Positions 1 to 64,000 of a stretch of DNA of 64,000 bases are shown here, one piece after another. Source of the DNA: an uncultured Candidatus Saccharibacteria bacterium (GTDB taxonomy: Bacteria; Patescibacteriota; Minisyncoccia; Phycocordibacterales; CAIZLB01); the NCBI GenBank assembly GCA_964467385.1, contig CAYXQC010000003.1, positions 37,798 to 101,797 of the forward strand, written 5' to 3'. The notes beneath the pieces are model-generated. The model saw only the letters and a program-made list of their open reading frames with translations, did not search any database and was not told the origin of the DNA. The position numbers and the translations under genes were made by a program. Numbering within the stretch: the stretch's first letter is position 1; the number at the start of each line of letters is the position of its first letter.

Positions 1-1125
1 AGGTCTAACCTGTGACTGGCTCATACCCTCGATGTTGTATTCCACTGGGTCTTCGAGTGAAAGTACGTTTTGTGTTTCTCTATCAATTGCATTGATCATT
101 GAATACAGTGTTGTGGTTTTACCAGAACCAGTTGGCCCAGAGATAAGTATGAGACCATAGGGACGCTTGAGCGCTTTTTGAATCATCTCAAGACTTCGTG
201 CAGGAAGACCGAGTTTATCAAGTGCCTGCACACCCCTTTGTTGATCCAAGATTCGCATCACTACTTTTTCACCAAAATATGTTGGGAACGTAGAAACACG
301 GAAGTCAATTTTTCGCCCATCGATTCTTGCAGAAAATCGTCCGTCCTGAGGCTTTCGTTTTTCATCAAGCTTCATATTACAAAGCACTTTAATTCGTGCC
401 ACTACTGCATCGAGTACCTTGATCGGAAGGACAAGGCTTGTATTTAAAACACCATCTACTCGAAATCGCACACGTACCTTATCTCGAAGCGGTTCGATGT
501 GAATATCAGATGCCTCACCTTCAATTGCATATCGAAGTGTTGTAGCTACAATTTTTGTCACCGGAGCATCTTCGATAATATTAACCTGTCCATCAGCACC
601 AGTTTTTGTCACGATTTCATCATCACGACTCATTTCAATATTTGCACTTGCAGTATTGAATTCAGATTCGAGATCACCGAGCGCTTTATTTACTTCACCT
701 GTAAAACCCTTGTACGACTGAAGAACTTTCTGAAAGTCATCCTCAGAAACAACATATACCTTAAATGGCATATTTGCCTTAGCGGAGATGAAATTGAGAG
801 CGTCTCGAGCTTCAATATTGTCGGGATCAACCACACCCACTTCAAGCACTCCATCTTTTATATTGATCGGAATGATTTTGTAATGAAGCGCTGATTCTTC
901 TGGAATGAATTTAAGAATTTCAAATGGAACTTCCCTATCTTCAAGTGAAACACTTGGAATATTAAGAAGTTCGCTTTTTGCTTTAGCGATTGCGGATGCA
1001 CTAATACCACGTTCACGAAGCACTTCTTCTACAGGCCGCCCACTTGAAGCCGCTTCTTCTTTTATATATGTCACATCATCTGGTGTAATAATGTTCTGTT
1101 TTGCGAGTGTATCGAGAAAAGTCAT
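1..1125 (-). CDS. pilB: Type IV pilus assembly ATPase PilB/GspE family. The N-terminus is at 1125 and the C-terminus runs past the window start.
   Basis: Reverse translation from the ATG at 1125 gives an N-terminal GspII/MshE-like domain, then Walker A GPTGSGKTTT near 100-130 and typical GspE motifs. No stop codon before coordinate 1. Confidence 0.85.
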   Translation of the reverse strand, partial: MTFLDTLAKQNIITPDDVTYIKEEAASSGRPVEEVLRERGISASAIAKAKSELLNIPSVSLEDREVPFEILKFIPEESALHYKIIPINIKDGVLEVGVVDPDNIEARDALNFISAKANMPFKVYVVSEDDFQKVLQSYKGFTGEVNKALGDLESEFNTASANIEMSRDDEIVTKTGADGQVNIIEDAPVTKIVATTLRYAIEGEASDIHIEPLRDKVRVRFRVDGVLNTSLVLPIKVLDAVVARIKVLCNMKLDEKRKPQDGRFSARIDGRKIDFRVSTFPTYFGEKVVMRILDQQRGVQALDKLGLPARSLEMIQKALKRPYGLILISGPTGSGKTTTLYSMINAIDRETQNVLSLEDPVEYNIEGMSQSQVRP

Positions 1126-1148
1126 GTATTTTATTTTACGCTACGCAA

Positions 1149-1622
1149 TTATTTCTTTGTAGCAGGTTTTGTAGCAGGTTTTGTTGAGGTTGAGGTTGGT
1201 TTTGAAATTGTTTCAATACTTCCGACATCAAATGCATCACCGAAAGAGTTTGAAAGCGATGCACTGCCTCCAAGTGCAGAAAAGTCAGTATCAAGTGGCG
1301 CAAAAGGATTTTGGCGGCCTATTTCCTGAGGAATAATTTGCTTACTAAATGACCGAAGACCTTGATATACAGGATCAGCAAATAGATTAAGATTAAATTT
1401 AATACTTTGAATCGCTAAAAGCTGGGTAACGAATTCTTTACCAGGACCATCAAGTGCAGCTGAGCCAGCTTGACCAGCTTGTGCAAAAGCAATGGATTGT
1501 TTTGTAATCACCTTTGAATTCGAAGATGTGCTCGATCCCCCCTTTCCAGTTACCATACTATATCCCACAAATGCAAGCATGATGACGACAGCTATGATTA
1601 TGATTTTTTTGATATTAAACAT
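1149..1622 (-). CDS. Hypothetical membrane-anchored protein in the pilus operon. Single N-terminal TM helix and a Thr/Pro/Lys-rich C-terminal tail.
   Basis: ORF track; N-terminal hydrophobic helix IIIIAVVIMLAFVGYSMV; co-oriented and tightly packed between pilO-like and pilB. Confidence 0.4.
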   Translation of the reverse strand: MFNIKKIIIIAVVIMLAFVGYSMVTGKGGSSTSSNSKVITKQSIAFAQAGQAGSAALDGPGKEFVTQLLAIQSIKFNLNLFADPVYQGLRSFSKQIIPQEIGRQNPFAPLDTDFSALGGSASLSNSFGDAFDVGSIETISKPTSTSTKPATKPATKK

Positions 1623-1629
1623 GGTTTTA

Positions 1630-2178
1630 TTATTTGAGCCAATATGTTTGCAATGTTACATTAAACTCATATCGACCATCTTTATTTGAAGTAAATGTAA
1701 GTGCAGTTACATCAACCAAACGCTCGCTCGACTCCAAATCTTTTAGAAAAGCGATGAAGTTTTCGTAAGTTGAAGTAACTGAGAACGAAAGTGAGATGGT
1801 ACCGTATTTTTTTGAATCAGGACCAGCTACGACCGCTGCAGATTTTGACGCAGAAGTTGATCCGTCATTCACGCGAGTATTTCTAATCCGCATACCATAA
1901 ATACCGGCAATGTTATCGATGTCGATAATAAGGCCAACATTTTCAACACCATCAGGAAGCATCTTCTTGATCTTATCAGCATCGTCCTGTGAGATTTTCT
2001 TTCGATCGTCTGTAAGTTTTTGTCGAACTGCTCGGAGTGTAGCAGCTTTATTGTTTGCTTCTACGATTTTATCTCGATCGTCAACATGAGACTTTAATGT
2101 TTGATACTGTGGATTCGTGTAGAAAAAGAACAGTGCGATGGCTCCGAGTATAAAGATGATTGGCATTATTCTTTTCAT
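1630..2178 (-). CDS. pilO: PilO-like type IV pilus inner-membrane assembly protein
   Basis: 182 aa with N-terminal TM helix and coiled-coil, then a periplasmic domain; position after pilN-like and pilM in the same operon. Confidence 0.5.
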   Translation of the reverse strand: MKRIMPIIFILGAIALFFFYTNPQYQTLKSHVDDRDKIVEANNKAATLRAVRQKLTDDRKKISQDDADKIKKMLPDGVENVGLIIDIDNIAGIYGMRIRNTRVNDGSTSASKSAAVVAGPDSKKYGTISLSFSVTSTYENFIAFLKDLESSERLVDVTALTFTSNKDGRYEFNVTLQTYWLK

Positions 2179-2187
2179 GTTCTTGGT

Positions 2188-2964
2188 TTAATTATTTGAA
2201 GCTTTATTGGTGCCATTAGTCTTATCGCCTGATGTTTGCACAAAACCTTTACCATTATCAGCTGCACCTGCAGCACTTTCATCACCTACATTAAAATCTA
2301 CACCACTATCCATTCCGCCATTTACCCCAGTTGATCCAGAGTTAAAATTTGCCGGTGCACCATTTGCAGAATATTCTTCTTTCTTGAGTTTATAGTAATC
2401 AACTAGAAGAGGGTCGATATTTGTAGAAAATGTAAATGAAACATTGCCCTGATTATCAAGTGTCAGATCACCAAAGAGCGGGCTTCTAAATACATTTTTC
2501 AAATCTGGATTAGTGAACTCTTTTGACTGAAGTGCTACAGTTTCGTAGCTCGTCGCCTGTCCTTTCATCGTAAGGCTGATCTTGTCATCAGTTCCGGCAT
2601 ATGAAAAATCATTGAATCGAACATTTCTAAGTGTTGAATTGGCGAGCACAAGGAATAGAGTTGAGACGCTCTTGTGTTTCTTGAGCAGTGTTTCAGCAGC
2701 ATTGATTCGATCGTTTAGTCTCGTGAGCTCGCTGATCGTATTTGGATCAAATGCGTTCTTATTCAAAGTGAGCTGGTTTGTTCCAGCTTGAATGCTTTTA
2801 TTTACAACTTGTGCATATATAAAGACACCTCCGGCTGCGGCTACACTCGCCATAAACGCAATAAATGAGAGCAAGAAAAAGAGACTTGACGCCGAAGCAT
2901 GATGGGGAGCTTCTGCTGTCACTGGTTGTTTTGGAATAAATGATGTTTGGAATTTTGTTTCCAT
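2188..2964 (-). CDS. pilN: PilN-like type IV pilus assembly protein
   Basis: 258 aa, single TM helix (FFLLSFIAFMASVAAAGGVFIY) after a short cytoplasmic N-terminus; immediately downstream of pilM. Confidence 0.5.
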   Translation of the reverse strand: METKFQTSFIPKQPVTAEAPHHASASSLFFLLSFIAFMASVAAAGGVFIYAQVVNKSIQAGTNQLTLNKNAFDPNTISELTRLNDRINAAETLLKKHKSVSTLFLVLANSTLRNVRFNDFSYAGTDDKISLTMKGQATSYETVALQSKEFTNPDLKNVFRSPLFGDLTLDNQGNVSFTFSTNIDPLLVDYYKLKKEEYSANGAPANFNSGSTGVNGGMDSGVDFNVGDESAAGAADNGKGFVQTSGDKTNGTNKASNN

Positions 2965-3036
2965 GTGCGCTTATACCTATTTCGTGTTTTATTATATCAC
3001 TTCGTGGAAATAAACGACAATAGAGTTGTGTATATT

Positions 3037-4161
3037 TTAGTTCAATTCTTGCAATTTTCGAAGTGCGAGACCAAGTGCAGTAGAAAATTCGAGACCAGTA
3101 ACCTTTAACACATCTTCGAGAAAGGCTGGTGATTCTACTTTATTGAATGGAGTTCCCATTACAACTTCAGTTTGAAAATTCGCTCGTGCCATTTCAAGTA
3201 CCCCCTTCATTGATACACCCCCTCCTGTCAAAATCACCTTACTAATGGCTTTATTGAATTTTCGTTGATAGTTTAATATAACTGTATTTGCCTCAGAGAA
3301 AATATAATCAAGTGTCAAAGAAACAATCTCATAGATATTTTTTTCTTCACCTGGAGAACCTGCACCGAGATTTCGTTTCAAATGCTCCGCACGGTCAAAT
3401 GTCAGATTCATACCCTTCGAAATGCTTACGGTGATTTCCTGTGAGCCACGATTGATAATATGTGAATACTTCACAACCCCCTTTTCCAAAATATAAATCT
3501 TCGTAGAGGACGCACCCATATCAAAAATCATCACGGGCAGATTTTCACCAGCAAGAAGTGCACGTGTTGAGCTAAACATTTCTATTTCAAAGAAACTTGT
3601 GTTGAGTCCAGCATCACGCACAATTGAGCTGTACGTACTCAAGACATCATTGTGAATAGAGACCACAAGCACCTGAATCTTATGCTTATCTGAGACCTGA
3701 TTATTATCTTCATCAACACCCTCAGCAAAATCAAGATCGCTCGCAGAATCAGTTGGCACCACCCACCAATCCATAGTCACTTCATTGATAGGAACTGGAA
3801 TATATTTTCGTGCTTCAAGAGGAATCATTTCCTGAAGTTGATGCGGATCAGCTGACGGAAGATCAATAAGAGATACGAGACTTGATTTGAACGGAATAGA
3901 CACACCGGCGCTATTAGTAGTCACATTCGCCTCTTTGAGTACGTCTTTGATTGCCTCGGCAATTTTATCAGCCGGCAAGTTAGTAGATTGACCGACTGTC
4001 AACCCTGCGTATGGACCAAGTGCCAATTCACCATAGGTTTCAAGTACCGCTCGTCCTTTTTTCTTGCGAAGTTGTACAACTTTTATAGATGAAGAACCCA
4101 CATCAACACCAATGACACTCTCGTTAGGCTGCTTGAAGAAATTTTGAAGGAAATTTGACAT
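3037..4161 (-). CDS. pilM: Type IV pilus assembly protein PilM (actin-like ATPase fold)
   Basis: 374 aa; N-terminal IGVDVGSSSIKVVQL sugar-kinase/actin-fold phosphate-1 motif, overall PilM/FtsA-like pattern; first gene of the pilM-N-O arrangement. Confidence 0.8.
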   Translation of the reverse strand: MSNFLQNFFKQPNESVIGVDVGSSSIKVVQLRKKKGRAVLETYGELALGPYAGLTVGQSTNLPADKIAEAIKDVLKEANVTTNSAGVSIPFKSSLVSLIDLPSADPHQLQEMIPLEARKYIPVPINEVTMDWWVVPTDSASDLDFAEGVDEDNNQVSDKHKIQVLVVSIHNDVLSTYSSIVRDAGLNTSFFEIEMFSSTRALLAGENLPVMIFDMGASSTKIYILEKGVVKYSHIINRGSQEITVSISKGMNLTFDRAEHLKRNLGAGSPGEEKNIYEIVSLTLDYIFSEANTVILNYQRKFNKAISKVILTGGGVSMKGVLEMARANFQTEVVMGTPFNKVESPAFLEDVLKVTGLEFSTALGLALRKLQELN

Positions 4162-4223
4162 GTTCTAAGTACAATACGTCTACACGATGCGCTTGCTCTC
4201 TAGTATATATCACTCCCGTAACA

Positions 4224-5075
4224 ATGAAAATAGCAATTACTACATTAGCAATAAGGTTTTTTACAAATACAGTACGAATTATGCTCAATGGGCTCTTTTT
4301 CCTTATAGCTGTACTTTTTCCATCAAAGAGTATTAAACATAATGAAGTTGAAATAGGCGCAGAAATTTTCACGTCGCAAAGCAACAAACAATCAAAAGTT
4401 AAAATGGACAATTTGTGCACATTCACTGAAGCAAAAGTACCAGTTCTCTATAAATTTAACTATCGCAATCTAGAAATTAAACGACTGGTGTGGCAATTTA
4501 AATATTATAAAAATAAAGCATCTAGAGAAGCACTCGAAATACTCGGTGATCATCTGTATGACGAGCTTGTCTCTATAGTATCCGACCGTATCTGCGCAAT
4601 TCCCTTTCAAAAATCAGTTGTATTAGTACACTGTCCATCTTCGACTTATTTTAAAGGTGAAAAAGATTTTGATCATATGAAAGAATTACTTTTGTACATT
4701 GATTATGTCGGAAATACTCATTCGAAGGGATTCATCGAGCGACAATCTACGAATTTTTTTACAATTTGCACGCATGCCATTTTGCCAAATCTAAAAAGTG
4801 GCACACAGAAACAAGCACAACACTTTGGAAACCGTGCCGAAAGGTTTAAATGGTCAAAAGATAGATTTATAATTTCAGAAAGATTTGAAGAGTATTTTAG
4901 GCAATCTGTGATCGAAAATCCACTCGTAGAGCAACAAATGGCGTACAAACCGCATATACCATATATATATTGTATAGATGACGTAGTTACAACTGGGGCC
5001 AGTTTTGAAGCCATATCGGCTATGCTACAGTGCAAACTTGGCGTCAATGTAAATTGTGTCGCACTTTGCCACTAA
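4224..5075 (+). CDS. ComF-family phosphoribosyltransferase-domain protein (competence). Start uncertain: 4155, 4224 and 4404 are all possible.
   Basis: C-terminal PRTase signature IDDVVTTGAS; placement next to the pilus operon; no clear N-terminal zinc finger. Confidence 0.5.
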   Translation: MKIAITTLAIRFFTNTVRIMLNGLFFLIAVLFPSKSIKHNEVEIGAEIFTSQSNKQSKVKMDNLCTFTEAKVPVLYKFNYRNLEIKRLVWQFKYYKNKASREALEILGDHLYDELVSIVSDRICAIPFQKSVVLVHCPSSTYFKGEKDFDHMKELLLYIDYVGNTHSKGFIERQSTNFFTICTHAILPNLKSGTQKQAQHFGNRAERFKWSKDRFIISERFEEYFRQSVIENPLVEQQMAYKPHIPYIYCIDDVVTTGASFEAISAMLQCKLGVNVNCVALCH

Positions 5076-5104
5076 ATATGGTATCTTGTCTCTACAAACC
5101 ACAT

Positions 5105-5193
5105 GGAGACGTGTCAGAGTGGTCGAATGTGCCTCTTTGCTAAAGAGGTGGGCCTTTAAAAGGGTCCCGAGGGTTCGAATCCCTCCGTCTCCG
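5105..5193 (+). tRNA. tRNA-Ser (anticodon GCT), class II with long variable arm
   Basis: Acceptor stem GGAGACG/CGTCTCC, anticodon stem CCTCT/AGAGG with loop TTGCTAA, long variable arm, T-arm GAGGG-TTCGAAT-CCCTC, discriminator G. Confidence 0.8.
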
Positions 5194-5221
5194 CCTTGAC
5201 AATTTAGTATCGGCGTGACCC
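5174..5221 (+). repeat. attL-like direct repeat (tRNA-Ser 3' end plus downstream block)
   Basis: Identical 21 bp, then a diverged 9-nt patch and a second 18-bp block (TTAGTATCGGCGTGACCC) matching 18415-18432 at 16/18. Confidence 0.6.
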
Positions 5222-5270
5222 TATTACTCGCGGGAGTAGGGCGACCCACGTACCTACTAGATTGCACAAA

Positions 5271-5301
5271 ACACCAAGAGAATTCTCTTGGTGTTTTGTT
5301 G
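5271..5301 (+). terminator. Rho-independent terminator-like hairpin downstream of tRNA-Ser
   Basis: ACACCAAGAGA-ATT-CTCTTGGTGT followed by TTTGTTG. Confidence 0.5.
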
Positions 5302-5317
5302 TTTATATAATTATGAA

Positions 5318-6004
5318 ATGAATTTTGGGAAAGCTATTAAAACCATCACTAAACTTCTCAAGAAAGAAAAGCCTAAAACATTTAGCAGTTCTTGGATTTC
5401 TACCCGTTCTCCTCTCGTATATCACTTCATCAGAGTTAACTTTAGAACCGAAAATAACCACATAGACTGGGACAAGGTCACAGCGGCCCTCGATCCTAAG
5501 TATGCAAAGTGCTGGATGCGTTACAAACGCAAGGTTGCCAAGCCTTACGAGAATCAGATAGAGGTGGATATCATACTTACGAAGTACAAAGACAAGCTCT
5601 ACACCTTTGTCGCTCTTGTTGATGATGGTGATAAGGAAACAAGGAATCAGCTGATCATCGCTCTTGTCCGAATCGCCCAGAAAGGAAATATTCTCGCTCA
5701 ATTAGAACTTACGAAGTGGCTGAAGTATGTCGTCGATGATTGGGTCGATAAATATTACCCGCTATTTAAATGGAAGGGTTACACCGATGACATTGAAGAC
5801 AAGATCCATGGCTGTATTCGCTGTTACAAATACACCGGATCATTTCTTGGCTACTTGTTTAAAACGCTCGAATATTCTGGTCGTGGCATACGACCCCTTC
5901 AAGCATGGTCGCTTGATAAGAATGTCGGTGATGACGGTGCAACGATGATTGATTTCGTTGCTCAGGATAGTGAAACGGGAGAGGTGAAGTTGTTCGGGAG
6001 GTAA
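5318..6004 (+). CDS. Hypothetical protein (island cargo). Start probably at the internal ATG at 5318 rather than 5288, which overlaps the terminator.
   Basis: ORF track; no recognised motifs. Confidence 0.35.
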   Translation: MNFGKAIKTITKLLKKEKPKTFSSSWISTRSPLVYHFIRVNFRTENNHIDWDKVTAALDPKYAKCWMRYKRKVAKPYENQIEVDIILTKYKDKLYTFVALVDDGDKETRNQLIIALVRIAQKGNILAQLELTKWLKYVVDDWVDKYYPLFKWKGYTDDIEDKIHGCIRCYKYTGSFLGYLFKTLEYSGRGIRPLQAWSLDKNVGDDGATMIDFVAQDSETGEVKLFGR

Positions 6005-6023
6005 TTATTGATACTCGCTCTGT

Positions 6024-6866
6024 CTAAATTATTCTCCCGTCAATTTCGTGGAATAGATTACTGACCATGATAAGGCGACCGAGCGCATCGTGGTGCGGAA
6101 GTTGATCTTCGTCGCCGTGGCTAAGATTGTTTCTCCACCAGTGCATAATACCCATGGTGGTGAGCTTGAAGCCGAGTTGCTTATTGATCTCCTGCGGTGT
6201 TGATAGAGCGTTGAACTTTATTTTCGGGTTCTGTTCACTGAAAACAGCCGCCATCAAATCAGGTCCTTGCTTGTCATGAGTGCTTGTAAGGTCTTGGACC
6301 GTCTTCTCGAACCTTTCAAGAGCTTTCCTCACTGACTCGTTGATATGACCTTCGATGAACATCTTTTTGCAGTCAGGAAGAAGTGAGGGATGAAGAACGT
6401 ATGCATCCAAGATTTTCTGAATCGCTATCGGAGGCGGAACTGTCTTCGGTCTTTCCTTTGGAAGATTCATTGCCACAATTTCTGATTCAAGATCAATGTT
6501 GAGAGCCTTAAGTCGCGCTGAGAGTCCAAGAGCTTCAGCTTCCAATACGGGATCGCCTTTCTCGTGTCGCTTTTCTATCGCCTTCGGTAGCATCTCTCGC
6601 ACGAGGATTTTTATAGTTCTCGGCTTCTGGCAGTAAAGATTTCGCAGGAACTCGTAGAAAGATTCCTTTTTGTTGGCCGCCTTGGCGGGAAGATATTTCG
6701 ACAGACCCCTTTCTTTAGCAATGGTCGTCAAAGAAAAGGAGCTTCGGAATCCCGAAAGAGCAATGAGCTTCCCGAGCTGTTCCGCGAGTGCGCGGATTGC
6801 CTGAGTCTGCGGTGCTGTGACAGTTACTCTTTTCTTCGCAATCTTTTTCTTGGTTTTCTTTTTCAT
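6024..6866 (-). CDS. Hypothetical protein with a basic N-terminus and a C-terminal HEPN-like Rx4H motif. Possible Abi/toxin-like RNase domain.
   Basis: N-terminal MKKKTKKKIAKKR; C-terminal WRNNLSHGD fits the Rx4-6H HEPN signature; 4-nt gap to the upstream Zn-ribbon gene. Confidence 0.35.
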   Translation of the reverse strand: MKKKTKKKIAKKRVTVTAPQTQAIRALAEQLGKLIALSGFRSSFSLTTIAKERGLSKYLPAKAANKKESFYEFLRNLYCQKPRTIKILVREMLPKAIEKRHEKGDPVLEAEALGLSARLKALNIDLESEIVAMNLPKERPKTVPPPIAIQKILDAYVLHPSLLPDCKKMFIEGHINESVRKALERFEKTVQDLTSTHDKQGPDLMAAVFSEQNPKIKFNALSTPQEINKQLGFKLTTMGIMHWWRNNLSHGDEDQLPHHDALGRLIMVSNLFHEIDGRII

Positions 6867-6869
6867 AAA

Positions 6870-7400
6870 TTATTTGGTCGTGTGGACATGGAATCCGCAG
6901 GCTCGGCAGATTCCGTTTATGTTGGCATCTCCGTTTACGTGGAATTCAAAGTTTTCCTTACCGCAAACAGAGCAAACAACTCGACCGCCACTGCGTTTCG
7001 TGGCATCAATCGTATCCAGTATGTCTCTCACGTTCAGAACGTATTTGTTTACCTGTTCACGGTCGTTCAGGTATCCCTGCACCCAGAGATTCGTTGTGAT
7101 TCTTCCTGCAGATGTTTCCTTGTAGTGAATCTTTCCCTCGTTCAGAAGTTTCTCCCAGTACTGCCGTGTCTTGCCATATTCTCTAGCCACATCGCCAGAA
7201 GACATGAGTGAGGCGTTATGGGGAATATATCCCTGATTTTCCATATTTTCTACGCAGGCTCGGATGCCTTCAGCGAGCGCACTCTCTTTTTCCTCCTTGG
7301 AAAATTCGCCAGTCAAATCAACACCGAGGCTCAAAGTGCCACCACTGCTTGTGTTGGCGTGCCAATAGAATTTTCGTTTGTCGTCTTTGGTTGCAGACAT
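6870..7400 (-). CDS. Hypothetical protein with C-terminal CxxC...CxxC zinc-ribbon
   Basis: CSVCGKENFEFHVNGDANINGICRACGFHVHTTK at the C-terminus; co-transcribed orientation with 6024-6866. Confidence 0.4.
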   Translation of the reverse strand: MSATKDDKRKFYWHANTSSGGTLSLGVDLTGEFSKEEKESALAEGIRACVENMENQGYIPHNASLMSSGDVAREYGKTRQYWEKLLNEGKIHYKETSAGRITTNLWVQGYLNDREQVNKYVLNVRDILDTIDATKRSGGRVVCSVCGKENFEFHVNGDANINGICRACGFHVHTTK

Positions 7401-7538
7401 GGCATAAGTATATGCTTGTTGGTTTCTAAATGCAACCAGTTATCTAATACACACGATGTATCAGATAGTATTAGTTTGTATCAGATTAATACGGCTATAA
7501 GGTATGTAGCCGATTACGGCGGATTACAGCCGAAAGGC

Positions 7539-8888
7539 TTATTCCTTCACCAATGTCAGCGTTTTATCCTTGTATATAATTCTCGATCGCAGATTGGCCA
7601 ACAGCTCCCGCTTCTCACTCGTCATGCCTTCCTTGAGGATGTACTTGGCGTAGTTTCGGATATCGGTATCCTTGTCGGTCTTTATCTTCTCCGTTGCTCC
7701 AAGCACAGATCTTTGGAATATATTGTATCGATTTATCTCCTCCTCAAGCTTCTGCCTCATGCCAAGCTCGTTGATGTTCACCTTGTCGAGAATTTTCAGA
7801 AGTTCAGTAATCAGTTCTTCTTCACGAATATATTTGTTCTTGCAGTTTCGGTCCCTAGCTCGTGAGCATGAGTAGTAGATGTAGCGGTTGGCACCTCCGT
7901 CCTTTAGTTGCTTCCATTTCTCCTCAGCCGATATGCCTGATTGGCAGTATCCGCATGTGAAGAGTTTGGTGAAGGCGAACTCCTTCGTTTCTCGCACGAT
8001 CTGGTCGCGCTTCAACTGTGCTTTCGTTTTCTCGAACAGTTCTTGAGTGATCAAGGGCTGATGTTTTCCCTGATACCAGTTGCCGCTTTCCCTTGGTCTT
8101 TCAAATATTCCGTAGTAGAAGGGATTCTCTAGGATTCGATACACACCACTCAGGGTCAGAGGTCTGTTTCCACGTGTATGGAAATTCAGCTCGAACCTCA
8201 TCCAGTTGTATACCTTTCTTCCAGACCATTGCTCATATGCAACTTTCTCGAACATCTTCTTGATGATTGGCGCTCTCTGCGGATCCACAAGCACCTGACC
8301 TTTCTTGTCCATATGCTTTTGATTGAGATATCCAAGCGGTGCCGTTCCGACCCATAGTCCCATCTCGCATCGGGTTCTTAGTCCTCGCTTCACGTTGATG
8401 CCTCGATTGTCATTCTCCAATTTTGCTTGGCTACACAGAATCATCAGCATGAACTTGTCGTTCGGGCTGTTGGTGAATCTTTGGCCGTAGGTGCGGATGT
8501 CCTGCAGATAATTTCCGTCCATAAGATCGATCACTTTTCCGAGATCGCCTGCGTTTCTTGAAATACGGTCTGGTGCCCACGTCAGGATGCCGTTAAACTT
8601 TCCTTGCTTGATCTCATCCACGATCTCATTGAAGACGGGGCGCTGCCCAGTCTCCTTAGCCGAGTGCGATTCTCGCTTCATGGTCACGATCTCCAATCCT
8701 TCTCTTTCTGCCAGTTGGAGCATCTCATTGATCTGGCTATCAATGCTCAAAACCTGCCGTTCCTCCGATTCCGTCGACTTTCTTGCGTAAAGGCAGTATT
8801 TCACCTTTACGGGGCTTGCTACTTTGGCCGCAGTCCCTAATGGCTCTGGTCCTTGTATTTTTGTCATACAACACAAGGAATGACGCAA
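7539..8888 (-). CDS. Large serine recombinase (resolvase/invertase catalytic domain + recombinase domain + zinc-ribbon). True start may be an internal Met.
   Basis: N-terminal YARKSTESEE (the catalytic Ser within the Y-x-R-x-S-T motif), an approximately 450-aa multi-domain length, and C-terminal cysteine pairs CGYC...SCSRARDRNC. Confidence 0.8.
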   Translation of the reverse strand: MRHSLCCMTKIQGPEPLGTAAKVASPVKVKYCLYARKSTESEERQVLSIDSQINEMLQLAEREGLEIVTMKRESHSAKETGQRPVFNEIVDEIKQGKFNGILTWAPDRISRNAGDLGKVIDLMDGNYLQDIRTYGQRFTNSPNDKFMLMILCSQAKLENDNRGINVKRGLRTRCEMGLWVGTAPLGYLNQKHMDKKGQVLVDPQRAPIIKKMFEKVAYEQWSGRKVYNWMRFELNFHTRGNRPLTLSGVYRILENPFYYGIFERPRESGNWYQGKHQPLITQELFEKTKAQLKRDQIVRETKEFAFTKLFTCGYCQSGISAEEKWKQLKDGGANRYIYYSCSRARDRNCKNKYIREEELITELLKILDKVNINELGMRQKLEEEINRYNIFQRSVLGATEKIKTDKDTDIRNYAKYILKEGMTSEKRELLANLRSRIIYKDKTLTLVKE

Positions 8889-8959
8889 CTCGCCCCAAGA
8901 GTCCAGAGCGTCCCGAGTACCTCGAAGTTGGTAACTTTTGCCTGTGGAAAACCCAATAG

Positions 8960-9225
8960 GTGGTTAAGGAAGTTAACCAAAATCGGTAAATTTCGTTAAC
9001 CAGAACTGGTTAACTTTGTTAACACACAAAAGAAAGAGAAATATAGAGAAACTTAGTATTAGGTACAACCTGTGGAAAAACTAGTCTAGTAGGTAGACTA
9101 GTCTAAAATTCAGACTACTTTTGGTCTATTTAGTAGACCGCAAGTAGTCTACGAAGTAGACACACAAAATCTAGGAAACAAAGGGAAACCTAGTATTAGG
9201 GATCGGGTGTGGACAAAGGGTCAAA
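8960..9225. promoter_or_regulatory. Palindrome/repeat cluster upstream of the recombinase gene. Candidate operator or recombination site.
   Basis: - Four GTTAAC-containing palindromes, including the 20-bp GTTAACCAGAACTGGTTAAC at 8995-9014.
- A 23-bp palindrome CTAGTCTAGTAGGTAGACTAGTC around 9081-9105.
- Further GTAGAC/GTCTAC half-sites to 9172.
- About 37-bp imperfect direct repeats (ACYTAGTATTAGG...TGTGGA.AAA) at 9049-9087 and 9187-9223 bracketing them. Confidence 0.4.
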
Positions 9226-9531
9226 AGCCACGACCTCTTTCCTTAATTTCTCAAAATCTCTGAAAACCCTGTTGTATATCCTTATGACTTTTCCTTTGCG
9301 CTTCTTGGTATCGCCATTCTCAAGAAAATCGACGAGGTCATCGTCGATGAAGGAAGCGAGAGAAATGTATGAGGCGACCAATAGCCTAATCCGCTCCCTG
9401 ATCGCCATCTTCAGATGCCTCTTTGACTCAGGCAACTTTGAGATACGGTTAAAAGGAGTAGAGCCTGTTGGCTCATGGTATTTGAAATGCTTTGAGGCTT
9501 CTATGATTGCTTCGATATCATCGTCTTTCAC
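9196..9531 (-). CDS. Hypothetical small protein (island)
   Basis: ORF track only; acidic/basic mixed, no motif recognised. Confidence 0.3.
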   Translation of the reverse strand: MKDDDIEAIIEASKHFKYHEPTGSTPFNRISKLPESKRHLKMAIRERIRLLVASYISLASFIDDDLVDFLENGDTKKRKGKVIRIYNRVFRDFEKLRKEVVAFDPLSTPDP

Positions 9532-9634
9532 CCCCTAACTGATGACGCTGTTCGCAAAGCCTGTCTAGACCCCTCAAAAGTCTCGAGGTTGGTAACCGAC
9601 TACACAAATTCCGATATGTAAGTTATGGTACTAA

Positions 9635-10633
9635 ATGCCTCTAAAAATGCTTCACTTAAGGTCGTTTTTATGCTTTAATATAGCCATTATGGAATTAGTT
9701 CGACTATTCAAAAATCTTACTAAAAACGATGCTGCCATTGCAGGTGGCAAAGGAGCCTCTTTAGGTGAGATGTCCCAAGCAGGAATCCCGGTCCCTCCGG
9801 GATTTGTTGTATTGTCGGAATCCTTCGAGCAATTTCTTCGAGAAACTGATCTTATTCAGGAAATTGATGCAATTCTCGATAACTTAAGTCACAAGGAGAT
9901 TCATCTAGTGGAAGCAGCATCAGAAAAAATCCGCGCACTTATTCTTTCCAAAGAGATGCCGAAAGATATTGCAACTGAAATAAGTAAATCTTCCAAAGAA
10001 CTTGGTTCAGAATTTGTAGCCGTACGATCGTCGGCCACTGCAGAGGATGGCCAAGATCACTCATGGGCAGGTCAACTCGAGTCTTATTTGAACGTAAAAG
10101 AAAATGATGTACTTAATAAAGTTAAGCACTGTTGGGCTTCGCTCTTTACCCCACGTGCAATCTTTTATCGTTTTGAAAAAGAACTTCACACAACAAAGAT
10201 TTCTGTGGCGGTTGTGGTGCAAAAAATGGTTGATTCAGAAATTTCTGGAATTGCATTCTCGGTTCATCCTGTAACTGAAGACAAGAACCAACTTATTATT
10301 GAAGCAGGATATGGATTGGGAGAAGCAATAGTGTCGGGATCGATTACCCCCGATAGTTATGTGGTTGAAAAAGAACCTCGGAAAATTCTCGATATCAATA
10401 TAGCAACACAAACCGAGGCACTCTATAAAAATACGGCGGGAGGAAATACATGGAAAAACATCCATGAACCAAAGGCAAGCTCTCAGGTATTAAAGGAGGT
10501 TCAAATTCTTGAGCTTGCTGATATAATTTTAAATATCGAGAAACATTACGGATTCCCCTGTGACATCGAGTGGGCGTTTGAAAGCGGAAAGTTTTATATT
10601 GTGCAAAGCAGACCCATTACTACATTAACTTAA
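9635..10633 (+). CDS. PEP-synthase / pyruvate-phosphate-dikinase N-terminal ATP-binding (PPDK_N) domain protein. Forms the N-terminal part of a rifampin-phosphotransferase-like enzyme.
   Basis: AIAGGKGASLGEMSQAGIPVPPGFVV and VAVRSSATAEDG motifs are typical of the PPDK_N nucleotide-binding domain. The ORF ends at an in-frame TAA three codons before the next ORF. Confidence 0.7.
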   Translation: MPLKMLHLRSFLCFNIAIMELVRLFKNLTKNDAAIAGGKGASLGEMSQAGIPVPPGFVVLSESFEQFLRETDLIQEIDAILDNLSHKEIHLVEAASEKIRALILSKEMPKDIATEISKSSKELGSEFVAVRSSATAEDGQDHSWAGQLESYLNVKENDVLNKVKHCWASLFTPRAIFYRFEKELHTTKISVAVVVQKMVDSEISGIAFSVHPVTEDKNQLIIEAGYGLGEAIVSGSITPDSYVVEKEPRKILDINIATQTEALYKNTAGGNTWKNIHEPKASSQVLKEVQILELADIILNIEKHYGFPCDIEWAFESGKFYIVQSRPITTLT

Positions 10634-10642
10634 ATCAAATTT

Positions 10643-12181
10643 ATGAATACAAACATCGAACAATTATTACAAAAATATACATTAACTCCCGATTTACTCA
10701 CTGATCCATTGATGAGTCTTGATATGGCTAAACTTGGGGACGACATCACTTCTTTTAAAGAAGAAGGTCTTTCCCAAGGATTTATTCGTCGTCGCATCGT
10801 GCTTTTTATGGATGGCTATCGATATTCGCTTCGTGCAGCAGAAAAGAGATGGGGTATTGATTTTGGATTTTATGAAACTGGAAAAGAACCAGTGAAGAAA
10901 GTATATTTTTCAGGAAAATTTAACGATAATGCAGCCGTGGTTTGGTTACAGAAGATGAACGAAGATAAAGACTTTGGAAATAATCTCGTTGAAGAACTCA
11001 AGACAATAATTGAAATGGAGAAATACTTGGCCGCTTCTGTCTCACAAACAGAACTGTCTAAGGAACAAATTAAAAAACACTTGGAGAATCATCTTTCGTG
11101 GTGGATTCAATTTTTTGAATTTGGATTTCTGTGGTTTTGTGCAGAAAATATTCAACAAGACACAAACGCAAAAATAGAAAAGATCTGGAAAGATACACCA
11201 GAATCGCTTAAGGAATTTCTTGAGGGTGTTTACAGACCAATGGACTTACCTGTATCAAGTGTAGAACAGCGAGATATTCTTGATATCAGCCAATTACAAG
11301 GAGAGGAACTTGAAAAAGCGCTCGACGCCCATTGGAAGAAGTACAAGCACCTATCTCTCCATAATATTGATGATGAGCCTTTTGATAAGGACTACTATGT
11401 AAGTCGAATTAAATCTCTACAAAAAGAAGGAGAATATGCAAAACAAAAAGACTTATTAACCCATGCTGATGCAGAAATTGGTGAAGCGACAAGCCTTCTC
11501 AAGGGTGCGGATATTCCAGAGGAACTAAAAAATAGAATCGAGTTTGTTCGCTGGTTCATGTTTCTTCGAACTGAATCGGTCGACAATATGATGCTAGTGA
11601 ATTCCTCATACAGACATGTATTCGATTCTCTATCAAAGTTATTTGATTTACCGATAGAGGCAGTACTCAATATGACATACAAGGAAATATTTGAGAGTCT
11701 TGAGGCTGGTAAACTTACTCTTTCTAAAGAAGTTATACTGGATAGATTAGAAAATGGTTATGCTTACTTTATTGGATATCGAACTGAAGCATTGCTTACT
11801 GGAGATGATAGACAAAAACTTATTGATATCCTACATCCTGCAACAAACGAAGAAATTATTAAGGAAATAAAAGGACAGATTGCATACAAAGGTAAGATTC
11901 AAGCGATAGCACGAGTCATTCTTGACCGAAAAAATGCTTCCGAGCTACAAGAAGGTGAAATTCTTGTGACCGCCATGACATCTCCAGACTTCGTGCCAGC
12001 CATGAAGATTTCAGCGGGAATCATTACCAATGAAGGAGGAGTACTGTGTCATGCCGCTATCATGTCTCGCGAACTACGAAAGCCTTGTGTTATAGGTACT
12101 AAGACGGCTACCGATATAATAAAGACTGGGGATTTGGTTGAATTAGATGGTGATACTGGAATAATTAAAATTCTAAGCTAG
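10643..12181 (+). CDS. PEP-utilising-enzyme mobile (swivel His) domain protein. C-terminal part of the same RPH-like phosphotransferase.
   Basis: C-terminal GGVLCHAAIMSRELRKPCVIGT is the PEP-utilizers phosphohistidine domain signature, at the extreme C-terminus as in rifampin phosphotransferases. Same reading frame as 9635-10633. Confidence 0.7.
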   Translation: MNTNIEQLLQKYTLTPDLLTDPLMSLDMAKLGDDITSFKEEGLSQGFIRRRIVLFMDGYRYSLRAAEKRWGIDFGFYETGKEPVKKVYFSGKFNDNAAVVWLQKMNEDKDFGNNLVEELKTIIEMEKYLAASVSQTELSKEQIKKHLENHLSWWIQFFEFGFLWFCAENIQQDTNAKIEKIWKDTPESLKEFLEGVYRPMDLPVSSVEQRDILDISQLQGEELEKALDAHWKKYKHLSLHNIDDEPFDKDYYVSRIKSLQKEGEYAKQKDLLTHADAEIGEATSLLKGADIPEELKNRIEFVRWFMFLRTESVDNMMLVNSSYRHVFDSLSKLFDLPIEAVLNMTYKEIFESLEAGKLTLSKEVILDRLENGYAYFIGYRTEALLTGDDRQKLIDILHPATNEEIIKEIKGQIAYKGKIQAIARVILDRKNASELQEGEILVTAMTSPDFVPAMKISAGIITNEGGVLCHAAIMSRELRKPCVIGTKTATDIIKTGDLVELDGDTGIIKILS

Positions 12182-12183
12182 AT

Positions 12184-13026
12184 ATGAAAGAGTCTTTTCC
12201 AAACAATTCCGACGCTATAATCACCAGACATTCTATTCGAGGGGAAAACTCTGAATATGAAGGGCTGTCACCAGAAGGTATTGAGAAAGCAAAAGAAAGG
12301 GCAAAGGATTTCGTGGAAATTATTGAAAAATCTGAACCAGGTACGGTTATATTTTTTGGCGGTGGTTCAACAGAAGCTCGAACAACCTCCACTTTGGAAG
12401 TTTATGTGGATGAAACAAAAAGCTTGTTAAAAGAGAAAGAGGGTGTCTTGTTTTTCGATCAGGAATCAATATCAGAAAAAGCACAGCGTGGTCACCTGTC
12501 CGCAGCAGAAGAGCTTAAAAAAGAAGCAGATGATAATCCTGAGGCAAAAGTAGTTGTAGATCTACCGCTTGTTATTAAGGATTTTCTTAAAGACGAATGG
12601 TGGTATGAGGAAGATGGAACGGTTAAAGAGCCGTGGCAATCTTTATTAGATAAACATGGGAAAGATTACTCATCCATAGTTCGAGACTGGTTTGAGACTC
12701 AGGGAATGTATGATGGTGAGCAAAAGGTTCCTAAACCTATTGAAGTTGCTGAAAGCTATCTAAATGGAATTAAACGATTACAAGGTTTTGTTAGAAAGTT
12801 TTCAGGAGATAGGAACGTTAAAGTTGTAGTTGTCGGGCATAGCATTCAGATGGATGCTTTACTTACTTATTTGGCAAATGATGGGGTTGTAGATTTAGAA
12901 GGATTTGAAAATATCGGAGACAAAGTTGTAGATACAACTGAAATGTCTGTTATTGAACCTGATGAAGATGGAGGCATTCATCTTTCTTATAGGGGTAAAG
13001 AGTTTATTTTTGGAGAAAATCAATAA
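12184..13026 (+). CDS. Histidine phosphatase superfamily (phosphoglycerate-mutase-like) protein
   Basis: N-terminal ITRHSIRGEN (RHG-type catalytic motif) and VVVGHS later; start 2 nt after the preceding stop. Confidence 0.55.
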   Translation: MKESFPNNSDAIITRHSIRGENSEYEGLSPEGIEKAKERAKDFVEIIEKSEPGTVIFFGGGSTEARTTSTLEVYVDETKSLLKEKEGVLFFDQESISEKAQRGHLSAAEELKKEADDNPEAKVVVDLPLVIKDFLKDEWWYEEDGTVKEPWQSLLDKHGKDYSSIVRDWFETQGMYDGEQKVPKPIEVAESYLNGIKRLQGFVRKFSGDRNVKVVVVGHSIQMDALLTYLANDGVVDLEGFENIGDKVVDTTEMSVIEPDEDGGIHLSYRGKEFIFGENQ

Positions 13027-13031
13027 ATAAT

Positions 13032-15128
13032 CTAAATCCCAATATATGGAAATTGGGGTAAGTCATCTTCCTCAAAATCTTCCTGCTGTGCTGGTCTCTG
13101 AATAATTCTCTTGTCTTTTGCAATAGTGAGTACAAGCGCATCGGGAATAGACGAGTCGATACCTTCTTCAGTAAGTTCATCTCGATCAATCATTTTTCTC
13201 TTGCCATTCGTATCGGCATAAACCATGTACAGAAGATCATCGAAGACATGTCTCCCTACAAGCTTTCCAATCCTTAACCATCCTGTCAGTTTTGAATATG
13301 CCCTCGCCCAATTGTCGGCAAACAGGTTGCCATCAAACTGTGGTTGCTCATTCATAGTGATTCCGTACCGTTGTCGATTCCCATATTTGTTGATGTTGAA
13401 ATGACCAACTGCGAGATGTCTCAATAGATTGCACAATTCCTGCCCTCGATCTGCTTTGTCGATAAAAATGTTCTCGTCCGATATCGGCACGTCATGTATC
13501 TTTGCGAGTTCGATAACTTTTAAGACGACTGTCGTCACATCCTGCATCGGCTCATGATACAGAACCTCAGCCGCATTCTCAGCTCTAAGCACGATAGTTG
13601 AGTAAGTCCTGTTTTTGTCTGCCAACACCACTCCCAGTCTTTTGTCTCCGAAATACGAAACCCTTTCCTGATAGCTGTCATTAAGAAGTCTTTCATCAAA
13701 GAGTGCATGATACCCCTTTGGTATATTCGATTCCTGATCCATCATGCTCCATACGAGGATGCAGAATGCATCTGAAAGGTCATCGTGCTTTTCCGTGCCA
13801 AAGCCCACGAGCTGTTCGATCAGCTTCTCAGCGCCATATCGAGGGAAGAGCACTGTTCCTGATTGAATGTGGTGTGAGATGAGTGACAGTCTAGCTCGCT
13901 TATCCGATCCTTGAGTCTTGTATTCCTTTGCGGGAAAGTTTTCCGATTTCAGATGGTCGATGATCGACTTCTGGTATCCCGCGTTCTCGATCCATACGTG
14001 TGCGTTTCCTAAAGTCTTTGACAGCGACTTAATCTTCTCAATCGTCTTCGGGAAATCCATTCGCTCGTTCACAGGATTCGGCAACACATAAATCTTCAAT
14101 GCCTTCTTTCTGCCGTATATCTTTCCTGAAACCATCGCTGTATAGTCCGCATTGTCCTTCTCGCTGATTGCGGGATCAATGCCGGTAGCGGTGAACCGAC
14201 ACGCATCAGCAGGCAGTGAATCGTAATATCGTATCCATTCAGGACGAATTACTTGATCATCATCTGCAATAATCTGGAGCATGTATTCTCTCTGCCATGC
14301 TTGAAGGCTCGGTACTGATTTTCTCAAAGTTTCTACTTCAGCATCCGTTCGGTACTTGTCCTTCCATAAAGGCTGATTATTCTCATCAAGGAATGGATAC
14401 GCCCTTGCAACGCCATCCATTCGACCTTCGAGAATGGCTTTCTTCAATCTCATGATGATCGAATCGTTATGAAGCTTCGTGCCGATCACAATTAATCTCG
14501 TGTCCTTGTCTCCAAGAGGAATGATGTCTCCCATAAGCCAGTTGAACATCTTGTCTCGACTCTCTTGGGTTTTGACGATATCCAAATCCTCAAGGTCGTC
14601 AGCAATTATCAAATCTGGCCTATGCGCCCCGTGCTTGATACCTCGAATCGAGTTATCGATTGAAGCTACTGTCACTCTCGCTCCGTATTTCGGCAACACG
14701 ATTGATACCGCACGCCACTCATCATTCGGCTCCTCGAATGGTCCGAGGTCTAATCTAAGTAATCGGTTGTGCTCAAGCTCCAGTTTGATGTTTGCAAGAT
14801 ACTGCCGTGCTTGACTTTCGGTCTTGGCGATAATTAAAACAAATTTTCTCTGCTGCATTCCGAGGATAGACCAGATCGCATAGGAAGTCCCCATGATCGT
14901 GGTCTTTCCTGATCCTCGGAATGCTTCGATAACCATGGTCTTATGAGACGCTTCGGTGAGTTCAAACAATTCCTTATGAAATTGCGCCGTCTTGTATTTA
15001 ACATAGTGGGAAAAGTAGATGTGGAAGAACCAGTGATGACAGGCTCTTGTAGTCGCACGCCTCACTCGTTGATTCTTAACTATCTCATCAATCTTTTCTG
15101 CCGATACTTCGGTGTCGTGGTTATGCAT
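13032..15128 (-). CDS. Phage terminase large subunit-like protein (ATPase + nuclease)
   Basis: Walker A EAFRGSGKTT after an N-terminal extension of about 60 aa; Walker B-like LIIADDLED; approximately 700-aa length; immediately preceded by a small HTH protein with overlapping stop/start. Confidence 0.6.
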   Translation of the reverse strand: MHNHDTEVSAEKIDEIVKNQRVRRATTRACHHWFFHIYFSHYVKYKTAQFHKELFELTEASHKTMVIEAFRGSGKTTIMGTSYAIWSILGMQQRKFVLIIAKTESQARQYLANIKLELEHNRLLRLDLGPFEEPNDEWRAVSIVLPKYGARVTVASIDNSIRGIKHGAHRPDLIIADDLEDLDIVKTQESRDKMFNWLMGDIIPLGDKDTRLIVIGTKLHNDSIIMRLKKAILEGRMDGVARAYPFLDENNQPLWKDKYRTDAEVETLRKSVPSLQAWQREYMLQIIADDDQVIRPEWIRYYDSLPADACRFTATGIDPAISEKDNADYTAMVSGKIYGRKKALKIYVLPNPVNERMDFPKTIEKIKSLSKTLGNAHVWIENAGYQKSIIDHLKSENFPAKEYKTQGSDKRARLSLISHHIQSGTVLFPRYGAEKLIEQLVGFGTEKHDDLSDAFCILVWSMMDQESNIPKGYHALFDERLLNDSYQERVSYFGDKRLGVVLADKNRTYSTIVLRAENAAEVLYHEPMQDVTTVVLKVIELAKIHDVPISDENIFIDKADRGQELCNLLRHLAVGHFNINKYGNRQRYGITMNEQPQFDGNLFADNWARAYSKLTGWLRIGKLVGRHVFDDLLYMVYADTNGKRKMIDRDELTEEGIDSSIPDALVLTIAKDKRIIQRPAQQEDFEEDDLPQFPYIGI

Positions 15129-15558
15129 GGTCGATTGTAGTTAATCCGAGAGCCTCACGCACCATCTTTTCTTCTTGAGGAGTGAGAGCTTCTTCCTCTG
15201 CGGTCTTGGTGGTAAGTTCGACCTTGTTTCTATACTTAGGATGATGCTGTCTGAGCCACAATTGGATTGCAGGAAAATTCTTTTCCTTGATGAGTGTAAT
15301 GAGCTGACTTTCGGAAAGATCATTGATCATTTCCTCGCCGTCCTGCATGGCCTCGTCAGTCGCTTTCTTGAATTTCGCATCATCACGTCTCCATCGGTAG
15401 TAGGTGCTACGACCAATATTGCTTCTCTCACATGCAATCTGCACGATCGGTATCTTTCGGAGCTGTTCCAAGACGACTTTCTGTTCAACTTTGTTTCTTT
15501 TTAGGGTTGATTCTCTTTTCATAATTTCATTGCTTTTAAGTTTGTTAATTTTTCCCAT
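15121..15558 (-). CDS. Small HTH DNA-binding protein. Probable terminase small subunit.
   Basis: 145 aa; helix-turn-helix IACERSNIGRSTYYRWRR; 8-nt overlap with the terminase large subunit start. Confidence 0.4.
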   Translation of the reverse strand: MGKINKLKSNEIMKRESTLKRNKVEQKVVLEQLRKIPIVQIACERSNIGRSTYYRWRRDDAKFKKATDEAMQDGEEMINDLSESQLITLIKEKNFPAIQLWLRQHHPKYRNKVELTTKTAEEEALTPQEEKMVREALGLTTIDHA

Positions 15559-16349
15559 CTAATAATTGCGGTCTGTACGTACTCGGGATCAAGCTCTATG
15601 GCGATACATGCTCGCTTGGTCTGCTCGCACGCCAATAGACATGTTCCAGAGCCAAGAAAGGCATCGTAAACGACATTGCCAATGCGAGTGCTATTGAGGA
15701 TGAGATGTCGAATAAGTGGCACAGGCTTAGTCGTAGGGTGGAATGGACTCTTGTTCGGCTTCGGATGAACGATGACACTCTTGTCTTTTGATTTTAAGAA
15801 TTCATGCGTTCCATACCATCCGTATGCGATGAGTTCATGCATCGGTGCATAATCCATTCTTCCAACCACTGCTTGAGTTTTCACCCACACAATCAATTGA
15901 GCGAATTTACAGCCGATTGATTTCATTCCGTCACGCAAGGCGAATATCATCTTGTCGGAGTTGAAGATGTACAGAGCATTCTTCCGTTCAAGATGTGGAG
16001 TTACCGCACTAAGCCAGTCTTCAGTGAACTTCTTGTATTCCTCGTCAGACTGAAGGTGATCATTCTCAATCTTCTTGCCTTTGAGCAATGCTTTAAAGTT
16101 CTGCTTGCTCTCCGCAACCGCAACTCCGTAGGGCGGATCGGAAATGATTGCCTTAATTTTTCTTTTACTAACCACCCTTGAGACGAACTCCTTGTCTCTC
16201 GAATCACCGCAAGCAATCGTGTGTTCGCCAAGTTGAAAGATGTCTCCCGCCTTAATTGAGTTTTGTGACTTTTTCATTTGGAGAGAGTTGTCTAAAGCGG
16301 TTGATAATGAGTTGGCAGAATATCGGTTCCATTTCGCAGAGATACGCAA
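15519..16349 (-). CDS. DNA N6-adenine/N4-cytosine methyltransferase (N6_N4_Mtase family). Real start probably the internal Met near 16277.
   Basis: IISDPPYG catalytic motif and C-terminal FLGSGT SAM-binding motif. Confidence 0.75.
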   Translation of the reverse strand: MRISAKWNRYSANSLSTALDNSLQMKKSQNSIKAGDIFQLGEHTIACGDSRDKEFVSRVVSKRKIKAIISDPPYGVAVAESKQNFKALLKGKKIENDHLQSDEEYKKFTEDWLSAVTPHLERKNALYIFNSDKMIFALRDGMKSIGCKFAQLIVWVKTQAVVGRMDYAPMHELIAYGWYGTHEFLKSKDKSVIVHPKPNKSPFHPTTKPVPLIRHLILNSTRIGNVVYDAFLGSGTCLLACEQTKRACIAIELDPEYVQTAIIRWEKLTNLKAMKL

Positions 16350-17538
16350 TGCGTTTCAACTGTTCGCACGCTGACAGGATGCTTCCTGATCCGCCAGTAA
16401 TATCGAGGACGATATCACCAGGGCGACTACACCTACGCAATGCTTTCTCATGCAAGGTAGGAGGCTTCTGTGTCGGATGTGCATATTCCTGTGACGGCAG
16501 TCGCTTCACGAGCCAGATATTGAGCATGTCTAGAATATCCTCGACTAATCTGTTGCCAGTCGTGGTTTCTTTGTTCAATACTTCATTGAGATTTTTAATC
16601 TTGTCAGACAAGTAAGGTTTTCCTCTCGTGCCGTATACGCAATATTCGGTGACCTTGTTGAATGCCACCTGCGGTGTCGGGGAAGCATTGTCTTTAACCC
16701 ACAAGCAGAGTCGCTTTGAATCGATACCAAGCTCCTTGTAGAGTTCTTGGAATAGCCAAACGTATCGCTCATCGCACCAGAAGAAAACGTGAGCGTCTGG
16801 CTTGGTCACGCTCAATGCGTTTTGGATAAGTGTCTTTGCGAATGTTTTATACTCGTCATCCGTTTTGCTGTCGTCAGTTGTTCCACCATATTTAGCTTTA
16901 TTGCCGACACCTTTGTCATACGAGAGACCGATGTTGTATGGAGGATCGGTATTGATCATGTCGGCAAGATTTTCATTCATGAGAAACTTGATCATGTTTT
17001 GATCTGTAGAATTGCCGCAGAGAAGTCTGTGGCGACCGAGAGCAAAGTAGTCGCCGAATTTTATATCGGTTTCCTTTATTTTCTCCAACTCTTTTTCCTC
17101 ATCGAAGTTGTCGTCACTCACTTCGAGATTGTCATCAAAGATATTAGTGAGATCGGTTGAATCAAAGCCTGCCATGAGCAGGGTGTCGATGTCGAAGTCG
17201 CTCGCCAGTATCTCCCAGTCCCAAGAGCCGCCTGAACGATTGCTTGTTAATAAATATTGTTTGAACTCAGAAGGGGTGAGCTTGCGATTCGGTGTTCTCA
17301 CCTCGATTTCTTCTTCACCTCGACCTAGCAGTTGCAGCGCTTTGATGCGCTGATGGCCTGCGACGATCTTTCCGTCAGTGTTGATCGCAGGAAGCTCTGC
17401 AAGATTGAACTTCTTCAAGCTTTCCTTTAAGTCTTCCATCTGCTTGTCCGTGATTTTCCTCGGATTCTTCTCGTAGGGCAGAAGATCGTTTACCCGGCGC
17501 TTTTCGGTACGCCATACCAGTGGTGTTAATTTGGACAT
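16252..17538 (-). CDS. ParB-like nuclease domain fused to DNA methyltransferase (phage-type ParB-MTase)
   Basis: N-terminal ParB/Srx-like region (KITDKQMEDLKESLKKFNLAELPAINTDGKIVAGHQRIKAL), INTDPPYN catalytic motif, C-terminal DITGGSGS SAM motif. Confidence 0.75.
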   Translation of the reverse strand: MSKLTPLVWRTEKRRVNDLLPYEKNPRKITDKQMEDLKESLKKFNLAELPAINTDGKIVAGHQRIKALQLLGRGEEEIEVRTPNRKLTPSEFKQYLLTSNRSGGSWDWEILASDFDIDTLLMAGFDSTDLTNIFDDNLEVSDDNFDEEKELEKIKETDIKFGDYFALGRHRLLCGNSTDQNMIKFLMNENLADMINTDPPYNIGLSYDKGVGNKAKYGGTTDDSKTDDEYKTFAKTLIQNALSVTKPDAHVFFWCDERYVWLFQELYKELGIDSKRLCLWVKDNASPTPQVAFNKVTEYCVYGTRGKPYLSDKIKNLNEVLNKETTTGNRLVEDILDMLNIWLVKRLPSQEYAHPTQKPPTLHEKALRRCSRPGDIVLDITGGSGSILSACEQLKRIAYLCEMEPIFCQLIINRFRQLSPNEKVTKLN

Positions 17539-17599
17539 ATATATTTACGGTTATTAATAATAGGCACAGTATGCGTTCCACAACTTGATCTAAATGTAG

Positions 17600-17775
17600 G
17601 AATTACTCTTGCTCCTCACTTAATCATGCGTGTGAAAAAGTGATTTTTGTGTTGCATTACTCTTCTGTCCTGAGACAATGGTAAATCCCAAAAAGTGACA
17701 AATCGTGGTGCATTACTTTTGCCATCCATAATGCTACTCGTGAAAAAATGCAAAAAGGTGTGCATTACTTTCTCT
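17600..17775. repeat. Periodic iteron-like repeats upstream of the ParB-MTase/terminase operon
   Basis: Four copies of ..TGCATTACTYTT / ATTACTCTT at 17603, 17656, 17712 and 17764 (spacing 52-56 bp). The three downstream copies at 17630-17664, 17690-17720 and 17739-17772 are preceded by AAAAAGTGA-type blocks. Confidence 0.45.
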
Positions 17776-18172
17776 ACCCAGAATCGTATGCTGGCCAACG
17801 TATCCGATTAGTGGGTATTGAAAATGCTACTGGATAAAAAACGTGTAAAATCGTGCGGAATCAATTTCACTTTCTTATCCTCTAAAAGCGTAGCGGACCC
17901 GAACCCTTCTGTCTGGGGGAATTACCTGGCAGAGAATGAATATGAAAATCAGTCCAGCAATCCTCTGAAAATATGCAAAATCAAAATGGCACACTGCTTT
18001 GGCACAGTGTGCTGTTCCAATACCTCTGAAATACCCTTATGTTGCTTGGCGAAAGATGTCGAAACCATCCTTACGGGGCTTGTTTGAAACACTGCCCCTG
18101 CGTGTGCCAAATTGTGCCAATTTGGGAAAGGGAGACCCCGACCCACGAACCCCAAATTGATCAGTCCAAATA

Positions 18173-18229
18173 TGCTAAAATACCCTTACAAGGTCTCACC
18201 CATGGGGTACTTAACCCACGATGCCCGCA
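18173..18229 (+). repeat. Copy A of a 57-nt duplicated block with an extended -10 promoter-like start
   Basis: TGCTAAAATACCCTTA ... GGTACTTAACCCACGATGCCCGCA; followed by hairpin ACCAGTTTTAACTGGT. Confidence 0.4.
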
Positions 18230-18384
18230 TTGACGATACGAACCAGTTTTAACTGGTGAGTGTCGGCAACTTTCTGATACAGTAGGAAGCGAAGCTTTTG
18301 GGGATTCGAAAAGGTTCTCCCATATTTTCGAGAATGAGCGTAGCGAGTTTGAGAAAATGGGAAACCTGTACTGAAGCTGTAAGC

Positions 18385-18432
18385 TTCGAATCCCTCCGTC
18401 TCCGCATTAAGAACTTGGTATCGGCATGACCC
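18385..18432 (+). repeat. attR-like direct repeat (displaced copy of the tRNA-Ser 3' end, no 5' half)
   Basis: TTCGAATCCCTCCGTCTCCGC identical to 5174-5194; no complementary T-stem or acceptor 5' strand upstream. Confidence 0.6.
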
Positions 18433-18438
18433 GAGTGC

Positions 18439-19080
18439 CTAAGAAACCTTCTTAAATACCAAATCACCCGAGATTCTATCTTCGGTGTTAGGTCGCTTCC
18501 AAAGAAATATATTTTGAGTAAATTCAGTAGGATTTTGAATTTCTGAGGCTGAGTGATTGTAAATATTGATTCCTCGCCCCTTCATCATCTCGATTATTCT
18601 TGGTTCAAATTGCTCTAGTGATACGAAAATACTTTGTCGTGCCACTCTCTCAAATTCCTTCGCTAATTTTTCCCAATCCTCAATAAAGTAAAGGGAACTG
18701 AGTGCGATGATGTGGTCTACAGATTTATCCCTGAAAGTTTCAATGACATCCTCGACAGCCCCGATATGTCCCTCAAAACCTCGCTTTTTTGCCTCCTCAA
18801 TCATTGCGGGCGAAATATCAATTCCTTCGTATGTAAATGAGTCACCTAAATATTTCTTGAGCTTTCCCGTACCACAACCAATATCGAGCAAAGTTCCCTC
18901 GGTTATTCCATATTTTTGATATGTTTCCAGTAGAATTCTTGGAATCTGATATTCAGCTTTTCCTTCAAAGGATTCGTCGTAGACTGATGCGGCCTCGTCA
19001 TAAAAAAGGGTCACATTCCTCCTCTGTGTTTCAAGTTCTGTTTTTTCTGGACTTGGCGGTATTTTTTCCATATCTATCAT
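18439..19080 (-). CDS. Class I SAM-dependent methyltransferase
   Basis: LDIGCGTGKL motif I and DISPAMIEEAKKRGF; 213 aa. Confidence 0.6.
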   Translation of the reverse strand: MIDMEKIPPSPEKTELETQRRNVTLFYDEAASVYDESFEGKAEYQIPRILLETYQKYGITEGTLLDIGCGTGKLKKYLGDSFTYEGIDISPAMIEEAKKRGFEGHIGAVEDVIETFRDKSVDHIIALSSLYFIEDWEKLAKEFERVARQSIFVSLEQFEPRIIEMMKGRGINIYNHSASEIQNPTEFTQNIFLWKRPNTEDRISGDLVFKKVS

Positions 19081-19142
19081 ATTATCGCTAATGGCAAGAT
19101 TAGACTAGTGACCCACATACCTAATTTCAGTCTCAAAAAACT

Positions 19143-19199
19143 TGCTAAAATATCCTTAGGGGGTTTCGCCACTCTGGTACCTAACCCACGATGCCCGCA
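19143..19199 (+). repeat. Copy B of the same 57-nt block
   Basis: TGCTAAAATATCCTTA ... GGTACCTAACCCACGATGCCCGCA; same spacing as A with a 17-nt variable middle; followed by perfect hairpin GGACAGAATTTATTCTGTCC (19212-19231). Confidence 0.4.
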
Positions 19200-19309
19200 A
19201 CGATTCGCGAGGACAGAATTTATTCTGTCCGATGCGGAGCGTATCTTGGACATGATAGGTTGATGAGAAAGACGGAGCGGATGAGGCGAGCATCCTGTGC
19301 AGCAAGCCT

Positions 19310-20119
19310 CTATTTCAAAGCCTTTTTGATATTCTCTAGCTGAATTTCTACATCCTTCTCTGTCATATTTATATTTTTATCAAGATTTTTCAATATAATA
19401 GCCTCCTCCTTTGTGAGATTTCTGACACCTTTTGTATTTTGCAAGAGCTCTACAGTCATTTGCACATTATCCCGTAAAGCCTTGAAGCTCTTATGCAGGT
19501 GAATTTCTGTCTTTGAAACATCGTTTCTTATTTTTCTTCTTAAGGTGAAAAGCTTGGAAGCAAGGAACCATCCGAAGGCAATCAGGCACGCCAAAGTCGA
19601 CAAAATTATTATTCCAATTCCTAAATAATTTATTACGAGGCCCCCTATTCTAAACAGAGCTTTTTGCTTAACAAGGATTGTCACTGGCACTGTCTGTTCG
19701 CTTTTCGCTCCCCTTCTATCTTCTACAAGAGCTGTCATTGAATAGGTTCCTGGATCAATTTTTTTCGTCCAGATTAGCGCAAAGTCCCCCGAATCATTTG
19801 TCTCTATTGACTGGTATTCTATTTTTCCATTTTTGTCTTTCAGATAGACGGTTACTGTCGTATTAGGGTAAGAAGTTCCTTTAACTTGAAAAACTTCTCC
19901 TACTTCAAGTTCTTTCGGGTAATCGATCAATTTTGGGCTTGCTATCGCAAGAATACTGAAGTCAGCGGACTGGACCGTAGAATTTCCAGCCTTATCAACT
20001 GCTTTAACCAAAATACTGTGTTTTCCTGGATTCAAGGCAGGAGTTACATAAATTGTAGATGAAGCCTCAGAGTTTATGATAATGCAGGAAATTACAGTGA
20101 AAAGACAAAGATCATACAC
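19310..20119 (-). CDS. Membrane-anchored protein with an Ig-like extracellular region and a C-terminal coiled-coil
   Basis: ORF track; beta-rich N-terminal region, TM helix GIGIIILSTLACLIAFGWFL, charged C-terminal tail. Confidence 0.35.
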   Translation of the reverse strand: MYDLCLFTVISCIIINSEASSTIYVTPALNPGKHSILVKAVDKAGNSTVQSADFSILAIASPKLIDYPKELEVGEVFQVKGTSYPNTTVTVYLKDKNGKIEYQSIETNDSGDFALIWTKKIDPGTYSMTALVEDRRGAKSEQTVPVTILVKQKALFRIGGLVINYLGIGIIILSTLACLIAFGWFLASKLFTLRRKIRNDVSKTEIHLHKSFKALRDNVQMTVELLQNTKGVRNLTKEEAIILKNLDKNINMTEKDVEIQLENIKKALK

Positions 20120-20169
20120 GTAGAAAACAGCAGGTAGTCTGCCTTTTTAAAATAAACAGAAAAAGCCCT

Positions 20170-21276
20170 GTGTTCAGAATGACGATGTTATACTATTTTT
20201 ACATGATCAAATTTCATTTAAATAGAATGACTCGTCACTTCTTATCAGTGCTTATTTTTCTAATAGTATGTATACCTATCATCACTTTTGCGCATGAAGT
20301 ATACGTATTACAGCCGGATGATATACAACATGCGGTAACGACTGCATCCCCGAATCCATTCGATGTGATCCCATCACAAGAACAACAGTTTATCATTTGG
20401 GGAATACTAAGTATCATTATTGTTCTTGTTGTACTTACAATATCGATTTCTCCCCTCTTCGAACGAATGTTCGACCCGATACTTTTCCGGTTAAAGAAAA
20501 TTGCCCCTTTTATCTGTCGTATCACGGTTGGTATAAGTTTATACTCATCTGGATACCATCAAGCACTTTTCGGACCAGAACTTCCCTTATCACAGTTATT
20601 TACCAATCCACTAGAAATCAGCATTGTCTCCATTATGCTCATGTTTTTTGGAGTGTGTATCACATTCGGTTTTTTGACTCGATTCTTTTCTGTACTCGGT
20701 ATTTGTCTCTATATATATGCAAGCTTTGTACACCATACGTACATGCTTATGTATACTGACTACTTGGGCGCACTGCTCTTTTTGATTATCTACGGCGGAC
20801 ACATCTGGTCTATTGAAAATTTACTACCAATCAAACATAGATTCAATATCTTATTCAGCAAAATTAAACACCGTTTTGAGTCATATAGTTTTCTTATACT
20901 ACGTGTTTTCCTCGGAGTCGCCATATTCTATGCCTCTTTTTATGCCAAATTTTTGCATAGTAACTTGGCTCTGAGTACTGTACATAGTTACCAATTAACC
21001 GATTATTTTCACTTCACTCCACTCTTTCTAGTTTTAGGTGCCTTCATTCTAGAAGCTATTTCCGGCATCTGTATTGCGATCGGTTTTGAGATTAGATTCG
21101 TGGTACTCTTCTTAGCATTCTTTTTAACTCAATCACTTTTGTTTTTCGGAGAAGATCTCTGGCCGCATATTATCCTTTTCGGTTTAGCACTTTCCGTCTT
21201 CTTTCATGGGTATGATAGGTACACAATGGAAAAAGCATTATTCCAGAGACATAGAAAGGGTGAACCTGTACTATGA
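20170..21276 (+). CDS. Integral membrane protein (multi-pass), unknown function
   Basis: Approximately 9 hydrophobic helices throughout the 368 aa. Confidence 0.45.
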   Translation: MFRMTMLYYFYMIKFHLNRMTRHFLSVLIFLIVCIPIITFAHEVYVLQPDDIQHAVTTASPNPFDVIPSQEQQFIIWGILSIIIVLVVLTISISPLFERMFDPILFRLKKIAPFICRITVGISLYSSGYHQALFGPELPLSQLFTNPLEISIVSIMLMFFGVCITFGFLTRFFSVLGICLYIYASFVHHTYMLMYTDYLGALLFLIIYGGHIWSIENLLPIKHRFNILFSKIKHRFESYSFLILRVFLGVAIFYASFYAKFLHSNLALSTVHSYQLTDYFHFTPLFLVLGAFILEAISGICIAIGFEIRFVVLFLAFFLTQSLLFFGEDLWPHIILFGLALSVFFHGYDRYTMEKALFQRHRKGEPVL

Positions 21277-21295
21277 TTATGTTTAATAAAAAACA

Positions 21296-21529
21296 ATGAT
21301 GCAAAATATAAAAACTGGTTTATACCAACATTACAAAGGAAAGGAATATGAGGTTATTGGTATCGCAAAACACAGTGAGACCCTGGAAGAACTTGTCATT
21401 TATAAAGCACTGTATGACTCTGAAGATTTTGGTAAAAATGCTATTTGGGCAAGACCGGTTTCAATGTTCACAGATACTATTACAATAGATGGAAAAGAAA
21501 TTCCTCGATTTGAATACAAAGGAAATTAA
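21296..21529 (+). CDS. DUF1653-family small protein
   Basis: GLYQHYKGKEYEVIGIAKHSETLEELVIYKALY...WARPVSMF...IPRFEY matches the conserved DUF1653 pattern. Confidence 0.55.
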   Translation: MMQNIKTGLYQHYKGKEYEVIGIAKHSETLEELVIYKALYDSEDFGKNAIWARPVSMFTDTITIDGKEIPRFEYKGN

Positions 21530-21942
21530 AAAGCTATGAGATGTGTCTAGTAAATTCATCCAAATCCTTCCCTAAAGAATTCATCATCTTCGGCATCAAA
21601 CAAGCACAGCCATGAATTGTTGACCCATGAGCTCAAATGTCACCGTATCACAATCCCCTGATGGCGTATCATGAATAGTTGTAATATTTGTCACTTTTGA
21701 ATTCGGAAAAATGTTTGTATAGAAATTGACCGCCTCAACCGCTTGTGTATCAAACCAAAGATGCGTAATGATTTTTTTGACATGTTTTTTTAATTTAAGC
21801 TATTATCGCCCACTATTGTTATGAGCAACCAACTCATCTAACTAGCCATACTATACGGTGCAATGTTTTTAGGTTTATAATATGCCTGTAAGTATAACTC
21901 ATTTATTACTCATATATAGACAGCAGTCTAACCAATAAAACC

Positions 21943-22470
21943 ATGACTTCACCACACATGACTCGTGAAGAAATTATCGCTAAATATCCAGATATTTATG
22001 TCAACGAAAGTGGCGGTAGCGATAGCTATCAGGAAGGCCAGTCGATTATTGAACGTGATCCTGTAGCTGTGATTATCGAACATCCGACTGAAGAAAAAGT
22101 CCTTGTCTCTATGTGGAAAAAATCAAACTGGAATGGTTTTCTAACTGGTGGTATCGAAGGTGACGACACACTCGAACAAACTGTTGCTAAAGAAATTCAC
22201 GAGGAAACTGGTTTTAAAAATATTGCAAAAATAGTGCCAACTGATTTTATAGCACACGGCCTCTTTTTCCATCCGATTAAAAATGTAAATCGCCTCGCGC
22301 ATTATCATCTTGTGCTCGTAAAACTTGCAGACCTGGAACAAGACGAGGTTTCTGAAGAAGAAAAAGCTATTGCTGATTTTGAGTGGGTTGATAAATCTGA
22401 AGTTGAAAAAATGCTCACACAAAAAGACATGCGTATGTTGTGGCAATATTTTGTCGAGCACGCAAAGTAA
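21943..22470 (+). CDS. NUDIX hydrolase
   Basis: Nudix box GGIEGDDTLEQTVAKEIHEETGF (Gx5Ex7REUxEExGU pattern). Confidence 0.65.
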   Translation: MTSPHMTREEIIAKYPDIYVNESGGSDSYQEGQSIIERDPVAVIIEHPTEEKVLVSMWKKSNWNGFLTGGIEGDDTLEQTVAKEIHEETGFKNIAKIVPTDFIAHGLFFHPIKNVNRLAHYHLVLVKLADLEQDEVSEEEKAIADFEWVDKSEVEKMLTQKDMRMLWQYFVEHAK

Positions 22471-22614
22471 ATCCTTGAGGTTTTTTTCTTACTCTTTGAA
22501 ATTCACCTTCAGGCTTTGACCAACAAAACACCGCCAAATTTCCCTTTGCCTAAAATAAGGCGACATATCATCTCGCTCAAAAAATTCTCAAGAAACTTTA
22601 GAATGATTTAACTA

Positions 22615-23031
22615 TTACCACCCGATCACAATTCCCATCGCAAGCATCACCACAAGACTTGCAAAACATTCATAGATCCAAAGTTTATAGCTTCGTCCCA
22701 TCCAGATTACTTCCATTGATGTACTCGTGACGATAAATCCGAGCCATACAATAAATCCGCAAATCATTCCATTTACTACAGTTGATCCGCTAAGCGCACC
22801 TGAAGAAGCAGAGAGTGCAAACGCCACCGCAAGACCAGTAGCTGAAATGATATTTGAGACAAAATTCCAAGCCATATTTCCGATCATGTCAGAAAACTTT
22901 TCATTGCCAGTTGGCACAATATTTGCGAGTCGCATCCACATTTTCCCAAGGACAGGACCATGCAACAAGAATCCGATGATAAAAGCTACTACGGCTGCTA
23001 TAAATATTGAGAGGAAATTGATAGATAACAT
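22615..23031 (-). CDS. Small multi-pass membrane protein (DUF1761-like)
   Basis: Four hydrophobic helices in 138 aa. Confidence 0.4.
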   Translation of the reverse strand: MLSINFLSIFIAAVVAFIIGFLLHGPVLGKMWMRLANIVPTGNEKFSDMIGNMAWNFVSNIISATGLAVAFALSASSGALSGSTVVNGMICGFIVWLGFIVTSTSMEVIWMGRSYKLWIYECFASLVVMLAMGIVIGW

Positions 23032-23200
23032 ATATCTTTTGATTATCTGTTAATGTACATATTATATCACTCTTAGGAGACTACAATTTTGTACCAACTT
23101 AAACGCAAATAAAGCAAAACCGCCCACGTTTAGGACGGTTTCGCTCAATTATTTAACTACGAATCTCGAGTCTATTTGATTTGACCACCCAATCTACTAC

Positions 23201-24259
23201 TTACTGCGCATCCGTTGTGAATGAACCAGTAGCAGATGCTACAACGCTTGTACCTGTCGAGCTGGCATTTGCGTCAGCAGTAGCAGTACTCTGAATCACA
23301 TAGTAATACTTTGTATTAGGACCAAGATTGCTCACCGTTACGCTGTGCAAGAACACATTGTCGGCAATGGCGACTGTGGCTGTAGCACTTGTATCGACTG
23401 AAGAGTTTGTGCTAACCCACACCTTGCTATCAGCTTTGTGATTAGTAAACCATACAATTCGCGATGAATCTGAATCTGTTTCAATACTTGTACTGAAGAA
23501 GATACGTAGATTCGCAATGATCTTAGCTTCTGATTTTGTATGGAATTTCATAACACCTGTTACTTTTGTATTTCCATTTGAATCCTTAGCTGAGATTGTG
23601 AAGAAGTATTTTGTATCTGTTTTAAGATTTGGAATGAATACAGAGTGACTCGTCGAAGCAGTTGCGTCAACCGCTACACTATCGTATACATCAACCTTTT
23701 CATCAGTACTGTATCGTACTTCACCTGTTGTAACTTCATTTGTGTTCCATGTGATTGTTACAGTTGAGGTTCCAGCAACAGCATCTATCTTTCTAATGTT
23801 TGGAAGTGAAGCATCTACTGTGCTACTAGCTGTAGTTGTAGCATGTATACCAAACTTTCGAGTAAACCATCCCCAAAGACCTGAAGGAAGTCCTTTACCG
23901 TCCTCAATTCGCTTCTCGATACCTGGAGCATGCTGGATACCAGCTGGAAGAGTTGAACTGGCACCAACTTTCCATGTACTTGAAGCATTCACTCTGCCAC
24001 TATCACCTCGCATATCTCTATCGCCTTTGAAATCAATTTCTGTTCTTGAATTTACATTTCCATTCACATCGATACGAGTATTCGAACCTCGATTGAAACT
24101 GCCTGAGGCATTGACGTTTCCTGAAACTCCGAGATCGGCACCAAGTGCCGTCAACGTCATCGGTTGAGCATCAGCAAATGAAGGGCTACATACAAATGCG
24201 AATGCTACCATGACGGAGACGATGCTGAATATATTTTTTTTGTAAGTAATGTTTTTCAT
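23201..24259 (-). CDS. Secreted protein with fibronectin-type-III-like repeats
   Basis: N-terminal signal peptide; two repeats of the ..TITWNTNEVTTGEVRYSTD.. / ..TKYFFTISAKD.. FN3-like pattern. Confidence 0.5.
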   Translation of the reverse strand: MKNITYKKNIFSIVSVMVAFAFVCSPSFADAQPMTLTALGADLGVSGNVNASGSFNRGSNTRIDVNGNVNSRTEIDFKGDRDMRGDSGRVNASSTWKVGASSTLPAGIQHAPGIEKRIEDGKGLPSGLWGWFTRKFGIHATTTASSTVDASLPNIRKIDAVAGTSTVTITWNTNEVTTGEVRYSTDEKVDVYDSVAVDATASTSHSVFIPNLKTDTKYFFTISAKDSNGNTKVTGVMKFHTKSEAKIIANLRIFFSTSIETDSDSSRIVWFTNHKADSKVWVSTNSSVDTSATATVAIADNVFLHSVTVSNLGPNTKYYYVIQSTATADANASSTGTSVVASATGSFTTDAQ

Positions 24260-24438
24260 GGTAGTGATTTATTAAGTCATAAGGTAGGAATATACATGTA
24301 TATCTTTCCTACACACACTACAAAGACGTCGGCACATACAACTGCTTACCACTCATATATACAAGCGTATTTTATGTAAAGCATTTGTATACTTCGCAAA
24401 TTATCAAAATATGATAAATAATATAATTAAAATTATCT

Positions 24439-24476
24439 AAAAAAACAAAACCGCACGCCAGTTATAGTGACGTGCG
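24439..24476 (-). terminator. Rho-independent terminator for the minus-strand gene 24556-25215
   Basis: On the minus strand CGCACGTCACTATAACTGGCGTGCGG followed by TTTTGTTTTTTT. Confidence 0.55.
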
Positions 24477-24555
24477 ATTCTGCTTTGTTCTTTTCCCCTC
24501 TGGCCCAACACCTTTTATCCGGTGCCAGTACCCCGCTATCTAGGCTTTTGTCCGA

Positions 24556-25215
24556 CTAAATAGCGGTGAAGGATCGTGGAAGTGTAACTGTTACATTACC
24601 TGCCGCGTCTGTCGCGTGGACAACATACCAATACTGTTGACCAGCTGTCAAGTTAGGAAGAGCGATACTCTGTCCAGCTGAAAGTCCTGTACCTACATTT
24701 ACATATGCAGCACTAATTCCTACTTGTGATGTGCCTTCAAGGGCTTCAGTCATAGTAATAGGCTTTGAGTCGAAGTATACACGGCCCATAACAGCTTCGT
24801 TTGAAGTCCAGCTAACAGTAGCCTGACCTGAAGAAACGATACCGTTAAGGTTATAAAGCATAGGTGCAGTGTTATCCATAGAAGCACCAAGTGAACCACC
24901 TGTAAGGATCATGTTGTTAATCGCAGCAAGAGTAAGAGGTCCTACTCGTCCGACCTGTGGAAGACCAACCATTGCCTGGAATCGTGCCACGGCTCTAGAT
25001 GTCAGTATTCCGAAGTAACCAGTAACTAGACCCTCAGGATAGATCGAAGAATTAGTTCCGAGAAACGCCTGCAAGTTTGAGACGTTAACTCCTCGTGAAC
25101 CAATACCCATCTGGGCGGTTAGTGCGGTGGCAGCAGAAACTCCAGAGGCACTAAATACAAGTGCAAATGCTGTGAGCATAACCGCCACCTTAAGATTCCA
25201 ATTGTTCTTTTTCAT
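24556..25215 (-). CDS. Secreted protein with a peptidoglycan-binding (PG_binding_1-like) domain and an FN3-like domain
   Basis: Signal peptide; LQAFLGTNSSIYPEGLVTGYFGILTSRAVARFQ PG-binding-like motif; C-terminal VSWTSNEAVMGRVYF...QYWYVVHATDAAGNVT. Confidence 0.5.
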   Translation of the reverse strand: MKKNNWNLKVAVMLTAFALVFSASGVSAATALTAQMGIGSRGVNVSNLQAFLGTNSSIYPEGLVTGYFGILTSRAVARFQAMVGLPQVGRVGPLTLAAINNMILTGGSLGASMDNTAPMLYNLNGIVSSGQATVSWTSNEAVMGRVYFDSKPITMTEALEGTSQVGISAAYVNVGTGLSAGQSIALPNLTAGQQYWYVVHATDAAGNVTVTLPRSFTAI

Positions 25216-25548
25216 AGTTATGAATTAATTAATGTGTGATTATTAATTTGATATTGAACATTCCCGTTATTGTTATATCAGTCGCAATAACCGACCTTTA
25301 CGTACATAAAGACGGCGGTTCTTATCAGTGCTTACCAGTCTCACAAATAAGATAAAAATTTATAAGGCTTAAACTTCAGACATTTTAATAGACATAGTAT
25401 GGTTATGGAAAAGACTAGACATATATAATGGGAGGAGTACAGTGTAATTAAGAGAAAGGTAATTTACACCTTTGAGCTACAACATAAATGCTCATAAATA
25501 GAACCGGCGCTTTCCAGAAATCATTTAAGCCTTTCTTCGTCTTATAGC

Positions 25549-26079
25549 ATGGAGGATCTAAAAAACAAGTTTGATGAAGCCTATACTACTCATGCAGATC
25601 CAATCTTTCGCTTCTGCTTTTTTAAGCTGAATGATCGTGAATTGGCTAGAGATATGATGCAAGAAACATTCATGAAAGCATGGACGACAGCATCAAAGGA
25701 AGGATCCAACATTGAAAGCATGAAAGCTTTGCTATATAAAATAGCAGGAAACCTTGTAATAGATGAATATCGGCGCAGAGGTCGACGTGGCCAAGAGCCA
25801 TCCCTTGACGTTCTCCACGAAGAAGGATTTGATCCTTCTTTCGACGATACCTCATCACTCCTTGATATTATTGACGGGAAAGAGGCTATAAGACTTATAA
25901 GCCAAGTACGTGAGCCATATGGTGAAGCTGTGTTTATGAGATATGTGCAAGACCTCACACTCCCCGAAATAGCCAATATCACCGGTGAGACCGAAAATAC
26001 CATATCGGTAAGAGTACATAGGGGGATAGCTATACTAAAGAAGATATTCAATCACGAACAGGAACACGCAAATACATGA
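25549..26079 (+). CDS. RNA polymerase ECF-type sigma-70 factor
   Basis: Region 2 (ADPIFRFCFFKLNDRELARDMMQETFMKAW) and region 4 HTH (LTLPEIANITGETENTISVRVHRG). Confidence 0.75.
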   Translation: MEDLKNKFDEAYTTHADPIFRFCFFKLNDRELARDMMQETFMKAWTTASKEGSNIESMKALLYKIAGNLVIDEYRRRGRRGQEPSLDVLHEEGFDPSFDDTSSLLDIIDGKEAIRLISQVREPYGEAVFMRYVQDLTLPEIANITGETENTISVRVHRGIAILKKIFNHEQEHANT

Positions 26080-27734
26080 AAAAGAATAATTTATACAAGA
26101 TCATAGAACAAATGAATAATGAAGATGATAGTGAGATTCTCATACATGGTGAACTCTCACAGGTGCCCTCAGAGGATCTTTTATCTCTCCTCGAAAAAGC
26201 AAATGACATTTCGTTAACTACTGAAGAAAAAACAGCAGGTGCTTCAGCGTTCCGTGCATTTATGGAGATAAATACTCCAGCCAATGTTCCCGCCGAATCT
26301 ATCGAATCCACCGAATCTGTCAAAACCTCAAATGTACAGAAACCAAAAGAGAAGCTTAAGTCTTTATATACAAGCTGGGATATTTTAACCATGAAAGCTT
26401 CTCGAGAAGCTTCACGAGCTCTCGTTTTCATAAAAAAGAATCATATGGCATACACAGCTGTGGTGTTACTATTTGCATTCCTCTTCACTTCAAGCATAGC
26501 GTACGCTTCCCAAGATTCACTTCCGGGCGATATCCTCTACCCTGTTAAAATTCATGTACATGAAAAAATTGAGTCTGTTCTCGCAACTAAAACTGAAGAT
26601 AAAGCGCGAGTAGCCGTAAAACATGCGGTTAATCGTGTAAAAGAGGCTGAAACACTTGCTTCAGAAGGAAAAATCGACAAGGAAAACAGAGCGTCCATAG
26701 ATGCAGCCATTGAAAAAGATAGCTCAAAAGCAGAAGCTAGTCTCGCAAGACTCTCAGACGAAGGAAAGGCTGACTTGGCAGTACAAATCAGTTCTGATTA
26801 CGAAGATTCACTTAGTATATTTGCAAAAAATATTGAAAACATCAGTGCCAAAGAATCAGCTCGAGTCGCCATTTCTGTAAATGAAAAAGCTACACGAATC
26901 ACGAAGCTCGCCACAACTATGGAAAGATCTAACAAGTCTGAGGATACAAACAACACCATCGAAACAGAAAATGAAGTGGAAAAAGCAAGTATTACAAAAA
27001 ATATTGAAATTAAACTTCAGAATAAATTAAAGGTTTTAGCTGAACAACGAATCGCCCTTGAAGCTAAACTCTCAGCATCAAGCACAATTGTTGCCACTAA
27101 GAAAAACGCAAATAGCGAGCAAGATTCTTCTAAGCAAAAAATTGATAATATTGAAAAATACGTTAAAGTTCCTGATGAAAATTTCACCATATCTGCTACA
27201 GAAATAAAAGAAATTAAAGACAAAGTGGAAGTGGCTAAAAATACATATCAGCAAGGAACCCAGAAAATGAATGTTGGTGCCTACGGAAACGCTTTAACCC
27301 TCTTCAAAAATGCCAAGACAGATGCTGAAAATGCTGAGAAAAAACTCATTAATTCATATAAAAAAATAGTACCGGCTGATTCAGCAAACCCAGGAAATTC
27401 TTATGGTGCAACATATGTAGGCAGTTCAAAAAAACGAGATGGTACTACTACAACGCTCCTCAACATAAAATCTCTCACCATTGTTGACCTTGATGCTTTT
27501 GGATCATCAACACAATCAAATACAGTGGCGAGTTCAAGTTCGTCAACCAATATTGAAATAAATTCTAGTGCAGCAGGTTCTGCAAGCTCTGGCGTTCCCC
27601 CGACAAGTGGACAAAACTCATCCGTGACAACACCCACAGCATCAACACCAGCCGTTTCAACTCCTGCAGGAACTGTCCCAAGTGCTTCTATACCAGCGGT
27701 TTCAGCACCCGCTGTTTCTGTGCCTGGATTATAA
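26076..27734 (+). CDS. Putative anti-sigma-factor-like membrane protein with a coiled-coil ectodomain and a Ser/Thr/Pro/Ala-rich tail
   Basis: ATGA start/stop overlap with the sigma-factor gene; single TM helix (YTAVVLLFAFLFTSSIAYA); low-complexity C-terminal PTASTPAVSTPAGTVPSASIPAVSAPAVS. Confidence 0.45.
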   Translation: MKKNNLYKIIEQMNNEDDSEILIHGELSQVPSEDLLSLLEKANDISLTTEEKTAGASAFRAFMEINTPANVPAESIESTESVKTSNVQKPKEKLKSLYTSWDILTMKASREASRALVFIKKNHMAYTAVVLLFAFLFTSSIAYASQDSLPGDILYPVKIHVHEKIESVLATKTEDKARVAVKHAVNRVKEAETLASEGKIDKENRASIDAAIEKDSSKAEASLARLSDEGKADLAVQISSDYEDSLSIFAKNIENISAKESARVAISVNEKATRITKLATTMERSNKSEDTNNTIETENEVEKASITKNIEIKLQNKLKVLAEQRIALEAKLSASSTIVATKKNANSEQDSSKQKIDNIEKYVKVPDENFTISATEIKEIKDKVEVAKNTYQQGTQKMNVGAYGNALTLFKNAKTDAENAEKKLINSYKKIVPADSANPGNSYGATYVGSSKKRDGTTTTLLNIKSLTIVDLDAFGSSTQSNTVASSSSSTNIEINSSAAGSASSGVPPTSGQNSSVTTPTASTPAVSTPAGTVPSASIPAVSAPAVSVPGL

Positions 27735-27785
27735 ATTACAAGATGATTTAACAGCGACGGATTTGTGTTAATTTCAGCAGTTATC

Positions 27786-28376
27786 TTAGGCAGATTTTTC
27801 AAAATCAAGCATCACTTTTTTACGTTCACTTCCCCATCTGTACCCACCGAGCTCCCCGTCCGATTTCAAGATTCTGTGACATGGAACAATAAAAGCAATT
27901 GGATTATTGCCGATAGCAGTTCCGACCGCACGATATGATTTCGGTGACCCAATCTTTTTTGCCAGTCCAGCATATGAAGAAGTTTTACCAAAAGGAATAG
28001 TAATGAGTGCTTCCCAGACTTTTATTTGAAAATCCGTACCTCGTACATAAAAAGTTAGACCTGTGTTGATTTCTTCACACCCTGCCTGAAGATTTGAAAA
28101 ATATTTTACAATTTCTTCATGTGTACCATGATTCTTTTTCAGAATCTTTGCCTTTGGCCAGCGATCTTTTAGGTCGGCAACAATATCACCTGCACTATTT
28201 CCTGTTTCTGCAAAAAGCACATTACAGATATCATTATTCAAAGAAGCAACAAGGCATCTACCAAAAGGTGTCTCACATGTAGTGTAGTGAATCTCTAAAT
28301 TTGCTAAGTCTGTTGGTTGCATTTTTCTTAGCTTAATTTTTGGAACCCTTCTCGGGACATGAGATTTTCTTTTCAT
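27786..28376 (-). CDS. ogt: Methylated-DNA-protein-cysteine methyltransferase
   Basis: Active-site PCHRILKSDGELGGYRWG (PCHR motif) in the C-terminal DNA-binding domain. Confidence 0.7.
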   Translation of the reverse strand: MKRKSHVPRRVPKIKLRKMQPTDLANLEIHYTTCETPFGRCLVASLNNDICNVLFAETGNSAGDIVADLKDRWPKAKILKKNHGTHEEIVKYFSNLQAGCEEINTGLTFYVRGTDFQIKVWEALITIPFGKTSSYAGLAKKIGSPKSYRAVGTAIGNNPIAFIVPCHRILKSDGELGGYRWGSERKKVMLDFEKSA

Positions 28377-28457
28377 GGCGCTATTGTATAATGCCGATAT
28401 TGAACCGCCTAGTCTAGCCAGATAAATAGATTAAAGAATACTAGGTATCATCAGCCC

Positions 28458-29282
28458 ATGTCCACATCACCGACTAAGATCAGAGAATTCAAAAAACTTA
28501 TCTGGAACTACTATAAAGAATATGGCCGTGATCTACCTTGGCGAAAGACCACAGATCCATACAAGATTTTAGTTTCAGAGATAATGCTCCAGCAAACACA
28601 GGTCTCTCGAGTTATCCCAAAGTATAAGGAATTTCTCAAAAAATTCCCTAATATAACCGCACTTGCTGAAGCAGACAGGACTGCTGTACTAAAAGTTTGG
28701 ATTGGTCTTGGCTATAATCGCCGAGCACTTTTTTTGAAGCGAGCAGCCGAAGAAGTGGTGATTAATTTTCAATCAAGATTTCCTAAAGATCGAGAAACTC
28801 TGATGAGATTAGCAGGTATTGGGCAATCCACAGCTGGCGCAATCATGGCATTTTCATTCAACCAACCAGTTACATTTATTGAAACAAATATCCGTTCAGT
28901 TTTTCTTTATCATTTTTTTAAAGAAAAAACAGATGTCAGTGATGTAGAGATTTTACCCATTATCGAACAAACAAGTGATACAAAAAATTCTCGTGAATGG
29001 TACTACGCCTTATACGATTACGGCTCAATGCTAAAAGCAAAATTAGGTAGACAAAAAACAATACTCCACAAACAAAGTAAACACTATGTAAAACAGAGTA
29101 CATTCAAAGGCTCGAATCGCCAGATCCGGGCAGCTATCGTGCGATATGCACTGGAACATCCTACTGGAACAAAGAAGGATCCTGCGGCAATTTTCAAGAA
29201 TCTTAAAAAAGATTTACCACACCTAACCTTAAGCAATCTTAAAGAAAATCTAAAGAGGTTAACAGCGGAAGGATTGATTTAG
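28458..29282 (+). CDS. HhH-GPD superfamily DNA glycosylase (MutY/Nth-like) without a C-terminal Fe-S cysteine cluster
   Basis: LPWRKTTDPYKILVSEIMLQQTQVSRV and LAGIGQSTAGAIMAF (HhH-GPD); no Cx6Cx2Cx5C cluster. Confidence 0.6.
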   Translation: MSTSPTKIREFKKLIWNYYKEYGRDLPWRKTTDPYKILVSEIMLQQTQVSRVIPKYKEFLKKFPNITALAEADRTAVLKVWIGLGYNRRALFLKRAAEEVVINFQSRFPKDRETLMRLAGIGQSTAGAIMAFSFNQPVTFIETNIRSVFLYHFFKEKTDVSDVEILPIIEQTSDTKNSREWYYALYDYGSMLKAKLGRQKTILHKQSKHYVKQSTFKGSNRQIRAAIVRYALEHPTGTKKDPAAIFKNLKKDLPHLTLSNLKENLKRLTAEGLI

Positions 29283-29346
29283 GCAAAAAAGCACAATTAA
29301 AACACCATTTTTATGTACTTTGTCCATACCCCATCCGTGATATAAT

Positions 29347-29856
29347 TTGTATATGTTAAGAAATACGGCTATAAATCTAAGTTTAAAGATCGGCCTAGCT
29401 ATCCCTTTCATGTATACCTGCCTTGCCTCATTTTTCGTACCTGATCATGTGCTTTCTTTCTGGCCCAAATTCATAGTACGACACATCAATGAAACAGTTA
29501 TTCTCTTCATAACAGGACTCGGCACCCTCATCTTTGTCGTTTCCATGCTTTTTTTCCGATCTTCAGATCATCAGAAATTTGTCGTCTCAAGTTCTGGCAT
29601 GATTGCAATTGCATTAGTAGGACTTTCAAATCTCGACAATGTACCCTTCTTGATCGACCTCGTCCCTCTCTTTTTCATCGCGCTTGCACTTACCCTCCGA
29701 TACTATCCTAGAGTTCGAGTCGTGGCGGAAACAAAAATTACACCGCTTGCAAATGTAACCATTCAAAAACATAAGTATGCCGAAGTGAAAGACACTGTTG
29801 TTGAAGTAGGTATCGATGCAGAACATGATCAACATATTTTTGTCCCAAAGCAGTAA
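29347..29856 (+). CDS. Hypothetical membrane protein
   Basis: Four hydrophobic helices; ORF track. Confidence 0.35.
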   Translation: MYMLRNTAINLSLKIGLAIPFMYTCLASFFVPDHVLSFWPKFIVRHINETVILFITGLGTLIFVVSMLFFRSSDHQKFVVSSSGMIAIALVGLSNLDNVPFLIDLVPLFFIALALTLRYYPRVRVVAETKITPLANVTIQKHKYAEVKDTVVEVGIDAEHDQHIFVPKQ

Positions 29857-32143
29857 AGAGTTTTTTCGCCTGACGCCAAATCAGCAAAGCGCTCTCAGAA
29901 AAATTGGTATCGAGAGTATTCGCGATGTCTTGTATCATTTACCAAAAAGATACGAATATGCCTCGTCTGCGAAACTGATCCAAGACCTTGTCCCAGATGA
30001 ACATATCACCGTATATGGTCGCATAAGCGGACTTAAAACTGGAAAATCTTTTCGCACAAAAGTCTCAAAAGCGGAAGGAAAATTAAATGATGAAACAGGT
30101 ACTTTAAAATTACTCTGGTTTCATCAGCCGTATATTGCAAAGATTATTCAAGACGAAAGTCTCGTACGTGTTCATGGAAAAGTGAGTGAACGAAATGGGG
30201 AGCTATCGATGTTGAATCCCGAGATCGAGTCCATCTCGGCTATCCCAGATAATATCGGGCAAAATTTATTTGCTGATGCGATTGCAAATGGAGTTAAAAT
30301 CGAAAGTATCAATGGCGTCAATAATAGCACATCACTGACAACTCCGATTCCAATTTATCCAGAAAGCAAAGGGATCACATCGCGATGGTTCTATCATGCC
30401 GTGCAGAAAGTTTTCAAACATCCTGAATTCGCCCGTATTGAAGATCCTATACCTGAAGAAATTCGCAAAAAATACAATCTTCCCTCTTTGCAAACAGCAC
30501 TTGTATGGATTCATACGCCGAAAAAATCAGAAGATGCAAAAGTGGCCGAGAAACGCTTTGCTTTTGAAGAAATATTTTACATACAACTGCGCAATGAATT
30601 TACCCGTGCACTCCATGCTCGTGAAAAAAGTTTTGCTATTGAAAAACCAGCTAATGAAATAGATGCATTTACTGAGCGATTCCCTTTTGCTCTCACTGAA
30701 GGACAGCAAGTAGCTATCTCACATGTTTTAGCTGATTTTAAAACTGGTCACCCAATGTCGCGACTCCTCGAAGGTGATGTAGGATCTGGAAAAACTGCCG
30801 TTGCAGCCGTAACAACTTATGCATGTGTAGCTTCACGTCCACGTGGACAAAACTTTGGCACGCTTCAAGTTGCATATATGGCACCGACCGAGATTTTAGC
30901 GCGACAACATTTCGAATCATTTATTCAATACTTCAAGCACATGCCAATTTCGATCGGACTCATAACTGGGAATGGCTGTAGAAAATTTCCATCAAAAGTA
31001 AATCCTAGCGGTTGGACCGATATTTCTCGTGCGCAATTTTTGAAATGGGTAGCAAATGGCGAAATTTCAGTAGTAATTGGAACGCATGCACTTATTCAAA
31101 AAACTGTTCGTTTTAAACATCTCGCATATGTAATCATCGACGAGCAACACCGCTTCGGTACCGAGCAAAGACAAAAACTTGCTCGTAAAGAAAAAGTGAT
31201 GCCTCACCTTCTTTCAATGACAGCTACTCCGATTCCGCGAACACTCGCACTTACTATGTATGGCGATCTCGATCTGTCTGTGCTCGATCAAATGCCAAGC
31301 GGTCGTAAAAAAGTTATTACTGAAATTGTAAACAGCGGAGGTAGTGTGGGACAAAGATCAAATCGACATAAAGTATACGAACATATTCGCAGCGAACTTA
31401 AGGCAGGTCGGCAAGCATATGTAATTTGTCCACGTATCAACGAACCTGATCCAGAAAAAGAACAGACTGTCATGGCACGTTCCGTGAAAGAAGAAGCTAA
31501 GCGACTTCGTGAAGATACTTTCAAAGAATTTCGCATTGATATTATGCATAGCAAAATGAAACCGACAGAAAAAGAAGCCGTGATGGAAAAGTTTGCACGA
31601 CATGAAATTGATATTTTAGTTTCAACTTCTGTAGTTGAGGTGGGAGTGAATGTACCAAACGCTTCTGTAATTGTGATTGAAGGTGGTGAACGTTTCGGTC
31701 TTTCTCAGCTTCATCAGCTTCGTGGACGAGTGATTCGAGGAAATCATCAGCCGTATTGTTATGTATTTACAAGCGACAGCAAACGCGTTTCAAATGGGCC
31801 AAGTAAAGGTGCGACTGCAAAAAATCAAAGTTCAAGTAGTGCAGGCGCTGGGAAGAGTGACAAGACAATTGAACGTCTTCACGCATTGGCTACCGCCAAA
31901 AATGGTTTTGAACTAGCCGAACTCGACTTGGCGCAGCGAGGTGCCGGAGAATTATATGGCGGAAAACAATGGGGGCTTTCAGATATTGCCATGAATGCTA
32001 TTAAAAATCTCAAGATGGTTGAAGCCGCTCGAACTGAATCTCAAGCATTAGTGCGTGAGCATGAGACTATGGAAAAGTTAGCTACAGCCGTTCCGGCACT
32101 TGGTGCCATTTTGCAAAGCAAAAAGGAGGTACATATGGAGTAA
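29816..32143 (+). CDS. recG: ATP-dependent DNA helicase RecG
   Basis: N-terminal wedge/OB domain, helicase motifs GDVGSGKT, DEQHRFG, TATPIPRTL, QLHQLRGRVIRG; 775 aa. Confidence 0.85.
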   Translation: MQNMINIFLSQSSKEFFRLTPNQQSALRKIGIESIRDVLYHLPKRYEYASSAKLIQDLVPDEHITVYGRISGLKTGKSFRTKVSKAEGKLNDETGTLKLLWFHQPYIAKIIQDESLVRVHGKVSERNGELSMLNPEIESISAIPDNIGQNLFADAIANGVKIESINGVNNSTSLTTPIPIYPESKGITSRWFYHAVQKVFKHPEFARIEDPIPEEIRKKYNLPSLQTALVWIHTPKKSEDAKVAEKRFAFEEIFYIQLRNEFTRALHAREKSFAIEKPANEIDAFTERFPFALTEGQQVAISHVLADFKTGHPMSRLLEGDVGSGKTAVAAVTTYACVASRPRGQNFGTLQVAYMAPTEILARQHFESFIQYFKHMPISIGLITGNGCRKFPSKVNPSGWTDISRAQFLKWVANGEISVVIGTHALIQKTVRFKHLAYVIIDEQHRFGTEQRQKLARKEKVMPHLLSMTATPIPRTLALTMYGDLDLSVLDQMPSGRKKVITEIVNSGGSVGQRSNRHKVYEHIRSELKAGRQAYVICPRINEPDPEKEQTVMARSVKEEAKRLREDTFKEFRIDIMHSKMKPTEKEAVMEKFARHEIDILVSTSVVEVGVNVPNASVIVIEGGERFGLSQLHQLRGRVIRGNHQPYCYVFTSDSKRVSNGPSKGATAKNQSSSSAGAGKSDKTIERLHALATAKNGFELAELDLAQRGAGELYGGKQWGLSDIAMNAIKNLKMVEAARTESQALVREHETMEKLATAVPALGAILQSKKEVHME

Positions 32144-32284
32144 ATGGTGGTCACGGATATTTTCTTGCTACCCGCTCTAAAATTCCTCGACCCTAGCTCG
32201 TCTATTTTTCCTACTGGAAAAATATGACTCCGCCTCGCCAAAAGTAAACAAAAACCCAGACTGCTCTGGGTTTTTGAATCTTTG

Positions 32285-32358
32285 TGCGCGTGCATGGACT
32301 CGAACCATGGACCGCCGAGGTATAAGCTCGGTGCTCTAACCAACTGAGCTACACGCGC
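32285..32358 (-). tRNA. tRNA-Ile with anticodon UAU (TAT)
   Basis: Reverse complement GCGCGTG-T-AGCTCAGTTGGTTAGAGC-A-CCGAG-CTTATAC-CTCGG-CGGTC-CATGG-TTCGAGT-CCATG-CACGCGC-A folds as a canonical cloverleaf; positions 34-36 of the loop are TAT. Confidence 0.7.
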
Positions 32359-32450
32359 ATCTTTGGAAGACAGCATTGATAATACCACCTTCCAACATTG
32401 TTTCAACTTCCACTTTCTACCGAACATTTTCGCAATATTGCGCCGGTACA

Positions 32451-34488
32451 CTACCCCACTATGGTCTGAGGCTCCTCCACTATAACCGCTTTCTTTTTTG
32501 GCATAATTCCGTTGGCAATCAAGATTTTTTCATACTCTGCTTGCTCAAGAGTTTCAGCTTCAACAAGCTCTTTAGCAATGGCATCGAGCGCTCCACGCTT
32601 TTCTGTAATAATTTTAAACGCACGATCGTATGCTGCATTCATGATTCCTGAGACTTCAGCATCAATAGTTGCACCAACCGTTTCTGAATATTCTTTATCA
32701 CTTACTCCAGCACCAAACATTGTTCTACCAGTAGCTGCTTCAAGTGCAATTGGACCGATCTTATCTGACATACCATATCGAGTCACCATATCGCGCGCGA
32801 GCGCTGTTGAAACTTGGAGATCGTTTGATGAGCCTGTTGTTAGATCGCCGAAAATATTTTTCTCGACTACATATCCACCAAGCGATACGACAATATCATC
32901 AAGAAATTCATTCTTTGATTGCATTCGTCGCTCTTCAAGTGGAAGCTTCATGGTGTAACCCGCAGCTCGGCCTCGAGAGATGATTGAGACTTTGTGCACG
33001 GGATCAGCATGTTCAAGAACAGAGGCAAGGAGCGCATGACCAGCTTCATGATATGCCGTGAGTTCTTTTTCTTTTTTGCTGAGCAAATGACTTTTTCGCT
33101 CTGGACCAATCATTACTTTTTCAATAGATCGGATGAGATCGTACTGACCAATCTTTGTTCTATTTTCTCGCGCAGCGACAATGGCCCCTTCATTCATTAA
33201 TGAATACAAATCAGCACCTGAGAATCCAGGAGTTCTTTCAGCTACCACTTCAAGATTTACATCTTCAGCAAGTGGCTTGTTTTTTGCATGTACATGAAGA
33301 ATTGCCAATCGATCACCTCGATCAGGAAGGTCGATAGTTACCCGTCGATCAAATCGTCCCGGTCTAAGGAGCGCAGGATCAAGCACATCCGGTCGGTTTG
33401 TTGCAGCCATAACAATCACTTTTTCATTTGGTTCGAATCCATCCATTTCCACCAAAATCTGGTTTAAAGTTTGCTCTCGCTCATCATTTCCACCCCCAGT
33501 TCCCACTCCTCTACTTCGTCCAACCGCATCAATTTCATCAATGAAAATAATAGCAGGTGCAGTTGTCTTGGCTTGTCGGAAAAGATCTCGCACTCGTGAT
33601 GCGCCAACACCTACAAACATTTCTACAAATTCTGAACCTGACATTGAGAAGAACGCTACACCAGCTTCACCAGCAACCGCTCGTGCGAGCAAAGTCTTTC
33701 CAGTTCCCGGTTGACCCATAAGTAAAATTCCTTTAGGAATTCGTGCGCCAATATCAATGAATTTTTTAGGATTTTTTAGGAAGTCTACAATTTCTGAAAG
33801 TTCCGACTTCGCTTCTTTGGCACCAGCCACATCTTTAAATGTAATCTGCACTTTATTGTCCTCTGGCAAAGTGAGTCGTGCACGTGACTGACCAAAACTC
33901 ATCGCTTGCATACCCGCACCACGAACTTGTCGAGTTAAAAACCAAACCATGAAAAGGAAAATCAAAATCGGAAATGCGAATGGCAAAATATTTCCAAGCC
34001 AATATGCAAGTCCGGTATCGGATACACTTTCGATTTTCACAGTTGCCAACTTTTCTTTTGGTACACCAAGATTTGAAAGTGTCTCTGTAAGTGAACTCTG
34101 TGTTTCTTTTTTAGATTCCTTCACTGACTTGTCGAGGTATGTAACAGTAAGATCATCATCAGTTACTTTCACACTTTCAACTTTTCCATCAGCAATATCA
34201 GTTGCGATCTGACTAATGGCCACCTTTTCCGTTTCAACCTGCTTATCAGCTACAAATGTATAGAGTGAGATAAGGGCGACAAAAATCAAAAAAGCTCCGA
34301 ACACATTATTGAAAAAACTTCGTCGTACTTCTTTTCTCGACGGCTTGTTTTTAGATGAATTGGACGAGTTTTGGCTCTGCGAGTTTGTAGAATTCTGAAC
34401 TTCTCCATGCTCATTTTCTTTAGATACTTCAATTGGATTATCACCTTTTTGGCCTTTATTTTGAGGTTTTTTTGATTCTTTCATCATG
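32451..34488 (-). CDS. ftsH: ATP-dependent zinc metalloprotease FtsH. Start taken at the internal MMKESKK.
   Basis: AAA motifs [23 protein letters not shown], second region of homology, zinc-binding HEAGHAL; two N-terminal TM helices. Confidence 0.9.
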
Positions 34489-34654
34489 GGATGAGTATAC
34501 AGCAATATATATAGTATTGAAAGATTTGCTATACTGGCTAACAACCAGACGTTTTGAGGCAAAAACGGTGACAAAAGTCCTCAAAAAAGGGGCAAAAAAG
34601 CAATAAAACACCGATCGAAGCAGTGCAGCCAAACGTCGAACAAGCAAAGCTAAC

Positions 34655-35122
34655 ATGAAGCATCAGACCACTTATATTCATAACAAAAAGGCACTCTTTA
34701 ACTACGAAATCCAAGACACTATCGAAGCCGGAATCGAGCTTTTTGGTCATGAGGTCAAGTCAATCAAAAACAACCAAGGGTCACTCGAAGGTGCGTACGT
34801 GATTGTACGTGGAGGCGAAGCATATCTTATCAATATGAACATTCCTGCGTATCAAACTGGAAATATTCCAGCAGATCATGAACTAACACGAAACCGGAAA
34901 TTAATTCTCCATAAAGAAGAAATAAAGAAATTGGCAGATGTCGGAGACAAAGGCGGCAAAGGAAATGGTGGTTTAACTATCATTCCCCTTTCTATATACA
35001 ACAATCGTGGACGCATCAAGGTTGAGATCGCAATCGCTCGCGGTAAGAAAAAAATTGATAAGCGTGAGACTATTAAAAAACGAGAAACTGATCGTGAGAT
35101 ACGGAGGGAAATGAAGAGGTAA
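34655..35122 (+). CDS. smpB: SsrA-binding protein SmpB
   Basis: KKALFNYEIQDTIEAGIELFGHEVKSIK..., RNRKLILHKEEIKKL, GRIKVEIAIARGKKKIDKRE are all typical SmpB blocks. Confidence 0.85.
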   Translation: MKHQTTYIHNKKALFNYEIQDTIEAGIELFGHEVKSIKNNQGSLEGAYVIVRGGEAYLINMNIPAYQTGNIPADHELTRNRKLILHKEEIKKLADVGDKGGKGNGGLTIIPLSIYNNRGRIKVEIAIARGKKKIDKRETIKKRETDREIRREMKR

Positions 35123-35162
35123 GTTTTACAAGTCGCCGAGTTTATAAACATAAATAAGAGTA

Positions 35163-35212
35163 CCCCGGAAACCTTTATGGTCGCCGGGGCGGGCCGTAGC
35201 CCAAATTTTTTT
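35163..35212 (+). terminator. Tandem hairpin terminator after smpB
   Basis: CCCCGGAAACCTTTATGGTCGCCGGGG then CGGGCCGTAGCCC followed by AAATTTTTTT. Confidence 0.55.
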
Positions 35213-35459
35213 ACTTTTGCTTTTTTGCCCTATTTTGGGCTTTTTCTTTTCTTTTCTTTTTCCTTTTTATTCCAGTGCCCACAAAGTGAGCGACCACACT
35301 TTCACATCAACCCAATACACTTACCTCTGATACTTAGATGTGTTACGCAAAAAACATTACGTAGGTGGAGTCCGGAGCTTGTAAGGCATGACTCTACACG
35401 GCCATCCAGAACTATATACCTGTATGAACAGTGAACATATTATACATAATAATATAGTA

Positions 35460-35487
35460 TTGTCAACCTACAAGAGCGTGGTATACT
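35460..35487 (+). promoter_or_regulatory. Sigma70-like promoter upstream of ssrA
   Basis: TTGTCA, 16-nt spacer, TATACT; about 90 nt upstream of the tmRNA 5' GGGG. Confidence 0.45.
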
Positions 35488-35585
35488 TTCCCCGTTTGCA
35501 AGGTTTGTACCTTTCAGACGTCTTTGAAAAAGTAGGCTCTTGAAGCGAAATTTATCGCAGATAGGAAGCCTCACATAGACACAAT

Positions 35586-36026
35586 GGGGATGACAGGCAT
35601 CGACATGCAAGTTCCCTTGTTTGTGCGCAATCGAGTATTCTGAAACCTCGCTAAACTTTCAGGAAACCTAAGTGCTAACGCACGAAAAGCAGTCGCTTCT
35701 CCATTCTATGGAGTAAACGATTTTGCATTTGCTACAGCCCGAGCCTAACTTCGGTTACTCCGCTCTAGCAACATCTCGCTTCTCTTTTTTCGCTGGAGAA
35801 GTTGGGGTGATATACCCGCGAAATAGGCTGGTGAGTTTCTTCACTCAACTACCGAAACCTTAGAAGATCGGTTTGAAAATGTTTTGTGTATTTCCTAGTT
35901 TTCAAACTTAAAGTCGTGACGCGGACATCTTCGGGTGACGCCTCTCTCGGCGAGAAATACAACACGTTGCGTAGACTCACTCAAGAACCTTACATGCACG
36001 CGAGTTCGAATCTCGCCGTCTCCACA
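35586..36026 (+). ncRNA. ssrA: tmRNA (transfer-messenger RNA, standard one-piece)
   Basis: 5' GGGGATGACAGGCATCGACATG resembles the tmRNA 5' consensus. The 3' T-arm is GCGAG-TTCGAAT-CTCGC and the acceptor CGTCTCC pairs with GGGGATG, including a G3:U70 wobble. An internal reading frame ends ..NDFAFATARA-TAA at 35746-35748. The gene sits immediately after smpB. Confidence 0.7.
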
Positions 36027-36037
36027 GTAATACAAAA

Positions 36038-36060
36038 GGCCGACCTGCGTCGGTTTTTTG
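36038..36060 (+). terminator. Terminator hairpin after tmRNA
   Basis: GGCCGAC-CTGC-GTCGG then TTTTTT. Confidence 0.5.
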
Positions 36061-36182
36061 TATTACCTAGTTTGAGAGAGACAGAGAGACGAGAAAGGCG
36101 GAGCTAATGTCGATTCAGCAGACGAGACAGCGAGCCGGGGTCGCGGAAATTTCTGAGCGATGGCGAAGAAATTATCTGTGAC

Positions 36183-36202
36183 CGAATCTCGCCGTCTCCA
36201 CA
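36183..36202 (+). repeat. Direct repeat of the tmRNA 3' terminal 20 nt (CGAATCTCGCCGTCTCCACA); the other copy is 36007-36026
   Basis: Exact 20/20 match 176 bp downstream, without the 5' T-stem strand; followed by its own hairpin AAATAAAATAACCACCTTACGGTGGGTATTTTATTT (36203-36239). Confidence 0.6.
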
Positions 36203-36273
36203 CAAATAAAATAACCACCTTACGGTGGGTATTTTATTTGTACTGATTCTATGGCTTTCAAGAAAAGATAACC

Positions 36274-37014
36274 CTATCTCGCCAAAATATGATTCTGTAC
36301 ATGAAGCACAACCGTTTCTGAAAGTGTTGGAGTCGCTGTATCCGGCTCACCATTTTTCCGATCAAGGTACGAGACACTCAGGTTATAACCTGTAGCACTA
36401 ATCATATATGCCAACTGTTTTGGTTGGTAAGCTGCTTTTTCATTCGGAGTTGCTGTAACACTATTCAAGATCACCCGATCACCGATTGAAATTGCCCCGC
36501 TGTACATAACTGCTTGGCCCACATTTCTAAAAAGCGCCACATGCTTGATCTCAGCGAGCTGTCTGTCCTGAGTTACTGTCATTTCTACAAATACATCATA
36601 TCCACTATCGGTTGCAACTTTTCCGAGAATTTTTCCAATAGTCACTTTTCCTTTAATTGCACTGTCAGTGTAATTTGCTACACCACCAGAAAGTGTAACT
36701 TCAGCACCAGTCACAGGCACTTTGATTTTTGCAGTATTAATAAGAGCGAGTAGGCTTGCATCACTTGGAGCTACTGGAAGTGAAGTCTGTCGAGAGGTAC
36801 TTGTTGTTTTGGTTTTTGAAGAATTTGAACCAGTTGCACCTACTCCATTTACACTAGTCGATGAAGCACTCATGTCTCCATCTTCTATAGTCGACCCATT
36901 CTGCAAATCAGCTGCACTTTTTCCAAAAGGATTCATTCCAGCTACGCTGAAAATGATACCAACAACCACAACTGCTGTCACAATAATTAACACGGTCTTA
37001 AGATTTGAATTCAT
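36274..37014 (-). CDS. Hypothetical membrane-anchored protein (N-terminal TM helix, Ser/Thr-rich linker)
   Basis: ORF track; MNSNLKTVLIIVTAVVVVGIIFSVAG N-terminal anchor. Confidence 0.35.
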   Translation of the reverse strand: MNSNLKTVLIIVTAVVVVGIIFSVAGMNPFGKSAADLQNGSTIEDGDMSASSTSVNGVGATGSNSSKTKTTSTSRQTSLPVAPSDASLLALINTAKIKVPVTGAEVTLSGGVANYTDSAIKGKVTIGKILGKVATDSGYDVFVEMTVTQDRQLAEIKHVALFRNVGQAVMYSGAISIGDRVILNSVTATPNEKAAYQPKQLAYMISATGYNLSVSYLDRKNGEPDTATPTLSETVVLHVQNHILAR

Positions 37015-37240
37015 TGTATATACTTAATATTAAGGCTGATTTTAAGCCGAAGCCAAGGCTCTAATCAAACGAGCTAAAGGCTCTGCCAAAATGAGCTAAT
37101 ACTATAAGTCTACACCCTCCGTAGTAAATTGCATACCGTAAAAGTATAGCAAATTGACACCTTACCTCTAAACTTATACGCTTACATTCAGATCAAAAGC
37201 ACATCACAACGAGTAACCAAAATATAGAGAGGAAATCGAA

Positions 37241-38269
37241 ATGGAACCGCAAACTGAACCCATAAAAACAGAATTGACAAAAACGATCGAACAAATTAGG
37301 GGGATAGCTTTACCCGTCCTACCAATACCTATATCTGTTCGCCGAATCACTGAGGATGACAGACAAAACGGGTGGCACAGAAACAACCGTTCAGGTTGGG
37401 TCACGGAAAAACCATTGGTGCGCTTTGGAGATATTCCAACCATCAACATTCCCTGCCCGACAATAAGAAAACCGGTCGGACCAGATCAGGTGCAATACAG
37501 TAGCCACGAATGTATTGTCGCACTATCGAACCATCTAGGATTCGAAGCTTCTGAAAGCTTTACTGACGGAACCTTACCTCCCTCCACATACGACGCTTTC
37601 AATATGTCGCGATTTGGAATCTTCCGTTTTGAATCTGATCAAGTCACATCGAAAGATGTGCTGGCTTTTTTTACAGCAAATCACATCAAACGAGCCACAA
37701 CCCGCGATCTTCTTATGTTTGAAGAACATTACAAGATGGTTGTTGGTGATAAATTGATCGCACTCGGATGCTCAAATGCAAGTCAAATAGAGCTGGCAAC
37801 CAGCGGTATCTGCAGCTTGCACAACATAGCGAGAAAGATAATCGGTTCAAAAAAATACATCGATCCGCGAAAAATATCCTATCCAATGCTCGCAAAACCA
37901 AGAAGACACGAGCTTAGACTCGATCTGACACACGATCATCCAACTCCCTGGAATTGCGAACATCTCTTTCTTGGAAAGATCATGTGCATAGCGAAATACG
38001 ACGAGTGGATGAACCGTCTGGCTATATCCCTCAAAGAATATCGAGCGTTACCCACACGGGAGAAACTCCCGAAAAACCCATTCTGCAAAGAATGTTTAGG
38101 TAAACGCTATGTTACGGAACAAGGTTGGGTCTGCGAGATCATCAGAGGAGAGGAGGTAGACTATCAGCAAGCACTTCTGCAAGGATTCGACCCTGTTCAC
38201 ACCATTCCGGATTACGCCGGACGAATGTACAGACCAGTCTTCACTGAACTTGGTCTTGCACGTTCGTAG
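37241..38269 (+). CDS. Hypothetical Cys/His/Trp-rich protein, composition looks GC-richer than its neighbours
   Basis: ORF track; several CxxC/CxH-like pairs (CKECLGKRY...CEII; WNCEHLFLGKIMC); terminator hairpin 38303-38338 after it. Confidence 0.35.
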   Translation: MEPQTEPIKTELTKTIEQIRGIALPVLPIPISVRRITEDDRQNGWHRNNRSGWVTEKPLVRFGDIPTINIPCPTIRKPVGPDQVQYSSHECIVALSNHLGFEASESFTDGTLPPSTYDAFNMSRFGIFRFESDQVTSKDVLAFFTANHIKRATTRDLLMFEEHYKMVVGDKLIALGCSNASQIELATSGICSLHNIARKIIGSKKYIDPRKISYPMLAKPRRHELRLDLTHDHPTPWNCEHLFLGKIMCIAKYDEWMNRLAISLKEYRALPTREKLPKNPFCKECLGKRYVTEQGWVCEIIRGEEVDYQQALLQGFDPVHTIPDYAGRMYRPVFTELGLARS

Positions 38270-38302
38270 TTACACTGACAGTTGAACACGACATACAACT
38301 CA

Positions 38303-38338
38303 AAATCCCTGATAGCTTCACGGCCGTCAGGGATTTTT
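38303..38338 (+). terminator. Rho-independent terminator
   Basis: AAAATCCCTGA-TAGCTTCACGGCCG-TCAGGGATTTTT. Confidence 0.5.
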
Positions 38339-38383
38339 AATTTCTCCTACCTGCTATAGAAATAGACTATTGTTTCTTTTGAA

Positions 38384-38809
38384 TTATAATTTCTCAGCTT
38401 GAACCGGCTCGTTCTTTTCGTCAGACTTGTCATGATGTTCTCCGTTTGCATGGTGTGTCCCATTGTGATGCATTTTATTTTTTGGTTGGAACCACACTTT
38501 GGCAAACCAAATCATGTAGACCAATTCAAGAATACCACACGTATTGATAAGAAGGAGCGCGATAAACCACCACTTTTCATTCCTCTTTGCTGCAGTCCAA
38601 AGTGAGTAACCTTTGAGAGCAACTAAAGCAAGAAACAACACAAGTCCAATAATAAAGAAGATAGACAGTGTAAACATCCCAATCGGACCGAATCCGCCCC
38701 AGAAAGAGTCAAATCCACCGAAATCTCCACCACGTGCCCACATGAAGCCATGTCGACTACTGAAACCATTACCGCCACTTAACATGTAAAAATCGTTGAA
38801 ATTATTCAT
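38384..38809 (-). CDS. Hypothetical membrane protein with a Gly/Phe-rich N-terminus and His-rich C-terminal tail
   Basis: ORF track; two TM helices; HHNGTHHANGEHH tail. Confidence 0.35.
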   Translation of the reverse strand: MNNFNDFYMLSGGNGFSSRHGFMWARGGDFGGFDSFWGGFGPIGMFTLSIFFIIGLVLFLALVALKGYSLWTAAKRNEKWWFIALLLINTCGILELVYMIWFAKVWFQPKNKMHHNGTHHANGEHHDKSDEKNEPVQAEKL

Positions 38810-38942
38810 ATATGTTTGATTATGACCCTAATTATACCCCTTAAAAGACGCTAGGCAACGCCTTCACATACCAACCCTTGATGCTCTAGGCCTGATGGAT
38901 GCAAAAGTTCAACCTTCGCCACCTTATGATCACCACGATCTG

Positions 38943-39974
38943 TTAGTACCCAAACACACCCATCAATTCGCCTGAATAATAGAACTCATACGCAAGACCT
39001 CCAAATGTATATGTCTCCCCTTCTACTACAACTGATGAACCTGCAACTTGAGGATTCGGCTTTGGATCTGATTTTTCAAAACCTAGATTGAAAATAGTGG
39101 CAATAATTTCTGGTCGATACTGTATATCAAATCCAGCTCGATTCCACTGTTCGATGATCTGTCGTACAAAAAGTGCAGTGTATAAATATGAATAATAATG
39201 ATCACGAGCATCAGTTAATCGTGCAAAGCGTAAATCACCTATTGTGGTAGAAGTCGCTTCGAGAAGATGTTCATAAGATTTTCCAAGATAATAAGGAGAC
39301 GAAGAATCCTTCAAGTGATCCTCAATAAGTTCTGCCGTTTCTGGTTTTACACCACTTACACCAAGTGAAAATTGAGACAGACTTCCAAGAATCTTCAGAG
39401 GCTCGAAGAATTTTTTAAATGACTCCCTGTCGGATGTAAAAAATCGCATTTGCTCAGCAATAACCACACTCACCAAAAGTCGTGGAGAAATTCCAGCAGT
39501 ATTTGAGGCTTTTTTGATAACATCTTTATCTTTAATCAAAGCCGCAGAAAGTGTTTGCCATTCGCTACTTTGAATCCAGGTAAATTTTTTATCAGGAAAT
39601 GCTTGTTTCCGAATTTTTGCGAGATTATCACGAAGTGCATTTTGCAAAAGAGCGACCGTGTATAGATTCTCTGCCTGCCACTCTTCACTGATAGTGCGAA
39701 CATCTTCCGCTTCAGGATTTGCCCCTTGATGAAAAGTAGCCTTTGCTCGATCAAAAAATTGATTTCGTTCATCGATCGAACCTCTCACATTAAAAAGTCC
39801 AAATTTCATTCCAAAAAACACAATAAAGAAAATAGCACCAAGCGCAGCACAAAGCGCAAAAACGATTTCAAAAATAAAAGAAAATCGATGTTCCTGTAGC
39901 GTCTTATACACCGCATTTCGTGTCACAGAATATAGATACGAGAGTTTTGAAAAAATTTTTATAAAGGTCTGCAT
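38943..39974 (-). CDS. Hypothetical membrane-anchored protein
   Basis: ORF track; single TM helix near the N-terminus (IVFALCAALGAIFFIVFFGM). Confidence 0.35.
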   Translation of the reverse strand: MQTFIKIFSKLSYLYSVTRNAVYKTLQEHRFSFIFEIVFALCAALGAIFFIVFFGMKFGLFNVRGSIDERNQFFDRAKATFHQGANPEAEDVRTISEEWQAENLYTVALLQNALRDNLAKIRKQAFPDKKFTWIQSSEWQTLSAALIKDKDVIKKASNTAGISPRLLVSVVIAEQMRFFTSDRESFKKFFEPLKILGSLSQFSLGVSGVKPETAELIEDHLKDSSSPYYLGKSYEHLLEATSTTIGDLRFARLTDARDHYYSYLYTALFVRQIIEQWNRAGFDIQYRPEIIATIFNLGFEKSDPKPNPQVAGSSVVVEGETYTFGGLAYEFYYSGELMGVFGY

Positions 39975-40026
39975 GAGATGTGCTATCTTATATACTGTAT
40001 TATATACAGATATACCACATATCGCT

Positions 40027-40719
40027 ATGGCAAAAAAACTATTTTATATGATTAGACATGGCGAAAGTATCCTGAACGCCGAGAGAAAACGACAAGGACC
40101 AGATGGGAGCTTGAGCCAACGCGGACAAGAACAAGCTGCAGCAACAGGAAAACGTCTCGAGAATCAAAAGTTCGATGCTGTTCTCGTAAGCCCTTATACC
40201 CGAACTCGCGAGACCGCTGAGATTATCTGTTCATATATAAAGACAAAGAAACCTTTGGAGCTAGTCGACCTTTTAACAGAACGACGGAATCCAAGTGAAA
40301 TCGTAAACCAATCAGCTGACGATCCAAAAGTAAAATACATAGTTGACATCATTGATAGAAGCTTTCACAAAGATAATTATCGCTATTCTGACGAGGAAAA
40401 TTTTGAAGATCTAAAGAACCGAGCACATAACCTTCTCATATATCTTGCACACAGACCATCAAATGAACATAAGGTTTTAGTTGTGACACATAGTATCTTT
40501 TTGAAAATGATTGCCTCGTACATTCTGTACCATGATAAACTCGATGCCCACAAATACAATCTTTTGAGTTACACGAATGCTTCGAACAACGCCTCAATCA
40601 CGATCTGTGAATACAATAGTGGTTGGCTCGGTGATGGACTTCTTGGCCGCATCTTCTTCCCTCCCGAAAGACGATGGAGACTATTGGCATGGGATGATTA
40701 CACAATTAGCACCAATTAG
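40027..40719 (+). CDS. Histidine phosphatase superfamily (phosphoglycerate-mutase-like) protein
   Basis: MIRHGESILN (RHG catalytic motif), SPYTRTRETAEII, VVTHS. Confidence 0.6.
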   Translation: MAKKLFYMIRHGESILNAERKRQGPDGSLSQRGQEQAAATGKRLENQKFDAVLVSPYTRTRETAEIICSYIKTKKPLELVDLLTERRNPSEIVNQSADDPKVKYIVDIIDRSFHKDNYRYSDEENFEDLKNRAHNLLIYLAHRPSNEHKVLVVTHSIFLKMIASYILYHDKLDAHKYNLLSYTNASNNASITICEYNSGWLGDGLLGRIFFPPERRWRLLAWDDYTISTN

Positions 40720-40761
40720 CGTTGCAAGAGATACAATAGATACAATTTACGCGAACAGTAT

Positions 40762-41490
40762 TTAAGCGTGCAATACCTGTGTGATTGAAAAAACTACAAC
40801 AACTCCAAGAATAGTCATAAGTATAGTCTTGAATGAAGAATTATGGCTGTGTGCCTCTGGCAAAATGTCTGATGCACCAATATATAGGAGAAATCCAGCA
40901 AAGAATCCGAGATACATTACAAGAAAATTCGGTGAAAATGTAATGAAGAGAGTTGAAATACCTCCAAGAACCGGTGCAATAGCATTGATAAACAAAAATC
41001 GAAGCGCCTGTTTTACAGAATTTTTATGCGCCAACATAAGAGAAACTGTGTTTAGACCATCTGTGAAATTGTGAGCGAGAACTGCAAGTGCAGTCGCAAT
41101 CCCAAGTGCATCTGAGATCTGAAACCCTAAACCAATACCTACACCATCAAGAAAGGAGTGAGCAGAGAGTGCTAATGCCGAGAAAATACCAACAGTTGGA
41201 TGGTGATGGTGACCGTACTGATCCTCATGCGCATGATGAATGAGTAACACTTTTTCAGCAATATGGAAGAGTAGAAAACCGGCAACCATTGAAAGCATTG
41301 CTGTATGTACATCAAAACCATACTCTCCAGCCAGCTCAAAAAGCTCTGGCAAAATATCAAATGCCACCACAGCAATAAGGACACCCGCTGTGAAGCCGAG
41401 AGTTAGATGCATCTTGTCTTTCCACTTGAGACCAATGAGTCCGCCAAGACAAGCAGAGAAGAATGTCAGACCAATGAATATGAATGCCAT
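40762..41490 (-). CDS. zupT: ZIP-family divalent metal transporter (ZupT-like)
   Basis: HSFLDGVGIGLGF and HNFTDGL signature helices, His-rich loop HHAHEDQYGHHHH. Confidence 0.7.
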   Translation of the reverse strand: MAFIFIGLTFFSACLGGLIGLKWKDKMHLTLGFTAGVLIAVVAFDILPELFELAGEYGFDVHTAMLSMVAGFLLFHIAEKVLLIHHAHEDQYGHHHHPTVGIFSALALSAHSFLDGVGIGLGFQISDALGIATALAVLAHNFTDGLNTVSLMLAHKNSVKQALRFLFINAIAPVLGGISTLFITFSPNFLVMYLGFFAGFLLYIGASDILPEAHSHNSSFKTILMTILGVVVVFSITQVLHA

Positions 41491-42716
41491 ATGAATGTAT
41501 AGTATTATATAAACACATTATGCGAAAGGTCATAGAAAAGATAACCGGAGTGGCAGAACATGCAGCTCACAAAGTTGCTCATGTTGCCCATAAAATCAAA
41601 AAAGTTGTTGGATTAGAGCCGAGATACGAATTCATCGATGAGGCACCCACCACCTGGTCTTTTGCAACCACCACCGAGGATTCTTGGCGTATGCTTCAAA
41701 AAGCATTTAACGAGGCTCGCGAATCTATTTATATAGAGCAGTTTTTATTTTTCCCGGATACTATTGGTCAGCAGTTTATAGAACTTCTCATCAAAAAAGC
41801 GCGAGCCGGTGTCCATGTAAAAATCATCGTTGATTCAGTAGGCAGCTTTCCACTCGGCCGTTCTATGTATTTAGAAAAAATGGAAGAGGCTGGAATTAAA
41901 ATAAAATTTTTTAATTGGATGCTGCCATTTTCAAAGAACAGTAAAAAACTTTGGTATTTTAGAAATCATCGCCGATTGTTTATCATAGATCGTTCTGTCC
42001 TCTTAACTGGTGGTACATGCATCGGCAGTCAAATGACAGAATGGCGAGAAACTCAGATTCAACTCGAAGGACCAGCTGTGCAACAAGCAGTGAAAGTTTT
42101 TGATCAAACTTGGAAGAAAGTGTACAAGAAACGTACATTGAATCTTGGTATCCAGTACAAAAGCGGTATCGATGGATTTTCATATATCACCCAGGCACCG
42201 CTTCCTTCTGAACGACATGTGTACTATCGACTGATTGATGCAATTCGATCAGCAAAGAAACGTGTATGGCTCACGACACCGTATTTTTTGCCTGACAATA
42301 GACTTGAGCGAGTACTTGTCCTCGCAGCAAAACGAAAAGTTGATGTACGTATCCTTACACCAAAAGAGACAAATCACATACTTGTTAATACCGGTTCACA
42401 TACATACTACGATCATCTCTTACAGAGGGGCGTGAAAATTTTTAATTACCTCCCTTGCATGCTCCATTCAAAAACTGCTGTTATAGATGATGAATGGGCT
42501 ATGGTTGGCACTATGAATCTCGACAATATCAGCCTTAGATACAATTTCGAATCTGCATTAATCATTAGCAACAGTCTTTGTGTTTCAGAACTGGCAGAGC
42601 ATTTTGAATACGATCTTCGAAAATCAGAAGAAATCACCTTGGCAGAGTGGCGAGAACGGCCACTTTTACACAAGATCAAAGAGGCTATCGTTTGGCCGAT
42701 TAGAAAGTTTTTGTAG
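41484..42716 (+). CDS. Phospholipase D / cardiolipin-synthase-like protein (two HKD-type motifs). Start may be the internal Met near 41520.
   Basis: NHRRLFIIDRSVLLTGGTCIG and HSKTAVIDDEWAMVGTMNLD (HxKx4Dx6G). Confidence 0.65.
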   Translation: MPYECIVLYKHIMRKVIEKITGVAEHAAHKVAHVAHKIKKVVGLEPRYEFIDEAPTTWSFATTTEDSWRMLQKAFNEARESIYIEQFLFFPDTIGQQFIELLIKKARAGVHVKIIVDSVGSFPLGRSMYLEKMEEAGIKIKFFNWMLPFSKNSKKLWYFRNHRRLFIIDRSVLLTGGTCIGSQMTEWRETQIQLEGPAVQQAVKVFDQTWKKVYKKRTLNLGIQYKSGIDGFSYITQAPLPSERHVYYRLIDAIRSAKKRVWLTTPYFLPDNRLERVLVLAAKRKVDVRILTPKETNHILVNTGSHTYYDHLLQRGVKIFNYLPCMLHSKTAVIDDEWAMVGTMNLDNISLRYNFESALIISNSLCVSELAEHFEYDLRKSEEITLAEWRERPLLHKIKEAIVWPIRKFL

Positions 42717-42795
42717 AAAAACCCGTGCTTTTTCCAAAAAACGTGATATAATCAGGCTCTATTATATAAATCCATAAATTCCCCACTTTACTACA

Positions 42796-43308
42796 TTGCA
42801 GACACCATCAGTTAGAATCAACCACCAAATACGAGCAGCTGAACTTCGGGTCATTGGCCCAAAGGGCGAAAATCTAGGCGTTATGTCAGTTTCTGATGCC
42901 CTTCGAGCTGCCCATGAAAGCAATCTGGACCTTATTGAAATCTCACCAAAAGCCCTCCCTCCCGTTGCAAAAATCGCAGATTATGGTAAATTCCAGTATG
43001 ACGAAAACAAGAAGCAGAAGGCTGCAAAAGCCAACGCTAAGACGGTTGAAGTCAAGAACCTCCAGGTAAAAATAGGCACCGGCGAACACGATCTTATCTT
43101 GAAAGCCAAGAAAGCATCGGAGTGGCTCGGTGAAGGTCATCGACTTCGAATTGACCTATTCCTTCCAGGCAGAACCAAGTATCTCGATGAGAATTTTCTC
43201 AAAGACAGAATGGAACGACTCCTTAGGCTCGTAAGCGTTGATTTCAAAATCAATGAACCAGCTAAGAAGAGCCCTAAAGGGATGTCTATTGCTATCGAGC
43301 GAGCATAA
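42796..43308 (+). CDS. infC: Translation initiation factor IF-3 (apparent TTG start)
   Basis: INHQIRAAELRVIGPKGENLGVMSVSDALRAAHESNLDLIEISPKALPPVAKIADYGKF; the codon at 42796 is TTG. Confidence 0.85.
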   Translation: MQTPSVRINHQIRAAELRVIGPKGENLGVMSVSDALRAAHESNLDLIEISPKALPPVAKIADYGKFQYDENKKQKAAKANAKTVEVKNLQVKIGTGEHDLILKAKKASEWLGEGHRLRIDLFLPGRTKYLDENFLKDRMERLLRLVSVDFKINEPAKKSPKGMSIAIERA

Positions 43309-43387
43309 TTATTAACAACAAGGCACTATAAGTTTCAAGCATATAAGCCTGAACGCCTCGCGTATACGGACGTAAACATATTCAATA

Positions 43388-43579
43388 ATGAAAACAAACA
43401 AATCATATTCGAAGCGAATCAAGGTTACCAAAAACGGTAAACTTGTAGCTCGAAAGGCAGGACACAACCACTTCAACGCAAAAGAAAGTGGCCGAACACA
43501 GATCAAAAAGCGTCGAACACTATCAATCGTAATGACACAGCGAGACAAGCGACGATACTTCGCACAGGCGAGCATCTAG
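43388..43579 (+). CDS. rpmI: 50S ribosomal protein L35
   Basis: Small basic protein KRIKVTKNGKLVARKAGHNHFNAK between infC and rplT. Confidence 0.7.
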   Translation: MKTNKSYSKRIKVTKNGKLVARKAGHNHFNAKESGRTQIKKRRTLSIVMTQRDKRRYFAQASI

Positions 43580-43615
43580 TTATTGGATCGAATTTTCTAA
43601 CATAATCAAACTACC

Positions 43616-43963
43616 ATGGTACGAGTAAAAAAAGGTGTTAACGCACTCAAAACACGACGAAATATTTTAAAAGCAGCTAAAGGTTTCCGAGGTCCTCGAA
43701 AAAACAAGGAAAAACTAGCGTACGAACAGCTCGTTCACTCATATGCCAGCGCTTTTGCTCACCGACGAGACAAGAAGGGTGACTTCCGACGACTTTGGAA
43801 CGTGCGAATCAACGCAGCGCTCCGACCACTCGGTCACTCTTATAGCAAGTTTATTGGCACAATGAAGAAGAAGGGTATGGAAGTAGACCGAAAGACACTT
43901 GCAGACCTTGCACAGAATGCTCCAGCTTCATTCGAACGACTTGTGAAGCAGGTGGTCGCTTAG
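43616..43963 (+). CDS. rplT: 50S ribosomal protein L20
   Basis: MVRVKKGVNALKTRRNILKAAKGFRG...RRLWNVRINAALRPLGHSYSKFI. Confidence 0.9.
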   Translation: MVRVKKGVNALKTRRNILKAAKGFRGPRKNKEKLAYEQLVHSYASAFAHRRDKKGDFRRLWNVRINAALRPLGHSYSKFIGTMKKKGMEVDRKTLADLAQNAPASFERLVKQVVA

Positions 43964-43984
43964 TTAAGCCATACAACTTATATA

Positions 43985-44015
43985 AAAAATCCCGCAGAAA
44001 TTGTGGGATTTTTTA
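43985..44015. terminator. Bidirectional rho-independent terminator
   Basis: AAAAAATCCCGCA-GAAAT-TGTGGGATTTTTT between convergent genes. Confidence 0.6.
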
Positions 44016-44032
44016 TATAAGAGCTTATTATT

Positions 44033-44689
44033 TTAGAGGACCGCAGCCATCTGCTCCTTTGAAGCATCTACCCCATCATAGTTCTTGTATCCTCGCAAAA
44101 TCTTTCGATCCTCTGCCACAAGTTGCAGGAGTCGAGTTACAAGTCGTTTTGGATTATCATCAAAAATGATTTTCTTGTTTGGACGATGACTTTTATTTAT
44201 CATAGTGTGTAAAATCTCATCTGTCTCCCATTTTCCATCTCCTGCCAAAATACCAATCGGCTTCTGATCTTCGAAAGAAATAGTGAATTCGTGATATGTA
44301 CCTATTCGGCCAGGGCCGATAATGATCGCATCACATGATCGTGTAAAAAGAAGGTCTCTCCCGCTATATCCGAAACCGGTATACGTGATGAAATCCATAT
44401 TTTCAAGCGGCAATCTATAAACCTCGGTATGTTCACGCACAGATGCAGCCGGTGAGAGACCTACTGAAACACCGCACTCCGCCTTGCAACCAACTGCTGC
44501 CCAGTACGGAAAACCTGTTGTAGCACCTGACATCATGATTGCCCCTTGTCGAGCGATTTCCTTCCCTACTTCTTTTGCTAATTCATAGGCTTCAGGACCA
44601 AGAAATCCCATGTCCGCCGCACCAGAAACACCAATTTTAGGAATAAGATAATTTTTTGAATTTGTATTGTTTAAGCAAACTGATCCCAT
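44033..44689 (-). CDS. LOG/TIGR00725-family Rossmann-fold nucleotide-binding protein
   Basis: IGVSGAA...GAIMMSGATTGFPYWAAVG and IIGPGRIGTYHEF resemble the TIGR00725/LOG-like fold. Confidence 0.45.
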   Translation of the reverse strand: MGSVCLNNTNSKNYLIPKIGVSGAADMGFLGPEAYELAKEVGKEIARQGAIMMSGATTGFPYWAAVGCKAECGVSVGLSPAASVREHTEVYRLPLENMDFITYTGFGYSGRDLLFTRSCDAIIIGPGRIGTYHEFTISFEDQKPIGILAGDGKWETDEILHTMINKSHRPNKKIIFDDNPKRLVTRLLQLVAEDRKILRGYKNYDGVDASKEQMAAVL

Positions 44690-44802
44690 ATGTGTGTAGT
44701 ATAGCAGATTTTTTCCACGCTGCGCTTAATTGCGAATTTTTTGCATATTTTTATGCTCCTCTAGTGTGTCTTTTGTACACAAATACACAAACTACGTACA
44801 GA

Positions 44803-45792
44803 TTACAATTCTACATTCCCAAAAGGTTTCTTCCCTTCAAATACAGAGACAATATTTTCCGCAGCCAATCGCGCCATTTCATCTCGTGCGCTTTTTCGCG
44901 CTGATGCAATATGCGGAGTAAGAACTACGTTTGAAAATTTTGTTAAGCCTTTTGCAATCTTAGGTTCATCCTCAAATACATCTATGCCAGCACCTGCAAT
45001 TGTTCCCTTTTTGAGTGCCAGGACCAATGCTTTTTCATCAACTACTGGACCACGAGCTGTATTTATGAGAAAAGCTGTCGGCTTCATCATAGCTAGAGTT
45101 TCCTTATTTATCATATGTCTTGTCTGCGGCAAAAGCGGTACATGGAGACTTAAAATATCAGCCTCTCGAATTACCTGCTCAGGTTTTTCACAGAAAATTG
45201 CACCATACTCTTTCTCGAGTGTGTCGTTTCGACGTACATCGTAGTACATCACTTTCATAGCAAAACCCTTACCAAGATGCATCGCGACTCGTTCGCCGAT
45301 ATGCCCCGCACCAAGAATTCCCAAGGTTTTACCTGACAAATCCGTACCAGTAAAAATCATCGGATCCCAACCTTTGTATTTTCCAGCTCGAGTGAATTTA
45401 TCCGCCTCAACGATTCGAGTTGTCAAAGCAAGAGTGAGTGCAACCGTATGTTCAGCGATTGTATCACTAAACGATCCAGGTGTATTTGTGATTGCAATAC
45501 CTGCTGCCTTTGCATCAGCAAGCACAATATTGTTGTATCCAACTGCATAATTCGAAACGATCTTAAGTTGCGAACCAGCAGCTTTGATAAGCTTCTTATC
45601 GATCTTGTCTGTGAGTAATGTCAAAAGCGCATCGTATTGAATACCTTTCTTATTTTGTTTTTTGAGAAAATCTATAAGCTGTTTTTGCGTCGGAGGAATC
45701 TTATATGCACCAATGTCTACATTGTACCCTTTATCTTTTAAAATTTGGATGCCTATTTCAGGGATTCTTCGTGTTACAAAAATTCGTTTCAT
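44803..45792 (-). CDS. D-isomer-specific 2-hydroxyacid dehydrogenase (glycerate/hydroxypyruvate reductase-like). Start taken at MKRIFVT.
   Basis: NAD-binding GILGAGHIGERVA and the catalytic region ...NTARGPVVDEKAL...TPHIASA. Confidence 0.75.
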   Translation of the reverse strand: MKRIFVTRRIPEIGIQILKDKGYNVDIGAYKIPPTQKQLIDFLKKQNKKGIQYDALLTLLTDKIDKKLIKAAGSQLKIVSNYAVGYNNIVLADAKAAGIAITNTPGSFSDTIAEHTVALTLALTTRIVEADKFTRAGKYKGWDPMIFTGTDLSGKTLGILGAGHIGERVAMHLGKGFAMKVMYYDVRRNDTLEKEYGAIFCEKPEQVIREADILSLHVPLLPQTRHMINKETLAMMKPTAFLINTARGPVVDEKALVLALKKGTIAGAGIDVFEDEPKIAKGLTKFSNVVLTPHIASARKSARDEMARLAAENIVSVFEGKKPFGNVEL

Positions 45793-45805
45793 ATTTTTAT
45801 GTATA

Positions 45806-46585
45806 TTAATTTTCTTCTGATATATGTTCTGCTTTAACAACCATGGTTAGACCGTCCCATGCTGGCAAAAGACTCACCTGCTTTTGGAATGTCTCAAAAA
45901 TCCACGTATTAAATTCTTTGATATGTTCAGCACTATTGTCACCGGATTCTTCATATCGGACAAGTCCTTTGTTTAGGGTGTTGTCAACCAAAAGCGTACC
46001 ACCCGGACGGAGAAGTTTCCATGCTTCGAGTGTATATTCTTTATAATTTTCCTTATCTGCGTCTATGAAGACTACATCAAAAAATTCTAAAGTTGGTTCA
46101 TCTTTGGTCAATTTTTCCAACACACCCTTCGCCATACCGAGCTCAAAATGAATCTTCTCTTCTACACCCATTGCTTGCCAAAATCGCCGAGCAAAAGGAA
46201 CAGGTCGTGCGTCTTCATCACAAGCAAATACTTTTCCATCTTTAGCTAAACCTCGAGCGATGAATGCAGTACTAAAACCACGGAATGTACCGATCTCGAG
46301 CGCATGTTTTGCACCAAGCGCCTTCATCAAGACCTCAAGAAACCTAGCCTCTGAAAGTGGTACATTGAGATACGAACGTTCATGCTTTTGATTGCTCCGG
46401 ATACTGAAATTGTCCTCAGGAGTTTCTGTGAGCCGAATCAGCTGTTCTATGTACTGGTTTACATGCATATTTACTTGCACATGACCACCACTTGATCGGC
46501 TTTTTTGATAGTGAATTGCCTTTCGTACTTTCACTGGATGCAATTGTTTAAAAAATTTTCTGATTTTTGAAACTAACTCTTTCAT
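45806..46585 (-). CDS. Class I SAM-dependent O-methyltransferase (family 3, caffeoyl-CoA-OMT-like)
   Basis: ALEIGTFRGFSTAFIARGL, FDVVFIDADKENYKEY, LRPGGTLLVDNTL. Confidence 0.6.
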   Translation of the reverse strand: MKELVSKIRKFFKQLHPVKVRKAIHYQKSRSSGGHVQVNMHVNQYIEQLIRLTETPEDNFSIRSNQKHERSYLNVPLSEARFLEVLMKALGAKHALEIGTFRGFSTAFIARGLAKDGKVFACDEDARPVPFARRFWQAMGVEEKIHFELGMAKGVLEKLTKDEPTLEFFDVVFIDADKENYKEYTLEAWKLLRPGGTLLVDNTLNKGLVRYEESGDNSAEHIKEFNTWIFETFQKQVSLLPAWDGLTMVVKAEHISEEN

Positions 46586-46662
46586 GCTGTGTTTCTGAAT
46601 TTATTATTTATAATTTTCACTTCGCAGTCTGCACTCCCTTTTTTAAAGATAACAATGAGTAC

Positions 46663-48141
46663 CTACTCCAGTGTAACAGTATCTCCTTCTTCAGGATGAA
46701 CAGCGTGCACACCAACATAATCACGAAGTTTTTGTGCCAAGAAAAGCGAGGAACCTGTTTCACCCATAACGACAAATACTTTACGCAAAGTAGCAGCTGA
46801 TTTATCAACAAACTCTACAAGATGGTCCGAATCCTTATGTGATGAATAGCCATCAATTTTTTCAATACGAGCACGTATCGGAACAGCTGTGCCGAGAATG
46901 TTGACCTCTTTCATTCCCTCTTGAATCAAACGCCCAAGTGTCCCAACAGCCTGATAGCCAATAAACACAATAGTGTTTTTAGGATCATTAAGATAATGCA
47001 TTTCATGATGCTGAATCCGTCCACCGCTCGACATCCCTGACCCTGCCATAATGATCTTTGGACTCGGCTGCTTCACAATACTTTTTGACTCTTCAGCACT
47101 ACCAACCACATGCAAACCTGGGAATGAAAAGATATCATGATGATGTCCTCTATGCGCATCAGTCTGAGCTCGCGCATTTAAGTCACCTATCATTGAACGA
47201 TAGATTTCTGTAAGTTTAATAGCAAGTGGCGAATCCATATACACTGGAGTTTTTGGAATCTTTCCGGTTTCTGAAAGAGTATGTATTTCAAAGAGAATTT
47301 CCTGTGCTTTTTCGAGTGAAAATATTGGCATCAAAAGAACACCGCCTTTTGTATGATTTTCTTTGATTACTTTCGCAAGTTTTTCAAGCCGATGTTCTCG
47401 ATCTTCGTGATTTTTGTCACCATATACGCTTTCCATCAACAAATAATCCGCATCTGTTACATCCTCAGTGTCACGAAGAAGTGGCGTTGGACTATTTCCC
47501 AAATCTCCTGTAAATACAATTTTTCGTTGTTTATCTTTCCCTTCCGCCGTGTATGTAAGCTCATACATAGATGAACCAAGAACATGTCCAGAATCTTTCA
47601 GATATACTGAATATCCAGGGGCAAGTTCGTGATGTGTATGATACGGAATAGTTTTCCAAAGCTTGAATGTCTCCATGACATCCTCTTCTTGATAGAGAGG
47701 TGGAACATCTTTTTTTATAGAATCCTGTAACGTCAATTTGAGTGCATCTTGGAGCATTACTTCAGAAAGCTTTCTTGTTTCTGGTGTCGAATAAATCACA
47801 CCCGCAAAACCTTCACGTACAAGCTTTGGTACGCGTCCAATATGATCCATGTGCGCATGAGTGATAAGGAGAAAATCCGCATCAGATGGATTGTACATAA
47901 AATCACGATGATTATTTGATTCAGCTTCATGTGTCCCCTGTTCGAGTCCGCAATCTACAAGAATACGAAGTTCACCATCAGAGTTTGCACCTGCATGTGA
48001 AGTACTCACTGTTCTTGGACCAGTAAGGAGAAAATTTGCGCCGGTTACAGATCCAACTCCACCACAAAACGTCAGTTTCAATTTTTTTATTTTTGAATCA
48101 TGTTCACTTCGTCGGTTTGATGCGGTGGTAGTCTGTTCCAT
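46663..48141 (-). CDS. MBL-fold beta-CASP family RNA-processing nuclease (RNase J / CPSF-like)
   Basis: HAHMDHIG (HxHxDH); beta-CASP-length C-terminal half with conserved His. Confidence 0.55.
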   Translation of the reverse strand: MEQTTTASNRRSEHDSKIKKLKLTFCGGVGSVTGANFLLTGPRTVSTSHAGANSDGELRILVDCGLEQGTHEAESNNHRDFMYNPSDADFLLITHAHMDHIGRVPKLVREGFAGVIYSTPETRKLSEVMLQDALKLTLQDSIKKDVPPLYQEEDVMETFKLWKTIPYHTHHELAPGYSVYLKDSGHVLGSSMYELTYTAEGKDKQRKIVFTGDLGNSPTPLLRDTEDVTDADYLLMESVYGDKNHEDREHRLEKLAKVIKENHTKGGVLLMPIFSLEKAQEILFEIHTLSETGKIPKTPVYMDSPLAIKLTEIYRSMIGDLNARAQTDAHRGHHHDIFSFPGLHVVGSAEESKSIVKQPSPKIIMAGSGMSSGGRIQHHEMHYLNDPKNTIVFIGYQAVGTLGRLIQEGMKEVNILGTAVPIRARIEKIDGYSSHKDSDHLVEFVDKSAATLRKVFVVMGETGSSLFLAQKLRDYVGVHAVHPEEGDTVTLE

Positions 48142-48488
48142 ATGTAAATTGATATTAACCCTCCTATAGTATCATCGATTAAGTCTTTTAGGGTATCGAG
48201 CCAGTAGAAAAGTCCGAGAACTTCAACTTTGTACCACAATTCTAGAATTTCCCAAGCTATACCAATTATAAATACACCGATCAGAAGGTTATGAAGACTT
48301 TCTTGAAGTTTAAGTGCACGCAAAAATACGAATACAAAAAGTCCTGACATGATACCACCAAGGATATGCATAGGGATATCTACCCATCGATAGGTCCAAT
48401 ACAAATAATATTTCGAAGCTAAGAGGTGAAGAGCGATTACAAAAACAGCAGAACTAAGTGCTATGTAGAATAATTGGCGATTGGACAT
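48087..48488 (-). CDS. Hypothetical small membrane protein
   Basis: ORF track; 4 predicted helices; overlaps the start region of 46663-48141. Confidence 0.3.
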   Translation of the reverse strand: MSNRQLFYIALSSAVFVIALHLLASKYYLYWTYRWVDIPMHILGGIMSGLFVFVFLRALKLQESLHNLLIGVFIIGIAWEILELWYKVEVLGLFYWLDTLKDLIDDTIGGLISIYIWNRLPPHQTDEVNMIQK

Positions 48489-48758
48489 AGGGTTTTTACG
48501 GAGTATGTTTTTTCTCTATTATACAAGCTAATAACAAAAATACCCATCGCGAGGATGGGAATCTTTGGTGGTATCTCGGGTATCATACCTAGCTATTAAG
48601 TCTAGGGTGGGTACTCCCTACGGGCATAGCTTAAAGCAAATGCACGAAGCGGGATCCCTTATTTTTTGTATAGAAGTTGATACTTCAAGATACCTGTTCC
48701 TATTATGTTCTTTTGAAAAAATTCTGCAAACTTTACAAGCAAATCTAGTGTTTTCTAA

Positions 48759-49400
48759 TTAATTTTTAGCTGCCAAAATACCGTTCATATCGGGCGCGTA
48801 AAGGATTTCTTCGGAAATCATTTTGTAATCCACAATTTCTTCAGGTTTAAACCAAAAATTGATCTCATCTTCAGCTTCTTTCACTGATCCTGAAGCGTGG
48901 ACAAGATTTCTAATTGATCTATTGTCAGTTTCTGACATTTGATATGAATCGAGCATAAAATCTCCACGAATAGTACCAACATCTGAGGTTAATGGCTCCG
49001 TGCCGCCGGTAATTTTTCTTACAATCTTCACAGCATGTGCACCTTGCCACACCATAGCCACAACCGGACCAGCCGTAAGATATCGTGTAAGCCGTTCGAG
49101 AATATCTGCGGCTAGTTTTTTCGGATCATCAGTTGGCGGAGTAAGGCCTTTATCTAAAAAGCCTTTAATACTCTTATTTCCAACCGCATCGAACCATCCC
49201 GGATCAAGAGTATAATGCTGTCTGACCATATCCGCAGTTGGGACCATCAGTTTCATTGCTACAAGTTTGAGACCAATCCGTTCATATCGACTAATAATCT
49301 CACCCATCAAGCTTCGCTGAATACCATCTGGTTTAATAATTACAAATGTTCGTTCGTGTTTGTGGTGCTGTGCAGTTTTTTCTGATGTATTCATGCACAC
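48759..49400 (-). CDS. ndk: Nucleoside diphosphate kinase (long form with internal insertions)
   Basis: ERTFVIIKPDGIQRSLMGEIISRYERIGLKLVAMK, GPVVAMVWQG, GTIRGDF, NLVHASGS (active-site His), FWFKPEE. Confidence 0.75.
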   Translation of the reverse strand: MCMNTSEKTAQHHKHERTFVIIKPDGIQRSLMGEIISRYERIGLKLVAMKLMVPTADMVRQHYTLDPGWFDAVGNKSIKGFLDKGLTPPTDDPKKLAADILERLTRYLTAGPVVAMVWQGAHAVKIVRKITGGTEPLTSDVGTIRGDFMLDSYQMSETDNRSIRNLVHASGSVKEAEDEINFWFKPEEIVDYKMISEEILYAPDMNGILAAKN

Positions 49401-49435
49401 AATATACTACTAAATAGCCTTTGCCTCCAAACGAG

Positions 49436-49657
49436 CTATTTTATACGGAAGATTTCATGTTCTTTGGCATTTTCATCACTATCTTTGCTGCGCTGGTCCA
49501 AGAGCATACTAATCCCTTCGGCTATTACATCCATTCGGTGATTGAACTCTTCAGCTAAGGCGCCCACATAACGTTCATATGTTTTTCGTTGCTCCTCACG
49601 TTTTGTGTCAATTATTTCAGCCATCTTTGTGCATATATTACTTCTAATAATGCACAC
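49436..49657 (-). CDS. Hypothetical small protein
   Basis: ORF track only. Confidence 0.25.
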   Translation of the reverse strand: MCIIRSNICTKMAEIIDTKREEQRKTYERYVGALAEEFNHRMDVIAEGISMLLDQRSKDSDENAKEHEIFRIK

Positions 49658-49819
49658 AGTCTATCGAATCAAGATGAAGACACTATCAAAAAATTCTAAG
49701 GAAATAGGCTTATAATTAGGCGTATTTTCGCTATAAAAAAATTAATGAAAATTTTATCCACAAGTTATCACATCACAAAAATTCCAGGGTGCAAAAAGAT
49801 AAGAATCAAAAAAATTAGA

Positions 49820-52780
49820 CTAAATACTGAATGAAGATGTACTTGCGGGCGATACAGAGCGCCCTACTGAAGCAGCGGAAATTGACGCCACTGGTTCCTT
49901 CTTATATTTTTCCATAATCAACCCTTCGACAAGTTCCCTTTCTTGACCGTACTTGAGATATGATAATTCTTTAAGACTTTCAACTATTTCTGGGTTACCC
50001 TTTTCCGGCCATGTAAATTCAATATTGAATGGTCGAACTGGTTTGCCACCAGAAAGAAGCTTCATGTAACAATTCATGTTGTCTATGTTCATAATGTCAT
50101 TTGCACTAAATACTGGTTCAAATTGTTTTTGCAAAAATTCTGCATCTTCTGCACCCACACGAAATACCCCCATATTTCCAACGTTTCCGAATACAGCATC
50201 CTTAATCTTGTCATCGAGTTGAGCAATAAACTGGTGAGCAACCGTAAGCGAAAGCTTGTATTTTCGTGCCTCTGAAAGGATGGTTGAAATAGACGGTGTT
50301 GTAATGTTTTGGAATTCATCAATATATAGATAGAACGGTGGCATATCTTTTCCAAATGAATCGACACGAGAAAGTGCCGCCATCAAAATCTTTCCAACCA
50401 AAATAAGTCCGATAAGTGAAGAGTTAATGTCACCGAGTCGCCCTTTTGCAAGATTTACAAGCAAAATCTTTTTGTTGTCCATAATCTCTCGGAAATTGAA
50501 GCTTGATTTTTCCTGTGCAATAATCGGCCGCATAATATCGTTTGCCAAAAACACATCGAACTTGCTTGTGATATATGGCACCATGTTCTGAAGCGACCCT
50601 TCACCTCCTGCTTTCTCGGCAATATCTTTCCAGAATTGCACGACGATTGGATTTTTACATCGACTGATCTTCATATCACGGAAACTTTTAACCGCCATCA
50701 CTCGTGACACATCGAGAAGCGTCGAGCCACTGTCAGGATCTTCAATCACAAGCATCGTAGCATTTCGGAAATACTGTTCGAACATTGGACCCATAGATTC
50801 AGGTACACCACCATAAAGCTTTTGGAAAATACTGAAAAGCTCATTCACTACGAACGTCTTTTGTTCAGGATTTGAGCGATTGTATTCGAGCATATTAAGC
50901 GCCATCGGTCGATCAGTATGACTCGGGTCAAAGTAGATCACGTCCTCATAACGCTCTTTTGGAATATGGGCCAAAATATCCTGTACATCAGAGCCGTGCG
51001 GATCTATGAAACAAACACCTTCGCCATTCTTGATATCCTGAAGAATCATATTTCGAAGCATGGTTGATTTACCTGTTCCGGTCTGACCGATTGCATAGAA
51101 ATGTCGAAGTCGATCTTCTGGAGTTAAGAATACCGGTGTAGCAGTGTTCCGATGCTTGTTTGTACCGAGAAAGAGGTTTCGTTTTGATGAGCCGTCTGGT
51201 AACTTTGTGAAATCACCTGGCATACCAAGTGGTGCAGGTGCACTACCTGCTTTTGTCTGCTTGAGCTGATGCGCACCAACCACCGCTTCAGTTGGAAAGT
51301 GCATGATTGTAGTAAGTTCTCGAATAGAAGCAGGCATGACAATATTCTTATCAAACAATCGATATGTGTAGGCATGTGCAAAACTTGTTATCTCACCCTC
51401 TTTTTTGCGAGAAAATACTATAGTATTCCCGAGCGAATTTTCAAATTGACCAAAAGATGACTCGATACTAGTTAGAATTTCTTCAGCTCTCTGGCGATTT
51501 TCAGCGGAAGCGAGCACACGAATATTACTCTCAATGACAGGCGTCTGAAGCTTAGCTGTGATCTGCTCAACCGCAATAGCGTCAACAACCTTAGGTTCAT
51601 CTTTTTCTTCTTTATCCTTTTTTGTTAGCTCTTTGTAAGTGTCTTTTGTAACCTGCTTAAAAGTTTTTGTGAGATTACCCCAAACAGTGTGACGGATGTC
51701 CGTTGCTTTCTTCACACTCTCCCCTTTTTGAATACTGTCGAGAGCTTCTTTGTACTGCTTATTGAAATATTCACCAGCAGGATTAAATACGAGTTGAATT
51801 GCAGCTCCTTCACCATATTTAGAAATTTTTGAAAGAGCATTCAAGATGACATTGAGCGGATCATGATCGAATTGTTCGTATGTTTTAATCGGAAAGATTT
51901 CTCGTCGTCCTTGCTTTGCCGATGAACCAACTGTCACACCGGCTTCATTGAAAATATTGTAATTATCTTTTTTCTCTTCGAGTTTAGCATCTGGGAAAAT
52001 AGAAAGGAATTGTTTTTCAAAAATCTCCCGCTTTGTATCAGGAACTGTTACGTAAAACACAAACTCATCCGCACCATTGGAAACTGCAAGCTCAATGGTA
52101 AATTGATTTTCAACTTTTTCGCTTCCGTACTCTGATTTTCCTGACGGCAAAGAATTTGCGAGCATGCCAGCATAAAATTGTTCCATTGAAGAAATAAGTT
52201 CTTTGAGGGTTTTTCGTCTATCTTCATCTGTATTCGACTCAGGCAAAGCAACTTCGTAAAGTGTCTGCTTGAGTGACTTGGCGATCGGAAGTGTTTCCTT
52301 TAGACCCTGCGCCGGATAACCCTTCTTAAGGTATTCAACCAAAAAACGATGGAAATCAGTGTCGATATGAGGATTATTCATACCATAAGCAACCTGAATA
52401 GCATTCAGGATCCCCTTTTCGTGCATAATTTTCATCAATTCTTCCATACGACTATCGTGAAGTTCTGGTGAGAGATCGAGAATAATTTCCCATTGCTCTT
52501 GAGCTGGCATCTTAAAATGCTCATGCAAAACCTTGTCAGCATCTTGCTGGCTATAGTGTGCAATTTCTTCGCTAATGATCTGCTCTTGCTGATGCGCCCG
52601 CTCAGCCGACTCAGGACTTGAGGTTAGATGCTGTTCCCGACTCTGCACAACACTACGCAAATAACTCAACTCCTCTTCAAGAGAAGCAAATTTTTTATTT
52701 TCATAAATTGCACTTGAATTTGCACCGTGATTTTTAAGATCACTTTTAGCATCTTTAAAATTGCCTTGCTCGTAAGACAT
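49820..52780 (-). CDS. VirD4/TraG/TraD-like P-loop ATPase (type IV secretion DNA-binding-domain family), 986 aa
   Basis: Walker A GQTGTGKST, Walker B LYIDEFQN, downstream LTVAHQ; large non-conserved N-terminal region. Confidence 0.5.
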   Translation of the reverse strand: MSYEQGNFKDAKSDLKNHGANSSAIYENKKFASLEEELSYLRSVVQSREQHLTSSPESAERAHQQEQIISEEIAHYSQQDADKVLHEHFKMPAQEQWEIILDLSPELHDSRMEELMKIMHEKGILNAIQVAYGMNNPHIDTDFHRFLVEYLKKGYPAQGLKETLPIAKSLKQTLYEVALPESNTDEDRRKTLKELISSMEQFYAGMLANSLPSGKSEYGSEKVENQFTIELAVSNGADEFVFYVTVPDTKREIFEKQFLSIFPDAKLEEKKDNYNIFNEAGVTVGSSAKQGRREIFPIKTYEQFDHDPLNVILNALSKISKYGEGAAIQLVFNPAGEYFNKQYKEALDSIQKGESVKKATDIRHTVWGNLTKTFKQVTKDTYKELTKKDKEEKDEPKVVDAIAVEQITAKLQTPVIESNIRVLASAENRQRAEEILTSIESSFGQFENSLGNTIVFSRKKEGEITSFAHAYTYRLFDKNIVMPASIRELTTIMHFPTEAVVGAHQLKQTKAGSAPAPLGMPGDFTKLPDGSSKRNLFLGTNKHRNTATPVFLTPEDRLRHFYAIGQTGTGKSTMLRNMILQDIKNGEGVCFIDPHGSDVQDILAHIPKERYEDVIYFDPSHTDRPMALNMLEYNRSNPEQKTFVVNELFSIFQKLYGGVPESMGPMFEQYFRNATMLVIEDPDSGSTLLDVSRVMAVKSFRDMKISRCKNPIVVQFWKDIAEKAGGEGSLQNMVPYITSKFDVFLANDIMRPIIAQEKSSFNFREIMDNKKILLVNLAKGRLGDINSSLIGLILVGKILMAALSRVDSFGKDMPPFYLYIDEFQNITTPSISTILSEARKYKLSLTVAHQFIAQLDDKIKDAVFGNVGNMGVFRVGAEDAEFLQKQFEPVFSANDIMNIDNMNCYMKLLSGGKPVRPFNIEFTWPEKGNPEIVESLKELSYLKYGQERELVEGLIMEKYKKEPVASISAASVGRSVSPASTSSFSI

Positions 52781-52846
52781 ACTAAACTACATTATACAGG
52801 CAGTTTGGAGCAAGCGAAAGAAGTAGTGAAAGAAATTACGATTAAT

Positions 52847-53416
52847 TTAATTTGATTTTTTGCCCGCACGACCCACGTCCTTGTTTCGACGCAAGAACTT
52901 TGAATTTTTCGGTAAGAATTCTCCAAGCCACTCAAGCTTTTCTTCGTGTGAATTAATTTTTGTATCAATTTCCGCATATTTTCGCTCGCACTTTTCCCAA
53001 ATAAGATCAACTTTTTCTCCTACGGCCGAGATACGCCACTGATACTCTTCAGTCAATGCTCCAATATGACGGGCAGTGTCTTCGTTGAACTGCAAACGCT
53101 GCTTTGTGAGAGCCTTTTCGAGAGCTTCGTCCAAGGTTTCCTTCATTTGTTTCTTCATATCTTCCTGAAACCACAAACGCTGCAGCTGCAACTGTTTTTT
53201 CATTTCATTTGTATAGATAATTCCCTGATTTTCTATATCAAGCCTAAGAAGCGCAACAAACTCGGCCAGTTTATCTTCAAAAGACTTAGAGTGCTCTCGA
53301 AATCGTGTATCGAGCATAGTCTCTAGCTCTTCGTGTGTTACATATTCTGTTGTATGTGCCGTGCTCATATGTATGATTGACAACATAATAGCACCAGCAC
53401 ATGAAGCCACTATCAA
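52847..53416 (-). CDS. Hypothetical coiled-coil protein
   Basis: ORF track; heptad-rich, charged. Confidence 0.3.
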   Translation of the reverse strand: MIVASCAGAIMLSIIHMSTAHTTEYVTHEELETMLDTRFREHSKSFEDKLAEFVALLRLDIENQGIIYTNEMKKQLQLQRLWFQEDMKKQMKETLDEALEKALTKQRLQFNEDTARHIGALTEEYQWRISAVGEKVDLIWEKCERKYAEIDTKINSHEEKLEWLGEFLPKNSKFLRRNKDVGRAGKKSN

Positions 53417-53532
53417 AAAATTCTAAAGAAACTTGTGTATAAATATAAACTGAACCTAGAAATAAAGCTCAAATACGAAACGAAAATACTAGTTGTCTAG
53501 TTCTCCGTAATCCTCCAACACCTTGTCGCCAA

Positions 53533-54378
53533 TTAAATCTCTGTCAAAACTTCCGCACCATCTTCAGTAATAGCAATAGTATGCTCAAAGTGTACACTCC
53601 TTTTTCCATCCTTAGTTTTCACCGTGTATCCATCTGATTCTAGGATAATTTTTTCTGAACCTTCGTTAATGATTGGTTCAATCGCAACAACGGCACCAGG
53701 CACAAGTACAGGGCCTTGGCCTTTTTTGCCAAAATTTGGAATGAACGGATCTTCATGAACTGCAAAACCTACACCATGTCCACCAAGGTACTCTGCCATA
53801 TGAAAACCATACGTCTTTGTGTAGTACGAAAGCGCTTGCTCGATGACATTTCCAATATCGCCCGTTTTGATGCCATTTGGAAAATCTGTTCGCCAATTTT
53901 TACACGCTTCAACTGCGGCATTTAGAGATTCTCTCCCCGCTTGAAGAAGTTTTCGCCCTTTTTCATTAGTCTTATCCTCGCCTCCGGCGCAAATAGTAAC
54001 GGCACTGTCTACAATTCGCCCTTTATAAGAAATTCCCATATCAAGAGTAACAATATCACCAGGAAGAATCACCTGAATCTTTTCATTCGGAATACCATGG
54101 ACTACCACATCGTTTACAGAAAGTACAAGTGCAGCTGGAAACGGTCGATCGGCACCTTCAGGGGTATAGCCAAGAAAAGCGGGGGTTGCCCCAGCCTCAG
54201 CAGTTAGTTTTCGAGCCAAATTCTCAAGATCAAGAGAAGTTATAGACTTTGCAGATTCACCTGGGGCCACGTTGAAAGCATCCTGGACTGCTGCCTCAAG
54301 CGCTTTCAAAACACCAGCCAAAATCTTCCCCGCTTGGCGTAAAATCTCAATATCTTCCTGTGTTTTAGTCTGTAACAT
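53533..54378 (-). CDS. map: Methionine aminopeptidase type I
   Basis: M24 motifs: ...DIVTLDMGISYKGRIVDSA..., GHGVGFAVHEDPFIPNFG, AIEPIINEG. Confidence 0.85.
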   Translation of the reverse strand: MLQTKTQEDIEILRQAGKILAGVLKALEAAVQDAFNVAPGESAKSITSLDLENLARKLTAEAGATPAFLGYTPEGADRPFPAALVLSVNDVVVHGIPNEKIQVILPGDIVTLDMGISYKGRIVDSAVTICAGGEDKTNEKGRKLLQAGRESLNAAVEACKNWRTDFPNGIKTGDIGNVIEQALSYYTKTYGFHMAEYLGGHGVGFAVHEDPFIPNFGKKGQGPVLVPGAVVAIEPIINEGSEKIILESDGYTVKTKDGKRSVHFEHTIAITEDGAEVLTEI

Positions 54379-54417
54379 TGACCCTACTGTACACCAATCT
54401 GGCCTTATAGACCAGAT

Positions 54418-55029
54418 TTACCAACTCAGCCTTTTCTCGATGTCAGTAGCAACTTGATCAATAGTTTGCTCACCTTTTACATGTACAAATTTGTAACCTG
54501 GATGCTTTTGGAAAAATTGAACTGCAGGCATCACATCAGTGTCAAACCACTCGAGTCGTCGCTCGATAAGTTCCATACTTGCATCATCACCTCTACCCTC
54601 TGTTTTACTTCGGGCCATAAGGTGTTTCTTTGACCATTCTCGACTGACATCGATATAAATAACAGTAGGCTTCTCGCGACCATAAAAAGAAATTGCTGAA
54701 TCGAACACAAGCGCTTCATCACATGAACGTGGCATGCCATCCACTACAAGATGCTCCTCACCTTTCATCTCCTCAATAAGCACATGTGCCCAGTTCCAGA
54801 TGGCCAAAAAGTCTGGCTGCCGACCGCCATTCTTAGCTACCCGAGCAGCTATCTTATTTGTATATCCATCGAGTTTTATAAATTCACGGAAACGTGCACC
54901 TGTTTCAAGATACATGATATTTCGTTTTTGCGGATCGTGTTTTTCCAAATGCTCACGCAAAATTTTAGCCTGTGTTCCCTTTCCACAACCAGATCGTCCG
55001 ATAAAAATAAAAGTTTTAGGTGCAAACAT
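54418..55029 (-). CDS. adk: Adenylate kinase-like nucleoside monophosphate kinase
   Basis: P-loop GRSGCGKGTQA and conserved position between map and secY. Confidence 0.6.
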   Translation of the reverse strand: MFAPKTFIFIGRSGCGKGTQAKILREHLEKHDPQKRNIMYLETGARFREFIKLDGYTNKIAARVAKNGGRQPDFLAIWNWAHVLIEEMKGEEHLVVDGMPRSCDEALVFDSAISFYGREKPTVIYIDVSREWSKKHLMARSKTEGRGDDASMELIERRLEWFDTDVMPAVQFFQKHPGYKFVHVKGEQTIDQVATDIEKRLSW

Positions 55030-55311
55030 GTTTTGTTACGTGCCGAGTTTTTTAATGCGCGCTTGATTTACGAATTTATTTTATCACATATAACGTTTCA
55101 AATTTTTGCGTAGCGATTTTATACAGAGAATAAATCTAGCAGCTTCACAAGATAGACAAAATACCGCAGACACCAATAAACGTACAAATAGACACCCTAC
55201 ACAAATATGCTAGGATAACGCCAAAGCACATGTGTGCTTTGTTCAGAAACTTTACACGTTAATTCAGTCCAACCCTTAGCGGCCATTAAACGGCCATAGA
55301 AAGTTAGCTCT

Positions 55312-55944
55312 ATGACAATTCAATTCATTAGTCTCGGTCTTGCAAACGATCATGAGTTTGGCGACATTGTTGCCTTTCTCACCAAGATCAGGCATCTCGT
55401 GACACCAACCGCTGCGGTTATCTGCGGACTGATTGGAATCCTTCTCGGATCCATGTTTCGTCGTGTTTGGGAGATCCGACATGCGTACGAAATCTCCGAG
55501 AAGGATTGCCATTCTCCAAAAACCTACGATGATGCAGTTGCTCACTATGTGATGCTCACCATCAAAGCTGTGGGCTATAGCTGCGTTGCGTACGCAATCA
55601 CGATTGCAGCAATCGACCTAAGAATCTGGTTCACCCTATGCTCAGGCGCATTGATCTTCATTCTCCTGAAAACACCTCACGTGTTCAAGCCGAAAGAAAA
55701 CTATCCTCCGAGCACAGTACCCCAGCTTTTGTTCGATAGAGTGTCCGCGTTACACCTTGAGGTTCTGGTGTTTTCTATAGGATTTCACATCTGTGGATAC
55801 AGGGACACTCCGCCGATCTCGCTTCTTGTTGTCGCAATCGGGCTCGTTTTTTTCGACTGGATACACATCACCCGTCGTGAAGAAGAGGTTTGTCGAGAAA
55901 AGACAAAAGTGACCAACTCCAGGAAAACCGTTACCTCATCTTAA
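55312..55944 (+). CDS. Hypothetical membrane protein
   Basis: ORF track; 4-5 hydrophobic helices. Confidence 0.3.
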   Translation: MTIQFISLGLANDHEFGDIVAFLTKIRHLVTPTAAVICGLIGILLGSMFRRVWEIRHAYEISEKDCHSPKTYDDAVAHYVMLTIKAVGYSCVAYAITIAAIDLRIWFTLCSGALIFILLKTPHVFKPKENYPPSTVPQLLFDRVSALHLEVLVFSIGFHICGYRDTPPISLLVVAIGLVFFDWIHITRREEEVCREKTKVTNSRKTVTSS

Positions 55945-55986
55945 CGTCCTTTACTTTTTCTCGGATTTACCGAATTCGGTCGATAT

Positions 55987-56026
55987 AAAACCACCTCTTA
56001 GGAGAAATCCTTCGAGGTGGTGTTTT
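55987..56026. terminator. Bidirectional terminator hairpin
   Basis: AAAACCACCTC-TTAGGAGAAATCCTTC-GAGGTGGTGTTTT. Confidence 0.45.
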
Positions 56027-56352
56027 AATTCCCAGAAGCGTATGTGCGTCCATTCATTTACGAAACCTGCCAAACATGTCCGCCATTTTCCAATACAGAA
56101 AACAAATTCCTTGCAAAAGCAGTGCAAATATTCCAGAGAATTCTGATTCCAGGCCAGTAAAAATACCCGCCGTTTTTGATACACGTCGTTTTGTTTTTTT
56201 CATAGCAATGCAATCTATGTGTAGTTTTTAGTGCTTGTTTGTGTAGTTCTATGGTCGTATATTTTGAACAAAAATGTCCGAACAACATCATACAAAAGCG
56301 AGATGAATTCTCTATAAAATTTATCTAAAAAATTTCCAATCATCATTCACGC

Positions 56353-57282
56353 CTATGCCAACTTCAACACAGGTACAATCTGCTTCTTTCGAGAAACAAC
56401 TCCTTGAAGTACATGAGTATCGCCTTCTACGTTTACACCAAATGAAGCCGCTACCACACTTTTTGTAAAATCATTGTACGTAAACACAGTCGCTTCTTCT
56501 TTGAGAATATCAATTACAAAGAAAAGCACATCATCGATGTCACCATCTTTTGCAATCACTTCACCAATCGCTTTCACGATGCCATCTTTTCGCGCAAGAA
56601 TAGATGCAGGATCAGTAGTTTCAACAACTGAGATTCGGATATTTTTATCCCCTACTTCGAACTTCTTGCTATCGATATGAATGAGACCTGTATCAGTAAA
56701 ATCTGAAACGTCTGACTTTGCTTTGAACATTTCATTAGCGTATTCGGTGATGTTGAGTCCAAGTCGTGTGGCTAGCTTTTCAGCAATCGCCTTATCATGA
56801 GGAGTAGTAGTCGGTGATCGAAACTCGAGCGTATCAGAGAGAATACAAGAGAGCATAATACCGGCGATATCCTCCGGCATAGTATCAGCGTGAGCACCCA
56901 TAAGGTCATGCATAACCGTCGCTGTAGAAGCTACAGGCCGTATAGTCATTTCGATAGGTCCTTTGGTTTCAAGGCCTCCTACGAGCTTGTGGTGGTCAAT
57001 AATCTGCATAATATTCGCCTCATTTACTCCAGCTAGGAGCTCCTGAGGGTTGTTCGTATCCACAATCACAATATTGTCGTCTGGAGTAATTTTTTCAAGA
57101 AGTTGAGGTTCGCTGTGACCCCAACGGTTGAGTACAAACTGAGTTTCTTTGTTGAGTCCGCCAAGCACGTAGCTTTCAGCTTTATAAGTAGTGTGGGTAT
57201 TGAGATACCAAGTCCAAATAATGGCGCAGCTTGTCGCATCGGTATCAGGTGAAATATGGCCGAAAACTTTGATTGTTGTCAT
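56353..57282 (-). CDS. ppaC: Manganese-dependent inorganic pyrophosphatase (family II, DHH)
   Basis: VFGHISPDTDA (DHH motif I), DHH, C-terminal QGVVSRKKQIVPVL close to the family II PPase C-terminus. Confidence 0.8.
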   Translation of the reverse strand: MTTIKVFGHISPDTDATSCAIIWTWYLNTHTTYKAESYVLGGLNKETQFVLNRWGHSEPQLLEKITPDDNIVIVDTNNPQELLAGVNEANIMQIIDHHKLVGGLETKGPIEMTIRPVASTATVMHDLMGAHADTMPEDIAGIMLSCILSDTLEFRSPTTTPHDKAIAEKLATRLGLNITEYANEMFKAKSDVSDFTDTGLIHIDSKKFEVGDKNIRISVVETTDPASILARKDGIVKAIGEVIAKDGDIDDVLFFVIDILKEEATVFTYNDFTKSVVAASFGVNVEGDTHVLQGVVSRKKQIVPVLKLA

Positions 57283-57352
57283 GGCTACATCATACAGAAA
57301 ATCGCCGGTTTGACAAAGGATTTTTGGTGAAATTTAGGTGAAAATTATTTGA

Positions 57353-58657
57353 CTAGTACTCCCGCATCGACAACTGTGCATCAACCTTTTTTGTAATATC
57401 AAGTACCACTGACACTACGATAAGGAGACTTGTACCACCAATCGTCAAAAACTGAATACCGGTAAACGCTTGGATAAGCGGAGGAAGAACTGCAATGATA
57501 CCAAGGAAAAGAGCACCTACGAGAGTAATTCGAGTTACAACTTTACCAAGATACTCTTCAGTTGACTGACCTGGTCGAACACCTGGAATAAATGCCCCAC
57601 TTTTCTGAAGATTCTCTGAAATACCCTTTGGATCAAAAGTCACAGCTGTATAGAAGAATGTAAAGAAGAATACAAGCACAAAGTATGCACCAGCATAGAA
57701 CCATTGATTTTTCATCAAATCAGTTACAAACGCATGCACCATATTGATAGTTGGATTCTGCAAATATGTAAGGAAGTTAAGAACCATCTGTGGCAAGAGG
57801 AGGATAGAAAGCGCAAAGATGATAGGAATCACACCAGCCTGATTAAGTCGAAGTGGAAGATATGTAGAACCGGCACCACCAAGAGTACGTCCACCGTGAA
57901 CCTGCTTTGCGTATGTCACAGGAATCGGTCGTTCCGCTTCAGTAATAAGCACCACAAGGAAAATCATAAGAAGAGCAAATACCGCGAGTGCGATATAAGT
58001 GAAGAGTTGGTCCTGAGTGAAGGCATAGAAAATATTTGAAGCAGCTCGAGGAATAGCAGCAACGATACCTGCAAAGATAATCATTGAAAGACCGTTACTA
58101 ATACCAAACTCAGTCATAATTTCACCAAGCCACATCAAGAAAACAGATCCTGAAACAATCACAAGTACGTTTGTTGCAAGTCCAAACATATCGAGATTTG
58201 CGACAATCCCCTGCCGTTGCAAGATCACGATAAAACCAAAAGCCTGAGCAAACGCAAGTGGAACCGTTAGAAGTCGTGAATACTGCGCAAATTTTCGTCG
58301 GCCAATCGCACCTTCTTCTTGATACATCGCCTTGAGTCTAGGAGACATCATTGTGAAGAGCTGCATGATGATAGAGGCGGTGATATATGGACCAACACCA
58401 AGCATTACAAGAGAAAGTGTCGAGAGACCACCTCCAGAAAAGATATTGAGAAGACCGAAGAATTGGTTATTATTCAAAAATTCTGTAAGAGCAAGTTGGT
58501 TTACTCCTGGAATCGGAATTGCTGAAAGAAGTCGAAACACCGCTAGGAGACCAACTACACAAAGTAGTCGCTTTCGAAGAGTTGAATCCTGGAACATATG
58601 CTTAATTTTCTGTATGAATTTTGACATGGTTTTATATACGATATGATTCAGTATCAT
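57353..58657 (-). CDS. secY: Preprotein translocase subunit SecY
   Basis: 10-TM pattern with GGGLSTLSLVMLGVGPYITASIIMQL and the conserved C-terminal region. Confidence 0.9.
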   Translation of the reverse strand: MILNHIVYKTMSKFIQKIKHMFQDSTLRKRLLCVVGLLAVFRLLSAIPIPGVNQLALTEFLNNNQFFGLLNIFSGGGLSTLSLVMLGVGPYITASIIMQLFTMMSPRLKAMYQEEGAIGRRKFAQYSRLLTVPLAFAQAFGFIVILQRQGIVANLDMFGLATNVLVIVSGSVFLMWLGEIMTEFGISNGLSMIIFAGIVAAIPRAASNIFYAFTQDQLFTYIALAVFALLMIFLVVLITEAERPIPVTYAKQVHGGRTLGGAGSTYLPLRLNQAGVIPIIFALSILLLPQMVLNFLTYLQNPTINMVHAFVTDLMKNQWFYAGAYFVLVFFFTFFYTAVTFDPKGISENLQKSGAFIPGVRPGQSTEEYLGKVVTRITLVGALFLGIIAVLPPLIQAFTGIQFLTIGGTSLLIVVSVVLDITKKVDAQLSMREY

Positions 58658-58785
58658 ACCGCCAAATTGGATAAATAGCTACCTTTTAAACCGTCTTTTT
58701 GTGGCCTGTTAGAGGACAATCGAGAACATTCTAAAATACCCCTGGAACGCAAAAACTTCGGTCGCCCGAAGTTTTTTGAACTCTA

Positions 58786-59223
58786 CTATGCAATTTTACC
58801 ACCAGCTTTTTCAATAGAAGCCTTGGCTGAAGCTGAGATTTCACAAGCTCGTACTGTAAGGGCTACAGCTACATCGCCAGTACCGAGGAGTTTTACTCGT
58901 GGGAATCGGCCATTGATTGTAGAAATCACACCTTTTGAAACAAGAGCTGAAGGAGAGACAATTTCCCCAGCCTTAAATACTGATAGTACAGAAATATCAA
59001 GTGTTACAGGCTTAGTCTGGATAGATTTGTTTGAATTAACACCACGACCTCGAAGCTTTGGAAGTCGCTTGATCATATCTCGAATTTCAGGTCGGATCTT
59101 GTGACCAGCTCGAGCCTTTTGACCTTTTGTACCTCGGCCAGAAGTTTTACCTCGCTTGCCTCCTCGGCCAACTTGAGTCTTACCTTTATTTTCAGTTTTT
59201 CGTTTTAGTGAGTGAATTTGCAT
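58786..59223 (-). CDS. rplO: 50S ribosomal protein L15
   Basis: Gly/Arg-rich N-terminus GRGGKRGKTSGRGTKGQKARAGH; position after secY. Confidence 0.85.
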   Translation of the reverse strand: MQIHSLKRKTENKGKTQVGRGGKRGKTSGRGTKGQKARAGHKIRPEIRDMIKRLPKLRGRGVNSNKSIQTKPVTLDISVLSVFKAGEIVSPSALVSKGVISTINGRFPRVKLLGTGDVAVALTVRACEISASAKASIEKAGGKIA

Positions 59224-59267
59224 GGTCGTATTTATTAATTAAGCAAGATTATATATCTCAGTTGAAA

Positions 59268-59882
59268 TTATTTGCTGTAAGACCGAGGCTTTTTGAGCAT
59301 CTTCAAAGCTTCGACAGCTGCTCGCGCGTTATTGAGCTTATTTTTTGTACCAGATCGAAGTTTTGCTGTGATGTTCTTGATACCAGCAAGATCGATGACG
59401 TCTCGAACTGAGCTACCAGCTACAACTCCTTTACCTGGAGCAGGCATAAGATGCACTACTGAGCTACCAAGCTTCTTCTGAACTTCGTGAGGGATGCTGC
59501 CTGATTTCGTAAGAGAGAGTGTGATCATGTTCTTCTTAGCGCTTCGAGCAGCTTTGTCTACTGCCATAGCTGTATCACCTCCTTTTCCTGTTCCTACACC
59601 AACTTTACCTTTTCGATCACCAGCAACAAGAGATACGGCGAAGCTAAATCGTCGTCCTCCTGATGCAACTCGAGTCACTCGTCGAATATCGATAATCTTC
59701 TGATCGTACTCAGGTTTAGCTCGTGGTTCTCGCCGTGGACCTCCTCGTTCACCTCCTCGGCCTCGTGGAGCACCTCTTCGTGGAGCAAAACCAGCTCGTG
59801 GAGCTTGAGGATTTGTCTGCGCTGATGCTGAAGGAGCTACTGCAGGGGTTGTTGTATTTGATTCTTGAGTATTTTCTGTCAT
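59268..59882 (-). CDS. rpsE: 30S ribosomal protein S5 (with Arg/Pro/Gly-rich N-terminal extension)
   Basis: IDIRRVTRVASGGRRFSFAVSLVAGD, GSSVVHLMPAPGKGVVAG. Confidence 0.85.
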   Translation of the reverse strand: MTENTQESNTTTPAVAPSASAQTNPQAPRAGFAPRRGAPRGRGGERGGPRREPRAKPEYDQKIIDIRRVTRVASGGRRFSFAVSLVAGDRKGKVGVGTGKGGDTAMAVDKAARSAKKNMITLSLTKSGSIPHEVQKKLGSSVVHLMPAPGKGVVAGSSVRDVIDLAGIKNITAKLRSGTKNKLNNARAAVEALKMLKKPRSYSK

Positions 59883-59894
59883 ATATGTTTTGTA

Positions 59895-60239
59895 TTAAAA
59901 TTCTAGTCCACCTTCTCGTGCACCATCTGCAAGAGCCTTGATTCGACCTGTGTAGATAAATCCACCTCGATCAAATACGATCTTAGAAACTCCTTTTGCT
60001 TTTGCTAGTTTAGCTATTTCAGAACCAACTACTTTAGCAGAAGTTGTCTTGTTACCTTTCTGACCCATAGATGAAGCAGCCGCAAGAGTTACACCCGCTG
60101 TATCGTCGATAAGCTGAGCATATGTTGCTGTATTTGACTTGTACACAGAAAGACGAGGTCGTTCTGCCGTACCTGAAACCTTCGCTCGAATTCGCTTTCG
60201 TCGTCGGTCTCGTGAAATTGTGATTATTGACTGCTTCAT
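59895..60239 (-). CDS. rplR: 50S ribosomal protein L18
   Basis: [46 protein letters not shown]. Confidence 0.85.
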
Positions 60240-60290
60240 GATTTTATAATTATTTTTATCTTATTGCGTTGATGTGCCGGACTATTTATG

Positions 60291-60824
60291 TTATGCGGCT
60301 TTCTTACCCTGCTTTCGTCGGATAACTTCACCTTCATATCGGAATCCTTTACCCTTATATGGTTCAGGTTTCTTCAAAGCTCGGATCTGTGATGCAAACT
60401 GGCTTGTAACTTCCTTGTCAGCACCTGTAATAGTAACAATACCCTTTTCAGATGTAACAGTAACTCCTGCTGGAATTTCTTTTTTAACAGGATGTGAGAA
60501 GCCGAGGGCCATGTTAAGAGTTGAGCCCTGAACATCAGCTTTGTATCCAATACCTTCAAGGATAAGTTTTTCAGTGTAGCCTTCATTTACACCTTTGATC
60601 ATGTTCTTGATATGAGATGCGTATGTACCCCAAAGTGCTGTAGTAGCAATATCGTTTTTCTGTGGTACGAGAGTAATTTCAGAACCATTGATATTGATAG
60701 CAATGACAGATTTGAAATTTCGCTTAAGTTCAGCTTTTGGTCCTTTCACAGTCAACACACCATCAAGAAGGGTAACTTCTGTTTTTGCTGGGATTATGAT
60801 GATTTGCTTTCCTACTCGTGACAT
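60291..60824 (-). CDS. rplF: 50S ribosomal protein L6
   Basis: MSRVGKQIIIIPAKTEVTL... two-domain L6 pattern. Confidence 0.85.
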   Translation of the reverse strand: MSRVGKQIIIIPAKTEVTLLDGVLTVKGPKAELKRNFKSVIAININGSEITLVPQKNDIATTALWGTYASHIKNMIKGVNEGYTEKLILEGIGYKADVQGSTLNMALGFSHPVKKEIPAGVTVTSEKGIVTITGADKEVTSQFASQIRALKKPEPYKGKGFRYEGEVIRRKQGKKAA

Positions 60825-60871
60825 GTTGGTTGTTTAAGTTAATTAATGTTTATTATGATTGTGTTGATCGA

Positions 60872-61261
60872 CTACCACATTTTGAAAAGAGGCTCTCCTC
60901 CAACTTTTGCTTTTCGAGCTTCTGCATCTGTCATTACACCCTTTGGAGTTGTAAGAACAAGGATACCGTAGCCGTTTCGCACACCATGCACATCAGCTGC
61001 GCTTGTGTATAGTCTTCGTGAGTTTTTTGAGATCTGCTGCACACCTTCAATCTTTGACTTACCATCTTCGTATGCGAGTTCAATTTCAAGAGTTTTAATA
61101 GCTTTTTTGCCTTTCTTTGAGAAAGACTTGATGTAGCCAGTTTTTTCGAGAGTCTTAAGAATCTCTTCTGTATAGTTTGAATGAGGAAGTGAAAGAATCT
61201 CCTTGCCGGCAAGGTTAGAAACTTTAAGGTTATGGATGAGTTGTGAAATTTTGTCTACCAT
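60872..61261 (-). CDS. rpsH: 30S ribosomal protein S8
   Basis: Conserved S8 C-terminus GYGILVLTTPKGVMTDAEARKAKVGGEPLFKMW. Confidence 0.85.
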   Translation of the reverse strand: MVDKISQLIHNLKVSNLAGKEILSLPHSNYTEEILKTLEKTGYIKSFSKKGKKAIKTLEIELAYEDGKSKIEGVQQISKNSRRLYTSAADVHGVRNGYGILVLTTPKGVMTDAEARKAKVGGEPLFKMW

Positions 61262-61440
61262 GATGCTTTTTTAATACCTGGAATAAGACCTTCATTTGCA
61301 GCCTCTCGGAAGCAGATTCGGCACATGTCAAAGTCTCGCATGTAGCCTCGTCCTCGACCACATCGAAAACATCGTCGAGTTACTCGACTCTTGAATTTCG
61401 GTGTCTTTTTTGATCGTGCTACTGTTGATGTCTTTGCCAT
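61255..61440 (-). CDS. rpsN: 30S ribosomal protein S14 type Z (zinc-binding)
   Basis: 61 aa with CFRCGRGRGY...CRICFRE cysteine pairs. Confidence 0.85.
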   Translation of the reverse strand: MAKTSTVARSKKTPKFKSRVTRRCFRCGRGRGYMRDFDMCRICFREAANEGLIPGIKKASW

Positions 61441-61476
61441 AATTTTGATTAAATGTGTTCGTTGATGCTAACAATT

Positions 61477-62031
61477 CTACTTCGCTGTGTCAATCTTCTT
61501 GAAGAGAAAACCGAGGAGTTTTAATACTTCTTCAGTTTCCGCCTTTGTCTTTGCTGTAGTTACGATATTAACAGCAAAACCAAACACATCCTTAATATCC
61601 TCATCCGCTGTTTCAGGGAAAACTGTGTGTTCCTTGATACCGAGCGTGTAGTTACCCATAGCATCGATTGACTTAAGCTCAATACCTCGAAAGTCTCGAG
61701 TTCGAGGAAGTGCAATATTCACAAGTTTTTCAAGGAAGCTCCACATTCGTTCACCACGAAGAGTAACCTGCCAACCTACCGCATCACCCTGTCGAACTTT
61801 GAATGAAGCAATGGATTTCTTTGCAGATTTAACAGTTGCTTTCTGACCAGCGATTTTTGTAAGTCGGTCTCCAATAAGAGCTTTTCGCTTTTGATCCTTG
61901 ATAGAACCGGTAGTTGAAGAAAGAGTTACCTTTACTATTTTTGGAGCCTGAAGAGGATTTTTGTAACCAAATTTCCCTTTCATTGCTTCGTAAAATCCTG
62001 CTTGTTTTTGTTTTGCTGTATCGTGTTTCAT
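61477..62031 (-). CDS. rplE: 50S ribosomal protein L5
   Basis: Conserved L5 blocks (...GYKNPLQAPKIVKVTLS..., RDFRGI). Confidence 0.85.
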   Translation of the reverse strand: MKHDTAKQKQAGFYEAMKGKFGYKNPLQAPKIVKVTLSSTTGSIKDQKRKALIGDRLTKIAGQKATVKSAKKSIASFKVRQGDAVGWQVTLRGERMWSFLEKLVNIALPRTRDFRGIELKSIDAMGNYTLGIKEHTVFPETADEDIKDVFGFAVNIVTTAKTKAETEEVLKLLGFLFKKIDTAK

Positions 62032-62067
62032 GGCTTTTGTATTATTTCGCTTTTAGCTAGGATTGAT

Positions 62068-62322
62068 CTATTTCTTTGCAACGTTAGAAACGTGAATTGG
62101 AGCTGACCTTTCGATAAGCTGACCTTTCTTATCTTTTGTTCGCGCTTTCTGGTGCTTTTTCTGAAGATTCACGCCTTCAACAACAACACGATCAACCTTA
62201 GGCATAGCCTTGATGACCTTTCCTGTCTTGCCTTTATCCTTTCCGGCAATCACTATTACGTTGTCTCCTTTTTTGATCTTCATGTTGATTTTGTTAATTA
62301 TTGAATGGTTTGAATTTTGCAA
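62068..62322 (-). CDS. rplX: 50S ribosomal protein L24
   Basis: [25 protein letters not shown] motif. Confidence 0.8.
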
Positions 62323-62341
62323 CTCTGTTCAGAGTTATAGA

Positions 62342-62722
62342 CTATACGATTTCTGGTGCAAGTGAAGCGATCTTCTGATAGCCTCGTTCTGCGAGTTCTC
62401 GTGGAATTGGACCGAAAATACGACCTGCAAGTGGTTCGGTCTTGTCTTTTCCACCTTTTGTAAGGACAACTACTGCATTTTCATCGAATCGAACGTATGA
62501 ACCGTCTTTTCGTCGGTATGCTTTTCGCTGTCGAACAACTACACCAGTAAGAACGTCCTTTTTCTTCACAGCTTTTCGAGGCTGAGCCTTCTGAACTGAG
62601 AATACTACAGTGTCGCCGATTTCAGCGTATCGCTTTTTTGAGCTGCCAAGCACTTTGAAAATTCGGCCAATTGTTGCTCCTGAGTTATCTGCTATTGAAA
62701 CGAGTGATCGATCTTGAATCAT
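62342..62722 (-). CDS. rplN: 50S ribosomal protein L14
   Basis: MIQDRSLVSIADNSGA... Confidence 0.9.
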   Translation of the reverse strand: MIQDRSLVSIADNSGATIGRIFKVLGSSKKRYAEIGDTVVFSVQKAQPRKAVKKKDVLTGVVVRQRKAYRRKDGSYVRFDENAVVVLTKGGKDKTEPLAGRIFGPIPRELAERGYQKIASLAPEIV

Positions 62723-62741
62723 GGTGGTATTGTTATGCGAT

Positions 62742-62990
62742 TTACGCGATTACGATAAAGTGTTTATCTTTTGAAATAGGTCGACATTCCTCAATAGATA
62801 CCTTGTCACCAATCTTCTTGGTGTTTCCAGGGTTATGAGCCTTATATTTCTTTGTTCGTACAATGTACTTATTGTACTTCGGAGCCTTGATAAATCGTTC
62901 TACCAAAACAGTTGCAGTATCTTTCATCTTGTCAGATACAACAATTCCCTTGAGTACTTTTTTCTTTGTAGTTGTTTGTGCTTTTGTCAT
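62742..62990 (-). CDS. rpsQ: 30S ribosomal protein S17
   Basis: KVLKGIVVSDKMKDTATVLVER...KYKAHN. Confidence 0.85.
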   Translation of the reverse strand: MTKAQTTTKKKVLKGIVVSDKMKDTATVLVERFIKAPKYNKYIVRTKKYKAHNPGNTKKIGDKVSIEECRPISKDKHFIVIA

Positions 62991-62998
62991 GGTAGTGA

Positions 62999-63238
62999 TT
63001 ATTTATTTTCAACTTTAGTTGCTGCAGCTTTCTCAGCGACCGATGCTTTATCAAGAGTTGTAAGAACAGTCATGATCTGCGCGATTTCCTTTCGGATATT
63101 CTTACCTTCTTTTACATTCTTAGTCTTAGAACGAGTGTTGCCAAGCTTGAAAGACTGCAAAGCATCCTTCTTTTCAGTAAGAAGCTTGATGAGATCTTTC
63201 TTGTTTTTATCTGCAATTTTTTGAAATGACTTTGACAT
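62999..63238 (-). CDS. rpmC: 50S ribosomal protein L29
   Basis: Small helical basic protein between rpsQ and rplP. Confidence 0.65.
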   Translation of the reverse strand: MSKSFQKIADKNKKDLIKLLTEKKDALQSFKLGNTRSKTKNVKEGKNIRKEIAQIMTVLTTLDKASVAEKAAATKVENK

Positions 63239-63276
63239 GGCTCGTTCTTTATTTTTATAAATTATATATTCGCGTT

Positions 63277-63699
63277 TTAGTGTGATCGTGCAATGATCTT
63301 TGTCTTCAAAGGAAGCTTTGTGCCAGCCTTTCGGAGAGCTTCTTTTGCCTCAGCATCAATGATGCCGTCTACTTCGAAGATCACTCGACCTGGTCGGATC
63401 TCTACGCAGAATCCCTGTGGATCACCTTTACCCTTACCCATCGGTACTTCGGCAGCCTTTTGTGTCCATGGTCGGTCTGGGAATACTCGAATCCAGATTC
63501 GGCCAGTCTTTCCAGCTGAACGTGCGATAACCTTTCGTGCAGATTCAATCTGATTAGAAGTGATGTGGTTGTATGTGACAGCCTTAAGACCAAATGATCC
63601 GAAGCTAAGGTCAGTACCTCGTGTTTCAGGAGCCAAGAACTTTGGGTTCTGTCGGTTCTTTTGCCATTTTCGGAATTTTACTTTCTTTGGATACAACAT
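63277..63699 (-). CDS. rplP: 50S ribosomal protein L16
   Basis: MLYPKKVKFRKWQKNRQ..., GKGKGDPQGFCVEIRPGRVIFEV. Confidence 0.9.
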   Translation of the reverse strand: MLYPKKVKFRKWQKNRQNPKFLAPETRGTDLSFGSFGLKAVTYNHITSNQIESARKVIARSAGKTGRIWIRVFPDRPWTQKAAEVPMGKGKGDPQGFCVEIRPGRVIFEVDGIIDAEAKEALRKAGTKLPLKTKIIARSH

Positions 63700-63733
63700 G
63701 GTAGTTTAGTTAATCGTAGTGAAAAAACTGATG

Positions 63734-64000
63734 TTATTTATTGAAAACATCACCCTGATAAATCCAGACCTTGATACCGATATTACCGTATGGCAAGTTT
63801 GCTTCATATCGCTTGAAGTCAATATTTGCTCGGAATGTCTGTAGCGGGATTCGACCTTTTTTGAGTTCCTCCTGTCTAGCCATTTCTGCTCCACCGAGAC
63901 GGCCTGAAAGGAAGATTCGAACACCCTTTACCTCTCGACATGCCATAACTTTATCGATCATCTGCTTCATTACTCGTCGGAATGGCATTCGTTTTTCAAG
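63734..64000 (-). CDS. rpsC: 30S ribosomal protein S3, C-terminal part only. The N-terminus lies beyond the window end.
   Basis: [30 protein letters not shown]...[10 protein letters not shown] matches the S3 C-terminal domain; the ORF is open to coordinate 64000. Confidence 0.8.

Follow-up and report, generated by a model that had tools for sequence, protein, structure and literature searches.

A folded module between two copies of the tmRNA 3′ end in a patescibacterial genome: a possible miniature integrative element at ssrA

One of the major routes of gene flow is insertion into tRNA and tmRNA genes, and sublocation classes of such integration were reportedly distinguished by Williams in 2002. 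To our knowledge, little has been documented on such events in the Candidate Phyla Radiation, whose tiny genomes were thought to be poor in mobile DNA. The ssrA islands of Dehalococcoides are driven by the large serine recombinase DsiB, the gene of which is adjacent to attL, lies on the reverse strand and overlaps ssrA (PMC3146451). They carry a 20-bp repeat that starts midway through the T-loop (C56), each repeat being preceded immediately upstream by a conserved motif, and they form tandem arrays downstream of ssrA, in which some units lack an integration module and are termed 'cis-mobilizable'. In tyrosine-integrase islands as defined by Islander (PMC4383910), the element both splits its target and restores it, the far end is recognised by the displaced 3′ fragment, and identity extends from the T-loop to the end of the gene. 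CIMEs and other miniature non-autonomous derivatives have att-like flanking repeats and no recombination genes, which implies a related element acting in trans, and they can accumulate in tandem. Integron attC sites and the attP site of the CTX phage, finally, fold strand-specifically, with an imperfect helix closing around a variable or branched centre.

The locus analysed here lies in a stretch of 64,000 nucleotides (the window) from a genome of the phylum Patescibacteria. Its tmRNA gene, ssrA, occupies positions 35586-36027 on the plus strand, a short way downstream of the SmpB gene (34655-35122). The assignment is based on a full-length match to the Rfam covariance model RF00023 (model positions 1-374; 74.5 bits versus a gathering score of 47), and the alignment to this model places a G-U pair at acceptor position 3 (G3-U70) of the tRNA-like domain; ARAGORN gave no call for 35586-36027. 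The gene is long (442 nt) and its CCA end is not encoded. The 20-mer CGAATCTCGCCGTCTCCACA is found exactly at 36007-36026 and again at 36183-36202, both times on the plus strand, with 176 bp from start to start and 156 bp between the copies. Copy 1 comprises the 3′ half of the tmRNA T-loop, the 3′ strands of the T-stem and the acceptor, the discriminator and CA; it starts mid T-loop at C56 of TTCGAAT and stops at discriminator+2. The identity block is exactly 20 nt long, its flanks being TT versus AC on the 5′ side and G versus C on the 3′ side. An earlier note on this DNA had reported an exact 20-bp duplicate whose first copy is the genuine tmRNA 3′ end, and both statements hold, the first with no match in 100 dinucleotide-preserving shuffles and the second by the RF00023 alignment. 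Its remark that the second copy lacks a partner strand is not quite right, as upstream segments are able to pair with copy 2: GAGACAGAGAGA (36078-36089) does so at 10 of 12 positions and GAGACAGCGAG (36124-36134) with 5+5 bp. Chance or replication slippage, that is, a tandem duplication of no biological role, might be suggested by the closeness of the copies. The shuffles speak against this extremely improbable explanation, as do the sharp edges of the block with no similarity beyond it, and the recurrence of the architecture in other genomes (L004, L037 and L011) effectively refutes it.

An intact target gene followed by its displaced 3′ fragment as a direct repeat is the Islander-type pattern, and the copies at 36007 and 36183 display it. 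The span of the identity block, from the T-loop to the 3′ end of the gene, agrees with the ssrA integration geometry put forward previously, and the locus behaves as an insertion. Each copy is followed by its own hairpin with a T-run, as had been noted before. The first, T1, is a terminator-like extended hairpin (36027-36066, plus strand; core 36040-36053, then T6), and it aligns with the T1 of the distant genome L004. The second, T2, is a bidirectional terminator-like hairpin (36203-36240, plus strand; core 36215-36228) that aligns with the native ssrA terminators of the close relatives L086 and L092. Because close relatives lack the module found between the copies, and because of this pattern of T1 and T2 resemblance, we read the locus as a 176-bp insertion. 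Given its homology to the T1 of L004, T1 was probably brought in by the element, and copy 2 is most likely the displaced native ssrA 3′ end, in an attR-like position.

On these grounds we consider it moderately probable that a miniature, gene-less integrative element has inserted into the T-loop-to-3′-end segment of ssrA or behind it; among the options offered by the earlier note, its 'tiny element' comes closest. With the element would come a single copy of the tmRNA 3′ end, a terminator of its own (T1) and a conserved, folded module of about 125 nt, and the other 20-mer copy and T2 would be the native 3′ end and the native terminator, both displaced. The tmRNA gene would thus stay intact and be terminated at T1. 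No integrase gene is present between the repeats, where the 156 bp hold no open reading frame of at least 60 amino acids except for spurious overlaps. In this respect the unit differs from tyrosine-integrase islands: it has neither integrase nor cargo, and its size is far below that of any catalogued island.

The module, which we call scaffold A, covers 36065-36206 on the plus strand including its tail, and its core of about 125 nt shares the 156-bp spacer with T1. It consists of a 5′ arm (36078-36089, plus strand), P2 (36097-36136, plus strand) and a long hairpin P3 with a K-turn-like GA/GA internal loop (36139-36183, plus strand), with copy 2 of the 20-mer as its tail. As determined by nhmmer (E = 1e-36 to 8e-42), the module is conserved, and with the covariance model R1 it reaches 146.5 bits on the plus strand compared with 18 bits antisense, so that its secondary structure is strand-specific. 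Compensatory changes occur in 13 of 41 pairs, a thin basis for covariation with n=5 distinct module sequences from 3 lineages; 90.5% of the alignment cells are paired, as opposed to 30-48% with the partners slid, and the folding z-score is -4.4. Some G-U pairs are invariant, GTGACC at the tail junction is unchanged in 5/5 module copies, and the 4 full-length copies agree throughout GAAATTATCTGTGAC. This invariant ...GAAATTATCTGTGAC beside the repeat may double as a recombinase half-site. The P3 apex, ...UUUC(U)GA-GC / GC-GAA-GA-AAUU, is a predicted kink-turn: it fits the consensus, which comprises two stems (C and NC), a 3-nt bulge and tandem sheared G-A pairs, is conserved in all module copies and resembles Kt-7 (GGCGAAGAA). 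The invariant G-U pairs, the strand asymmetry and the K-turn-like loop lead us to think that scaffold A is transcribed as RNA. Rfam 15 yielded no family match at the gathering score over 36027-36245, where hits at E<=10 were noise only, and across the window, L004, L086, L088 and L092 nothing but tRNA and tmRNA genes reached that score.

The arrangement of T1, module and tail after ssrA recurs in L004 and L088, which represent two other Paceibacterota lineages. The tail in L004 reproduces exactly, over 20 nt, the end of that genome's own tmRNA (CGATTCCCAGCATCTCCACA) and differs from that of the window at 5 positions. The module is 79-87% identical between genomes with tmRNAs just 59-60% identical. 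Scaffold A is missing in L086, L092 and L098, although their tmRNAs share 83-92% identity with those of genomes that have the module. L098, L103 and L101 have no module of any kind after ssrA, and L086 and L092 carry a different one. Species representatives retrieved via SmpB shared at most 60% identity; closer relatives were reached via SmpB homologues and their contigs. L088 contains three module copies in an array, including two 97%-identical 1.85-kb tandem units; the array is cassette-like, each cargo unit being bounded by a module, and its first unit is the minimal one of T1, module and tail. In a survey of 34 ssrA loci, 5 were followed within 330 nt by an exact repeat, 14 nt or longer, of the tail of their own tmRNA. 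In the comparison of ssrA loci among relatives, which the earlier note had recommended, the relatives with closely similar tmRNAs thus lack scaffold A, but two of them carry another module. The same note had reasoned that a duplicate with a conserved spacer in relatives would point to an ancestral arrangement. The module does recur, yet its patchy distribution argues against a simple arrangement of this kind.

All three assemblies of this strain contain the insert, and neither an empty site from the same species nor an excised circle was observed, which counts against the mini-element. A scan of viral contigs for the exact 20-mer gave no matches, and neither did the phage and plasmid collections when queried with the element by blastn. 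The sole metagenome contig matching the 20-mer (L085) was rejected, being an unrelated tmRNA with the same 3′ end in a phage-like context, as was the one viral match to an 18-mer of the module (L100), a chance match within an open reading frame. This absence from the viral, phage and plasmid collections searched weighs against a mobile mini-element.

Conservation at the same locus could also mean a vertically inherited RNA gene. Scaffold A would then be a resident small RNA linked to ssrA and transcribed by read-through or from its own promoter, and its 3′ end would mimic the acceptor/T-stem strand of tmRNA so that RNase Z or P, the CCA-adding enzyme or SmpB process or bind it, making the duplicate functional mimicry instead of a scar. 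The occurrence behind ssrA in 3 lineages with tails that match the respective tmRNA would suit such a gene, and so would the covariation-supported fold with its G-U pairs and K-turn-like loop, the terminator immediately 3′ of the tail and the ability of the upstream arm to close a 12-bp helix with the tail in imitation of the acceptor/T coaxial stack. This arm/tail pairing is not clearly host-specific, however: the arm of the window prefers its own tail, but the L004 arm pairs with all tails, and by an ungapped test the pairing is not significant for either genome. Covariation of the 5′ arm with the tail in a host-by-host manner holds only weakly, and this idea was dropped. Moreover, mimicry needs no base-for-base identity of the tail, no sigma-70-like promoter was found between T1 and the module, and the module is missing from the closer relatives L086, L092 and L098 and better conserved than the tmRNA itself. 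Together with the T1/T2 homology pattern, which points to insertion, and the multi-copy nature of the module, these observations render a resident RNA unlikely.

One of the additional copies resides in the window itself. A second, diverged scaffold A comprising P2 and P3 only lies at 32126-32255 on the minus strand (R1 77.8 bits, E=5e-21; nhmmer E=4e-22), directly downstream of the terminator of the tRNA-Ile(tat) gene (32285-32358, minus strand). No tRNA origin is recognisable in its tail, which also speaks against the resident RNA; a candidate decayed tRNA-Ile tail was discarded, since 1397 of 2000 shuffles were as good and the similarity is not significant. Elsewhere the spacer between RecG and tRNA-Ile is short (~57 nt in L088, ~81 nt in L092), and no scaffold A copy was found in it in these two genomes. 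The mini-element family would, by this account, reside behind both tRNA and tmRNA genes in Paceibacterota.

The recurrence data also bear on the proposal that a once-large ssrA island lost its interior and left two ends, with the downstream ORF246 and ORF342 as residual cargo. Direct repeats of tRNA or tmRNA 3′ ends are indeed the standard island footprint in PMC3146451 and PMC4383910, and at tRNA-Ser the window has an island of full size whose end is of this kind. But independent deletions would not recreate the same minimal unit in L004 and L088, and the interior is under structural constraint. The spacer is not the degraded remnant that the earlier note had envisaged, but a conserved module with a fold supported by covariation, found again in other lineages with tails that match the host and occurring twice in the window. 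A third copy of the 20-mer, for which that note had advised a search, is not present within the window.

The two reading frames themselves are ordinary chromosomal genes, and neither is supported as island cargo. Both lie outside the 20-mer repeat pair and lack Pfam or PHROG matches. ORF246 (36274-37014, minus strand) encodes a membrane-anchored protein whose homologues form 16 clusters (40-59% identity); the single homologue examined for its context, in L106, is chromosomal and away from ssrA. ORF342 (37241-38269, plus strand) is a fast-evolving protein within a conserved syntenic block; a word-indexed search retrieved only itself and exhaustive HMMER five remote homologues, one of which (P0139 in L110) is syntenic with a DUF5652/p343/His_Phos/Zip/PLD block. 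Its structure model has a mean pLDDT of 45.5 and is unusable. Neither protein is homologous to the cargo genes of L088. The GC content of the pair is 0.41-0.46 versus 0.39-0.45 for the surroundings, and the supposedly GC-richer ORF342 deviates only marginally (0.43-0.46 versus 0.39-0.45 nearby). A deleted large island is thus very unlikely.

The only recombinase among the window ORFs scanned (~40 of 65) is a large serine recombinase at 7539-8888 on the minus strand (Pfam Resolvase, Recombinase and Zn_ribbon_recom; PHROG 95 integrase), and no tyrosine recombinase was detected in this set. The serine recombinase gene lies 27 kb from ssrA, inside the 13-kb phage-derived tRNA-Ser island, the far end of which is marked by a related, 'type B'-like module (18262-18406, plus strand) whose tail reproduces the tRNA-Ser 3′ end exactly over 21 nt. 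Neither the 176-bp unit nor its surroundings at ssrA contain a recombinase, which speaks against the mini-element. The element would accordingly be mobilised in trans, most likely by a large serine recombinase of the type behind the ssrA-specific islands of Dehalococcoides, and the enzyme at 7539-8888 is a candidate for this role. In two relatives, L007 (6745-8667, minus strand) and L030, large serine recombinase genes adjoin ssrA, lie on the strand opposite to it and reach into its 3′ end, which corresponds to the dsiB arrangement.

Like the Dehalococcoides repeats, that of the window begins at C56, and in both systems units can form tandem arrays behind ssrA. The motif upstream of the Dehalococcoides repeats is unrelated in sequence to its counterpart here, where a covariation-supported module of ~125 nt takes the place of a 15-bp motif, and the window unit stands apart in being gene-less, only 176 bp long, without an adjacent recombinase and from another phylum. 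Tandem accumulation as known for CIMEs is seen in the L088 array, but known CIMEs measure kilobases and each derives by deletion from a specific parent, whereas the conserved structured core described here is common to distant hosts, its repeats matching the respective host, and a parent element was not identified. Two further considerations count against the mini-element. At 176 bp, a circle would be very small for synapsis by a recombinase, and large serine recombinases do not themselves need long identity blocks; the element would therefore have to bring a replacement 3′ end matched to the host in each lineage, or there would be another route to the duplicate, for example target duplication by a staggered cut. 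The small number of module sequences and the weak host specificity of the arm/tail pairing also temper this reading.

The strand-specific fold closed by arm/tail pairing raises the possibility that the module is an active targeting structure, either folded single-stranded DNA or a guide RNA, that directs a recombinase to the T-loop ends of tRNA-like genes. In the first version the closing helix would imitate the double-stranded ssrA target, as in integron attC and CTX phage attP sites; in the second, arm or tail would base-pair with the target. The cassette-like array of L088, with a module at each boundary of a cargo unit, is compatible with such a role, as are the antisense (inverted) copies of the host's own tmRNA 3′ end that directly follow the terminator in L037, L009, L010, L086 and L092, on scaffolds unrelated to scaffold A. 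However, no associated effector gene was found, the complementarity of arm and tail in the window is modest, and the whole proposal is drawn from sequence. The likeness to attC and CTX attP is an analogy only: there is no link to IntI or XerCD, the integron consensus motifs R''(RYYYAAC) and R'(GTTRRRY) are absent by inspection, and the strongly conserved P2/P3 interior is unlike attC sites. An integron attC was rejected on these motifs and on the lack of a tyrosine recombinase in the scanned ORFs. We regard an active targeting function as highly doubtful.

A broader version, to which we also assign little probability, would unite scaffold A and the unrelated scaffolds as mini integrative elements of a new, patescibacterial class guided by structure or by RNA. 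Their common layout would be terminator, antisense arm, folded core and sense copy of the target 3′ end, and it would be the folded nucleic acid that specifies the T-loop-to-3′-end target of tRNA-like genes, or presents it to a recombinase, comparable to attC sites or bridge RNAs; one scaffold family could therefore bear tails matching different hosts. No array or effector of TIGR-Tas or other RNA-guided systems, which have been reported from the Candidate Phyla Radiation, was found at the locus. Two more readings were discarded. The antisense arms are no primer-binding sites of a retroelement, as they complement the genomic trailer and not the mature CCA end, and a group I intron in the tmRNA T-loop is contradicted by the absence of an Intron_gpI match at E<=10, such introns also being longer than the 176-nt unit. 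Introns in tmRNA have been reported mostly in Bacillota (10.1101/2025.07.03.662931).

If the locus is a miniature integrative element, ssrA would be an integration hot spot in the Candidate Phyla Radiation too, and the footprint of integration could be gene-less, shorter than 200 bp and built round a conserved folded module that is absent from RNA databases. Island finders for which an integrase gene is obligatory would miss or mis-score such mini-inserts, which may account for assembly breaks directly after ssrA (L089 and L090). Should the module act as RNA, it would constitute a new class of structured RNA linked to mobile elements; should it take part in targeting, it would represent a new mode of specifying integration sites.

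The 20-mer CGAATCTCGCCGTCTCCACA is present in the window as two exact plus-strand copies, at 36007-36026 and 36183-36202, and comparison of both copies reveals sharp edges of identity. As no such match arose in dinucleotide-preserving shuffles (0/100) and copy 1 forms the 3' end of an Rfam-supported tmRNA gene (ssrA, 35586-36027; RF00023, 74.5 bits), the duplication of the tmRNA 3' end described in the earlier note is real. ARAGORN, run on the window, did not call this gene; smpB lies upstream at 34655-35122. In tRNA numbering, the repeat extends from C56 of the T-loop through the 3' strands of the T-stem and acceptor stem to the discriminator and two further bases. Each copy is indeed followed by its own terminator-like hairpin and T-run, T1 within 36027-36066 and T2 within 36203-36240. 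At 442 nt, this tmRNA is exceptionally long and contains large insertions when aligned to the Rfam model; relatives have tmRNAs of the same length. The host belongs to the Paceibacterota (Candidate Phyla Radiation, CPR), and its SmpB is at most 60% identical to that of the closest species representatives.

Relatives were collected via SmpB homologues, and copies of the module between the two 20-mers were then located by profile search. In contig L088 (SmpB 72% identical), the sequence beyond the ssrA terminator is homologous to the window spacer. The profile identified the module in the window at 36066-36205 and, on the minus strand, at 32130-32238 just downstream of tRNA-Ile, at three places in L088, and in L004, from a Candidatus Taylorbacteria genome with an SmpB identity of only 59%. 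The order in L004 is the same as in the window: tmRNA 3' end, T1, module and an exact 20-mer of L004's own tmRNA end. This tail, CGATTCCCAGCATCTCCACA, differs from the window 20-mer at five positions; the L088 tail matches its own tmRNA end at 15/20 positions. An Rfam search with the module (E up to 10) matched no family, and collections of phage, plasmid and viral sequences yielded no copy of it. Downstream of ssrA, L088 carries two tandem 1847-bp (about 1.85-kb) units, 97% identical and each bounded by the module (8051-11924). Each unit consists of TCCACAG, a terminator, scaffold A (the module), a TrmB-like gene on the minus strand and a 184-aa gene on the plus strand, and its right end resembles a tmRNA 3' end in decay. 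After the two units comes one more module, which has diverged, and the contig ends inside the array.

The conserved spacer in L088 and L004 would partly fit an ancestral tandem-terminator arrangement, the alternative raised in the earlier note. Insertion is indicated instead by the identity pattern: module copies share 79-87% identity across genomes that have tmRNAs of just 59-60% identity, and yet the module was looked for and found absent in L086, L092 and L098, which match module-bearing genomes at 83-92% identity in their tmRNAs. Window T1 aligns with L004 T1 and window T2 with the terminators that natively follow ssrA in L086 and L092, which also argues for insertion, as does the tRNA-Ile copy: the spacer it occupies is short in L088 and L092, where no module copy was found. 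Contigs L089 and L090 end immediately after T1. Read most simply, the locus results from a member of a mobile family that inserted 176 bp (T1, module and one copy of the 20-mer) between ssrA and the native terminator of that gene. Of the proposed integration scar, the integration footprint and the tiny element thus stand, but not the degradation, since the spacer is a conserved module, nor the cargo.

RNAalifold analysis of five module copies yielded two hairpins, P2, which is branched and has CAGUAG at its apex, and P3, which is long; the three full-length copies gave an additional closing helix (P1) of the 5' arm with the tail, the 3' repeat copy. Across the 41 pairs of the P1-P3 consensus, 90.5% of cells are paired compared with 30-48% in controls with partners slid by 1-3 columns, and 13 pairs show compensatory changes compared with 0-4 for the slid controls; two G-U pairs are invariant. 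Fold z-scores for individual sequences are -4.4 and -4.7. Because the covariance model prefers the plus strand (146.5 bits) over the antisense (18 bits), the folding strand is the ssrA strand. The P3 apex (...UUUC(U)GA-GC / GC-GAA-GA-AAUU) is a putative kink-turn, in keeping with the consensus of that motif. These features favour an RNA. P1 is the weakest helix (77% of cells paired; 10/12 positions pair in the window), and it is not clearly host-specific.

Among 34 distinct ssrA loci surveyed for an exact match of at least 14 nt to the tail of their own tmRNA in the 330 nt downstream, five bear such a copy (window, L004, L037, L011 and L041; each 0/200 shuffles). L037 (6996-7145) displays the same layout with an unrelated scaffold, a 22-nt tail and a closing helix of about 19 bp, and L011 (6845-7060) a repeat of 61 nt, terminator included. 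L041 (3884-3965) holds a partial copy of its own tmRNA 3' end, and in L009 (6840-7110) CCACTCGTAAAAACA and the terminator are repeated three times, with an antisense arm split by a hairpin. The spacers of the L037, L011, L041 and L009 duplicates are unrelated sequences. Just beyond the terminator, the tmRNA 3' end is copied in antisense orientation in L010, L008, L009, L086 and L092. The last two, close relatives, have another, distinct conserved element, 260-320 nt in length, after the ssrA terminator (type B; L086 4548-4868, L092 8400-8658). In both, type B contains TGGGAGTTGAA, the complement of their own T-arm, and the stem of its CUGUAAG-loop hairpin co-varies with the window's tRNA-Ser-linked copy. 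A further tmRNA (L085, Ga0233413_10021986, 580-1148), on a small, higher-GC metagenome contig dense in short ORFs, shares its last 28 nt with that of the window and is directly followed by a tRNA gene; it may be phage-borne.

The two ORFs beyond copy 2, suspected to be leftover island cargo, lie outside the repeat pair and differ negligibly in GC from their surroundings, including 37241-38269, which looked GC-richer to the earlier note. A word-indexed search with the latter (ORF342) returned no match besides itself; five remote homologues came up in an exhaustive HMMER search, at 27-34% identity across the C-terminal ~215 residues. One of them, P0139 in contig L110, is directly upstream of a gene block that the window shares (DUF5652; a 339/343-aa protein, 59% identical; His_Phos_1, 74%; Zip, 78%; PLD, 72%), and by this synteny ORF342 is a chromosomal gene that evolves fast. 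The cysteines of ORF342 are not conserved, and its predicted structure is of unusable quality. For ORF246 (36274-37014), there are 16 clusters of homologues at 40-59% identity, and the one examined has an ordinary chromosomal setting that is not near ssrA. Elsewhere in the window, motifs of the TraG/TrwB coupling-protein type and HerA-like motifs are present in a 986-aa protein (49820-52780, minus strand), which may form part of a DNA-transfer or DNA-uptake apparatus. A 28-45-nt repeat beginning ATGAAGACnnnATCAAAAAATTCTAAAG occurs three times (46065-46092, 49674-49718 and 53401-53445), spaced about 3.6-3.7 kb and close to gene boundaries on the minus strand.

A phage-derived island of about 13.2 kb (5105-18432) is inserted in tRNA-Ser(gct), which marks its near end (5105-5195). 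The 3' part of the tRNA with 27 nt of flank (5174-5221) recurs at 18385-18432 (88% over 48 nt, tRNA part exact), and a type-B-like module (18262-18406) precedes this far repeat. Encoded within the island are a large serine recombinase at 7539-8888, both terminase subunits, large and small (13032-15558), two DNA methylases of the N6/N4 type (15519-17538), a Hypoth_Ymh protein and a PPDK-like pair. To our knowledge, prophage-like elements have seldom been documented in CPR genomes. Two 62-nt repeats (18168-18229 and 19138-19199; 79% identical), with hexamers promoter-like by eye (TTACAA-16-TACTTA and TTAGGG-16-TACCTA), flank a minus-strand methyltransferase gene (18439-19080); the first precedes the type-B-like module and the second a 5' half of scaffold A in truncated form (~19239-19334), each a scaffold-like sequence.

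The closest published system is that of the Dehalococcoides ssrA-specific islands, which form tandem arrays with some units lacking an integration module, and whose integrase DsiB is a CcrB-like large serine recombinase with a gene overlapping ssrA (PMC3146451). Like dsiB, two large serine recombinase genes among our contigs, both immediately downstream of ssrA, have 3' ends that overlap the tmRNA gene from the opposite strand (minus-strand genes at L007 6745-8667, where the overlap covers the final ~110 nt of ssrA, and at L030 6815-7918), and the recombinase of the tRNA-Ser island is the only one among the window ORFs scanned (about 40 of 65). On the basis of these likenesses, we favour site-specific integration of the large-serine-recombinase type, by which a gene-less mini element would be mobilised in trans. 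The functional tmRNA 3' end would then be either element-borne, as in the classical model, or target-derived, in which case both copies would derive from the target through staggered-cut duplication; participation of the module fold in target specification is a minority possibility. With no counterpart in Rfam or the literature searched, what is new here is a conserved folded module with host-matched tails.
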